From contig MCFE01000327.1 in assembly GCA_002104905.1 (NCBI GenBank), forward strand, positions 30,341-94,340: a stretch of DNA of 64,000 nt, read 5' to 3'. Source of the DNA: Basidiobolus meristosporus CBS 931.73. Taxonomy: Eukaryota > Fungi > Basidiobolomycota. How positions within the stretch are numbered: the stretch's first letter is position 1; each line of letters begins with the position of its first letter. The translations under genes were made by a program, and so were the position numbers. Under the pieces are notes generated by a model. The model did not search any database and was not told the origin of the DNA. It worked only from the letters and a program-made list of their open reading frames with translations. Shown in pieces: positions 1 through 64,000 of this stretch.

Positions 1-299
1 CTTTCCTCAGATCCATGATCCCATGCTTATTCCCCTATCAACAAGACAAAATTAGTACTTTTACCAAACATTATACTCTAACCCTGAGACTGTTACAGAA
101 TGCTCCTGAGTGTTGAGAAGCCCTCTTTACTTAGTTCCACAGTTGTATTACTTTTACAAAGGTGTGAATACTAAGCTCTCTTATGAATAATAAAATATTC
201 AACTTTTATCATTATTTCTTGATAGGTTCCTCATATCTAAATCACTTCTTAAGTTGTACAATAGAACACTATGAAAATAATTGTAAGGATCCCACTCAA

Positions 300-2700
300 G
301 GCTATTGAAAATTTACAGTCCTGTGACTAAGCAGTGTTGATCCTACCAGGACACAATCCATGGACTGTTGAGAATAATTGTACCCTCAATTTCATTACCA
401 TGTTTGTCAAAATTCTTCACAAAAACAATACACAAGTAGCTTTTGATTGGGTCTCTGCCAATTCTGTCACTTTCTGCTCCCATTCACTCAATCATCCTTA
501 TAGATTGTGTACATTACTGGGCTATTGCCTCTTTTTCATACTCCTTACTTCCTGACTCAATCAATTTTCTTACTATTCATGTATACAAATTAAGATATTT
601 CTGTAGAAACTTCAGTTGTGCCTCAATTGCAGCTTGAAATGTACTATACAACTGATTCCCATATCTCATAGTCTTCAGCTTGCACTGCAAGCTTGAGCAG
701 CTCATTGGCCAGTTGTTGCAACTAATCCTTGCAGTATCATGTAAATTCTTGTGAACACTGCTCTTGAAGAAGTGCTCTCACCTCATAGTGTCCCATCAAT
801 GTTCCAAAACTCCACTGTAGGCCTTACAATAGTCTTTTGAGCTCTTGATATTGTTGCTCTCTCTGTCAGTTGGATCTCCACTCTCTTTACAATGCAGGAC
901 ATAGAGGCAGTGGTAGATAAATCTCTTTTCTCTGCAACCTCATCTACCTAAGTGGAGTGTAGCCAAACTGGCAGTGCTCCCAACTCTTGAGAAGCAGCTT
1001 TTGTCTTGATATTGATTCTTCTTAACTTTGATAAGATTCCACCTTCTCTGGGCTGACAGCATTAATTAGTCAAGGGTGCAGGTTTTTTCTCATGCCTCCC
1101 TGTCTCTGGCTTGGGTAGACTGTTTCTCTTTATCTTGACCTTTATCACTGCCAAGTCTTTAGTTGTTATTGGACTGAGTGCTCATAGTACTGAGCTTCAT
1201 AATTCTAGTTGATGAATGCTGCACTGGTGTATCTGCTTCTGTCTGCTTGTCCCCTGCTGGCACTCTACTGGCACCTGATGTTTCTTTCCTACTTGCATGG
1301 AACTATCAGCCCTGCTTGCAATAGATTCCTGTGAAAGCCGTAGGTGTATAACACTGTCATGTGCTTGATTGCTAATATGACCAAGTGGGTCTTGTATTGT
1401 ACTTTGTATTCTCCATCATGAATGCTGTACCTGTGTATTAAGTTTTGCCTGCCTATCCCTTGCCAGCACACTTTTGGAAACCAAATATTTCTCTGCTGCT
1501 TGTATGCAGCTTCCAGCTCTGCTTCTAGTGGGCTCCTGACAATGACATAGGCTTTTATACTGTTAAGTGTTTCACTTTTACTGCAACTTAATACTGTTTA
1601 TGTTGTACAGCAATTTCTCCTTGATGAATGCTGCACTGATGCATCTGTTTCTGCCTGCCTGTCCCTTGCTGGCCTCTTCTGGTTACCTGATGAATCTTGG
1701 CTGCTTACTTCTTGCTTTCAGCCCTACTTGTGACAAGCTCTTGAGGAAGCTGCTGGATCTTATCTTTGGCACCCTTGTTCTTCTGCATTTAAAAGCTCTG
1801 GCTATTCTGGAGATACTTTCTTAGCATACAAGTGCTGGCCCAAGATCTGGTTGCTTGCCTGAGTCCAGGATAATGCCCATGGAAGATGTTGAACACATTC
1901 TGTTTAGTCTTCAGCTCCTGATGGCCAATGGTATGCTGGCCATTATGTGATGCCATGCCGGACTTCTAACAGCCTGTGATGTATTAGCCCACTGTTAATA
2001 ATTGTATTCAATGGCTGTTGAAATATTGGACCATTTGGTATCATTCAACAGCTAACAACTTATTTAACAACTCTAGACTAGTCTTGGTCACTGTTGGACT
2101 AGTTTACAGCCCTAACTTTAGCCAGTTTCTTTAGATCTATGATTCTTTAAAATTCTCCTATAGAGTGTATAGTGTTCCCCTGCTGCTACACTAAAATATG
2201 GCTCACTTTTTGACTGTGACATTGGGCTACCTGGGTTCCATTCTTGTAGCAAAGATACTGCATTCTCTACCTGGGATATTGTTTTCTCATCACCTTTTAT
2301 ATGATCATCCTGCTTCTGAACTATTTCCAGATTTCTCTGAGCCATTGCATTTATACTGCCAGCCACTGCAACTAACTGCCGTTTAATACTCTGGTATATA
2401 CTGATCACATACTAGCTAATACAGGTAGTGGTGGTGCAATGATAGATACTTGCTGCTCTTCAACCAAATGTACTCCACTACTACATTCTGATCTTCCAGA
2501 GCTTTACAATTTACTGGCAGCCCCATAAAGAGTTTCATTGCCTACCAGGCTAAGAGCCTGAGGATTATGTAGAAATATTGGACTATTTGGCATCATTGAG
2601 CAGCTAAAAGTTTACTTGGCAATTCTGGGATAGTCATGGCTACTGCAGGGCTAACCAACACCCCTAGTGTTGCCACTTTGATAAGATCTTTGATCCTGTA
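300..2700 (-). mobile_element. Degenerate non-LTR (LINE-like) retroelement remnant: ORF1-like region plus start of an APE-type endonuclease
   Basis: Collinear homology with 9950-11855 (e.g. 820-1000 vs 10430-10600; 2170-2400 vs 11540-11770). Minus strand near 570-590 reads LNLYT*IVRKL, like the (T/S)WNVRGL start of APE endonucleases. CpG-poor with many stops. Boundaries approximate. Confidence 0.4.
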
Positions 2701-2773
2701 ATTATTCCCCCATAGTCAAGATTAAGTTGGCACTTTTGACCAAACATAATGCACTACCCTGAAGCTGTTACAG

Positions 2774-3155
2774 TGTTAAAAGTCTTGGTGTAGGAGTTAT
2801 AGAGGAATAGGGATTTTATCTAGTACTGTATTCACTGGCACTTGAACTGATTCTTAGTGAGGTTCCAGCAGCTCCTTATATACATTTTTACCTGATCAAT
2901 TGCCAACTAATTATATTTCCTAATATAGGCTGTGGCTGATGACTCATTTGAGTGCATCAGCATCACCCAATAAGATCGTACTTAATATATCTATTTCTGT
3001 CTAATGAGGATCTGCTGATTCATCTGCTGATTTGTATGCTGATTAATGCTCCTAATTTGATAGATAACATTGATATACTTATAGGCCAAACATATGACTA
3101 AATGATTTGACTAAAAGCTGATCTAAATTAAACATTCAAGCAATAGATCAAAACA
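2774..3155 (-). repeat. Extra LTR copy of gypsy family 1, in tandem with the 3' LTR
   Basis: TGTTAAAAGTC...AAACA, homologous to 3269-3638; followed on + by TTTTTCCCCTAC (polypurine tract on -) and a ~113-bp copy of the element's 3' internal region. Confidence 0.8.
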
Positions 3156-3268
3156 TTTTTCCCCTACTAAAGTTGAGAGGGTTCTCCTGAATCTCTTATC
3201 TTATGATACCAATATCTTGAAGGTTTAATATTGTTGGCAAGTCTTGCAAGCTTAAATCTGTCTCTATG

Positions 3269-3638
3269 CGTTACAAGTCTTGGTATAAGAGTTGTAGAGG
3301 AATAAGGAGTTTAGCTAGTATTGTATTCACTAAAACTTGAACTGATCTTTATTGGGATTCCAGCAGCTCCTTATATACATTTTTACCAGATCAATTGCTG
3401 ACTAATTGTATTTCCTAATGTAGGCTGTGGCAGATGACTCATTTGAGTGCATCAGCATCACCCATTAGGATCCTACTTAGTATATCTATTTCTGTCTGAT
3501 GAGGATTTGATGATTCATCGGCTGATTAATGCTCCTAATTAGATAGATGACATTTATATACTAATAGACCAAACATAGGACTATATGATTTGACTAAAAG
3601 CTGATCTAACTTAAGCACTCATGCAACAGATCATAACA
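3269..3638 (-). repeat. 3' LTR of gypsy family 1
   Basis: (C/T)GTTACA...TAACA termini; PPT CAGGGGAGAA immediately upstream on the minus strand. Confidence 0.85.
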
Positions 3639-6600
3639 TTCTCCCCTGCTAAAGTTGAGATGATTCTCCTGAACCTCTTTTTTTGTGATACCAATATCTT
3701 GATGGTTCAGTATTATCAGCAAGTCTTGCAAGCTTGAGTCTGTCCATATGCACTAAGTCTTCCCAGATATTGCCTTGTTTGTCCACCAGTTGGTAAGTTG
3801 CAAATGGACATTCTCTGATGATCTTGAATGGTCTTGTCCATTGTGGCTCAAACTTCTTCCAAGTATTGTTTCTCAGCTAAACAAAGTTCACAACTGTCAA
3901 TGCTTCTGGAGCTATAGTCTTATCAAATCTCTGCTTCATCTTTTCTGCACGTTGAGATACTTTGGTTTGTGCCTCTTGAGGTCTTTGTTTCAGTTGCTGG
4001 TGTCTACTTGGATGACCGAGTTCATCTTCTAAGGTGTCTGTAAGCTTTGGTTGTGTGAGATCTCCTGGAATCCTTGGTTCACATCCATACATTGAGTAAA
4101 ATGGTGATTGCTGGGTGGTGTTGTGTACTCTGACTCTGCATGCAAAGAGTACTTGGTCTATGTACTCATCCCATCTACTGACAACTCCATTTGCATACTT
4201 GGTGCGCATTTTTCAAAATAATCCATTAAACCGCTCAGTGACTCCATTAGTTCTGGGGTGATATGCCAAGGTTTTCAAGTGTTTGATCTGCAGCATTTCC
4301 AGGTAAGCTTCTGATGTCTTTGCCATAAAGTTTGCACCTCTTTTGGATGGAATCTCTACAGGGCATCCAAACTTCATAAAGATTTCATGGTAGATGAAAC
4401 TTGCAACTTCTTGTTCACTGGCTATAGGTACAGCATTAGCCACTGGCCATTTTGTGGCATGGTCAATTGCCACTAGGATCCAATGATTATATTTCCTTGT
4501 AGTTGGCAGTCTTCCAATAAAGTCAATTCCCCATCATTCTAATGGTCTTACAGGCTCCAGGGAAAGAGTTCAGCACTTCTCTGTGGTTGGCCTTGGTTTA
4601 TTTGGAAATTTGGGGATGTTTTCACTAGCTTCTCAATGTCTGGTTTCATTCTGGGCCACCATGCTCTGGCTTTCACAAGACTATAGTTTCCTTCAATTCC
4701 AAGATGTCCATATCCATTGTGTAGCTTATGTATTAAGTCCAGGCAAGAAACATAAGGGCAATAGGCAATAGGGCTTCCATCAACAATTTGGTAGAGTGCT
4801 TCATCCTGTAATACAGATTTGCTGGCTTCATCCCAGATTATCTTCTTGATATCTTCATCCACCTCATTAGGTATGGCTTGGTCCTCCAAGTACTTTGGTA
4901 ATAGGCTAGGCCAATTGGACTCATGCACCAAGTTGAGTTGTGCAACTTGATCTAATCTTGATAAGGCATCAGCAACCGTATTGTTTTTTCAAGGGCAGTA
5001 GACAATCTCCAAGTCAAATTGCTGAATGTATTCACTCCATCTTGTCATTCTTCTAGTAAGTATCTTCTGAGTGAATATATACTTGAGGGAGGCATGATCA
5101 GTCTTGACAGTGCATTTGACTCCTTCAATATAGCGTCTCCCTGTCTTCAAACAGTGTATTAAAGCAAGCATCTCTGTCTTATTGACTGGATGGTCTTGTT
5201 CTGCTGAGTTTGGTTTCTTTGATTTAAAGGCTAGGGTAGTTCTTTCCCTTGTGTTCTTGGCTCAACACTCCACAAATTGCATAATCTGAAGCGTCTGTGC
5301 ACATAGTAAACTTTTTGCTGAAGTCTGGTATTCTTAAGCTTGGCAGCTTGGCAAGTTCATTCTTGAGCATCTGGGAGGCAGTCTCACAAGCTATGTCCCA
5401 CTTGTAGGTTTTGTCTTTCTTGAGGACGTCAGTTGAAGGGGCTGCAATGCTTGCAAAGAACTTGACAAGTCTCCAATAATAGGAAACCATTCCAATGAAT
5501 GATCTGAGCGCTGATATGCTATGGGGCTGCTTCAGATTCTTGACAACTTCAGCCTTCTTAGGGTCTAAGGTTACTCCTGTGCTAGTCACTATTTGTCCCA
5601 GATATTCAATGTGTTCCTTGAAGAATTCACACTTGGCTAGCTTGCCATAAAGCTTGCTCTATCTTAGCTTCTTCAAAACCTTTTCAATGTGCACCAAGTG
5701 ATCCTCTTCTGACTTGCTGTATATCAATATATCATCTAGGTAGATTATGACAAACTTGTCCAAGTACTCCTGGAAGACACTCTGTATCAGGGTCATGAAT
5801 GTTGCAGGGGCATTGGTGAGGCCAAAACTCATGACTAAGTAGTTGTAATGTCCATATCTGTTCCTAGACAACATCTTAGGGATGTGTTCTGGCTTCACCC
5901 TGCTCTGATTGTATCATGACATGAGGTCAATCTTGCTGAAAATAGTGACTCCATTGAGTTGGTCCAAAAGCTCATCAATCTAAGGTATGGGGTACTTATT
6001 CTTCATAGTAAATGAGTTGAGGGCTATGCAGTTAATGCTCATCCCAAGTGTTCCATCCTTCTTTTTTGCAAAAAGCACTGGTGTTCCCAAAGGTGACTTG
6101 GGTCCAATATATCCTAGCTCCAATATCTGATCTATTTGTCTCTTCATCTTCCAATTGCAATGGACTCATTTGATAGGGTGTCCTACTCACTGGGGTGCTA
6201 TCTCCTGTGTCAATGGCCTGATCCACCTCTCTGACTCATTGTAGGCTTACAAGTTCATCTAGAAATAAGTCTGAGCATTCCTTCAGAAGAGTGTGGACCT
6301 TCTGTGGTACTGGAGTAGAGGAATCCTCCAGTAATACTGCCATGAGGAGCAACCAGGTGCCTTTTCTAAGTGCTCTACAGAACTGTGTTTTGCTAAGTTT
6401 ACTTGTTTCACACACACTGGAATTGATTGAGTTGAAATCCAGTCTGGCAGATAGTAGCTCACAGGTCTTGTTGTTATTCTGGATCTGAGTAGCATGCATT
6501 CTCCAGCTGATTGATGGATTACAACAAAATAGCCAGGTTTTTCCAGGTGCAGGGTCAAATTTGCAGTTCCCAAGTACATAGGCCTGTAGGTCTTCTTCAT

Positions 6601-7842
6601 AGTCATTGATCTTCATCCTTACTGGCTGAGTAATATGGTTGATTATGTGAGAGTTCCCATCAGCTGTTGAGACTGAAGTTGATTTGGTGGGTTCTGAGTT
6701 GATTTCAGCCCTCAGAGCAAATTTCTCTGATATGTACTCATATAGTGCTCCTGATTCAATCATGATCTTGGCAGGAACTGCTTTAATTACTCTGTTCAAA
6801 TATTTTAGCTTTGCTGGGTTCAAGTTCATCTGGTATAGGTACTCTTCTGTCATATGGAAAGGGGAGTTCTGAGTCTTCTTCAAGTTCATCCTCCATGTTA
6901 CCATGCTCAAGGGCTTCAATATGGCTAAAGGTTTGTGATGGCTGGTGTCCATTTCTTCTCTGAGGGCAGTACTACAAAATATGTCCCTGCTGGTGGCAAT
7001 TAAGGCCAAGTCCTTTCTTCATACATTCTTCTGAGGTAGGATTCGTCTGCATGGCATATATTTCAATTGGCACTGCTCCTGATTGTCTTCTTTCATAGTG
7101 ATTGTAGCCACTCTGATCAGTCATTGTGGGCTTCCCAACTCCAAACATAGCTGAGTTGTAGTCAATGGCAATCTTGATGGCTTCTTCAATATTCCAAGGT
7201 CATCACTAGTTGACTTCCGTGCAAGTTCCTTCTTTCAGCCCATCAATAAAGTATTCCACTTGATCCAGGGGGTTCATTCTTTCAACTTGTCCAAGTAGAT
7301 ATCTATATTCATAGGTTTAATCTTGAGCTATTCCTTTCTGTGTGAGTATCTTCAACTTTCTTCTTTGTAGTGTCTGCTAGTGTGGGGGTTCAAAATCATC
7401 CTGATTTTCTAACACAAACTCTCTCAGGTAGAGATTGCAGAGCATCCCATCATGGTGGCCAAACTGATCTTGTTGTGGTACTATTGTAAAGCTACATCTG
7501 GCAGGTAAGAGGCTGCATAATATAACTTACTTTCTGGAGCATTTTCCTTAGCCTTGAAAGCTACTTCAATCTGGAGGAGCCAAGTTCCCAGGTTTTCACT
7601 GACTCTACTATGGTGCTGGTTGACCTTCGCACAGAAGTTACTCTGAATAGGGTTTTGCTGGTTCTGTGCCAGGGTTTTGCTGGCTTTTGGTTATAGTAGA
7701 CATTCCTTGTTGCTGCTGGCTAAGGATCTGGTGTAATTGTTGCTGTTGGGCCAGGATTTGCTGCATCGCATTCTTCCACTCTTGATTTTCTGACATCTTG
7801 GCAGAGGGTGCTTCTTTCATCACAAGGGAGGCTTCTGGTTGT

Positions 7843-7853
7843 TGCTGCTACCA
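7843..7853 (-). promoter_or_regulatory. Primer-binding site, initiator-Met tRNA type
   Basis: TGGTAGCAGCA directly after the LTR end on the minus strand; TGGTAGC is the same start as the yeast Ty1/Ty3 iMet PBS. Confidence 0.7.
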
Positions 7854-7854
7854 A

Positions 7855-8117
7855 TGTTACAGCTCTTGGTATAATAGTTGTAAAGGAATAGGGAGTTTAG
7901 ATAGTATTGCATTCACTAAAAGTTGAATTGATTTCATTGAGGTTCCAGCAGCTCCTTTTATACTTTTTGCCTGATCAATTTCTGACTAATTGAATAACCT
8001 AATGTAAGTTGTGACTGACAACTCATTTGATTGCATCATCATTACGCAATAGTATCCTAACTAAGTTATGTATTTCTCTCTGATAAGGATTGGCCAACTC
8101 ATTTGCTCACTAATGCC
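7855..8117 (-). repeat. 5' LTR of gypsy family 1, truncated
   Basis: Starts TGTTACAGCTCTTGG and aligns to 3269-3530; similarity is lost near 8117. Confidence 0.75.
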
Positions 8118-8339
8118 AAAACAAATTTATTCATAATGCTAACTATGGCAGGTCATTCTTGAATCCTATATTCATGTATGTACAGTGACTCAACTACAAG
8201 ACTGTCTTAGATTCACATGTAGCTATTTTGGTTATGATCCACTGCTTGAATATTGCAGAAGCCTCCTTTAGGATGTTAAATAATAAAGAATGGAAGAATG
8301 AATGCAGCAAATCCTGGCCCCACAGTCACAGTTACTCCA

Positions 8340-9945
8340 GATTCTGAGCTAACAGCAATAAGGAATGACCACCATAGCCCAGAACAGCAAGTCCTTGTTG
8401 AAAGCAACTTTAGTGCAAAGGCCAAATGGTGACATGGTAAAGTCAATGAAAGCCTGGCAATGTGACTTTTTCATCTTAAAGAAGCCTTTAAGGCTTGAGG
8501 GGATGGCCCCAGAAAGCAAGTCACTTTATGCGGCCTCTCACCTAGCAGATGCAGCTTTACAATGGTATCACAACAAGATCAGGTGAGCCACTATGAAGAA
8601 TGCTCTACTACCTCTCCTTGGGAAGAGTTTGTGTTGGAAATTCAAGATGCCTTCAAACCTCCCCACTAGCAGACAATACTACCCTAAGAAAAATCTCAAA
8701 CTTGGAATGCATCTGATTTTTAGCTGGTATTCTGCTGGTATTCTGATGGTATTTTGCTGGTATTCAGCTGGTGTTTTGGGTTCAAAATTTCAAATGCAAT
8801 TTTTGATGGAAGTAATGGGCAGCTAATTGCCAAATTTGGTATGGATGCTAGTTTGCCTAGTCTTTTTGTTGAGAACTTGTTTGCATGCCTGCCCATCAGC
8901 TCAGAACAGAGATACTGAGAGTTGTCAATTTTGAGAAACTTAGAATTCGGTTGATACTATGATGGTATTTTGCTGGACTTTTCTCAATTTTTTCTCTTAG
9001 GGCTAAGTAGCAAGCTGAAGACACTCAGACACAAAGGAATGGCTCAAGAATACATATATGAGTATAGAATTTTACTTGGACAAATCTGAAGAATGGACAC
9101 CCTTGATCAAGTTAAATACTTTGTTCACAGGTTAAAAGAACAAATCTGCTAGAAAGTGAATTATCAGAGACTGCACACTATTGAAGAAGCCATTAAGATT
9201 GCCATTGACTATGATGCAGCTGTATTTGGAATTGGGAAGCCCACTTTGACTAATCAGAGAAGCTATAATTACTATGAAGGAAAAAAATTGGAAACAGTGC
9301 TAATGGAAATAGATGCTATGCTGAGGAATTCTACTTCCAAATAATGTACATAGGAAGGACTTGGTTACATTGCCACCAGCCAAGGCATATCTCAAGGTAC
9401 TACCAGTGGAAAAGAAATGGACACCAGTCAACAAGAACATTCAACCATATCAATGCCTAAGAGCATAGTCAAATGATGGATGAACTTGTGGAAGATCCAG
9501 AACTTAACTTCTATTTGCCAGAAGAATACTTGTCCTAAATGACCTCAAACTGAGTGAAGCAATTATACTTGAGTGTGGCAATCAATGGAGTGCCTGCAAA
9601 GATCATGATTGACTCAGGAGCATTACATATGTACATATCAGAGCAACTTGCCTTCAAAGCTGGAATTGACACAGAGCCCACAAAATCAACTTCAAGGAAT
9701 AGTTGGATGTGTTCCCATATGAACTTGTCAGCCTACCACCAGTCAGAGACATGGATCATGCCATTGACACAGGAGATAGCCCTCCAGTGTGCAAAATACC
9801 CTATAGAAGGAGTCCATTGCAATTGGGAGATGAAGAGACAAATAGATCAATTATTGGAGCAAGGATATATTGGACCCTGCAAGTCACCTTGGGGAGCACC
9901 AGTGCTTTTTGTGAAAAAGAAGGAAGGAACACTTGGGATGTATAT
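8340..9945 (+). mobile_element. Second, internally deleted copy of gypsy family 1 (gag, PR, RT start), opposite orientation
   Basis: Gag fragments 8365-8586 and 9156-9344, PAKIMIDSGA protease motif, and SPWGAPVLFVKKKEG RT start, all homologous to 6000-7650 on the minus strand. Confidence 0.85.
8682..9002. mobile_element. 321-bp MITE with CCCTAAG termini and 3-bp TSD (CTA), inserted in gag
   Basis: Left end CCCTAAGAAAAA, right end TTTTTCTCTTAGGG, CTA on both flanks (8679-8681, 9003-9005). Removing it restores gag collinearity with 7330-7400. Short subterminal repeats GCTGGTATT. Confidence 0.8.
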
Positions 9946-9949
9946 ATCA

Positions 9950-11855
9950 GTGTGCATTGATTGTCTATTGCCTCATTTTGCACTCCTTACTTTCTGACTT
10001 GACTATTTCTCTCACTTTTCATGCGTAGAAATTGATTAATTTCTGTTGAAACTTCATCCGTGCCTTAATTTCCAATTGTATTGATCTATACAAGTCCCTA
10101 CACCCCACACTAACATTAAGCCCAACCACTCACTCAACAAGTGACTCCATTAAAATCCACCACTCAATAAGTATTTCTGCTGTAATGCTCTGACTCCACA
10201 ACTCTGGCATGAGCCCAACAGCTTTCACCACTGTTCATTTACTGGTTCCCACACCTCATGGTCTTCAGCCAGCACTGCAAGGTCTAGTACCTTGTCTGCC
10301 ATTCTTTGCAATAAATCCTTGTAATATTCAAGTGCATTTTCTTGAGCACTGCACTTGAAGAAGTTATGTAACCTCTTGGTGGGCATATTGATGTTCCATA
10401 ATTCCACTAAAGGCATTGTGATAGCCTTCTAGTACCTTACATTGTAGCCTTGTCTGTCAGTGGGATCTCCACTCTGTCACCAATGGAGGATATGGAGGCT
10501 GTGGTAGACAAATTACCTTTTTCTGCAAACTAATCTACCTTGCTGGTATGTAGCTCAACTGGCTGCACTTCCAACTCTTGTGAAACCAGCTGTTTTCTTG
10601 TTGGTAATTCTTCTTGAGTATGAAGGGAATTAGTCTGTTTCAGGCTTGCAGCATTAATTGGGAAGTACTGCAGTTTTTTTTGCATACCTCCCTGTCTCAG
10701 GCTTGGGTAGACATTTTTCCCTTAACTGTTTCCTTTACCACTACCAGATCTTTCACTGCTACTTTGGCTGAGTGATTCTTGTAATGAACTACATTTTCTC
10801 CTTGATAAACTTTGCTATACATATGTTTTGGCCTGCTAGCCCCTTGCTGGCACTCTTCTGGCAACCCAACAGTTCTTTATTGCTTTTTTTGAGCACTCAG
10901 TCATTGTTGCAATGGGCTCCTGTAAAAGCTGCTGGTTTTTACCACAGCCAGGTTCTTCACTGCTACCTTGACTGAGTGCTTCTTCAGTAGTTCTATTCTT
11001 TTTCCTTGATAAATGTTGTGCTGGTGCATCCATGTCTGCCTACTGGTTCCTAATTGGAACTCTTCCAGCTACCTGACATCTCCTTGACCCTTGTTTAGAG
11101 CTTTTGTCTGTGATTGTAACATGCTCTTAAGCAAGCCACTTGTTTTTAGCAATAGCACCCTTGTTCTTGTACCTTTGATAGTTTCTGCTATTCTTAGGAT
11201 ACTGCCTTAGCATACCAATACAGGACTAAAATCTGCTTGCCTACTTGAATTTGCAATAATGCTCATGAAACAAGTCAAGTGCATTCTGCTTGGCCTTAAG
11301 CTCCTGATGGTCCCATGGGATACTGGCCTTAAGGTGCTGGTATGCTAGACTTCTGACAGCCTCTTGAATATTAGTCCACTCTTCATTATTGCACTCAACA
11401 GTTTCATGGATCTTCAATGTCTTTTGAAATTTAGGATTTGGTACACACACTACATTGACTCCCTCCCACACTTTGATAGGCTTTTCTGTGAGCTTTATCT
11501 TTGGGCACTGTTGTTGTGCTTCAAAGACTGTATGGTGTTCTTCTGCTGTTACATTGGGATATGACTAAGTTCATGGCTGCAACATTGAGCTATTTGAGTT
11601 ACTTCTTTGCAGCAAAGATACTGCTTTCTCTACCCAGGACATTGATTGCTATACACATATTATCCGCTCATCCTGTTTCTGATCTGTTTTCTGATTTCTC
11701 TGGGCCATTGCATCTATACTATCAGCCACTGCACCAAGCTGCTTCATTAATGCTTTGGTATGAGCTGACAGCATACTTGCTGATATGGGTGGTAGTGATA
11801 TTATGGCAGCCACTTGCTGGTCATCAACTGAGGCTACTGCATTTGCTACATTATA
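9950..11855 (-). mobile_element. Second copy of the LINE-like remnant
   Basis: Homologous to 300-2700. Minus strand near 10010-10040 reads INFYA*KVRE, and a VDFNG (GDFN-like) motif lies near 10160. Confidence 0.4.
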
Positions 11856-11991
11856 TACCTGGTATTGTGGTGAAAATATTCTAAGTAAATCCCAACAAGG
11901 GAATTGGTCAGTATTCTCTAGGATATGAAGGTAATAATCTAAGTGACTCAGTTAGGTGAATATTTAGGTGGAAATACCAATTTTTACAACA
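11856..11991 (-). repeat. Partial LTR of the copia family
   Basis: Matches the right-hand part of 36045-36392 and ends in TTTTACAACA. Confidence 0.8.
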
Positions 11992-12099
11992 GGTACAATG
12001 TCTCAAATACAAGACTGTCTTAAATTCACGTGATTTTTGTCCAAAAAGGGAGATAATAGCATTGTGTTGTTCAAGGTCAAACTGTTTGCCCCATGGATA

Positions 12100-14050
12100 G
12101 GACTACTGTGATTCAAAATTGTAAGAGAAGAGAAAAAAGGCTATGTGGCTATTGTAGCAAGCCTCTCAGCCAGGAAGCACACAGACAGCATAGGATGTAT
12201 TACAAGGATCACAGCCAGTATTTTGCCACACAAGTCATATTTGACCATTGATCAATCACTACTGTTCCAACATTATCTTACTAGCCAGTTGATACTTCTA
12301 TATTGGCACCTAGCCATTTTTGTCACCTTGTGCAAACTGAGTCAGGTGTGTTAGTGACACCTTTAGGCTCACATCAGCCTTCTGAATGTGGCATGCAGAG
12401 TGATAGCTCTGATGAAGAAGGTTCACTGATGGATTGTAATCCTATCTCCCCTAACATCAGTACCATGCATGCACCTAGTCAAGTCCCAATATGTAATGAG
12501 TCAAGACCTGTTGGAGCAAACACCAAGGATACTTTGTGGAGCCAAGTAAGCCCAGTAATCCATCTACTGGTGACTGATAAAATGTAGTGGCTAGAGAAGT
12601 GGTGCATTTCCACCAATATCAGTAATGGGGTCTTTGAGAATTTATTGCTACTTCTTGCCAAAATTGTCCTGGGATTCAACCTACTATGTACATGGTACAA
12701 GTGGACAATTGTTATGCAGCTGTCAACCTATGATCCAGAGACTGTCCTGATTCCAGCATGTTATAACAGTTGCATGGCATTCACATCCAAAAATGCTATC
12801 ATTGTAAAATGTCTAAATTGTCAGGAATCCACCACCCTTGAAGGAAAACATTGTTCACACTCTAGATATATTCCAGTAATACTCCATTTAACAAAGCACA
12901 TGCAGTCCAACAAATATTGCAAAGCTATAGAGTACCACACTCAGTATCAATCAAGCACAAGCATTTCCACATATTCAATGGCAAACATTACAAACAGCTA
13001 AGAAGTAAGGGCTACTCAAAAGGTAAAATGACCATGCCTTTGCCTTGGCACTTGATGGATTCTCATTAAAAAAGTACTCTACCAGCAAATCTTGCTGGCC
13101 ACTAATTCTCATCAATCTAAATCAGCTGCCCATCTTACAGTGTCTGAGCAAAAATCTGATGGTAGTCTCACTGGTATCTGGGCCTAAAGCACTGTCCAAC
13201 CTGGATAGCTACCTGTATCCATTGATGGATGAATTTTGTATGCTTTCCGGCTAGATAACAGTAAATGGCCATCATGTAAAAGCGTAAATTATTATCTGCA
13301 TTGGGAATACCCCCAGCCATCAGCAAGATAGCAGGTTTTTCTGGGCACAATGGATGGTATTGCTGTCAATTGTGTGCAATCCAGGGGACTTACTCCATAA
13401 CTCACATATATTATTAGTACCCAAACACCAACACTAAGAACATTGACTTCCCACTGAGAGAATGTACAGAAGCCAGTATGCAATTGCAGTAAAGTTGGCA
13501 AGCTATAAGCCATTGGCCAGAATACAGAATCAATTGGAAGTCAGAGATACTTAATATAGATGGTTCCTGTTGGAGAAAAAGCTTTCAGCTGGTAGTAATG
13601 CACTTGCTTCTCATCAATATCCCCAAACTGATGACCAAGTTGTACATGGGGCATTTCAAGCTAAATGATCCCTTTGAGAGACTGGAGAAATTTGAAGAAT
13701 TGGCAAGATATTACAGAGTATTTGCTACCCTAAGTATTTCACAGAAGCTCCAATCAACACTTATATGCACATGCAATAATAAAGTGCAAGGATTGGATGA
13801 GCTAGATATGTATTTATTCAAGTGGCCTTCTGAAGCCATTGTACCAAGAGTACATTGGAAGCATTGGGAGTCATATGTGAAATGTTGGAATATCTATCCA
13901 GAAGCAGAAAACCAATGGCAACCTGACACATCTACAGCTGTTGTGCAAGGAGTTTGTAATAGGATTTGAGCAGCTATACTACAAACATAAAGCTGAATGC
14001 ATAGATCTCTGCTGCAATTGTATCCATTCTCTACTCCATCATGCTTTATG
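12100..14050 (+). mobile_element. CACTA/EnSpm-type (Tnp2-like) transposase remnant
   Basis: Fragments ALDGFSLKK...SCWPLILINLN...LVSGPKALSNLDSYLYPLMDEF (13045-13254) and MHLLLINIPKLMTKLYMGHFK (13598-) resemble the Transposase_21/Tnp2 family as recalled; frameshifted; ends not found. Confidence 0.65.
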
Positions 14051-14089
14051 TGTGGATAATATTGGGCATTACTTCACCTTTTAGGAGTT

Positions 14090-15151
14090 ACCTATAGAGC
14101 AGTATAGTGGGGTGACAGTGACACCCACTTACAGATGTGCTCATTCCCATATTTTCTACTTCCCTATATCTCTACTACACTTATTTTAGTTTTATCCCAT
14201 TTGTCTTACCTGATCAGTACTATCCCATAAGCCAGTTGACTATAACACCTGCTTACCTTATTGCATAAGTTATCCCTCACTTAATGTAAGATTACTAGCT
14301 GTAAGTACTTCTATATTAGGCAAGCACCCGTGCCAGTACCCGTGACACATGGTCAACCTGTGTCGCCATCCCTACCATTTTCATACCATATATGGTATCC
14401 CTATGTTACACAGGTTTCAGAATACTGATTCCTGATTGGTTGGATGTGCTGTGCCGCTTAGAACCTTCTGGCACCTACTTAGAACATTCTTAGGTCATTC
14501 TGATGTCATTAAGATTTCTACTGATATCCAGAACCTTCTGCAACACCATGATTAGTAATCACTTAGCCAGTAAGAAAAGTATATAAGGGAGGCTATCCCT
14601 CAACAATAAATCATCATCCCTTTTATCAATACACCAACTTGTTGATTAGTGTGATCACTGCTACCTGCTGCTACCTGAACTTCCAACCCCAGACCACAGG
14701 ACACTCCCAGGAAACTGCGCTGATAGCCAACTGACCTTGGAGGCACTACTTGTGAGGAATACTCAGAGTAGGTATCTTTTGTTATAGTTGATTCTTTCCC
14801 AAGTTTGTTCTTGTACAGGCAAAGATACTTTTCTGTCTTTGTAACTATTGACCACAGCTGCATTCTTATCAAGTCCCTGCTGGTGGAGTTTACAGTTGTT
14901 TTGACTTTGGAAGCTTTAGTACATTGTCATCTCAAAGGATGCTGAACCCAGCACATACTTTTGTTAAGACGCCAACTGAATTGGGGATATTAGCTCAATA
15001 GTTTTCCCTTGACAAGCTTCTGGCTTTATTCCCTTTCACATTAGATTAGAGACAGAACCCAAATATTACTAGCAAGCTTTTGCCAGAGGTTATTGCACCC
15101 AGTGAACACCCCACACACAAAACACTTGAGAAGTGTTGGATGTATCTCTCC
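14090..15151 (+). repeat. ~1-kb solo/partial LTR of gypsy family 2
   Basis: Reverse-complement homolog of 19242-~20290 over its length; similarity stops at the LTR/PBS boundary. Left edge approximate. Confidence 0.7.
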
Positions 15152-15789
15152 CTTGGACCTATACACCACCACAGCGGATGTGTGGGGAGATAGGAAGACT
15201 AGTCAAGTTGCAGGTATCACCATATCCCAATCTCATCAAGAATATTACCTTCATGTTTGTCATGGATGTTATGAGTTGGCACATGGTGGACAGCCTGGAA
15301 GAGTTGAAAAATACTGAGGACAGATGTGCATGTTGAGACACCTATGCCCCTGGCGTTAAGAAGCTAAGCAGCCCCAATGCATGGGTAAGCAGTTCAGTAA
15401 TGCAAAGTTGGGTTGGGTGTAACATGCACTGATTTTTATTAGGAGAACTCTGCAAAGGTATGTTGGATCTCTCATTGGCAAACAAGAGCCAGATGGCACC
15501 TGTAAGGGGGACCAGAATTCAGCAGGGAGTAGGAATATATTGGCTAAATACCAAGAAGTCCTTTGCAGATATTCAGGAGGTATTCATGGCAGAAGTGGTA
15601 ACAACCAAGCATATGTTTGCAAGATGTATATGTCACCTTCAGTACAAGCTATATGGCAACTTTGCATGTATTACACCAGAAAGCAGTAAAGTTGAGGTGA
15701 TAGAGGTATGCCAATTGCAGCTGGTGTGTGCATTTGTACAGGTTACTAAGCAGGAGGCCATAGTTTTTTTTTGATTTGAACTACATGCA

Positions 15790-16790
15790 GAATACCCAAG
15801 GTAGTAGTGGGTAAGCAAATAAAGAGGGGTGATTCTACAGTGGAATATACAAATTGCCCAAGGGGAGGTAGAAAAGGAAATACCACTTGGTCAATTGATA
15901 TGGTAGTATTATACCCAACCAGCTGTGGCCTGCTGTACTGCCATGATAATGCTTTCAGAGACTGGCAATGGGGCCATTAAAATACCATCAAGATTCTTGC
16001 CATATATGGCAACTGGAAACCCTAGCTGGTTGGATCCATTTAAAATAGTTGTAGAGTGCATTAAGATTGCAACAATGCCATGCAGTTATTGTTACAGCTC
16101 CAATCAAACCCTGTCAAGTTTCATAATTTTGTTTGGCAGTAAAATTAGCATAACACCATTGTAATCCCATCATAAGATTGTTAGAGGGTCACTAATTCCA
16201 AGCTGCAGGTATTATGACAGTCTCCAAACAGGATCCTAATGGCTTATCTGGGTTGGATCCACCTGTGGGACCAAGTTACTTTTCTTAGGGTAGATGTGGA
16301 ATACCCAAGTTATTAGTGGGTAAGCAAATAAAAATGGATGATTCTATAGCTGAATATAATAATGGTGCAAATGCAAGTAGAAAGTGGGAATATCATTTAG
16401 TAAATTGGCACACAAGCATCATACAGAGCTGGTTGTAGGCCTCTGTACTACTGTTGTAATGCCAGCAAAGGTCTGCAATGAGGCCATCAGAACCATGTTA
16501 AGCTTCTTGCCATGTAAAACAAATGGAAGTGTTGACTGGTCATGTCTGCACAAATAAATGTTGATCACATTAAGACCATTGGAATGCCAAGCTGTTCCTA
16601 TCAAGAGGCTGCCAAACACTGTCAAGTTTTGACTTTGTTAGGCAGTAAACTCAGCAAAACACCACCACTACCCTATCATAAGATTATGTACAGGGTTGTA
16701 AGCTCAAAGCTGCAAGCATTATGATGGTCTTATTGCAGGATGCTGGCTGTGATCTGGATTGCATCCACTGCTGGGACCAAATTGTAGCTA
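15790..16790. repeat. Old tandem duplication, period ~507-509 bp
   Basis: GAATACCCAAG...GTGGGTAAGCAAATAAA at 15790 and 16299; GGGACCAA at 16267 and 16773. Minus-strand peptides YGKNLDGILMAPLPVSESII and HGKKLNMVLMASLQTFAGIT align. Confidence 0.7.
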
Positions 16791-17051
16791 TAGGGGCTCT
16801 GAGTAGCTCACCCTTGATCATTTATGGTAACTTATTGGATCTCTGCATCAATTATAGCATCAAAGTGGGGATCCAAGTCTTTAAATGATTGCGGTCCCTG
16901 CTGAGATAGTAGACCTGCTCTGTAGGATAGTACCACATTGAGCCATGAGTGGCAATAGCCAATCAATGCACACAAACATAGGAGGTGATAGAGTGTCTGG
17001 GATCAGAAAGTGAGCAAGTTGGCAGGGAACCATTCAAAAGCCACTTATATA

Positions 17052-17400
17052 TGTTGTAAAAATTTGTAATTCCACCTAAATATTCACCTAACTTAGTCAC
17101 TTAGATCATCACCTTCAAATCCTGGAGAATACTGACCAAATTCCTTGTTGGGATTTACTTAGAATATTTTCACCAAAACACCAGGTACCCAGAACATGAA
17201 AATTCTCAAAGTTGTCCAAACAGCCCCAAACTTTGCACACATGCTCTTGGGACCTTCCTTAACCTATTCTATGTGTTTGTAATGCCAGGACCAGGTAAAA
17301 GTATAAATACTACTTTTACATTCAATAAATCATTAAGTGAAAACCACATAATCTACTTGTTCTCCCAATCACTTCCAATATCTCCAAGACTCTTACAACA
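17052..17400 (+). repeat. Copia-family solo LTR, 349 bp
   Basis: TGTTGTAAAA...CTTACAACA, reverse complement of 36045-36392; flanks ATATA/ATATG (4 of 5 TSD match). Confidence 0.9.
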
Positions 17401-17479
17401 ATATGTTGTTGTGATGAAAAATTTGACTAAGTTTTGAGTGAAATCTGGGGTGCAATTATTTTTCAACAGTCCCTGGTTG

Positions 17480-20290
17480 GTGTCCTGACAAGACCAGTAC
17501 ATCTTAGTCACAGGACTTTATACTTGTGACAGCCTTTTGACAGGATCATTACAACAATTTTTCATAGAGTGTAGCTGTAGATTAAGTTCTTGTATAGTTT
17601 ACCAAACAGATTCATTTAAGTAATTTTAAGTTGTAGCCTTAGTAGTGGTCACCCATGGTCTACTAGGCAGAAGGTGAATGTTTGCCTTCTGGCAGATGAA
17701 GAGGGGATGCCAGACTTGTTCCTTGTACCTTGATAGGGAATCTGTTGACTATACCATAGAGTAGACTAGATCCTGAGTTTGCAACAGTCATGTCCCATAT
17801 GGTTTCTCTGTCAGCTGGCAGTAGCTCCTTGTCTCTAAGTGTCTTCCAAAAGTCTAGAGACATAACACTTATCTCCAAACCACTGTCAATATGGCAGTTA
17901 ACAAGGTCTGAGTATATATATGGATCCTTTCACTATAGTGGTTGCAACTGAGTAAATGGTCCTACATGCTGTGCTATCTTCATTGTTCTGGTGGTTATCA
18001 TGATTTGTGTGAATAATGTAGGTGCCCATATGTTCAACTGCTTGACATATTGTACTATGTTGCTCATCACAGCTCTTCAAAACAGATGATGATACACTCA
18101 TGATCTTTCCAACCAACAATGGGAGGTTCTGCTTCAGCAACTTCTCAGCAATCAGATGAGGGCCTGAGGAACATACTATCTTTGAGGTAATCTGAGAGCA
18201 AGGCAAAAGTTTTGAGTGGGCAGCCTACTTGGCCTCTTGTCAATGATTACCTCAGGTTCTTCATATTACGGTCTTGTAAGGATGGGTTGACTGGCTCCTC
18301 AGCAAGGTGCTTGGGATGGTAAAGGCATCAGCATTATATTCTTTGTTGTCAGGCAAATAGGATGCACTTTGTGTGTCCAAATAGAGGCATTAATGGTAAT
18401 CTTCCTATTTGCTGAATCAGGTTTTTGGAACAGGGCACTCATACCTCCACTTTGGAAGTAGGTGGGGATCCTTTTTCCTTTCTTGTCAGCAAGCATTCCA
18501 TCAGCATTATCTGTCAGGTTGGATTTTAAGATTTTGATAGTGGTGAAAGTCAGTTTTGCTGTTAGGAGAACAACTTCATTGCTGCAAAGCATGAGATGCA
18601 AGACTTGTTGTGTTTGACCGCACATAGGTCAAGTTTCTTTGTCAAGTCTTGGGGAGGCCTTGAGCAAAGCAATGTATCATGGAAAACCCATTATAGCTTG
18701 GGACTCTAGGAGTGGCTTGGCCATATCTCTACAATGTTGAATGAACTTTTCAATTGGTAGCTTGGAAGGTCTAGTCCTCCCAAAGTGTATCAAGTCTTCA
18801 ATTTGACTGTAGATAGAGGGTCTACCATACTTGGCTTTTGGGTGGGTCATCATTAAGGTCCCATTTGTTAGAATGTCTGTTGGATGCAAGAGAAAAGTTT
18901 AACAGAACTCATGAATGGCTCCTTGCCTGAAAAGCTTAGTGGTAATATCATTGTTGCAGTAATAGGCAAAGTCTTCAGCCATTTCTTGTTTTGAGAGGCA
19001 GCACATCTTGCAGAGCTTCTCCCATCCAAATTTGAAGCTTTCCTCATTATTTCCATTAAATTGGAGAGCTCCATGTTGGAGTGGTAATGGCATAGAACTC
19101 ATTTGAAATGGTAGGTTGGTGTTGTAATCTTGATAATATTAGTAGTCTCTTTTCAATAAGTGAATAGTGGCTTGAATCTTCTGGCAAATCTTGTTGGGTC
19201 CTAGGGGGTTGGTATAGTCTTCCCATGTTGGGTGCCAAATATGAGGAGAGATACTTACAACACTTCTCAAGTGCTTTTTGCGTGAGGTGTCTGCTGGGTG
19301 CAATAGCCTCTGGTAAAAGCTTGCTAGGGCTACTTGGGTTTTGTCTCTGCTCTAATATGAAGGGGAATGAAGCCACAAGCTTGTCAATGGAAGGCCATTG
19401 AGTTACAATCCCCAACTTAGTTGGCATCCTAACAAAAGTATGTGCTGGGCTCAGCATCCTTTGGGATGACAATGAACTAAAGCTTGCAAAGTCAAAACAA
19501 CTGTAAACTCTACCAGCAGGGACATGATAAGAATGCAGCTGTGGTCAATAATGACAATGACAGAAAAGTATCTTCTCCTGTACAAGTACAAACTCGGGAA
19601 AAATCTAATCTAATAAAAGATACAGACACTGAGTATTCCTCACCAGCAGTGCCCCCAAGGTCAGTTGGCTGTCAGCACAGTCTCCTGAGAGTATCCTGTA
19701 GTCTGGGATTGGAAGTTCAGGCAGCAGCTGGTGTCAGTGATCACACTAATCAAAAAGCTGGTATAGTGATAAAAGGAATGATGATTTATGAATGAGGGAT
19801 CCCTCCTTTATATACTTTTCACACTGGCCAAGTAATTACTAATCATGGTGCTCCAGAAGGCTCAAGAGATCAATAGAAATCTTAATGATATCAGAATGAG
19901 CTAAGAATGTTCCAAGTAGATACCAGAAGGCTCCAAGAGACACCACATATCCTGCCAATCAGGGATCAGTTTTTTGAAGCCTGTATAAAGTAGAGATACC
20001 ATATATGGGATGAAAATGGTATGGGTGGTGACTTAGTTTGGTTATAGGGACTGGCTCTGGTACTTGTCTTACATAGAAGCACTAAAATCTAGTGATCTTA
20101 CACAAAGTGAGGAAAAATGTGTGTCATAAAATATGCAGGTGTTGTAGTTATCCTGCTTATGTCACAGCATTGATCAGATAAGACAAATGGAATAAAACCA
20201 AAATATGTATAGTAGAAAAATAGGGAAGTAGAAAAAATGGGGATGAGAACTTCTGTCAGTAGTTGTCACTCTGACCCACTACTCCACCAT
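17480..20290 (-). mobile_element. Ty3/gypsy family 2, truncated (5' LTR, tRNA-Lys PBS, gag, RH end, integrase)
   Basis: LTR ~20290-19242 ends in CA and is followed by TGGCACCCAACATGGG (19222-19237), the tRNA-Lys(CTT) PBS TGGCGCCCAACGTGGG with two CpG>CpA changes. RH-end motif YLPDNKEYNADAF near 18330-18370, then integrase-like GPHLIAEKL (17898-18206). RT and 3' LTR not seen. Confidence 0.75.
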
Positions 20291-20789
20291 AATCCCACCA
20301 TATAATTGATTTTCCTGTAGAACTTAGATTGTTGTCTATGTGCTTTGTAGTCTCTTTACAGGTTTATTAACAATGAATATTAGAATACTCAGCAATACAG
20401 GTAATGCATGGGAAGTCTTGGAGCTTTTAGACTTGTAATTGAGGCATGGAAATTCTAGAATGAAAGGCTCTCCCTGTGTTGTTCAGCTGGGGAAGTCATG
20501 TGTATGTAATATGTGGTTTCACTCTTTTGGGCAATTCCCCAAGCAGTACATATAATACAAAGCTAGAACATTGAAGTTAAACAGATGAGACATAGGTGCA
20601 ACAACTGGAAAATTCACTTTTTGGTCAATGCCATGCATAATGTGTAAGGTCTCCAAAGGATTGAAGGGATGCATTTGGTACACATCACCCATTGCACTCT
20701 GAATATAGCTCCAGAGGTCTGTAACCTGTCACAAAAATGCATAGCACCATCTTGGTCCACTGGTACTATCTGGCTCTATATTTGAATAT

Positions 20790-21160
20790 TAGCCTTGAAG
20801 TAAAACCTATACAAAGCACTTATAGTGACAGATAGCACTGGTAGTCCAAAATAGTGCCATGCACTTATGTGACAAATTACAAACATCTGGGGCTGGATTC
20901 AGAGTGCCATGGGTATTTAATATCCAATGCACGCTACAATCCTTCTGTGCTCTTACACATCATCACAATATTGATCCCAAGAAAGAGGTTGAAATATGGG
21001 TTCTCTCCAGCATAGTGGGTGAAACACACAGGCTGCTTTGCATGAATATGTAGAGCTATGCTTCATACTCTGTTGCCAAAAATAGACTTACTTAGCCTTG
21101 CTGGCACATTTCAGCACTATTTAGCACACATGGCCCAATGTGGCACTTTCCAATGGAAAA
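20790..21160 (+). repeat. Unclassified interspersed repeat
   Basis: Homologous to 44900-45430 (-), 16900-16970 (-) and 34400-34490 (+); shared core GGCACTATTTGGCACTCATGGCTCAATGTGGTACTATCC. Confidence 0.55.
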
Positions 21161-21199
21161 GGTCTCACATACTCTACAATTCACATACATTTTTATTAT

Positions 21200-21370
21200 C
21201 CCTAAACCAACACCAAGAACACCATCTTCCCACAAATAGAACATAATGAAGTCAGCATGCAATTGCAGCAAAGCTGGCAAGCTATAAGCCATAGGCCAGA
21301 ATATAAAATTAATTAAAACAGATATACTTAAGATGATAGGTATGTCCTGGAGCAAAAGCTTTGCACTTCT
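21200..21370 (+). mobile_element. Fragment of the CACTA-type transposase region
   Basis: GCAATTGCAG(C/T)AAAG(C/T)TGGCAAGCTATAAGCCAT is shared with 13480-13520, and flanking similarity continues. Confidence 0.55.
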
Positions 21371-21894
21371 TCATTCTCTACCTGGGATATTAATTGCTGC
21401 ACATGCATTACTTGGTTGTCCTGTTTCTGGACAGCTTCCCAATTTCTTTGGACCATCACATCTATCCTGTTAGCCACAACACATAAATGCCTATTGATGC
21501 ATTGGTATATTCTGTCAGCACACTTACAAATACTGATGGTGGTGATGTTTTGACAGTCATTTGTTGCATTCTACCAGAGGTACCGCATTTGCTATATTCT
21601 TATCTACCTGAGCATTGTGGTGAGCTTGCTGCTCTGCTGATATTCTCAGGTGTCTACTTGACTTAGCACTAGAGCAATCTACATTATTAGCTTCAGTAAG
21701 CACACTGTGAACATTGCCATTTATGGATGTAGTCACGATTGCTACACTGAATGTCAAAGCAGGCTGTTGTCCAACCATTCTTCAGCTGCTTCCTGCAGTG
21801 GGATCTGCTTGGAAACCTGATGACTCTGCTTCATTTTTGGCAGTATATGTATGGAAGTGGGTCAAACCAGTGGGGACATAGTGCTATTTTGAAT

Positions 21895-22356
21895 ATCTAA
21901 GAAAAAAACTTTAAAAAAGCCAGCAGAATACCATCATATTATCAGCTGAATTCCAACTTTTCCAAAGATGGCAAGTCCCAATATCTCATGTATTAGTCCC
22001 ATAGAAGACAAGTAGATATCCTTTCCAGGGGAGACTAGGCCAGCTAGCATATATACCATATCTGGTAATCAGTTACTCTTTACTTCCATCAAAGATTGCA
22101 GCACAAGATTTGAAGCAGAAGCATCAACTGAATACCCAAGAAATACCATTCAGATACCAGCTAAAAATCCAATGAGTTCCAACTTTGAGATTTTTCATAG
22201 GGAGCATTTATACAAGATTTGGCAATAAGGTGCCCACTACTTCCACCAAGATATTCAGCTAAAAATTGAATGAAAAACACCAGCAAAATGCCAGCAAAAT
22301 ATAGTTGGAATACCAACTGATAGTCAGATAAGTTCCAAGTATGATATTTTTTGTAT
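21895..22356. mobile_element. Inverted copy of the CCCTAAG MITE (21895-22202) plus a partial tandem end (to ~22356)
   Basis: TTTGAGATTTTTCATAGGG at 22184-22202 matches the reverse complement of the 8682 terminus; internal homology to 8700-8995; no TSD visible. Confidence 0.6.
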
Positions 22357-22599
22357 GGCTCAGGATCTTGATGGAAACCTTGGAGATATGAAAAGTGATC
22401 AAGAAAGCAGATAGATTGTGAAAACCCCAGGATGGATCCTCCATCAATCAAGCACCCCGATGGTACACCTGGGGCATAGAAAATTCCTACCACTCCAAAT
22501 CAGTCCATTTTTTGCCAATCAGCAAGTATATTGGCTGCAAATGAAATGTGGAATCGATCCCATCATTACCGCCATGCATCCGGGCGGAGTGGAAATGGT

Positions 22600-23450
22600 G
22601 ATTATCGGGTGGATTGCCAATCGACACTTCGAATGGTGGATAGCAGCAAATGTGCTCCGCAAGCGCGTTGCTGCTTGACCGGAAATAGATGACCCGGCTT
22701 GTGCACCCCTCCAGATGGCCGGATCTTGCTTAGCCCAGGGGGAATCACTGGATCGGTTGGGCTCGAACTCGGCAATGATATCCCTTCAGAGGGTTAGTCG
22801 AGTCACTCAGACCTTCACTCAACCTTAAGTAGTGATGATGAATGAACAGCCTCGGTGTATAGTGGTGTTTAGTTCTGTGAGGCCGCAGTATCAGTTCGAC
22901 CAAGCCGTTGCGGAAATGCCGAGTCACCCTACGCTTTCCCCACCCAAACCAAATTCAAAGTTGATGCACGCATCCAGGCTGGATGATCCCGATGGTCACA
23001 CCTCATCAAATCCGGCACCCCACTTTTCCGGGGATGGTGGACATCAATATATGCACCAAGGTGAGTCAATTGTTGCGATTTGCGTGCGGCAACGTTGCTG
23101 ATACAACCTAGCACACATTCATGGGATGAAGGACAATTCACGAAATGATAAGTCGGGTGGGTTACACCAGTCCGAGCGTCGGCTGGCATCCTGTGGGAGG
23201 AGGGCGAAGCCAGCTTCGGGTAAAGCGCGGCAGGTATGGTGGGAGGAATCTGTTGGTCCATGGTGTCGACATGGGGTTGCTGCCCGGCCTTTCCAAATCT
23301 CCCCCGAGGATGAAGCATCCCGTTGACAAGAGTCTATGCAGGTGACCGTTTACGAAAGGGTGACACCCACCTTTTCCTAGCTGCGATCTAGGATTGATTT
23401 TGGGTGGTTTGGAACTCCGCGAGACAATGTATCGACGGTTCTTTACATTC
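22600..23450 (-). pseudogene. Possible APE-endonuclease (LINE ORF2 start) remnant
   Basis: Frameshifted minus-strand motifs CFILGGDL, HPTYHF and CDHR echo the GDFN / PTY / SDH motifs of APE domains. Weak. Confidence 0.3.
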
Positions 23451-24171
23451 GGGAACTGGGATTCGCAACATAAATTACGAAATCAATGCTGCTGGATAAA
23501 GGGAGCATCCATCTTGGCCAGGAATGGCAATTGATGGTATGAGAGAATGGTGTGGGTTCACAAAGGGAGAGGAGATACTTTTAGCTGCATGTTGAGCCTC
23601 TCATCTCCAGTGTGATAGGGAGACCCAGCCATGTGGAAACCAGCTCTATACCGGATGACTACCAACACCGAGGAACAGGTTCGTTTGATTAGCACGTTTG
23701 ATTGACCATTGATGTTGGTGTAAGTGAAGCCGAAGGTATCAACCATAGTTCCATAATATACTCGGTTGCTGAGACCCCCTATTCGTTGCATATTATGGCC
23801 TTTCGAGCTGGGTGCGAAGTGCTTGATTGCTGTATAATTTGCGATGGCAGTGGTAGTGAATGCTAACCAGGCCATACAGAGATATACAGAGAGATAAATC
23901 GTTTCGTTTAGCGCTATTGTTATGCGGTGTCACCATAGCACTACTCTACGCTTCCCTGCCTACCAATCAAGCTCGGTCTGCTTCCTAACTAGGTGCTCTT
24001 ATCAGGTACCACTGGAAGACACATTGTATAACCCGGCCACTCGATTGTGCCAGTGACTACCTGTTCTTTGACACCGATGAGTGAGTCTTGGCCATCCGAA
24101 GGGATTCTCCTTAAAAGCCGGGACCAGACGCATACCATCTTGGTAGGTTTCTTACGCTTCACACAATCCTC

Positions 24172-25323
24172 ATGAAGTCATTCCATCTCCTGATTATTGC
24201 ACTGGCTGCATTGTCCATCCAGGCCGTTCCTTTGGAGAAGCACGCCAATCTGGCACCCCGTGAGATCAAAGGCTCAACGGCTTCTCCCACCTCGAGTGTG
24301 TCCAGCGTGTACGTATCCCAGAGTCCAACCTCTTCCGCAGGAACCACCTCGCACGCTAGCTCCACCCTAGCACCTGCGAACTCCTCGGCCGCCACCAACA
24401 CCCCCACCCCACCGACCAGCCTCGCCCCGAATGCTTTGAGATATCTCGATGAACAATGCGGGGCCCAATACGGTTCATGCGCACCTGGACTGTGCTGCAG
24501 CCAATGGGGATGGTGTGGATACACTTCGGACCATTGCAACTCAGGCTGCCAGAAGAATTACGGCGCCTGCGACGACAAAATAGAGGCGGAAGTGATTACC
24601 AGATGTACGGCCCCTGGCACGTTTGCCGTGACCTTCGACGATGGACCCAGCGTCCTCACCTCAGGCCTGCTGGACTATCTGGATACGGAGAAGGTGAAGG
24701 CGACCTTCTTCGTCAACGGACTTAACCAGAAGAATGCCGACACGAAGAACCCGATCCTGAGTATCTACCAACTGCAGGATGTGGTGAAGCGGGCCTACGA
24801 CTCTGGGCATCAGATTTGCTCCCACACCTGGGCCCACACTGACCTGATCACCGTCGACGAGGACGAGGCCGTCTACGAGATGACCAGACTCAACTACGCC
24901 TTCACCAAGGTCCTTGGTAAGGTCCCTACCTGCATGAGGCCACCTTACGGCGATACCGACGCCCCCGCGCGGAAGATCCTCAAGCGTATGGGGTACACTG
25001 TGGTCACCTGGAATGTCGACCCTGTGGACTGGGACCCTGCCAACACCATTGATGAGATGTATCAGGAATACATTGGCCAAACCGGATCCACCGACCCCAA
25101 GGTCGGGAGATTCATTTCGTTGAACCATGACGTCTGGAACACCACCGCCGACTTCAGACCTGAGAACTACCCCAAGACCATACCACTTGCCCAGCGGGCC
25201 ATCCAGTACCTCAAGGGCCGGGGCTGGAAGCTGGTGAATCTTGCCGATTGCCTGCAAACCGGGCCCCTCTATCGCGATGCCAACCCATCCGATAGCAGCT
25301 GCGGTGACGAGGATTGCGTCTAA
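24172..25323 (+). CDS. Secreted chitin deacetylase (CE4) with S/T-rich region and CBM18 chitin-binding domain, 383 aa
   Basis: Signal peptide; hevein-type CGAQYGSCAPGLCCSQWGWCG; CE4 motifs TFDDGP, HTWAH, RPPYG, DPVDW, SLNHD; intact single exon. Confidence 0.95.
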   Translation: MKSFHLLIIALAALSIQAVPLEKHANLAPREIKGSTASPTSSVSSVYVSQSPTSSAGTTSHASSTLAPANSSAATNTPTPPTSLAPNALRYLDEQCGAQYGSCAPGLCCSQWGWCGYTSDHCNSGCQKNYGACDDKIEAEVITRCTAPGTFAVTFDDGPSVLTSGLLDYLDTEKVKATFFVNGLNQKNADTKNPILSIYQLQDVVKRAYDSGHQICSHTWAHTDLITVDEDEAVYEMTRLNYAFTKVLGKVPTCMRPPYGDTDAPARKILKRMGYTVVTWNVDPVDWDPANTIDEMYQEYIGQTGSTDPKVGRFISLNHDVWNTTADFRPENYPKTIPLAQRAIQYLKGRGWKLVNLADCLQTGPLYRDANPSDSSCGDEDCV

Positions 25324-25452
25324 CCCTAACCCTAGCCACCAGAGTGCAGATGATTCTAGGAACCCGGTGGATTCTATATTTATTTCTTAGTAGTTTAATA
25401 AAGGTATCTTGGATATAGCATCGCTTGGCGGCAATGGGTTATTTACAGACGG

Positions 25453-26487
25453 CTAAGGGCACGGGTTGGAACCACACCTTTGGTCCGAGGGGGTGGGGTC
25501 ACGGTAGAGTGGTGGCTGGCCAAGGCACGATGCCAGGTTGGTCAGGCGCCAACCCCGACTCTCCAAGTACTCCACCAGCCTCTGGGCGAGCGGAATGACC
25601 TTGGGGTAGCTTTCGGGGCGGAAATCCGCGGTGGTGTTCCATACATCATGGTTCAAGGAGATGAACTTCCCGAGAGTGGGATCGGCGTTGCCAGCCTGGT
25701 CCACAAACGCCTGGAACATCTGGTCGATGGAGTTCGCGGGATTCCAGTCCACGGGATCTACGTTCCAATTCACCACGGTGTAGCCCATGCGCTTCAGGAT
25801 TTTCAGGGATATGGGGTCGGTGCTTCCGTAGGGCGGGCGTATACAGGTGGGGACTTTGTTGAGAATGGTGGCGAACGCGTGGTTCAGACTGGACACCTCA
25901 TAGGTGATGTTGTACTCGTTCGCCTTGGAAAGATCCACATGCCCCCAGGTGTGAGAGCAGATCTGATGGCCAGCTCTGTAGGCGCGCTGGACCACATCGG
26001 ACAGCTCGTAGATACTCAAGATCGGGTTCAGTGTGTTGTAGCTCTTCCAGTTCAGCCCATTCATGAAGAAGGTGGCGGTCACATTTTTGGCCGCAAGGTA
26101 GTCCAGCAGGCCTGTGGTGAGCACACTTGGGCCATCGTCGAAGGTGAGGGCAAAGGTACCCGGTACGGTACATCCAGTGTTGACCGTGGCCATGGCTCCA
26201 TTGTCGCAAGCCCCGTATTGGGATTGGCAGCCAGTTGCGCAATAGTCGGAGGTGTATCCACAAAAGCCGTACGAACTACAGCAAAGCCCAGCAGCACATG
26301 ATCCAATTCCGTTTCCGCAGGATTGATCCAAATACCGTGGTGTTGTGGTCGTCATTGGGTCAGCTCCCCTCTTTCGATGCCCAACGGCGTAGTCTATCGA
26401 ACTGGATGTCACCGGGATGTATGCGGCGGTGGACAAGCTCACCAAAGCCGAGCATATGGCGATCTGGGGGACTAGCTTCAGTAACAT
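25453..26487 (-). CDS. Secreted chitin deacetylase (CE4) with CBM18, 344 aa; paralog of 24172-25323
   Basis: Likely start MLLKLVPQ at 26487 (signal peptide); CCSSYGFCG CBM18; TFDDGP, HTWGH, RPPYG, DPVDW, SLNHD; intact. Confidence 0.95.
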   Translation of the reverse strand: MLLKLVPQIAICSALVSLSTAAYIPVTSSSIDYAVGHRKRGADPMTTTTPRYLDQSCGNGIGSCAAGLCCSSYGFCGYTSDYCATGCQSQYGACDNGAMATVNTGCTVPGTFALTFDDGPSVLTTGLLDYLAAKNVTATFFMNGLNWKSYNTLNPILSIYELSDVVQRAYRAGHQICSHTWGHVDLSKANEYNITYEVSSLNHAFATILNKVPTCIRPPYGSTDPISLKILKRMGYTVVNWNVDPVDWNPANSIDQMFQAFVDQAGNADPTLGKFISLNHDVWNTTADFRPESYPKVIPLAQRLVEYLESRGWRLTNLASCLGQPPLYRDPTPSDQRCGSNPCP

Positions 26488-29435
26488 GGTGTCAAATGTT
26501 GAATCGCACTGAAAATGCTGCAAAGCTGAGGAAGCGACCCACCGGTTGAGGCGGGCATTTATTTAATTCTCGGACTAGGACCATCAGGCCAGAATGCTAC
26601 GTAGCATGTGGCCACCGATATTAAAACGGTGCCAACTTACCGTATTTGGTGTGCGCTATGCTGGCAACTTGGTATGGGAACGTCCTATCACCGTTCTCCT
26701 TGATGAATCGCTGCATCCATAGCTATACCCGAGCCAACTAAAAATAGTTCCCTCTGATCCAATCAGAGATCCGTTGGCGAGCCAAATGGTTAGAAATTTT
26801 TACGACGATTGCTCAGGATGGCATCCCCAGTACCATGATCTAGCCCAATCGATACGGTATGCATTCACCGTAGACCCCAGAGTCGCATTTGGAAGCAGTG
26901 CGTCTTTGTATTGGGCGGCAACCCAAATCACCACCGCATCGTCCCCTTGCCACATCCGCCCATTGGTCTTCCCAAATTGGGCAAGCGACCATGTACCAAA
27001 ATAGCGCTCCGATTACGAGGCGACTGCGATGCCACAAGGTTGCTGCCCATGGGGCATCTAGGAGTTCGCATTCTCAACGCCAACCGAAAAAAGATCCTGG
27101 CACCATGGAAGTATGGAAGCAGGGTGCCGGATTTGCTATCTTCCATGCATTAGCGTTCCACACGATCGTTGCAGTTCAAGCGCCATCTGCACGCGATATC
27201 TGTACTGATATTGTACAGGACCAGCCTTCCTGTTAGTTGGATGCAAACAAGTCTCTACGTCAGGTCGCTTGGGTATCTCTTTCCCGGGGCAGCATCCGTT
27301 GCAGTAGGATCCGGACGGACTCTCCACAGAGAGCTTCGCATTAGATGAATGTAAAACTTTGTTATCGTGTTTAACGCTTCGGTGGGTACAGTTGGTGGAG
27401 TAATCTCGCCAGGAAACCGTATTTGGCAAATACGTACTCTGGCTAATTGCGGAAGGGTTTGGTGCAGGCTGATTGGGACGCGACGGATCCACATGGTCAC
27501 CCGTTTGCTATCCAACTCTTGTCAGATCCCAAGTCTGTTTGAAGTGAGCTCGTATGGCTCACCAAAACCTCATTGTAGGGTATCCACCAAACAGTGAAAT
27601 TACGAATGGTACGGGGTTCGTGTTGATCCTGAGAACGGAAGCCACACATGCAAATGATGACACTCTAGAATTGAACTAAGCCAGACAGTCAAGTTACACA
27701 GCAAAAACCCCATGCCAACCACCCCTTTGTCACTTTTCCAGGGATTCCCAGATGCCTCCTCTACATCCTATACAAGCGTGTTCCCAGAACGTTTGCTACC
27801 ACAGACACCCAGTTGCTCAGGAGATGCAACACGTCTTGAGCAGGCACTCAACAACCTGGTGCCAGATGTGGTGGTGCTTGGTAGTTAATGGTGGATCCAC
27901 TCTTCCACAGCTTCAAGAACTCATGGTGCAGTGATTCTCAGGAATGGCGGTATTGATAGTGAGAGATTTGGATGAATTTCACAGCGGAGTTACACACCAT
28001 CATTTTACCAAGATGCTTATCTTCCACCTGCCATAAATGGCTCCACCAAGCATAAGAGTGCATGCTTCCAGTGACATAAAATCGTATCAAAAATACAGCC
28101 TAGTCCCAATACCTAGAATGGAAATCAACACCACCGCCAGTCACACCTGGCGACATTCGGTTACTGCTTGGTCAATATGTCTAGCGCCAGAATGGGCCAT
28201 AGGTCTATCTAGGCGTACGGCCCCTAAGATTCAGGAGTTTAACCTTTAAACTTTGCGCATGTCATTTCCATCGATCCATCCCCTTTGGACAAATCAGGCC
28301 CTAGGGCATGCCTCCCATATTGGGATACCCTCCGATAAGCCTGTGAGAGAATTGCTCTTAGCATTGAGTGATGTCGTCAAATTACACATCATGGATCGCC
28401 TGGCGGAGTCCTTTCTTGACGTGAGTCGATGGAGAGGAAGGAATACCCCAAGAGCTGTGATGTCCGTAGACCGTATGCAGACCGAAGCGTGTATATCTGT
28501 CTATCTCAGACCCTCTGTTGATAGTAGTCTGCTTCCACCAAACAAATAAAATGTGTAACATAGGAGCGTTGGAAGGTTCATCGCAGTGGGAAGGGCTGGG
28601 TAGATAGTACTGTATACATCGGCCGATGGCTTCCGGTGTGGAAATTGGTGGCCATGATGGACGCTCAAGTTGAGTGCACAGTTTGCCAGCTGGCCATACA
28701 AACCTCCCGGAAACACGCAGCAGTACTACTAGTCCATACACAGTTTTCCGAAATGTTCATCAACACTGGATCATATACTGGTATGGGCTGTGGTCCGTAT
28801 CGCTTACCTTCAAGATAAGGTACACATCGAGCATTATGGAGGCTAATGACATATCATCATCCATCGTTTCCCAAAATTGCATGATAATTAGCTGGATTCG
28901 CACCGTTGCCTGTAGCAATAAGTGAACAAATGATCGCGATCACTCCCAGCTAACTTGACGGATATCCAATGCGTGCATATGGTTTCAAAGCCCCAACCTA
29001 ACTGCACTACTGCTCGAAGGACGCAAGCTGATACTCCCATTGGTTATCTCCGACTGTTGGGACAGTAAACCGAAAATGGCATACGCACTTGACGCTTTGA
29101 TGTGCATTACCGTTGGAAAGATGCTGGACGCATCTTCCAAGAGCTTGTTATGAACCTGGAGCACCTAGAATTCATCTCTTCAGAGTCTTCGGGGATCATA
29201 GCTTTGACTGCCTGCAGGATGATTATATCCTTGCTATGCCCCAGATGCCTCGTTCGATTCAAATGAGTTCTTGGCAACCCTTTTTAAGGCCGAACCACAA
29301 ATGAAGCACTAACCTGGATAGCTAGATTGGTTTTTAGTTGGGTGCATACCAGTGACAATTATGGATTTCCGGCACCGCGATTTTCCCAAAACTTGTTTGC
29401 CAAGACGTATGGTTCGCGTTAGCTGGTCATTGTCG

Positions 29436-29445
29436 TATATATAAA
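29436..29445 (+). promoter_or_regulatory. TATA box candidate
   Basis: TATATATAAA ~56 bp upstream of the ATG at 29501. Confidence 0.45.
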
Positions 29446-29500
29446 GCGTTACCAAGAGCAAATACCGCAAACTAAACACACCGCTTGCCTTTACACGCCC

Positions 29501-30619
29501 ATGAAGACTCTCTTTTCCATTGCGCTCCCCATAGCTGCATTGATGACTCTGCGCAACGTGGCTCCTCAGGAGCTTTCTCTACCTGAACCCTCTGGCCCAT
29601 TCAAGGTTGGCACAGTCGCATTAAAGCTGCTTGACTCTAGCCGGATGGACCCCTACGCTCCGAATGCCCAGAAGCGTGAGTTGATGATCCAGATATACTA
29701 TCCTACCAGGAACACCCAATACTCGACCATTTCACCGTATATGCCCCATGCTACGGCTCAGTTTATAAGCCATGAGATTGGGCTGCCCAATAACACCCTG
29801 CAGCGTGTTCAGACTGCAGTCTACCAGGGCGCCCCCATAGCAAATGCCAATCTACCAGTCGTTATCTTCTCGCCAGCTATAACAACATCCCGCCTGGTCT
29901 ATGCGGCATTGCTGTCCGATCTAGCAAGTCGCGGCTACCTTGTGGCCTCCATCGATCACCCTTACGATGCAGATGTGGTGCAATTTCCTGGTGGGAAGAT
30001 GGTGTTCGGAGTTCTTGGTGGTGATATAACCATTGATCAGATCAACCTGGCTGTGGAGGTTCGTGCGGCGGATGCCAGCTTTGTAATCAACCAGCTGGGG
30101 TCTAGGGAGATCCTGAAACACATCCCCGCATTACACAGGAGGCTAGACGTTCGCCAAGTTGTGATGCTGGGCCATTCCCTGGGAGGAGCGAGCGCTGCCA
30201 CCGCCATCATAAAGGACTCGCGCATTGTAGCAGGTGCCAATTTCGACGGAACATTTAGAGGACCTGCGGTGGATATAGGCTTGGACAGGCCCTTCCTCAT
30301 CATGAGCCGTACCCAACACAACAGGACCACCGATGAGAGCTGGGCCAAAATGTGGTCCAACCTGCGATCCTACAAACTGCAGCTCAAATTAGCCAATTCT
30401 GAGCACTATACATTTTCCGACTTCCCGGTGCTTGCCAGCCTGGTGAATCTCACCAGCCCGGAGATAGTGGAAAAAATTGGGGCCATCAATGGACTTCGGT
30501 CATTGAAAATCCAGAGCACCTACATAGCTGCCTATTTAAAGTACATCTTCCGCCGTAAGCGTGATTCTATTCTGGTGGGGCCTGACAAGAGGTATCCAGA
30601 GATCACCTTTGACTTTTGA
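29501..30619 (+). CDS. Secreted alpha/beta hydrolase (PAF-acetylhydrolase/lipase-like), 372 aa
   Basis: Signal peptide; LPEPSGPFKVG...RELMIQIYYP N-terminus; SIDHPYD; nucleophile elbow GHSLGG; NFDG; H-x-x-F-S-D catalytic His region; no introns. Confidence 0.9.
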   Translation: MKTLFSIALPIAALMTLRNVAPQELSLPEPSGPFKVGTVALKLLDSSRMDPYAPNAQKRELMIQIYYPTRNTQYSTISPYMPHATAQFISHEIGLPNNTLQRVQTAVYQGAPIANANLPVVIFSPAITTSRLVYAALLSDLASRGYLVASIDHPYDADVVQFPGGKMVFGVLGGDITIDQINLAVEVRAADASFVINQLGSREILKHIPALHRRLDVRQVVMLGHSLGGASAATAIIKDSRIVAGANFDGTFRGPAVDIGLDRPFLIMSRTQHNRTTDESWAKMWSNLRSYKLQLKLANSEHYTFSDFPVLASLVNLTSPEIVEKIGAINGLRSLKIQSTYIAAYLKYIFRRKRDSILVGPDKRYPEITFDF

Positions 30620-33600
30620 TTAGGGAACTCATCAGCCATGGAGCCTTGCTGCTATGTGCTAACCAAATAGCCTTGCCAAATATACTATATGCACCTCACA
30701 AATAAATATTTGGCACACTCGTGTGAAGCGAACGATCGTGTTGAGTGGTTGGTGTTTAAGCCATTATCCAGGCCTCTACAAAAGGAGCGTGCACCCCGCT
30801 CACACTTTATCATCACAGACGTAATTGCCGGGCTGAGATTAGCAAATGGAGGCGGCGTAGATCAGTAGCCAACTCCACCAGATCCATGCCAAATTTTCCA
30901 AATGAGCTGAACTCAACTAGGATATTAGTTATGGTGATTGCCTACCCAATGAACACAGTAGCCATGATTCAAGATTTCGAAAGCCTACAAGAAAAATTTG
31001 AATAGATTCTCTCGCGCTAGTAAGATCCGGATTTGTGAGGTGATGATAACCCCTCACTGTTGCATAATGTATAGGCTGTGTATTCTACAGGCAGGTGCGA
31101 GCCAGGTAGCGCTTTTCACTGAAGAGTCACAAATAGCCAACCAAAACACAATCCAGAATCCGCGCCTTAAGAACCCCCGAAAGAATATCCGTCCCAGCTG
31201 GTTATCATCCCACACAGGCTCGAGCATTACCGCCCACATCAATGGGTGGAGCTGCGAACCGGTATTATCTATCAATACCAGTGGGAAACAAAGGGTAGAA
31301 AAAGATTGCTTGGCCATTACGGTTACCAAGCCTTATTGGTACCACGGAATTGGTGCACATTTTAGGCAGCATTGATTGGTGTGTAACTCGGGGATGGTTT
31401 GTCTGGAACTTTACCTAGGATCATAGTTCCCTTCGTTTCGGGGTGAAGTATCGGTTAGGAACAACAAAACAGGCGATTCTTTGTGAGCAAGAACCAGTGA
31501 TCCAGCTGGAGTCTTCCTGAATGACCATTAATATACTGCTCACACGTAATTGTTGGGCCCTCCGGCAGATTGGATGGCGGCCAGTAGTGTGCTGCATCCC
31601 AAAGCTAGCCTCGTATAAGAAAAACCTGTGTACCATCGATGTGCTGATTCGGATTTTATCCATTTTCAGAAACACACTATGAAATTTAATCAAGCATTTG
31701 GTGGGTTAGATCTTACAGATAAAAACAACTCTGACGCGGACATTGCACTGGTTATTTAGCTGATGACCCTGGTGAGTCGTATATCCCGCCTATATTATAC
31801 CATCGAGGATCTTCTTTATCCTTGCTATTCAGGTGTCGTAGGTCAATTATCACCCATTTGCTTCAGTTTGGCTGTTCCGATGTGGTTTGTACCGGAATAA
31901 TGCAGTCGAGTGCCATCGTGATTTTCCACTTGGTGTACTCTTACCGCTGACTAATACATATCTTGCGTAGAATCCTGATGGATTTCCCATTGCAAACAAT
32001 TGGCTTGAGTCTAGGTATGGTACGTATGATTGCACTGCTAATCTCTCTCACAATGGCGCAATCATCAAGTTGTGGAATAGTAGGCGTTCTATATTACGTT
32101 TGTAGATCATACGGATGATGAAAAAATCCTGGAAATCACTCAACGCCTTTGTGCATATTGCATTTTTGTACGTAACCTGCTTGTGCTGTTTGAAGCGAAT
32201 TAAGAGCATAACAACGTATGGTTTGATCTGCTTAGTCGTTACCGTATGTGATGCCATATCTCTGCTACCACTTGGGACTCCTGATGACCTTACTATGTCA
32301 TACCAACACCGCCGACCATATTAATGGAAGTTGACAATAGCTTGATACGTTTATAGTGACGTGATCATCAAGTGGCCGTTGCTACTCCTCAGTAAAGCAT
32401 CTTATGGTAGGCCTCATTTCATGTGAAATTCCATGCTGGAACCCCTCTGAAGCATGCGTCTGCTTCAAACATTCAGATTCTGTTGTATAACTCGATCCAT
32501 ACCTGAAATTTGCAAATATCTATTAGGGCCTCAATTTGCACTATACAATGTTTCCCTATTCCTTCGAGAATCCAGATGACTCACTAACAAAACTGCCCCC
32601 ACGTTGCCTGCACCTTTCCGTATCTTTTCTGAACTCACTCATATATTGGTCTTCATTACTTACTTTTGTATGCTTGACGATGAAAACATAACTCACTACC
32701 ATAGCTTTAGCAGTTATCAATTGGTGTTCTTACTGGGAGAATTGCGCTTGTTAGCATTCATATGTTGATATCTCGAGCCAACATGAATATCTGTTGGATT
32801 CTTAAAGTAACTCTATTCTTTCAGCACGAACTCATCTTGGTATGCCATTCCAGTGCGATATCTTATGCTGCACATCCCTAGTAAGAAAGACATTTGCCTA
32901 GCATTATGGTTGTTATGCATCATTGGCATATGAGAGCCTACCTATCACCTGTAGAACACATAGAAGCCATCCACCGTGATTGCTTTAAACTGTCAGGTCC
33001 AACTCAAATGCATAACTCAGACAGGTAGAAATGAGGCTATTGAAGAGTCCAGAAGACCATATGGCTAAAATGGGCTTGGAAGCTGGCGAGTTTCGATATG
33101 GCGTCAGAGTGAATAGTGTAGTGGCCACGTGGACGACGATTGGCGGTGGAATGCAGCTTTCCAGCTCTAGAGTATCATTGAGCACAGCAGACCAGTAACC
33201 GACCCCATGTCAGTCTATGTCGGATCAGGTGTATTCATTGGCAAGGAAAACGCCCTCGTTAATCGGTAAAAGTTGACTGAATATTAAACTGATGCATGCA
33301 CACCAATTTCTTCCTCTCGAATGCTTCAGTACACAACACTGGAATCACGCCACTCCTCCCGTCGTGAAGGCCGGGCAATCTCTAAGGATGGCTGAGGACA
33401 TGGAAACATCTACTAGCAAATACAATTTGCAAAAATGATATTAAATACATGGATCAATATTTTATAATGCCAAGGGTGGTGCACACCATGCTAACTAGGA
33501 ATGTCGGCTTAAGGAAACATCGTATCTGACACCACCAAGCGCCAAGTTTCATGGTTGCTTGCAAGTGTGGTTGTCACTTGGGGCGGCATTTAGCATGAAA

Positions 33601-34779
33601 ATCATTTGAAACCCAGTGAGCACACTGCGGTATCTCGTACCTCTGCCCTGCCACCCGGCTAGAGCGGCTACCGCCATCTCGACTCGACGTATGGAACTTC
33701 CCGCTGTTCAACCTCATATCTCGTCTGCAAGAAGCACTAGCCTCCTAGCCCCAAGGTCATTATTCAAGGATACAATGTTCAGCCCTTACCCTAAGCACTC
33801 TAGACATTCTTTTTTGCCCCTAGTCCAGGCAAGAGTTAGCATTAATTATTATAGTCAGAGTCTTGACCTAGCTATCATACATGCAAACTCGAATGGACAT
33901 CAATATGTCAACAAGCCATTCAATGGATGTCTGAATAAATAGTAAACCATATCAGTAGTTCATAGTGCTAGTGTTACATACCATACATTCATGGATTTCA
34001 TTACTGCTAACACCCTTTCACCTATTCCGGTCTTGTAGGCGCAAGTTATCCAAGCTAGTGATGCATGCACTGAGAAGAATATAATGGTGCAGTGGGATTG
34101 CTGAAAATAGGCCAAAACAACAGCCACAATGCTCCAGACTAAGGAAGATCCCCACAACTTTGGCAGGACTGCAGTAATATGAGCAAGGCGTATGCAAGAT
34201 TATGTAGTGAGGAGTCATTTGTCATGACCAATGATACTGTTCTGTCGTCGGGTATACAGGTACTCCATACAAGGCAAGGAGGTGGTGATTGAATTCCGAA
34301 AAAAGGTCACAAAATGTATTTTCTCCAACACAATTGGTAAAACACTGAGGCTCCTTTTCGTGAAGATGTAGAACTATTTTCACAGTTGGCGGCCAAGTAT
34401 AGGTGTACTATACCTTAAAGACATACTATGGCACTATTTGGTACTCATGCTCAGTGTGGGGCTACCAACAGAACAAGACTACTTCATCAGTGTGACAGTA
34501 GACAAACTCAACCAATTAATCATCTATAGCCCCTTGAATGCAGTGAGGCCTAATATTTACTTGCTTTGTTCTTGCATAATAGCTTGGATTCTACCTAATG
34601 TTTAAATCTGACTACCTTTAAATGTAGCAACAACCTCTCTTGAAGCTACTGTAAAGGGAAAGGATGCTCATCAGAGTGGTGCTTCAGAAAGAGGGATAAT
34701 CAGAGAAAAAACCTAAATATGGAAATGCTGCAACCACTGAAGATGGACTATTCATATTTGAACTCAGTATGATTACAAA

Positions 34780-35700
34780 CAAGGAACTTGAGATGTGATA
34801 TATAGACACTTGAGCATCTCAGCGTAGTACACATCAATGAGTACTTTTTACCTAACATCAAACAATATGAATTAGAAGATTCCCTTGGAAAGCAGCAGAA
34901 TACTTGATATAATTGGCAAAGAGCTATTGGAGTAAACCTCAGAAGTAAAGAAGGAAGCCACTCACCTACCTTCAAAGAAGTGCCCTATCCACCAGAAATA
35001 GCCAAGAACCTGCTATTATAAGTAAATTCACAACTGAAGGACTCAGTTTCAAATTTGACTGCTCTCAATTTTAAATTACTGATCAAAATGGTACCCATGT
35101 TGCCATGAGTATTGGAGACTGGAATCCATCCAAGTCAACCTATAGTCCATAATATCTGGAAGCCAACAAAAGTAACTTAAATGAAGAAATACCAATGCAT
35201 TGCCTTGCAGATTTTTGCATATCAATCTTGATGATTTGAATAAAATTACCAAATATCAGTCAACTACCAAAGTAAGAATTGGTCCTCCAGCTGATTTGGA
35301 GTATTGAAAAGCCTGCATATATGGAAGACAAGCCATACAGCTGTTAAGAGCTCTGGGCTAACCTAAACTAAGACAAATTTGATGTAATTCACTTGGGTGC
35401 AGCACATAACTGATCATATTCATTGATGGTTATACAAGATATGGATGGGCCTATTTTGCAGCAAGAAAGAAAGATGCGCAGTCTGAGCCCTGGGAGCTTT
35501 AGCTATGATGGAGAGTGAAATTGGTGAAAAAGTTAAGACAATGTGCTCCAGAGATGGTAGTAAATATACCCCAAAACCTTTCATCCAATTCTACACAATT
35601 CATGAGATAAGGCAAGTGACTGCTCCACAATTCTCCCCATGGCATAATTGAGTGTCAGATTATACAAACAGATCTGCAACCAGTGTGGTAAAATAAACCA
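34780..35700 (+). mobile_element. Decayed internal fragment of the copia family (PR, pre-integrase, integrase core)
   Basis: Collinear with the reverse complement of ~38500-39540, e.g. CCAGAAATAGCCAAGAACCT and LIIFIDGYTRYGWAYF. Confidence 0.75.
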
Positions 35701-36044
35701 ATGGCCAGTTTAATACCTTCATACTGTCAGCTGAGTCCCTAGCTCCACTCAGCTCACAACATTGAAATCTCAGATATCAGCTATTTAGCAGAAAAGCAGA
35801 CTTATATTCTAGGATTTGACTATACTGAAAAGCAATGATACCAAGCCAAGCAATTAGACACAACCAACTTTCATATAAGGTCTCAATAAATGATCTAACA
35901 AGAAATGCCTACTGAAAGCCAACAACATCTCATCAGAAGCACAGTAGAATCCCAGTAGCTTATCTGTTAAGTGCTGAGCTTGAGACTTTTTATAGCAAGT
36001 TAGGAAGGGGTATTTGGTGGTACATGTGCAGTTAACTAAGTTTT

Positions 36045-36392
36045 TGTTGTAAGAGTCTTGGAGATATTGAAGTGATTGGGAGGACAAGTAGATTATGTGG
36101 TTTTCACTTAATGATTTTTTGAATGCAAAAGTAGTATTTATACTTTTACATGGTCTTGGCATAAAAAACACGTAGTATAGGTTAAGAAAGATCCCAAGAA
36201 CATGTGTGCAAAATTTGGGGCTGTTTGGACAGCTTTGAGAATTTTCATGTTCTGGGTACCTGGTATTTTGGTGAAAATATTCCAAGTAAATCCCAACAAG
36301 GAATTTGGTCAGTATTCTCTAGGATTTGAAGGTAATGATCTAAGTGACTAAGTTGAGTGAATATTTAGGTGGAATTACAAATTTTTACAACA
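36045..36392 (-). repeat. Copia 3' LTR
   Basis: TGTTGTAAG...TTACAACA; polypurine tract adjacent at 36393-36401. Confidence 0.9.
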
Positions 36393-39300
36393 CTCCCACT
36401 CAGCTAAATGTTCATATTGACTAGTCCTAATTTTAACCTAAGATATTTAAACTTGTCTCTAGCTAATGGTTCAGTACATATGTCTTCAATCATTTCATCT
36501 AAAGGAGAGTAAACTAAGGTAACTTATCTATTCTATATAGCTTCACATATGAAGTAAAGTCTAATATCTATGTGCTTAGTTCTAGCACAAAAATATGGAT
36601 TTCTACCTAATTGTATACATCCTTGATTATCTTAAAATAAAGTAATATGTGCTTTTTGACATAGGCCTAAATTTGTAAAAAGCTTTCTTAGCCACATTGC
36701 TTTTTTTGTAGCTTCACAGGCTGCCATGTACTCTGCCTCTGTGGTAGAAAGTTCTATGGTTGGTTGCTTTCTTGAATTCCTTGAAATTGCTCCTTCACTG
36801 TAAAGAAAGGTGTATCCTGTGGTGGACTTTCTGTCCTCCAAATTTTGTCCTCAATCAGCATCAGAGTATCCCACAAGATTCTGTTCTGAATACTTACAAG
36901 TGTATCTTAAGCAGATATCAGCAGTTCCTGTTAGGTATCTAAAATCTGCTTAACTGCTGCAATATGATCAGATCCATAGTTCTGATTATGTTGGCTGACA
37001 ACTTCCACTAAATATGATATATCTGTACATGTTTCAAGCAGGATATACATCAGACTGCCAACTATAGATTGATAAGAAAAGTCAGGGCTTTCAGATGACA
37101 CCATGCACTCTTGGTTTGGTTGAGTTTTGACTAGGTTAAGGTTTGTCTCCATTGGTGTAGCTGCTGGCTTACAGTCTTCCATTTAGTACTTCTTTAGTAT
37201 ATCTTGAATATACCTGGATTGGCTTAGGGTGATAGTCTGGGTACTTCTGTCTATGGAGTACTTAATCCCTAAGTAGTAACTGAGCTCTCCCAGATCAGAC
37301 ATCTTGAACTCCTTATATAGGCTGGATTTAATCTCTTCCAATGTTTCTAGGTTATTGGTGGCTATAATAAGATCATTCACATATAGAGCTCATATCACTG
37401 GATTTGCTCTATGTGGCTTATAGCATATACTATAGTTGGCATTACTCCTTTTGAAACTCAAAGATTCCAAATAAGAATCTATCTTGCAATTCTAAGCTCT
37501 GGGTGATTGTTTAAGACCATATAGGGACTTTTAAGCTTGCAGACCAAATGGGGGTTATCTTGGTCAACAAACCCATCAGGCTGGTCCATATACATGTCCT
37601 CATCAAGTGCACCATTCAAAAATGCAGCTTTTACATCCATATGTTGTATAAAAAACTTATATTTGGCTGCAATAGCCAATATTAATCTGATGGAATTAAC
37701 TTGGCCACTGGTGCAAAGGTCTCAGTATAGTCAAGTCCTTTTGTTTGAGAGTATCCTTTGGCCACAAGTCTTGCTTTGTATCTTTCAATGTACCATCAGC
37801 CTTGTATTTTGTCTTGAAGACCCATCTGCATTCAATTGATTTTTGGTTGATTGGTAATTTGACTAAGTCCCAAGTTTGATTTTCCATCAGGGCCTGATAT
37901 TCCTCAGTCATTGCAGATCTCCAAACCTTTGTCTGAGGACAATCTAGGGCTTCTTTTACAGTCTGGGGCTCATCAATATGGACTGAATAGGCATAGGCTA
38001 TGTTTGTCCCCTCATTGATATAGTAATTTGGGCTATTTCTTGTCCGATTGGATCTCCAGGCATTTGATACTGGAATGATCACTTCTGGGATATTCCTGTG
38101 CACTGTTTCAAGCTGAACCATGGTTGTAGAGTTCTCTGGAGTGAAAAAATTTTCATAGTTTTGCTCTGATTCAATCCTGACAATTGGTGGACTTGAGATC
38201 AGATTTTTGTCATCATCTGATGTCATTTTTTGTGAAAATTATGAATTTTCATCAAACAACACATTCCTGGACTTAGCCAGCTTGTTTGCTTTGGTATTGT
38301 AGAGTCTGTATGTCTTACTTGCATAGCAGTAGCCAAAGTATATGAATTATACACCTTTTGGCGCAAATTTTGACTGATTTCCAGGCAGTTTCTTGGTATA
38401 TGCTGTACACCCAAATATTCTTAGATGTTCTGCACTTGGTCTGTACCCATACCATGCTTCAAATGGAGTAGAATCACCAAGTACTCTGTTATAACTCCTA
38501 TTTTAGAGGTATACTGCAGTGGCAACTGATTTGGCCCAAGAATCATAGGATAATTTTTGATCATGGATCAAAGATCTTGCCATATCAATTATTGATCTGT
38601 TAGCATGTTCTGCTACTCCATTTTGATATAGGGCAAATGGTCCGGTAGTCTCTTGCTTTAGCCCATGAATTTTGCAGAAGTGGATGAAGAGTTTTGAGGT
38701 ATATTCTCCACCATTGTCAGAGCAAATTTTCTTGATTTTTTCACCAGTTTTTCTCTCCACCATGGCTTTGAGCTCCCTGAGCTTAGACAGAGCTACTTCC
38801 TTTCTCTCCATGAAGTAAACCCATGTGTGTCATGTATCATCATCAACAAAAGTGATTAAATATTTCATCCCACCTAAGGATAAATTTGCATAGGTCCACA
38901 CAGATCTGAGTATATTAGATCTAATTTTTTCTTAGTATTGGTCAATCCAGAGCTCTCAAATCATTGTCTGGCTTGTTTTCCATTTATGCAGGCTTCACAA
39001 TGCTCCAAACTAGCGGGGGGATCAATTTTTACTCCGGAAATTAGCTGATCTTTGATCATTTTGTGCAAATAATCAAAATTGATGTGTCCAAATCTCCTAT
39101 GCCAAAGCATTGGTGTTTCTTCATTCAAGTTACTTATATTGGCTTCCAGATATGATTGAATATAAGCCAACTTGTATATATCTTGATCTCTGATGCCCAA
39201 AGTAATATGGGCACCATTTTGATCAGTGATCATGCAACCAGAATTGTCAAAGCTGAAACTGAGTCCTTCTGCTGTGGCCTTGCTTACAGATAGTAGGTTC

Positions 39301-40361
39301 TTGGCTATTTCTGGTACATAGAGTACTTCATTAAAGATCAGTGTATTGCCTCCTTCACTGCTTCAAAGGTTTACTTGGATGGTTCCTTCTCCCACTGCAT
39401 CAAGTGTTCCATTGTCACCCATGAAAACCTTCTTTATTGGAATTTCTTGATAATGGGTAAGAAGTTCTTTTTGGTGTGTTAAGTGTTGAAATGCTCCAAA
39501 GTCTATATACCACATCTGAGAATCCATGTTTGTGATCATTTTTAGTGCAGATGCAAATAGTCTATCTTCTGTTGTTGCAGCATTTCCATATTCAGGCTTC
39601 TTTTGCTGATTATCTCTCTTTTTGAGACACCAGTCTGATGTGTGTCCTTTTCTTTAGCAGTAGTTGCAAAACAGGTTTCTGTTGCCTTTGTAGGGTCTTG
39701 GGTACCTCCTTTGTTGGTTATCATTGTATATTAAAGCATTTACTTCTTCTTTCTTATTGGTGCCTGATTTTCTTAATTCTTCATCCAGGAGCCTTCCATA
39801 TATATAGTTTAAGGTCATATCTTCAGTTCTGGACTCTAGGACTGATACAAGGCTCTGAAACTTGTGGTCAGGCTATTCAGGATGGTTACTATCACATCCT
39901 CATCAGTAGTTGGTATGTGCATAGATTCCATTTCATCCACCAGCAGGGTAATTCTGTTAATTAGATTTTTCATTTCTTCTCCTGGCAGCATCTTTGCAGT
40001 AAGGAGTTTTTGTCTCAGATACATTTCCTTAGTAGCTGAACATGACTGGCAGGTGGCTTCTAATACTTTCCAGGCATTCTTTGCCATTTTTGCTCTTGAG
40101 CATTGAATTAGCAATTTGTCCTTGGCATTAAAGCAAATGCAGTTAAAGGCACTTTGTACTTTCAACTGGTGCTTTATGGCTTCCTCTCCCACATTTTTAG
40201 GAGGGCATTCTTCTCCCATGACATTATCCCAAAGGCCTCTTTCTTGTAGCAGCATCTTCATCTTTGCCTTCCACACTTGGTAGTTAGATCCATCCAACTT
40301 TTCAGCAGAGGGAAAAATTCCAGTAATAGCAGTAGTAGACATTGCCGAGAGTGACAGCTTA

Positions 40362-40373
40362 GGGCTCATAACC
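40362..40373 (-). promoter_or_regulatory. Half-tRNA (iMet anticodon arm) primer-binding site
   Basis: GGTTATGAGCCC is the complement of GGGCTCATAACC, the iMet anticodon arm, as in Drosophila copia and yeast Ty5 priming. Confidence 0.8.
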
Positions 40374-40722
40374 TCTTGTAGGAGTCTTGGAGATATTGGA
40401 AGTGATTTGGAGAACAAGTAGATTATGTGGTTTTCACTTAATGATTTATTCAATGTAAAAGTAGTGTTTATACTTTTACATGGTCTTGGCATAACAAACA
40501 CATAGTATAGATTAAGAAAGGTCCCAAGAACATGTGTGCAAAGTTTGGGGCTGTTTGGACAACTTAGCTGATTTTCATGTTCTGGGTACCTGGTATTTTG
40601 GTGAAAATATTCCAAGTAAATTCCAACAAGGAATTTGGTCAGTATTCTCTAGGATATGAAGGTAATGATCTAAGTGACTAAGTTATGTGAATATCTAGGT
40701 GGAAATACAAATTTTTACAACA
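40374..40722 (-). repeat. Copia 5' LTR
   Basis: Aligns end to end with 36045-36392 with scattered substitutions. Confidence 0.9.
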
Positions 40723-40999
40723 TTTACAAGTGAATTAAGTGAAGGGTCATTTTGATAATGCTCACAGAATCGTTAATACAACAAAGAGGAGTCAAAATAG
40801 AGTTAATTGGCACTGGAGGCATAAAAAAAGAAAGTAGCAGCATAACAGCAAATATGGCCAATTTGAACACCTGTGAATTGCAGGAAAGCAGAGTATGCTG
40901 ATGCAAGTAGCCCTTCCTTAAAGTGGGGATGTGTATAGCATATACAAGTGCTGGGTCTTTAGTATGTTAAGTATGATGTGTAAACTGCTGTATCTGAGG

Positions 41000-41400
41000 G
41001 TCACCATCTGTATTCTCTAACAGGATTGTGTGTAGCATGATGATAGCAGTACCATTGTCTAATAAATGGGTTCTGACATGGCCAGAGTCTCAAACTGAGC
41101 CTGGCTCTGAAATAGTGCATTTTGATAGAGTAGGAAAGAGACATAAAGGCACTTGGTAGTGTATTTCTGCAAGAGGTTTGAGGGAGATATGGAGCTGTGT
41201 AGTATAGGCAGTGAGCCATGCACTTCTCAAGCACAGTGTTATCTCTTGCTGAAAAATTAAGTAGAGGGAAACCAAGATCCAGCACTGGTAACACAAACTG
41301 CTTCAGAAGAATCTGAGCCCTTGACAGCGGAGTTATAGGTGAAGTAACATCTATCGACTTGGGCAGTACCTGCTTAGCCAAGTGAATCCTGGTTTTCAGA
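41000..41400 (-). mobile_element. Possible LINE post-RT fragment
   Basis: AQILLKQFVLPVLDLG resembles the LINE 'LY..FI.P.LEYG' region; CpG-poor; abuts the truncated AA11 gene. Confidence 0.3.
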
Positions 41401-41449
41401 TGGGCTTTGCTGTCAATAGCTTCAGGTAGAAATAGGAACCTAAGACAAG

Positions 41450-41903
41450 TGACTGTGTTAATGCGGAAGGAAACAAAGAGTACTACATGAACTGTATTGA
41501 CATTGTTGTTGATGGCGGAACCCTAGGTGGAACGGTCACTAACCCCAAGCTGATAGTGGTTAACCTTCCTGGCTACCCTACCATCTCCGAATTTGCTTTT
41601 GGTCAGGGAGATGGCCATGAGCTGCTAGATAAACGGCCCATCATCTCGGCCGGGGCTACGGATGGCGGTTCGACTCCTGATCCTACCACCACTTCCACCA
41701 AACCAACTGCCAGCACTAACCCAGGCTCATGTGCCGGGGTAGTCACGTGGAAGGCAAGCTCCTTATACAATACTGATCAAAGAGTGGCCTATGGCGGCCA
41801 TCTTTGGCAAGCCAAATGGTGGATGCAGAATGAAATCCCAGGCCAGCAAGGAGTTTGGACTGATTTGGGGGGGCGTGCTAATTCCGAATTTTGTCTTCAT
41901 TGA
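41450..41903 (+). pseudogene. 5'-truncated AA11-type LPMO C-terminus, linker and CBM5/12
   Basis: VNAEGNKEYYMNCIDI...VVNLPGYP matches the AA11 C-terminal motif; T/P linker; WKASSLY...YGGHLWQAKWW CBM5/12. No N-terminal His-brace region. Two extra G at the end shift DLGAC*. Confidence 0.75.
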
Positions 41904-42309
41904 AACAATAAACAAACCGATTCCACCAAATCATCGTAGAAGTGCATGAAATTGGGATGAGATGAATCGCCATTGCTAATTGGGGTGCATTGTGGTGTAT
42001 TGCCATTGCTTATTCGGATGAGCTGTGGTGTATTGCCACCGGTGATTAGGACGAGCTATGGTGTGTTTTCACCGATAATTGGGAGCAGTAGACGAAGGTT
42101 CAAAGAGAGTCCCGAAAGGTCAGGTAGAGATATTTGGAATAGGAAGGATCGACAAATTCGTGACCATGTCAGCGGATTCCCATAATTGGACTAATTGACA
42201 GTTAGCATTCTTGACATTGATCAGTTCTTTCCTGAGTCCGCACCTCTACATTTGGTAGGTAGCAGCTATAAAAGCTTCCGGACCCTATGGTGTATGGCAA
42301 CAACGAAAT

Positions 42310-43157
42310 ATGCAGCTTACTGGATTTTTGCTCTCCGCCCTCTCCGTTTGCCATCATCCTTGCCCCCACAGTGCTAGCCGCCGATGATAAGGTGATCGTT
42401 GGGTACTACGTTCCATGGGGGAATGTGCAACCCAGCCAGCTTAGCTTCGACAAGGTCACCTATATCAATTACTGTAAGCTCCATTGGGTGGTGATGGCGG
42501 ATCCAGGTTACTAATCTCACATTTCTCCCGAAGGATTCGGGGTGCTAACCGAGAAAAACGATCCAACCAACATCTTCATCGACACTGACTACGATGGGCC
42601 AGCCATCCGTGAGCTAAAGCAACGGGCCGCCGCCAAAGGAGTCAAGGTTCAGATCTCCCTTGGGGATGGACAGGGAGCCAAACGCTCTCGCCGGTCTAAG
42701 TTTCGGCCTTCGTCCCCTACTTTGCCTTCATCAACATCATGGCCTACGATATGAACGGTGGCTGGTTAGCTACCATCGACCCGAACGCTCCATTCGACTA
42801 AGACACCAAGGGTGGAGATCCATTCTCATTCCGTCAAGCGTCCAAGGCCTAGAGCTTCCGAATGCCGTCCAGGTTGTCCGTCAGCCAGATACCACTTAAC
42901 CACCAACATCTAGTGTAACAATGACTTCCACCACTTGCTCAGCTACCAAGCCCACCACCACCTCAGCACCCACCGCGACCCCAGCACTAGGAACCGGTGT
43001 TTGCGATGGAGTTTCCGCCTGGAAATTAACAGTCGCTTACAACAGGACACGAAAGGTAACTTACAACGGTCATATCTGGCCAGTCAAATGGTGGACTCAG
43101 AATGATACTCCCGGAAACAACGGCCAAAATGTGCGGACCGATCTTGGCGCTTGCTAG
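42310..43157 (+). pseudogene. GH18 chitinase pseudogene with C-terminal CBM5/12
   Basis: TATAAAA at 42267; signal peptide with frameshift; KVIVGYYVPW, DKVTYINY; GT-AG intron from 42474; VKVQISLG; INIMAYD; stop codons; catalytic DxxDxDxE segment deleted; CBM5/12 ends DLGAC*. Confidence 0.85.
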
Positions 43158-44421
43158 ATAAGTCGAAGCGAAGGGGGAGCAAGTGCGAACCAATTTTTGC
43201 CTCCCCATCTCTGAAATCACCAACTTGATTCTTTCCTAACTTGGAGCTTAGATTCATTACTTTGTATACTTGTCTCATACATGTCAGCCTGATGGTTGGT
43301 AACATAGTCCTTGTGCTGTTACCAGGTAGTCAGGTCGGAACGCGAATGATTTTGTGAATTCGGCTCAGACAACTGTATAGACAGAATAGCCTATGCTATC
43401 TAAACCTAACTCCATGTCGCATTTATAACTAACCGGCCAAATCAACTAGCACCTCAAATAACTTGATTTTCAACCAACCGGGGATTCTTTCGGGCCACAA
43501 TGGAGTACATGTCGAATCATTCATCACTAGCTATACAATAAAATAAACGACTTTTTCCCGCTCAAATACAGTTGCTGGGATATCTTACAGGAGCAGACAT
43601 ATGGCGCAACAACCATCTTCGACTTGTGACTTTTGCTCAGTTGTACATCAATATCATTGGTCCAAGATTTGCCATTGTCATGACGACCATAGGTCATGCT
43701 GTTGATAGACACTCAAGTGGCGTTTGGCAAACCTTTGATAACTTTCAATCCATTTGTATTTATGAGTCTGAGAAGAGTGTCTCCGTCCGATATTTAGGCA
43801 ATTGGAGACAATGCCACAGTATTTCTGCCACCTTAGTAAATATCTCCCCCAATTAGCTGGACAGTTACGTGGAGACAGCATTCTCTCTCACTTGGCCTAT
43901 TTGATCAAACCCCACACAAAAGGCAACACAAATCTGCTCCATCCTGAGTTGTGTAAGGCTGATAGTCCATGTGCTAATCGTGATGAGTTGTGTAGGTATT
44001 GACCCGGTGGGATTCGAACCTTGAACGATAAGTATGCGACCAATCACTTGGTACTCAACCGAATGGAAATAGAAGATTGGAACCATACGCAAGTAGAAGA
44101 TCCCTACTATAAAAAGTATCCAGCTCATCCACGTTGAGCAAACAAACGAGTATTCCACATCGTCTCCTCCCAATCACCATCACGACTCTTGACGTAATTG
44201 AACGACACATGCTGTCCATTCGCTCTGGGAGCCGCCGTAGCAGTCAAGCTAATAAATACAAATGCTCGAGGTACAGCCGTTAGTATACTGAGAGTGAGAC
44301 AAGGCGCCTATCGTACCAGACTTGAGTTTCTCACACGTACACTAGTAATAGTGATATATACATGATTTCACCTTACCATGGCATGGGAAAAGAGTAGGGT
44401 GGTACAGTGGGCAGATTCGAC

Positions 44422-44427
44422 TATATA
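44422..44427 (+). promoter_or_regulatory. TATA box candidate for the small peptide gene
   Basis: TATATA ~35-40 bp upstream of the ATG at 44461. Confidence 0.4.
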
Positions 44428-44460
44428 GGAGGACTCTTCCGTGCTTGATGTTCAGCAATC

Positions 44461-44625
44461 ATGAAGTTCTCATTCATCGCAATACTCGCCGTCCTCGTTG
44501 CAGTCAACGCAACTCCAGTAGTGGATCCCTCTAGCAATGAAGGCACCCTCGAGGCCCGTGGATGCTGCCATAGATGGGGCTGTGGACCAAACGGTAGCAG
44601 ATGCTGCTACATGGGCCCTTGCTAA
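44461..44625 (+). CDS. 54-aa secreted Cys-rich prepropeptide MKFSFIAILAVLVAVNATPVVDPSSNEGTLEAR-GCCHRWGCGPNGSRCCYMGPC
   Basis: Hand translation (below the ORF-track cutoff): signal peptide, acidic pro-region ending LEAR, 21-aa mature part with 6 Cys; upstream TATA; AATAAA near 44724; CpG retained. Confidence 0.8.
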   Translation: MKFSFIAILAVLVAVNATPVVDPSSNEGTLEARGCCHRWGCGPNGSRCCYMGPC

Positions 44626-44899
44626 TCTGCAAGCCCTTCAACTTTGAATACCAGATGGAATCTAACGAATTTATTTGCATGGATTATGGACAGTGCATTG
44701 AACATGGCCATGAATAACCCTGAATAAACTGTTGTCATACGAGATCTCTTTATTCCCATAGAATTGGATTCCTGGGTCAGGTCATTCGCACATCTTGCCA
44801 CCTAATCGGGTTCTTCTCTTGATTCTAGTCAGGTTGGAAGTTGATCGTACCAAGAAATGCCCCATGAGGACCCTGTGCCATACACGAGGAGAAAGTAAT

Positions 44900-45430
44900 A
44901 TAGAATCACTGCAGCTTCGTAAGCGGCTTACGGTGGTTGCTGGTCTCCAGAAGGGAACCTCCATGTGTTAATTGTGGGATGGCACGACACTCTTGAGACA
45001 GCAGTTGACGGCACTGTGGATAAGTGACCATGCACAGTGCACAATAGACTTGTCCTGTTGGATAGTACCACATTGAGCCATGAGTGCCAAATAGTGCCAT
45101 AGTATACCGGAAAGGCAAAGCAGACCTGTACTTGGCCACATATAGAGAAGCACAGTTTTACATCCTCCTGCAAAGTAGCCCCTGCGCTTCACTTACTGTT
45201 CTGGAGAAAACTCATATCTTGACCTTTTTTTTGGAGTCAATGTTGTGCATGATGAGTAAGAGCTCAGAATGATTGAAGGCATGGACTCAGTACGCAAGAT
45301 CCATGGCACTCTAAATCTAGCTGCAGGGGTCTGTGGCATGTCAACAACATGCATGGCACTATCTTGTCCTACTGGTATCATCTGGCACTGCAAGTGCTTT
45401 ATATCAGTTTTACTCTAGGGTCAATATCTA
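44900..45430 (-). repeat. Unclassified interspersed repeat (same family as 20790-21160)
   Basis: Reverse complement aligns to 20790-21160. Confidence 0.55.
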
Positions 45431-45477
45431 AATATAGTGCCAGATAGCACCAGTAGGTAGTAGTAGTATTTTGCGTA

Positions 45478-45715
45478 GTCTTGGCAAGATAAACATGTAG
45501 AATATGCTTAGGAAAGTCCCAAGAGCATATGTGCAAAGTTTGGGGCTGTTTGGACAACTTTTAGATTATTCATGTCCTGGGTCCCTGATATTTTGGTGAT
45601 ATATTCTAACTAAATCCCAACAAGGAATTTGGCCAGAATTCTCTAAGATTTGTAGACTATGATCCAAGTGACTAGGTTAACTGAATATTTAGGTGTAATT
45701 ACGAGATTTACAACA
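45478..45715 (-). repeat. Partial, diverged copia-family LTR
   Basis: TGTGCAAAGTTTGGGGCTGTTTGGACAAC...TTTACAACA is shared with 36045-36392. Confidence 0.8.
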
Positions 45716-46366
45716 CTGATGCAAAGAAAATATCTCACAACAAAAGGATGTAAAACATAGAGTAATATGTTGCCGTAGATGGATATAAAGATTGAGGTTG
45801 TAATCCGTGTTGCCACAGATACTACAGAGGGACACGCATATGAAAGCAAGCTTCCATTTCAAGGAGTCAAGACATTGCGAATAGTTTATGACCTCTTGTG
45901 CTGCTGATTCCCACCGTTATAATGGTCTATTCCTGCCTAGAATCCTCCACCAAATGAGTAACTCCATAGAGTCGTTAAAGATCTGAATCAGTACGGAAAT
46001 TCTCCAACTTACAAACCTGTACAAGTTGAACTGAATCTATGTTGAGCATATAATCACTGCTCTGACATGTTTACTGAGTGGAGTGGCTGCATGCATATGA
46101 ATCTTGGAGACCATAAAAGGCTATTTTTCTTGAACACTTCAGACACATGGTCAATTTTACTACGGACAGTCCACTAGGTGATCGTTTCGATTTATGCATG
46201 ATTCACGGAATATTGGATAATAGCGCGAATATCTTGTGCGGGATTTACGAAATGTTGGATACCAACTAGAGCAGCCGAAGTCATCCAAAATTTTAGCAGC
46301 CCATCCCATAATTACTTAAAAGAATCTACGCCATATATAGTAGCATCAAGGAATTCGTTTCAACTC

Positions 46367-46528
46367 ATACTTACCTGGCAGGAGCAGTCTGTGATCAAGA
46401 AGGCAGGCTGTTCGTTTTAGAACTTGAGCATTGCACAGCGCCTCAGGGTCTTTAACGCGAACATCCTTCGGGGTGTCTCGGCTGTTAAATTTTTGTTTGT
46501 GGGAAGTGAGCGCTATGCGCCGCCTCCT
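46367..46528 (+). ncRNA. U1: U1 spliceosomal snRNA
   Basis: 5' ATACTTACCTGG; stem I (CAGTCTG/CAGGCTG) with GATCAAGAAG loop (70K site); CATTGCAC U1A loop; ACATCC-TTCG-GGGTGT stem III; Sm site AATTTTTG; terminal GC hairpin; TATA-like element ~30 bp upstream. 3' end approximate. Confidence 0.93.
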
Positions 46529-49500
46529 GCCTCTCCACTATAGCATCAAACTTATTGAATATGAACATTCTTCGGATACATGACTAAAGTTAACAACTCA
46601 GATCAAAGGAATATGCTGCCAATCGCTACTTAATATTAAATTATGCACACCTACTTGCATGCTGGTGTAGTGCAGAGTTAGTCATCTGGTATGGCCTTTA
46701 CAATGGAGCTTTCCACAGACTGCCAACATACAAATATAAATTGAGCTTTCTTGTAAGTAATACTAATGTGGTGAAAGACCCAACGCACTGCAAAGTACGA
46801 AACGCAAACATTAATTTACCCCTAGTTAAGAATGCCGATCAATTAATAACGTTATAAACTGATTTGCTGATTTAAGCGCAATAGTATAAAAAGCTTATTT
46901 TGAATCTAGCAAGTCATTGTCCCAAAATAATCTCTATAACACTTTATCACGTTCTTGTGATGTATATTCACAGTGCCAAAGATTCTTAACGTAGCTTCGC
47001 GAAAGTCCAAGCTTTGAATCGCCTAAATCATTGTTGCCGCAACTAGATTAGAGGTTATATATTTATTTACTGCTTTAGAAAGTTGGCTTGTCTACAACAA
47101 CGGAAAGACTCTGCATTTGAATGTCGGAATTCTAGCGGCATCACCGGCAACGAAGGGCTACTCGGTCTGATGAGTTGCGTACATCTCGGAAGTAGAACCA
47201 ACAGTCTTCTGCTGTATAGGAACTGGGCGTTAAGAATCTACGGCCTCTGATGTAGTGGTTTTATACCCTCACCTGATGACGTATCCCAGGTCAGTAGACC
47301 CATGTAAAGCGAAAGAAAAACATGAGTGAATGCTAACTTGAACAGCGAATGGATGGTTGGCTTTTCATATTCTGACCAAATCGAAATTCCGTGTTGTCGC
47401 AGAGTTCAGCGTGCCCGCAATATCCGTGATATCAACCAATCCTGCTTAGATACAATTCCGATCTGCACCATTGGGACGCTGCTCATATATGGTTAGTCGA
47501 TCCACACGCGTAAACTGGATGTATCTGATCGACGATCGGGTACTGCGCCAATTTGGATTATTGACTGGAAAGCGATTTCCACAGCCGCTGATGTGAATCA
47601 ATCCTGACTGTACTGTTCTAGAGTATTAGCTGCGATATTTAGTGATGTCGCGCTGAGCAGGTTATCCAATTCTTCGGTGTCATGTCAACATAGCTTCTAT
47701 CATCAATGAGTATTTGCAAATCATGGAAATGAAGCTTAGGATATGCACATAATTTAAGGGCAAGCTAAGTAATTATAACACTATCTACCCAAAAATCCTC
47801 AAAAGGTTGAAGGCAAGTGTATTGTAGCGTTTAAGCTTGGCAGCTTTTAAGTGTTGCTGATATAAGATGGAGAATTTGATAGCAAAAGGTAAAGTGGACT
47901 TTGGAAGATGAGGAGTTTTCTGCATTATGACCGGCTCCAATTCCAAGGGTGGTAAGCTAGGAAGCTATACTTTATACTATCAGCCAAGCTTTTGAATACA
48001 ACACTTTAGCCACTTTACCAGCTTGTTGGCTGAATCGTGACAGACCCTCAGAGCTAGGCGCCTTCCCGACTTCCAAAGAAATGGATTTTGGATGATCTGA
48101 ATGCACATACGCAAAGCCAATCGATAAAACACTTACCCTCGGAACGATATAACAATCTTCTTCTCGGCCCTGCTATATCCTAGATATCCAGCAATTCCAG
48201 TGCTTTTGTCCGAGAAGTAGGAAGTTATGTTCAGCCGACCCACGCAGTCTTTTCCTCACGACCATCTCTCCAGTTTGGCTTGCGGGCAGTAAGGAACCAA
48301 AAGTGTGCTATTGAAAACCTTACAGTACTTTTACTTTTATAACATAATACGCAAAGTATCATGCAACTTCCGTCCTCTCTCTTGGGCGTCGTGAATCAAG
48401 CGAGAGGCCGTAGATTTTCCTTTACTAACTTCTGTGCAACAAATATAGGGCCACGTGCCTTGTCTGGATTTGGATCAATGCTTGAGTAATCCAGGGCATA
48501 TATCCTCCTGCTGTTCATCAACAAACAAGCTTGCTGCAAAGCCCACTGTTGGATTCGTTTGTGCATTGAACACTCCAAAAGTGGCCCTGGGAAGTTGCGA
48601 AACCCAATTTGATTAACTACTAGTTATTCCATTGGAGAAACCATTTGCAGGATATTTTTGTATATATGTCCCCGTTTGAGATTCATATTTGTATAATTCG
48701 TGACGCTCTTTTCCAGTACAGCATATCGGTCTGACTGGTCTGTTGGTGTTCGATCTCCAACAGCCTCATCGTAAAACCCCACTGGTGCAGAACATCACCT
48801 GTGTCAGGCGTAACCCCAGATTGGATACTTCTCGCCAAAAACCTAGCCCAAGGAAAGATGGGGAAAAGATAAAAAGCGATGCATGCCATTACTTTGTGGT
48901 TTTCCAGCATGCACAATGAAATGAGTGGTGCCAAAGTACGCCCTATGGTAATCATACCGCTTGGAATGTTATACCTGCACATCACACCAAGAGTGAAAAG
49001 CCCCTTGTTTCCAAACGCAGTCGATAAAAGTGCCGTGGGGCTTTTGAGCTAAATGCCTGTGCTAGTGCCCATTTATGGTAAGAAGGAGAATCTATGCTGT
49101 ACAGATGAAGCCATTGTTTGTGGGAATAGCGCCAGGGCAATGAGCCTCAGAGCCAGCTTATAATGGATGCCACGAGTTCTCAGATATACTGCTATAGGTC
49201 GATATGACTTATGAAATTAGTTCTTTCGACGCAAGTTTCTGGTTTTTGAGTGAGCCGGTTGCTTCACATTTCAAATTCCAGCAGGAAATGGTTTGCCTAC
49301 TACTAGGCCTGAAGTGGACTATCTTACACCGGAGAAACAGCAAATGGATATGGTCCTGAGTTACGGTGCACTGTCTTCTCAAGCAGTAGCTTCAATGGAT
49401 GAGTAGGAGCAAAGCGATACGTCTACCCAACTGGAAAAATATCATAATACGCTACTTGAATGATATGCAGCCAAAATGTGGATGGGATTGGTTTTAATAC

Positions 49501-50297
49501 GTTGAACCATCGGATGAGGAAAATTCCATAACACTCTCCACCGTTATCGTAATCAAACCAGGAAATCATTTCGGTATCGATTTGGTGCTACTACTGAGTG
49601 GCTTTGACGGATGCAAAATCGATTGTATTGAAAAGAAACGCACGCACGCACAGGACAAGAGTATTTGTCGACATCTTGGTGAGCGATTCCTGTTTGTGTT
49701 ACAATCTTCCCATTCCAATCAAATCACATAGAAGGCCTCCACGCAGTTAGCCTGAAACATACGAGTTATGTTTATACAGCTATTCTGCGTGAAATGAAAT
49801 GAATAAGCAAGAAGCCATGTTTATTTGAATGCACACTTAATACACACATGCCATTGATTTGTTGCTACCTAACCACAATTACTGAATATCAACAGACAAC
49901 CAGAAATAGGCCGACTCTACCTAGCGTGTTTCAGTCTATTATTAGAACGTCAAGGGGTGGTAAATTGGGACTGGTGTTTACAAAATAGCGCCATCAGCGT
50001 TACGCAAAGCATACTTAGGATCGACAAATTATGCACATTATGACGTTTTCTTATACGAAATTCATAGCAACGCTTCTGTTGATAGTCTATGGGTCTTCCT
50101 GACCTAACTGGATTCAACGTCGTACGAAGTCATTCGGCGCTCTTCGATGTCACCTAAGATTCGCTTAATGAGAAGACACTAGGATTCAAACCTCTCAGCA
50201 AATGTGGAAGTTGAGCTACTTCTATAAATATAAGAAAGCAGTTGACTCCACTAATCACAAGGTACCATCACCACTTGAGCTTCTCGACAACATCCAA

Positions 50298-50846
50298 ATG
50301 CGCCTCTCCAACGCCATCGCTACTATTGTGCTTGCAACTTCGGTTGTTGTTTTCGCTGTGCCCTCGGTTCCATGCAATCAAAGCAGTGGTGTCTCTTACT
50401 TCTGCGAAGGTCAAAGCTTCTATCAATGCCAAACCTCAACCGGAACCTGGCTCCTACAGAATATCTGTGCTGGCGATTGTTGTGACCTCCCGGCGTATGC
50501 TGCATTTTGCCCTAACTGCAAGAATCAAACTACTACCAAGACTACCACGACAACATCAAACACTACCAAGCCTACCGTCAGTGAAACCATCTCAACCACT
50601 ACTACTAGTACTAAACCGACCACTACTAAGAGTACCACCTCCAAGACCAGTACTACAACTACCACCAAGACAAATCAACCTGACCCTACTGTCGCTCCTG
50701 GTGCCCCATGTTTAGTGAATGGCAGATACGGTTGCAAGGGCTCGTACTTTTTGGTTTGCCAAAATGGTCAATGGGCGGTACAAAATGACTGCGGAGGTAC
50801 CTGTTGCGATATGTTCCAGTATGCGCAATACTGCTACAACTGCTAG
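50298..50846 (+). CDS. Secreted protein with two Cys-rich (CBM19-like) domains and a Thr-rich linker, 182 aa
   Basis: Start MRLSNAIAT at 50298 with TATAAATA at 50223. Two homologous modules (C...CEGQSFYQC...W..QNICAGDCC and C...CKGSYFLVC...W..QNDCGGTCC). The CBM19 assignment is from pattern recall. Confidence 0.8.
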   Translation: MRLSNAIATIVLATSVVVFAVPSVPCNQSSGVSYFCEGQSFYQCQTSTGTWLLQNICAGDCCDLPAYAAFCPNCKNQTTTKTTTTTSNTTKPTVSETISTTTTSTKPTTTKSTTSKTSTTTTTKTNQPDPTVAPGAPCLVNGRYGCKGSYFLVCQNGQWAVQNDCGGTCCDMFQYAQYCYNC

Positions 50847-51149
50847 TTATAATCAAATCAACTCTTGGGATTCTATAATGAGGTTTATGTGCCTGTGTAT
50901 GTTCAAAGAGCTAACAACAGATATCTAGGAACTATGTTGTAAAGGCACTTCACTTTGTACGAATGCACGATACTTGATGCTTAAAAATATCTGTAGAAAC
51001 CCTGGTAAATAAAACACCCCGCACTCTGCTACTAGTTGGAATTTCGTTTCTAGGAGGCAATCGCAAAATGGTGTAGCGCCTATCTACCAAGAGCAAATTG
51101 TTAGGAGATTAAGCCTATGCAATGCCTCTTTTACCATCATGACAAGTGC

Positions 51150-53330
51150 CACCTTTATTTGAATCCAAGCCTAATATCACTCTTTGCTCTATGCCTCTAT
51201 CCATTATAATGCATCCAACCACATATGGAAGTGCAAATATAGGTTATATTGTGACAGAACATATATGCTATGTCACGACTTTTAACCATCAGGAATTAGT
51301 ATTGGTGCCACTGGTAACAAATGCATCTGCAAGTACACAAGCTTTTGGCTCCTTCCTAAGCATGTGTTTGCCTTACCAAGATCTTGAAGAAGTATAAATG
51401 TTGTTTTATACCTAATGAAATATTGAATGATTACCACTTACTCTACTGGCTCTCCTAATTGGCTACAATTACTTCACAAACTTCTACAGCCAGCTATGAG
51501 CCCAGGAGAACACTCTTGGGATATATTTCTACTCCTCAAGTGACTACAAGCATTGGCAGATTAATTGATGCAATGGAATCCATAGGAGTGCAATCTATGG
51601 ATTAAACTATCATAGCTACCATCCAAGAGTCCTGCCAGTGTTAAAATTGGGATTTTTGTCAAGTACTAGAAAATATGGAAATATGTTGTACATAGAGTTT
51701 ATGCTCCATATATGACAAGAAAATTCCTGAACAACTACATTAAATATGTATCCCAACAATAAACAATAATTGTGTACAATGATCTGCAAACATTTTGAAA
51801 GAATTCTTTTGGTACTCTGCTAGTGTATTACTAATTTGTTGACTTGATTTTTGTGAATGGTAGACAGCAAGGTCTACTAAGAGTATTGACAGTTTACTAA
51901 TTGGACTAGATAGTGCAATACTTACTGCTAAATACCAAATATCAGATTCATCATACTTGAGAGATGCATACATCCTAGAAATGATTATATACCGGAAAGA
52001 GAAGCTTCCAAGAAGTTAATATTTCATTTACACAGGAGCTCAATGTGGCGGTAATATTCAATCTTTAATGAAGATATGATAAATATAACTAATGTTGAGA
52101 TAGCCTCCTTATGCACTTGCAGTTATAATATACTTAGACTTTAGTAGATATACATGCCATGACAAAGAGTATTATAATCTTATTCACATTGAAGGCTTCT
52201 ATGACTGCAAGATATAGTTAGGAGTAACAGCTAGGAGCTTGTGGAGTACCTATCTTGCCACAATGATTCTTGCTTTCAGGTGTGCTCCAGAATCTTGTCT
52301 AATAGGAAGGAAAGAAAAGCCTGCTGCAATATTCTGAGGAGTATTGGAAGTGATGTGGAGAACTAGATGACTTACATGTTATTCACATATAGATTTATTG
52401 ATCAAATATATGGTATTTATACTTTTATATAGTAGAGCAGACAAATGTGTAGAGTCTGTTAAAAAAGGTCCCAAGAATATGTGTTCAAAGTTTGAGGGCA
52501 TTTGGACAACTTTGAGAAAGATCATAATCTGGGTACCTGATAATTTGGTGAAAATATTCTAAATAAATCCCAACAAGAAATTTGGTCAGGACAAAATGCT
52601 AATCAAAGAGTAAGATCTATGTTACCAAGTTAACATGAATATTTAGGTGACAACTTAATAATTACAACAAATCCAAGGTATGTGGCAGAGACTTAAGCAG
52701 GTAGAGTTGTATTTTTAGGTAGATAGGGCCATCTAAAGGTAATGACTTAGCAATGGAAAGCTGGGGATTGTTCTTCTGGAGATATTGATGGATGGTCTGG
52801 GGGTCTTACTGGGCATTGGAGAGGATTGTGATTTTATTGGCACAGAGGGAAACTAGGTAGTCAGCTGAGAGTCTTGGAAAGTCATTCAAGGATATGAAAC
52901 ATTGAATAGGGCCCAGCACAGAGCCTTGAACAACACTATTAGCAACTGTGAATACCACTGATTGCTCACTTGAGTGCAGAATCCTTGCTTGGGGATCCAG
53001 AAACACAGACTAGATTGGATCAGAAGCATGGATTGGTAGTTTCTGGCTGAGTGAGAAGAAGTGGAAAGTATGAATAGACTTTTGTGTAGCAAAAAGAGGA
53101 ATGATAGTTTCAGAAGCAGAGGAGTAGTCAGAGGTTGGCAAGTCTGAATGAATGGGTAGTAGTAGCTGCTATAACAAAGTTCGACTACCAACCAACTCTG
53201 TTTTTGATTCAAGAGCAGATTCTTTTTGTAGTTGACCTGAAATTGCATGATTTAGTCCAACCTACTGTTCCCTTGATTTATAGCATTAGTTTGGAGTATT
53301 CATTCAAATTTCACTGTAAATCCCTCCAAG
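51150..53330 (-). mobile_element. LINE reverse-transcriptase remnant, interrupted by a solo LTR
   Basis: VVQGSVLGPIQCFISLNDF...SLCANK (52806-53006) is a degenerate GVPQGSVLGP...YADD motif; CpG-poor. Confidence 0.7.
52322..52669 (-). repeat. Old copia-family solo LTR, 348 bp
   Basis: TGCTGCAA...TTACAACA, collinear with 36045-36392; flanks AAGCC/AATCC (4 of 5 TSD match). Confidence 0.75.
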
Positions 53331-53933
53331 GATTTCGACTTGAAGGCAATTCCAGGTAGCAACAAAAATGATGGAAATACTTATTTGGCACCCAAGAAAT
53401 CAGCAAAAATACTTTCTTGATGGATTGTTAGGTAATATCAACAAAGATATTATGCGCCTAGATATTACCTCTGAATATTGTTGATGGAACACCACTCCGG
53501 TGCACTTTGCGGAGGTGCTGCATATCCGATACCAAACGAGATGATCCCCACTCCACTATGGCACTGAATACCTTATAAGCGACTGTTTTTGCATAGAAAG
53601 CTCCATGCCAACTCTCCATTGTTGCAGCCGCAAATATCCTTGCCCCCCCCCTTGGCTTCGTTACTCCACAGGCGAGGTTTGATTTCTCCCAGCTTTTTAC
53701 AGTCTGCTCAAAACGGTCAAGAGCATTAAAAAGCACGTCGACCCCATTGTATGCATCAAGGCCGCGCTTCTTAACCTTGCTGTGTATGAGTGAATCCTTG
53801 GATCATCTTCACACACTCATCAAACCTAGCTTCCTTCCCAGTAGGAATGGCCTTCAGTGAGGCAGGAAATTCTGGCTCATGCCTACGATAAGGTTAGAGT
53901 TCTTCATCAGTTTATGAGCAAAAGAACGCTTAC

Positions 53934-54245
53934 TTTAGAAATGCTCCTTGAGACGTCCAGCGTGGAAAGTCATGCAAGGTTTGAAGATGGGTAACATGCG
54001 GCTCCAAGGTGTCTCCACCCAGAGCTTATTGCGTATCAATCAATTGGTTGTGATACTTGCTAAAGTCGGTGGTGAGATTGAGCATAGTTCCAGGGAACTT
54101 GCTTTTAACGCCCTGACAATATCGGAGTCAGCATTAGATAAATCTCCTCCAGAAAAGACGGCAATCTTTCCTCCTTCAGCAAGCGCCTCTTTATAGAGTC
54201 TTTGAAGCTCAGCTTCCTCTCTCTTCAGATACTATATCAAAGCCT
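53934..54245 (-). pseudogene. Fragment of a periplasmic-type solute-binding protein (ABC Fe3+/thiamine-like)
   Basis: LYKEALAEGGKIAVFSGGD / SKFPGTMLNLTTDFSKYHNQLIDTQ* / HVTHLQTLHDFPRW, as recalled for the 'ABC-type Fe3+ transport' SBP family in fungi and actinobacteria; one frameshift and one stop; ends at a GTAAGC donor. Confidence 0.65.
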
Positions 54246-55059
54246 ACAGCGCATGTTTAATTGTGTAATAAATACCTGCGTAAACAGCAACGACATTTTG
54301 CACCGGTGCATCTATAAAAGTCACCTTGTAGCTCAGGAAAATATATTCAACCATGCAACACTTCAACAAGACTTTAACTGTTTGTACGTATACTACAACC
54401 TGAATCACTTGAGATCAGTACCAATTCTAATGAAAGTGAAGCCTCTTGGCCACAGAGTGGATCCATGTTCAGGTCTATGATTGGACATGGAAATTACTCG
54501 GCAGGGAATATTGTTGAACATTCTGCTAGCCAGCCCTTTATAGATTTCCGCTTGGCCAAGGCCACTTTTACTTGTCACGAGCGTATGTTTCACGCAATTA
54601 TAAGACCAAAGATGTTGTGCAACACTATTCAGATCAATCCAACTCACATTACTAATTAACATGATACGCGCAAAGGTGAGCAATCTCATCTTCAGTTGGT
54701 GTCAGTAGATGACTATACGCAGTTCCATTGCAATATCAATGATATGCATAGGAAAGTTGTACAACTCATAGAGCAAACCAAACTAGCGTTACAGGAGCCG
54801 TAAGGTAAGAGTAGCGCAGAGAAGATAGTTTCAAGATTCACTAAAATTATAGATGCCAATATGGATATCAGGCCGCGGATTTGATGAACTCCAATCCACC
54901 CTGTTTACCATGTTGACCACCAATTGTACCACACCACACTTGCCTCTGTTGCAGGCGGCAAGCATGACCACTTTATTTCCAAATGCAGGAGGATGGTTAG
55001 AAACATTTCAACACGAGCAACAAGGAAGCTTGAACAATCCATGAGGCACTATGTTCAAT

Positions 55060-55995
55060 GGCTAGGTCTTCTTACGGCTATGTCAGCTGCAATGCCTCGG
55101 CAACTCCGGGAATTACCACTATTTCCTGAATAGTTGGTCTTTGCAATGGCTGCCAAAAGTTTAGATATGAGACAAAATGTCAATCCGGTCGCTATTACTA
55201 ACCTCGGGGTCAAGCATCCTGCGAAGTAGACGTAGCATAGATTGAGGGTAAATGAGAGGGATTTCTGGAGGAGGCTTCAGCTTCATTTGCTTGAGCAGTT
55301 CCTCCTGGTTGTTGGCATGGAACAAGTATTTTAGGCAGCAGAGCTTGTACGACAGCAGCCCCAAAGCCCATATGTCCACCTTATTTGAATATGGCTAATT
55401 TTGAAACATCTCCTATATAAGTAGCAGACTTGGTAGGATATGTATTGAGCGCAACTAAATACCCACTGGCGCCGTATAGAGCGGAGTCTAAGAAGATTGG
55501 GTTAGCCTGATTCAGTGACCATGATTCCATACACTTACTCCAACAAATGAACATGCGACAGATCTTTGGGCAAGACTCCGGTACAAGCCAAAATCGCCAA
55601 GCTTATAATTATTATCTGCGGTGATGAAAACTCCAAAGAATTAGTCATTGTCATGCCAATGATCACTTGTCGTACCACTTTCTGGCTTGATGTCCCGATG
55701 GACAACCATTGGTGACTGCAAATGACACCAGTGCACGGCATTGACCACACTTTTTCTGGCCGCACTCGACAACTTTTTTTTCAACACCAATGTTAGTGCA
55801 ACTTTCTTGGTATCATGGTGAGAGCTCTGTTACCTATTCTCTCGGAATTCTTTGATGAAAAAGGCCAGATCCCGGTGCCCACAATATTCCATGACAATGT
55901 AAAGCAGTTCTCTTGCAGCATCGTGGACATATTCCTCAATGTACACAAGGTTCGGGTGCTTTACTTCACGCAACAACGGCAAACTCTGATATAAA
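55060..55995 (-). pseudogene. Intron-containing NEK/NIMA-like Ser/Thr kinase pseudogene
   Basis: Exons encode REVKHPNLV...LYIVMEYC, HRDIKPE, YKLGDFG, FVG|TPLYTAP|EMFQN*PYSNKVDIWALG...RMLDPE|PLQRPTIQEI, with GT-AG introns and an in-frame TAG. Confidence 0.8.
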
Positions 55996-57899
55996 TCTCT
56001 TAAACAAAGATCGATTATCGCAGTAACATGACTCTTTCAATACAAGGCTAACCAATTGCTTAACAAGCTTGAATACAACGAAATCCAAGCATGAATCTTA
56101 CATCATATATTCCCAGTCATAGTTGCACAATCCTAATTACCTGCATCATTACGAACACTTCTTGCATTTCCATAGGCATCACACACCCTAACAAGGTTAG
56201 TGTAGTGACTTTCAACATTTATATGTACATCTCTTATTAAGTTATTAACCGGCGTGTGTAGGAATCTAAATGGAAATGCCATAATTGTGCAATACAATAC
56301 AGTATTTGCATTCTTGTTGAAGTGTACGAGAGACTTTACAGTACTCAAAGGTTGTTACCGACTCACTGTTCATACCAGTTGTCATATTTGGCACTCCTCA
56401 CCTGCATCAGTAGCCTGATAAAATCAACCAATCTCAAAAAATAGCCATGTGTATTGATGGCCAATGCTTCCTTCTATCAAGTGCCAAATGTCCACAAGGT
56501 ATGCTGTGTACCAGCTTTCTTAAGGCCCAGATTTCACTCCACTCCGGCTTAAACTGACTGGTTGCAAATAAAGTAGCAGTGGAAAAAGAGCAACCAGCTA
56601 AGGTGCTTGAGAGAATGAGCATATTGCAAGTTCCGAGCAGGACCATAGTGCTGCATCTGCAAATCAGGTCTCTAGCTGGGTTTTCTAAATGGCGGCGCTC
56701 ATTTGGTACAAGCATACACTGTGCACCCTGGTATTTAATGGCAGCCGGTATCTTGGTAATACAAGGTTGACATCATCACTACTGAACAAAGATTGACAGG
56801 TGTTCATCTTGATTGTGTATAGATAGCCGATTAACAGCCCCAACTAACTACTTCACTGTTAATCTGCGCACTCTGGTGACGGCAGCAACTAGCCGCTGTC
56901 GATCTGCGCACTCCAGTGAGAAGGGTCAATTGGCTTATATATGATTGGCGGTATGCTATTCATATTGTAGGTGTGACTTCGTGGTAGGCTAATGGAATAG
57001 GAATCGTTGAATCACCATGTGTTTCCCAGCCCTCTTCTATTCAGCGTACTCGAATGCTTCAAGACTGGGGCCAACTTGATACTTCAAATTCAGGCAGTGT
57101 TCAGATCATCGTACTTTCTGGTAACGGTAACAAACACCTGTTGCAACAGTGGGACATAAATGAAGCAATCGTTGTTTATATGATTCTAATATTATAACTG
57201 GGGTAAAGTAGCTTGCAAATTAAGGTTGTTGATGTTTTGAATTAGTATAGGGTGACTCAATGGTGATATTTATCTTAATATATAGGTTGCCAATCTAAGT
57301 ATTTCTTATCACGGAAATATCTAATCCTCAAGTGCTTGTGAGCTGAGTCTTTGTACGTCTTTTGGTGGCCACTATAGCCATGAGCTGGTGGCTCAGTGAT
57401 GATGATTTGAGGCTTTTGCTGCTTTGACTGATGCGAAATCATATCTATGGCATCAAATTAGTTTAAATCCAATTTTGGGCTGATCTCTACTTGTAATGAG
57501 TGGACAAAACGCTTTGCCCACCGTTCAATAGTTGCTACTGCACAAGATGTGTTTGCTTTATTTTGATATCTCTACCGCTGCAATCCATATACCCTTGATG
57601 TTATGTACCTTGCCTTCAAGCATACACTTGATCTTAACTTGGTTAATCAATGTAGCAATAATGACAGACAAATGTAGTGTATTATAGATCGATTAGATAT
57701 TGTGGTGATTATGAGTCATTAAATCATTAAATTTTCTCAGTGAGATCGCCGATCAGGATGATTCTTGTCAGTGTGTTGGCAGTTGGCTCAACTCTAGTGG
57801 AGGCTCGAATTGCAACACTTACGGCTCCACCGGGAACTGGTTTATCACAAACAAGGTGACAAACTGAATGAGTTATGGTAATTTATTGGATTTGGCATT

Positions 57900-58100
57900 T
57901 GCCAGTCTACGGGCATGCATCAGTACATTGCGTATCTTCCATAGGCTCAGTGAACTGATCAGCGCATTTATCGCCACACTGAATGTCTTCCATAGATTCT
58001 GTGTACTCAGTATCCTGGTCAGAGCACCCTTCAACACAATGGGTGTCCATTACGGGTGCTGAATACTGGGTGTCTTGTGAGGGCTGAACCATGAGATATG
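57900..58100 (-). pseudogene. Truncated copy of the acidic secreted protein gene
   Basis: VQPSQDTQYSAPVMDTHCVEGCSDQDTEY matches the internal segment of 58275-59345. Confidence 0.8.
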
Positions 58101-58274
58101 ACTTGTTATAGTGATAGACGTAAGCTTAATAAATAAGAATACTATCAACATTCATTGTCCAAGTTCCAACATTGTGTTTGCAGTATGATAGTTTGCAAAT
58201 TAAATGTGATGTTTCAAGCTAATATATAGTCATTTCAGATGATGTATTTATTCATAATACGTAGGTGACCACTG

Positions 58275-59345
58275 CTAGTATCTACTCCCACCGGAATATC
58301 TGATCTTGAAGTACTTGTGAGATGACCTCTTGTACTTCTTTTGATGACCACCATGGGCACGGGTAGCAGGTTCAGTGATGATGATTTGAGGTTGTTGCTG
58401 TTTAGGCTGATAGAGGGTTTGATCGATGACCTGGGCTTGGTCAAATTGATTGGAGTTCGATAGTGCATCGGCGTTATTGGATGAATGGGCCTTCACATTG
58501 TCCAACAAGGCCTCCCTCGGCTGGATGCCGACTACATTGAAGGCTGGCATACCAGACTCTGAGGAATCTGGTTGGGTTGTAGTATCTTCCATTGAATCAC
58601 CACCCTTAACTTCACCCTCACCCACATTCATATCTTCCTCATCGCCACCGTCTTGTTCAAGTTGATTATCATCTACTGGCTCCGATGCTAATTGTCCTTC
58701 TTGGTAGCAGGGACTAACTTGCTCTCCACACAAATTTTCACCGTGGATTACCTGAGAAGAGCCATCTTCTGTGACAGGAATCGCTTCATCCATAGGCTCA
58801 GTGGACTGATCATCGCAGTTATCACCACACTGAGCGTCTTCCATAGGTTGTGTGTACTGAGTATCTTGGTCAGAGCAACCTTCAACACACTTGGTCTCTA
58901 CTACGGGCGCAGAATACTGCACATCGTGTGAGGGCTGAACCACAGCAATGGGATATGAAGTGCCATCTTCGGAGTGTTCAGCTCCCTTTTGCTTGGTGTA
59001 CTCGGCTGCACTTGCTTCACCTTTTGCTTCGAAGCTGGGGCCTGCTTGATACTTTATGTTGAGGCTCTTGTCACTGTTGGCATTTGCAGTGTTGAGATTA
59101 TCATTTTTTCTGGTCACTGTGGTGAACACCTGTCGCAATAATGGAACTTGGTCATCTGACGGTTTGACGGTGGGTTGAACTTGGGCATTCTGGTAGCAGC
59201 TGTTTGCGTAATGGGAGCACAGTGAACCGCGATATTGGACTCCTCTGTATTCGCGGGCACATGGAGAGGAACAAGCTATTGGAGCAGCTATGATAGCACT
59301 CAGAGAGGCAAGGCCAAGGATTGCTGTAGTAGTAGTTGCACGCAT
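58275..59345 (-). CDS. Secreted acidic low-complexity protein of unknown function, 356 aa
   Basis: Start MRATTTTAILGLASLSAIIAAP (signal peptide) at 59345 with TATATATA at 59387-59394; D/E/Q/S-rich body with spaced Cys; basic Tyr-rich C-terminal tail; intact ORF with nearby paralogs. Confidence 0.8.
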   Translation of the reverse strand: MRATTTTAILGLASLSAIIAAPIACSSPCAREYRGVQYRGSLCSHYANSCYQNAQVQPTVKPSDDQVPLLRQVFTTVTRKNDNLNTANANSDKSLNIKYQAGPSFEAKGEASAAEYTKQKGAEHSEDGTSYPIAVVQPSHDVQYSAPVVETKCVEGCSDQDTQYTQPMEDAQCGDNCDDQSTEPMDEAIPVTEDGSSQVIHGENLCGEQVSPCYQEGQLASEPVDDNQLEQDGGDEEDMNVGEGEVKGGDSMEDTTTQPDSSESGMPAFNVVGIQPREALLDNVKAHSSNNADALSNSNQFDQAQVIDQTLYQPKQQQPQIIITEPATRAHGGHQKKYKRSSHKYFKIRYSGGSRY

Positions 59346-59654
59346 CTTCAAGTTCAACTGAATACATTGCTTCATGCCCGAGGGAATATATATAGCATGG
59401 TAGGCTATATAATATGGTTTGGATATCGATGGAGGCAACAGTGTAAATATGCTAATGAATTACGATATTGCTAGATTGTAAGTGTGCTTTTGAACAGTCA
59501 TCAATCGTCCAATTGCTGTGTGGTAGCTGGTTATCATGATGAATGCATGATAAATAAATAAAAATACTATAAACACTCGTTGTTCAAACTCCAATATTAC
59601 GGTTGTAGTACGGCAGCTTGGTTGCAAATAATATTGAGATTTCAGAATCAGTAT

Positions 59655-60830
59655 TTATTCATACCGCATTGGTGACCATTGCGAGTATCTGGAATATCTG
59701 ATCTCCTGTACTTCTCTTGGAGTCCACCATGACCACGGGTAGCTGGCTGTGTGATGCTGTTTAGGCTGATAGAAGGTTTGATTGATGGTCAACCGGATTG
59801 GCGTTCGTAGTTCATCAGCATTATTGGATGAGTGGACCTTCACATCGTCCAACAAGACCTGCCTCGGCTATAAAGCCTGGCGGTGTTGTAGTGTCACCCA
59901 TATTGTTATCTTCCGCATCTGGCTGATAGTTATATTCAGGCGATTGTATTTTCATTTGAAAGATTCAAACCCATAACATTGTTATTTCTTTTTCTTCTGA
60001 CGGGTGATTAACTCATTATGTCTATAATGCTCACTACATCTGTAAACACCGTTGGTTCACTGAGAGTGAAACGATCATTGCCTTTACTCATTTAGCTGTC
60101 GTGAGTTGAGTGACAGATAAATGTAGTGATTGATTGGTTTGACATTGTGGTGATAATGAGTCTTTGGAACATCCAGTTTTCTCATTGAATGAGCAATGGT
60201 GATTTCTTAGATATGGGATTTGCCAGTTTACGGGCACGCATCAGTACATAGGCTCAATGGACTGATTAGCGCAATTACCCCCACATCCTGCATCGTCCAT
60301 AGGTTCTGTGTACTGCATATCCTGGTCGGCGCAGCCTTCAACACATTAGATGACAACTTCAGGTGCTGAATACTGAGTGTCTTGTGAGGGCCAAGCCATG
60401 ACAATGGGATACGAAGAACCATTATTCGGAGTGTCCAGCTCCCCTCTGCTTAGCGTAATCAGTGGCACTAGCTTCACTCTCAGTTTTAAGACTGGGGCAT
60501 GCCTGACGCTTTGTATTGAGGTTATTGCCACTGTTGGCATTTGCAGCGTTCAGGGTTGTCGTTCTTTCTAGTAACGGTGGTGAACACCTGTCACAATAAC
60601 GGAACCTGGACATCTGACGCTTCGACAGTGGGTTGAGACTGGGAATTCTGGAAGCGGTCATTTGCATAGCGGGACCACGGCGAACTACAATATAAGGCTC
60701 TTCTGTATCCGCGTGCATATGAAGAGAAGCAAGCAATTGGCGCAGTTGTGGTAGCATTTAGAGAGGCAAGGCCAATGATCGCTGTAGTCTTCAAGTACGG
60801 CTGAAGACATTGCTTCATACCTGAGAAGAT
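59655..60830 (-). pseudogene. Frameshifted paralog of the acidic secreted protein
   Basis: N-terminal part 60225-60830 (TAIIGLASL...APIACFSSYARGY) and C-terminal part 59655-59860 (LDDVKVHSSNNADEL); 3' flank homologous to 58128-58270. Confidence 0.8.
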
Positions 60831-60844
60831 ACACATCGTGTAGT

Positions 60845-61102
60845 ACTCTGGACGTTGATCCATATGCATCCGCATACTACCCACTGGCTACTCCAGATAC
60901 CTATCCACTACTGGGTAATGCGCAGACCGGTTCCACACAAGATGCCCAGGCACTTTCCCACTCAAATCAATATGATCAAGTACAGCTAGTAGATCAAACG
61001 CTGTTCCAGCCCCCCGAGCCCACATTCGCGCAAAGGTATTTTCTGAATGAGGATCAAGACACTGACTCAAGTGAGGGCAAAGATAAGACATTATGTACAC
61101 GC
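60845..61102 (+). pseudogene. Inverted C-terminal fragment of a further paralog, broken at the telomeric repeat
   Basis: Open frame 60788-61126 without ATG; LLGNAQTGSTQDAQALSHSNQYDQVQLVDQTLFQP aligns with LLDNVKAHSSNNADALSNSNQFDQAQVIDQTLYQP; the frame runs into TTA GGG TTA GGG. Confidence 0.7.
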
Positions 61103-61120
61103 TTAGGGTTAGGGTTAGGG
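61103..61120 (+). repeat. (TTAGGG)3 telomeric repeat tract
   Basis: Perfect three-unit tract at the boundary between gene-like DNA and the module array. Confidence 0.9.
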
Positions 61121-61772
61121 GTCTAAATTCTTTTATTGAATCTGATCAAGTATAGTAATACCATTTCAACTTGATTCAAGTTGAGTAGTGCAAATTGTAC
61201 AAAGAAAATATATCTATGGTAATGTGAAGGTAAATATACTGCTTAAGTTGAGTTGAGTTCTGAAAAGAAATTTGTCAACAAATCAGGCTAGAAAATGAAG
61301 TAAAGCTGGGAGTTATTGAAAGCAAAGCACCAAGGGAAAGTGTAGAGCTATACTACCACTTCCTGGAAGGTAGGGATCTCACAGGAAGGCAGAAGCTCAG
61401 GTCTAATTGCAGATATGATAGCAGAATGTCTCTGGATGAGCTCCCTTTGTTTGTGAAATTGGAACAAAGATTGGGTATCTTTGAACCCAAAGCAGCTCTC
61501 TGCATGACAGAAGTAAAAATACCTGCTACAGTAGGGGCACTTGGAACCCAAGCAAAGTGTTTTCATTCTCCACCTTATGGCCTGGAAGGCAAAGAAGGAA
61601 CTCCTGATGTAAAGGGATATGTCTGCTTCACTATGGGAATGTCCACTCTCATGAGAAATAGGTCCAACTCTGTCTTTTGAGCTAGCAAATCTGGTGATAT
61701 TCTCCAACTTCCTTTTATACATTGCTACAGAGAGAGGAATATGCTCTCTAGGTGGCTTGGCACTGTTGGAGT
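61121..61772 (-). mobile_element. Module C: 5'-truncated 3' end of a non-LTR retrotransposon with CCHC finger
   Basis: AIRWRM...CPYC-x7-H-x3-C, stop at 61348-61350, 3' UTR, AATAAA (61132-61137) just before the telomeric tract. Confidence 0.65.
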
Positions 61773-61781
61773 GGGTTAGGG

Positions 61782-62046
61782 GGAGACAGTCACCATCAGG
61801 TGAAATCTTTATTTCAGTTGAAACAAAGAAGCCAGCACTACCATTGTAGCATTGATACAAGAGTGTGTAGCTGAGGGGAATTTGTAGGTAAGTTAACAAG
61901 AAGTGATGATAGTTCTTCAGTGCTCAAGACACTGTTCAGTGGGAAGGGGGGTAGCAAGAGAGGTAAGAATGACTTGTGAACAACATTAATGAGGGGAATG
62001 TGATAAGGACTGATATTCAACATAAAGGGAGTGTGCTGCTGCAGAT
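61782..62046 (-). mobile_element. Module A copy 1 (3' end of a coding retroelement-like sequence)
   Basis: Near-identical to 62944-63186 and 63652-63918; bounded by GGGTTAGGG (61773-61781) and TTAGGG (62047-62052). Confidence 0.7.
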
Positions 62047-62052
62047 TTAGGG

Positions 62053-62572
62053 GGAGGAAAGTCACCAAGTGGTGAAATCTTTATTTACTTATGACAAGTA
62101 TCTAAAGAAGCCATGTTAATCTGAAGTAATTCCTAGAAAGCTAGGTCTGAGATATATGTTCCTGGTAAGCCAGGTCTGATAGTTGAGAAGCTGAGTGGTA
62201 CTGTATTTCCTAGTTAGCTAGGTCTGAGAGAGGTTTCCTGGAAAGCCAGGCCAGAGAAGTGAGAATCTGAGTATATCTGAGGTGAGTTGTACTGATTTGC
62301 GGTAGCTGAATTGTGGCCGGAATGGCCAGTAGACTGGGGGAACTGAGAGGAATATCTAGGCGATCACTGGCCAAATTTACTAGGCAAATCTGACCAATTG
62401 GCATTTCAAGGATTTCAGCCAATCAGAGCCTTTACTTTGCCCGATGGTTGATCAAGCCATCTCCCAATGAGCACACATCAATTTATTGATCAAATTTTGT
62501 TGGATCCAGGATTTGAACCCACAACCATGGGTATGGAAGGGTTAGGGATAACCACAAGGCTAAGTGTTCTTG
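62053..62572 (-). mobile_element. Module B copy 1 (~520 bp, SINE-like, tRNA-like head)
   Basis: Minus strand starts CAAGAACAC-TAGCCTTGTGG (A-box-like)...GGTTCAAATCC (B box); noncoding body with GGTCTGAG repeats; ends AATAAA-hairpin-CCCTAA. Confidence 0.7.
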
Positions 62573-62579
62573 GTTAGGG

Positions 62580-62909
62580 GGAGGAAAGTCACCAAGTGGT
62601 GAAATCTTTATTTACTTATGACAAGTATCTAAAGAAGCCAAGTTAATCTGAAGTAATTCCTAGAAAGCTAGGTCTGAGAGATATCTTCCTGGTAAGCCAG
62701 GTCTGAGAGTTGAGAAGCTGAGTGGTACTGTATTTCCTAGTTAGCTAGGTCTGAGAGAGGTTTCCTGGAAAGCCAGGCCTGAGAAGTGAGAATCTGAATA
62801 TATCTGAGCTAAGTTATACTGGTTTGCGGTAGCTGAATTGTGGCTGGAATGGCCAGTAGACTGGGGGAACTGAGAGGAACTTCTGGGCAATCACTGGCCA
62901 TATTTACTA
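62580..62909 (-). mobile_element. Module B copy 2, 5'-truncated
   Basis: Matches 62053-62383; stops at ...TTTACTAGG where the telomeric tract begins. Confidence 0.75.
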
Positions 62910-62943
62910 GGGTTAGGGTTAGGTTAGGGGTTAGGGTTAGGGG
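62908..62943 (+). repeat. Telomeric tract of ~6 units including TTAGG and TTAGGGG variants
   Basis: TAGGGTTAGGGTTAGGTTAGGGGTTAGGGTTAGGG. Confidence 0.9.
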
Positions 62944-63186
62944 GGAGACAGTCACCAACAGGTGAAATCTTTATTTCAGTTGAAACAAAGAAGCCAGCGC
63001 TACTGTTGTAGCTTTGATACAAGAGTGTGTAGCTGAGGGGAATTTGTAGGTAAGTTAATAAGAAGTGATGATAGTTCTTCAGTGCTCAAGACACTGTTCA
63101 GTGGGAAGGGAGGTAGCAAGAGAGGTAAGAATGACTTGTGAACAACATTAATGAGGGGAATGTGATAAGGATTGATATTCATCATA
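62944..63186 (-). mobile_element. Module A copy 2, 5'-truncated
   Basis: Matches copy 1; capped by TTT(TTAGGG)2 at 63187-63201. Confidence 0.75.
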
Positions 63187-63201
63187 TTTTTAGGGTTAGG
63201 G

Positions 63202-63644
63202 GGAGGAAAGTCACCAAGTGGTGAAATCTTTATTTACTTATGACAAGTATCTAAAGAAGCCAAGTTAATCTGAAGTAGTTCCTAGTTAGCTAGGTCTGAG
63301 AGAGGTTTCCTGGAAAGCCAGGCCTGAGAAGTGAGAATCTGAATATATCTGAGCTAAGTTATACTGGTTTGCGGTAGCTGAATTGTGGCCGGAATGGCCA
63401 GTAGACTGGGGGAACTGAGATGAATTTCTGGGCAATCACTGGCCAAATTCACTAGGCAAATCTGGCCAATTAGCATTTCAAGGATTTCAGCCAATCAGAG
63501 CCTTTACTTTGCCCGATGGTTGATCAAGCCATCTCCCAATGAGCACACATCAATTTATTGATCAAATTTTGCTGGATCCTGGATTTGAACCCACAACCAT
63601 GGGTATGGAAGGGTTAGGGATAACCACAAGGCTAAGTGTTCTTG
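63202..63644 (-). mobile_element. Module B copy 3, with a 77-bp internal deletion between direct repeats
   Basis: Same 5' and 3' ends as copy 1; lacks the segment between the two TTCCTAG..AGCTAGGTCTGAG repeats. Confidence 0.75.
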
Positions 63645-63651
63645 TTTAGGG

Positions 63652-64000
63652 GGGGAGACAGTCACCAACCGGTGAAATCTTTATTTCAGTTGAAACAAAG
63701 AAGCCAGCGCTACTGTTGTAGCTTTGATACAAGAGTGTGTAGCTGAGGGGAATTTGTAGGTAAGTTAATAAGAAGTGATGATAGTTCTTCAGTGCTCAAG
63801 ACACTGTTCAGTGGGAAGGGGGGTAGCAAGAGAGGTAAGAATGACTTGTGAACAACATTAATGAGGGGAATGTGATAAGGATTGATATTCATCATAAAGG
63901 GAGTGTGCTGCTGCAGATATTGCTGCCAAAGGTCTGTCAAGTACTTCAGGTAGGCCAGCTTGGGTTTTTCTGACTTCAGAATAAATTCAGCAAACTTCTT
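63652..64000 (-). mobile_element. Module A copy 3, longest, runs off the window
   Basis: Preceded by TTAGGG (63646-63651). Minus-strand frame open from the window edge to the stop at 63710 (KKFAEFILKSEKPKLAYLKYLTDLWQQYLQQH...LQQ*); stop position conserved in all three copies. Confidence 0.75.

Follow-up and report, generated by a model that had tools for sequence, protein, structure and literature searches.

The stretch of DNA analyzed here, referred to as the window, comprises 64,000 nucleotides of Basidiobolus meristosporus CBS 931.73 and carries on its forward strand a reading frame for a 54-aa prepropeptide, which opens with the ATG at 44461 and closes with the TAA at 44623-44625 (Table 1). 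The first-pass annotation, made from the letters alone, had described an unannotated precursor ending in a six-cysteine 21-mer, with a TATA box upstream and an AATAAA downstream. This description was borne out: translation gave the identical 54-aa sequence with six cysteines in its last 21 residues, both elements were located, and the NCBI gene calls for window 40298-60846 place nothing at the ORF. No further start codon occurs in frame upstream of the ATG back to the previous stop, and an A is present at -3. In the signal segment, M-K is followed by a hydrophobic core of 13 residues and then by V-N-A, which precedes T-P, with a mean Kyte-Doolittle hydropathy of 3.4 across 11 residues of the predicted signal peptide, and the six cysteines at the other end are arranged as CC-x4-C-x6-CC-x4-C. 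The GC content of the ORF is 54.5%, compared to 44-46% in its flanks and 52-58% in confirmed genes of the window.

Six or more cysteines within 21 residues are found in this ORF alone among the window's 290 ATG-initiated ORFs of 40 aa or longer, and a strongly hydrophobic N-terminus is found in only three of the 290: this ORF, a true secreted chitin deacetylase and one other. Order-3 Markov simulation produced two ORFs with both properties, loosely defined, in 300 simulated windows (about 0.007 per window). By the Markov statistic alone, an ORF of this kind is rare per window and a few per genome are expected by chance; a chance origin is excluded because homologs exist, and not through this statistic.

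Table 1. Coordinates of the peptide gene, of other features in the window and of related features at other loci.
Feature	Location	Coordinates	Strand	Basis or remark
TATA box, TATATA	window	44422-44427	+	39 nt 5' of the ATG; direct sequence reading
Single-exon CDS, 54-aa prepropeptide including TAA	window	44461-44625	+	ORF, homologs and dN/dS
Predicted signal peptide, residues 1-17, cleavage after V-N-A	window	44461-44511	+	hydropathy, conservation, -3/-1 rule
Pro-region, residues 18-33, ending in L-E-A-R (residues 30-33)	window	44512-44559	+	motif conservation
Predicted mature 21-mer, six Cys	window	44560-44622	+	nine invariant columns, lowest pN/pS
AATAAA polyadenylation-type signal	window	44723-44728	+	98 nt 3' of the stop; direct sequence reading
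Secreted chitin deacetylase with CBM18 (hevein-type) module	window	24172-25323	+	convergent with the next
Secreted chitin deacetylase with CBM18 (hevein-type) module	window	25453-26523	-	convergent with the preceding
Copia-type LTR retroelement	window	36044-40731		gag, RVT_2, terminal repeats at both ends
Short annotated gene with CBM5/12 chitin-binding tail	window	41487-41903	+	
Short annotated gene with CBM5/12 chitin-binding tail	window	42287-43157	+	looks like a GH18 chitinase remnant
Annotated secreted protein, 182 aa	window	50298-50846	+	no Pfam match
Telomere-type repeat, exact three-unit CCCTAA	window	61103-61120	-	2.9 kb inside the contig end
Chromosome-end duplicate of window sequence	L007	6210-14074		87-98% identity
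Chromosome-end duplicate of window sequence	L003	7616-18648		87-98% identity; begins at window 48098
P0007, 141-aa public model	L007	10001-11397		chimera
Copy of the copia-type element	L007	15321-20006		90% identical
Degraded family copy	L005	8152-8310		
Degraded family copy	L009	11300-11459		
Degraded family copy	L011	5273-5419		
Family locus	L005			three copies, one degraded
Family locus	L006			one copy (B. ranarum)
Family locus	L007			one copy (sister duplicate of the window gene)
Family locus	L009			two copies, one frameshifted
Family locus	L010			three copies, one unannotated
Family locus	L011			three copies, one frameshifted

Genomic surroundings and the duplicated segment

Around the ORF, the NCBI gene calls consist of GH18/CBM5_12 fragments upstream and the 182-aa protein downstream. 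The fragments lie 1.3 kb upstream of the peptide gene in the window and in L007 alike; the counterpart of the putative chitinase remnant in L007 is a 326-aa GH18 gene accompanied by a separate 58-aa CBM5/12 gene. The 182-aa protein is made up of two similar six-cysteine modules and a Thr-rich linker, and its paralog ORX94830.1, which is more than 90% identical, is labeled a CBM1 domain protein in UniRef. Further off, the chitin deacetylase pair sits in a GC-rich island (50-56% GC), and the copia-type element lies 4 kb upstream of the peptide gene. The telomere-type repeat is 16.5 kb from the peptide gene. No telomere repeats were found in the other family loci, and the remaining B. meristosporus copies lie 9-27 kb from contig ends; the term "subtelomeric" is therefore supported solely for the window copy. 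No second family copy was found within the window, and locus L004 of B. ranarum is not syntenic with it.

The window's contig, MCFE01000327.1, shares a segmental duplication with contig MCFE01000194.1, which on the window side takes in 41453-47720 and 48098-59401. The duplicated regions differ by insertions, with two CHAP-domain genes and a lipase gene present only on MCFE01000194.1. The peptide gene lies outside the L003 duplicate. Across 2.1 kb around the gene, substitution divergence between the window and the L007 duplicate is 9.2%, while only 3 of 150 aligned bases of the CDS differ (P = 4e-4 against this background). Two differences fall in the 60 nt 5' of the ATG, giving 5 differences in 210 positions for CDS and upstream sequence together (P = 8e-5). 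Only one change, a synonymous one, falls within the signal and pro parts. The L007 sister has sustained an in-frame 15-nt deletion that removes five residues and one cysteine, leaving a 49-aa product with a five-cysteine 16-mer. The window copy is the intact form, since all other members have the segment deleted in L007.

In the light of the family, the public model P0007 is a chimera. Its first exon is the deleted peptide-gene copy: it starts at the ATG of the sister gene and splices from a GT inside the peptide CDS into unrelated amidohydrolase-like pieces, which have no counterpart in the window; it shares only its first 39 residues with the peptide.

A multi-copy family in two Basidiobolus species

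The 54-aa peptide itself was absent from a collection of 5.8 billion proteins in a word-index search with the single peptide. HMMER, run exhaustively against 1.84 billion representative proteins, returned P0008 (57 aa, E 2e-12) from B. meristosporus CBS 931.73 and P0009 (61 aa, E 9e-8) from B. ranarum, along with P0007, which does not differ from the window peptide over its aligned N-terminal stretch. Using the first alignment as a profile, a further search retrieved P0012 and P0013 from B. meristosporus and P0014 and P0015 from B. ranarum, and tblastn of the loci uncovered unannotated or tandem copies in L005, L007, L009, L010 and L011. Three matches were set aside as chance: the HMMER match P0010, a low-complexity repeat protein; the HMMER match P0011, from a TARA contig with retroelement-like context and three of the six cysteines; and a single profile match in L012, in high-GC DNA lacking the cysteine motif. 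Back-translated scans found no relatives in bacterial or archaeal genomes, viral contigs or JGI metagenomes.

The first-pass annotation had held that a lack of homologs with conserved cysteine spacing would count against it; such homologs exist, and 16 copies were located at seven loci in B. meristosporus CBS 931.73 and B. ranarum. Most stand in tandem arrays, spaced about 1.2-1.3 kb apart in B. meristosporus; seven are annotated, as hypothetical or uncharacterized proteins, and three are degraded. Public annotation thus misses about half of the family copies and fuses one into a chimeric model. One of the degraded copies has neither the ATG nor the GCC triplet, and two are frameshifted between or within the signal and pro parts, which suggests birth-and-death turnover, with assembly errors as another possible source. 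The family appears to turn over in this way, and single copies may be dying. It is multi-copy and undescribed, and to date Basidiobolus is the only genus in which it has been found.

Full-length sequences of eleven members and mature sequences of nine were aligned. The family is defined here by single exons of 54-63 codons, and all eleven full-length members have the same layout: M-K-x-S leads into a hydrophobic core, an invariant Ala stands before [TSN]-P-V, and a pro-region of variable sequence separates these from a C-terminal cysteine motif, with the stop codon directly after the last cysteine or one residue later. In the signal cleavage region Ala17 (-1), Pro19 and Val20 are invariant and Val15 (-3) nearly so, and the predicted cleavage after Ala17 fits the -3/-1 rule because of this conserved Ala and Val. 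The motif [ILV]-E-[AG]-R directly precedes GCC in ten of the eleven members, the exception being P0009, which lacks the Arg. All eleven have the six cysteines at the same spacing, GCC-x3-GC-x3-G-x2-CC-x4-C, and nine columns are invariant in the nine mature sequences (G1, C2, C3, G7, C8, G12, C15, C16 and C21). This Gly-rich scaffold has conserved aromatics at mature positions 6 and 17/18; in all, two or three such residues are present in the mature peptides, whose net charge ranges from about -1 to +2. The window ORF carries every invariant column of family alignments A3 and A4. Outside the coding sequence, TATA elements were found at -39 to -48 in all nine B. meristosporus copies examined, the upstream DNA of these copies being otherwise diverged; over the family as a whole the element falls at -39 to -75, with the B. 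ranarum copy in L006 as an exception. An AATAAA or ATTAAA follows 15-105 nt 3' of the stop in all 12 copies examined.

The closest intact paralog of the window peptide is P0013 (78% identical), whose 21-mer differs from that of the window copy at three residues. Comparison of the two genes gave a dN/dS of 0.14 with synonymous sites saturated, and in the mature part a pS of 0.74 against a pN of 0.10. When all pairs were summed, the mature part had a pN/pS of 0.29 and the signal one of 0.44, and the pro-region, at 0.55, is the least constrained. Of the five aligned L005/L010 genes, four encode an identical 21-mer, and these genes differ at synonymous sites and in pro-region amino acids; because the 21-mer is kept while its surroundings vary, it is the constrained product. 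Judged by these substitution patterns, purifying selection acts most strongly on the predicted 21-mer. The division into prepro and mature parts made in the first-pass annotation is accordingly supported, since the signal layout and the [ILV]E[AG]R junction are conserved family-wide and the mature 21-mer is the most constrained segment. In the family tree, two subtypes, GCC-H and GCC-Q-W, are separated with a split support of 99/100, and each is present in both species. With the root placed on the branch between them, both subtypes would predate the species split; we propose this tentatively, given the long branch of the H-type row from B. ranarum.

Resemblance to known peptides and domains

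The window peptide has no match in Pfam, and across the eleven members only sub-threshold Pfam matches were obtained (PF02950, DUF7155 and Defensin_propep), the best of them being to PF02950, Conotoxin, in one of the eleven members at 17.5 bits against a cutoff of 25.1. A PDB profile search with the 21-mers returned no chain at E 10, hevein-domain chains included. In the ESM Atlas the best score was 0.78 for the whole peptide, with no usable match for the 21-mer, and the AlphaFold2 model from the 11-row alignment (pLDDT 49, pTM 0.15) was unusable.

A likeness to alpha-4/6-conotoxins such as AuIB had been pointed out from the spacing GCC-x4-C-x6-C. AuIB is an alpha-4/6-conotoxin with CC-x4-C-x6-C spacing (PMC9781320), and the first four cysteines of the Basidiobolus peptide conform to it, the first 15 mature residues matching G-CC-x4-C-x6-C. 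Conotoxin precursors also share the layout of signal, pro-region and short, cysteine-rich, toxin-sized peptide, and belong to a tandem-duplicated gene family. The first-pass annotation was right, however, to limit the likeness to spacing, as the Basidiobolus peptide has six cysteines and no sequence relation to conotoxins. Alpha-conotoxin framework I has four cysteines (CC-C-C) and two disulfides, whereas the Basidiobolus family has six invariant cysteines (CC-C-CC-C); the loop-1 Ser/Pro and C-terminal Gly for amidation of alpha-conotoxins are both lacking; and no conotoxins appeared in the HMMER search of 1.84 billion proteins or in the PDB searches. In the literature consulted, CC-C-CC-C occurs only as part of larger frameworks of 10-14 cysteines.

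The precursor layout has closer parallels in fungi. LxxR is defined as an expanded Kex2 motif (PMC8528282), which agrees with the earlier proposal of a pro-peptide cut after an LxxR-type site, here the L-E-A-R of the pro-region. Like the Basidiobolus peptide, K2PP fungal proteins such as SnTox3, ToxA and the SIX effectors have a signal peptide and then a short pro-domain (PMC8528282), rich in disorder-promoting residues and with an LxxR-type end, ahead of a disulfide-rich mature part; they are likewise lineage-restricted, multi-copy and fast-turning. The differences lie in size and origin: K2PP effectors have folded domains of about 60-200 residues and come from Dikarya plant pathogens, whereas the Basidiobolus mature part has 21 residues, no sequence relation to them and predicted processing, and belongs to a zygomycete gut and soil fungus. 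Dikaritins and other Kex2-processed-repeat RiPPs have repeated cores and a clustered modifying enzyme, while the Basidiobolus genes encode a single core. No gene family is common to the neighbors of the five B. meristosporus loci, which makes a RiPP-type cluster or a dedicated partner unlikely. A functional precedent, set beside the family by description only, is sillucin of Rhizomucor pusillus, a 30-aa peptide with four disulfides that is active against Gram-positive bacteria (PMC8583803); it is similarly tiny, highly knotted, cysteine-rich and made by a zygomycete, with eight cysteines in 30 residues compared to six in 21. A survey of zygomycete secretomes counts small secreted proteins in bulk, and the Basidiobolus family is not described in the part of it consulted (PMC9391592). 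By its sequence features the family is an undescribed one of a general kind, that of small secreted cysteine-rich fungal peptides with predicted Kex2-type processing, and is unusually small with a framework of its own.

Proposed function and alternative readings

The gene and its family are established by comparative sequence evidence. We consider it probable that the window holds an intact, intronless B. meristosporus gene of a Basidiobolus-only family, whose product would be a Kex2-processed, secreted 21-mer with three disulfides and a specific external target. The gene would be transcribed from its own TATA promoter, and the 54-aa product, as its sequence and conservation suggest, would enter the ER via the 17-residue signal peptide, with cleavage after Ala17. 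The six invariant cysteines would form three disulfides, a Kex2-type convertase would cut after L-E-A-R33, as predicted from the conserved LxxR-type motif, and a rigid, glycine-rich 21-residue peptide would be secreted. This peptide would most likely act by binding a specific external target, either on a surface or in another organism, and would then serve in defense or antagonism in gut, dung or soil without disrupting membranes. Target binding is favored over membrane disruption because the 21-mer is not strongly cationic and has conserved aromatics and glycines, and a role in antagonism or defense would fit the tandem amplification and turnover of the family. Against this explanation, the gene has remains of transposons next to it and a chromosome end close by, and its sister in L007 has lost a cysteine; the missing Arg before GCC in P0009 and the three further copies that appear degraded also speak against it.

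The reading that the ORF arose by chance, or is the first exon of a longer spliced gene, is barely credible. The simulated frequency would allow a few such ORFs per genome, and P0007 does start at the same ATG in L007 and splice onward. Against these points stand the eleven full-length members in two species with their uniform stop at the cysteine motif and the low dN/dS at saturated synonymous sites, and P0007 has nothing in common with the family beyond its shared first residues; nor is any P0007-like model annotated in the window. It is more of a concern, while still unlikely, that the family is real and the window copy silent or becoming a pseudogene in subtelomeric, transposon-rich DNA. 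The nearby telomere-type repeat and copia-type element, the deletion in the L007 sister and the degraded copies elsewhere would all be consistent with this, as would the fact that the annotation pipeline called the same-size paralogs P0013, P0008 and P0012 and skipped the window copy. The reading frame is nevertheless intact, as are the start context, the TATA box and the AATAAA, and relative to the L007 duplicate the CDS and its 60-nt promoter have been kept far better than the flanks, with no amino acid change in the signal and pro parts. RNA-seq of B. meristosporus CBS 931.73 exists (PMC7466969).

The most concrete alternative as to function is chitin binding, in which the family would be a minimized hevein/CBM18-like binder that keeps the CC-x-x-aromatic-G-C-G core and the C-terminal aromatic-G-x-C and, for example, protects the wall of the fungus against chitinases of hosts that eat insects, or attaches to cuticle; we rate this as rather improbable. 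The 21-mer has a core-like motif resembling that of hevein/CBM18, in which CC is followed by two residues, an aromatic residue, G, C-G, six residues and C, together with a C-terminal aromatic-G-x-C, and its exposed aromatics, conserved at positions 6 and 17/18, would sit on a Gly-rich disulfide scaffold. Within the window, the strongest local similarity is shown by the CBM18 cores of both chitin deacetylases; for P0008, the alignment with the CDA2 module covers CC..YG.CG...D.C....YG.C and has a shuffle P of 0.013. Over eight pairs, however, composition-preserving shuffles gave P values of 0.013-0.36, which are not significant after multiple testing, and PF00187 has no match in the eleven members at E up to 1 or with the 21-mer at E up to 10, nor did any hevein chain emerge from the PDB. 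Hevein has eight cysteines (C-C-CC-C-C-C-C, core CCSxxGxCG), of which the first two are absent from the Basidiobolus peptide, whose loop 1 is one residue shorter. The GH18/CBM5_12 fragments next to the gene would also suit a chitin binder, but the window and L007 represent one duplication and hence a single observation, and the neighbors at other loci are unrelated. Quite doubtful, in turn, is a secreted signaling peptide, serving as a pheromone or as a quorum-type cue, or a metal binder that uses its thiols, in place of an antagonistic binder. Several gene copies encode an identical mature peptide, as is common for pheromone genes, and six cysteines in 21 residues, including two CC pairs, could bind metal; yet no receptor, transporter or modifying gene is common to the loci, there is no CaaX or other pheromone hallmark, and passage through the ER favors disulfides over free thiols.

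Small secreted cysteine-rich proteins are common in fungi, and what sets this family apart is a 21-residue, six-cysteine product with its own framework, under purifying selection in two species and encoded in tandem arrays, which in the searches made here matched no described family and no solved structure. Basidiobolus inhabits the guts of amphibians and reptiles that feed on insects and is able to infect humans, and to our knowledge its secreted peptides have not been studied. To a further proposal we attach only a low probability: that an early-diverging fungus has independently evolved a conotoxin-sized, three-disulfide CC-C-CC-C peptide acting on a defined target of another organism. If so, candidate targets would include a receptor or an ion channel in those insects or herptiles through which Basidiobolus passes, or chitin, in which case the peptide would be the smallest known hevein-like binder. 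The 21-mer is small enough for chemical synthesis, making binding, antimicrobial and chitin assays feasible. Were the proposal true, the family would constitute a new scaffold class of bioactive mini-proteins from this fungus.
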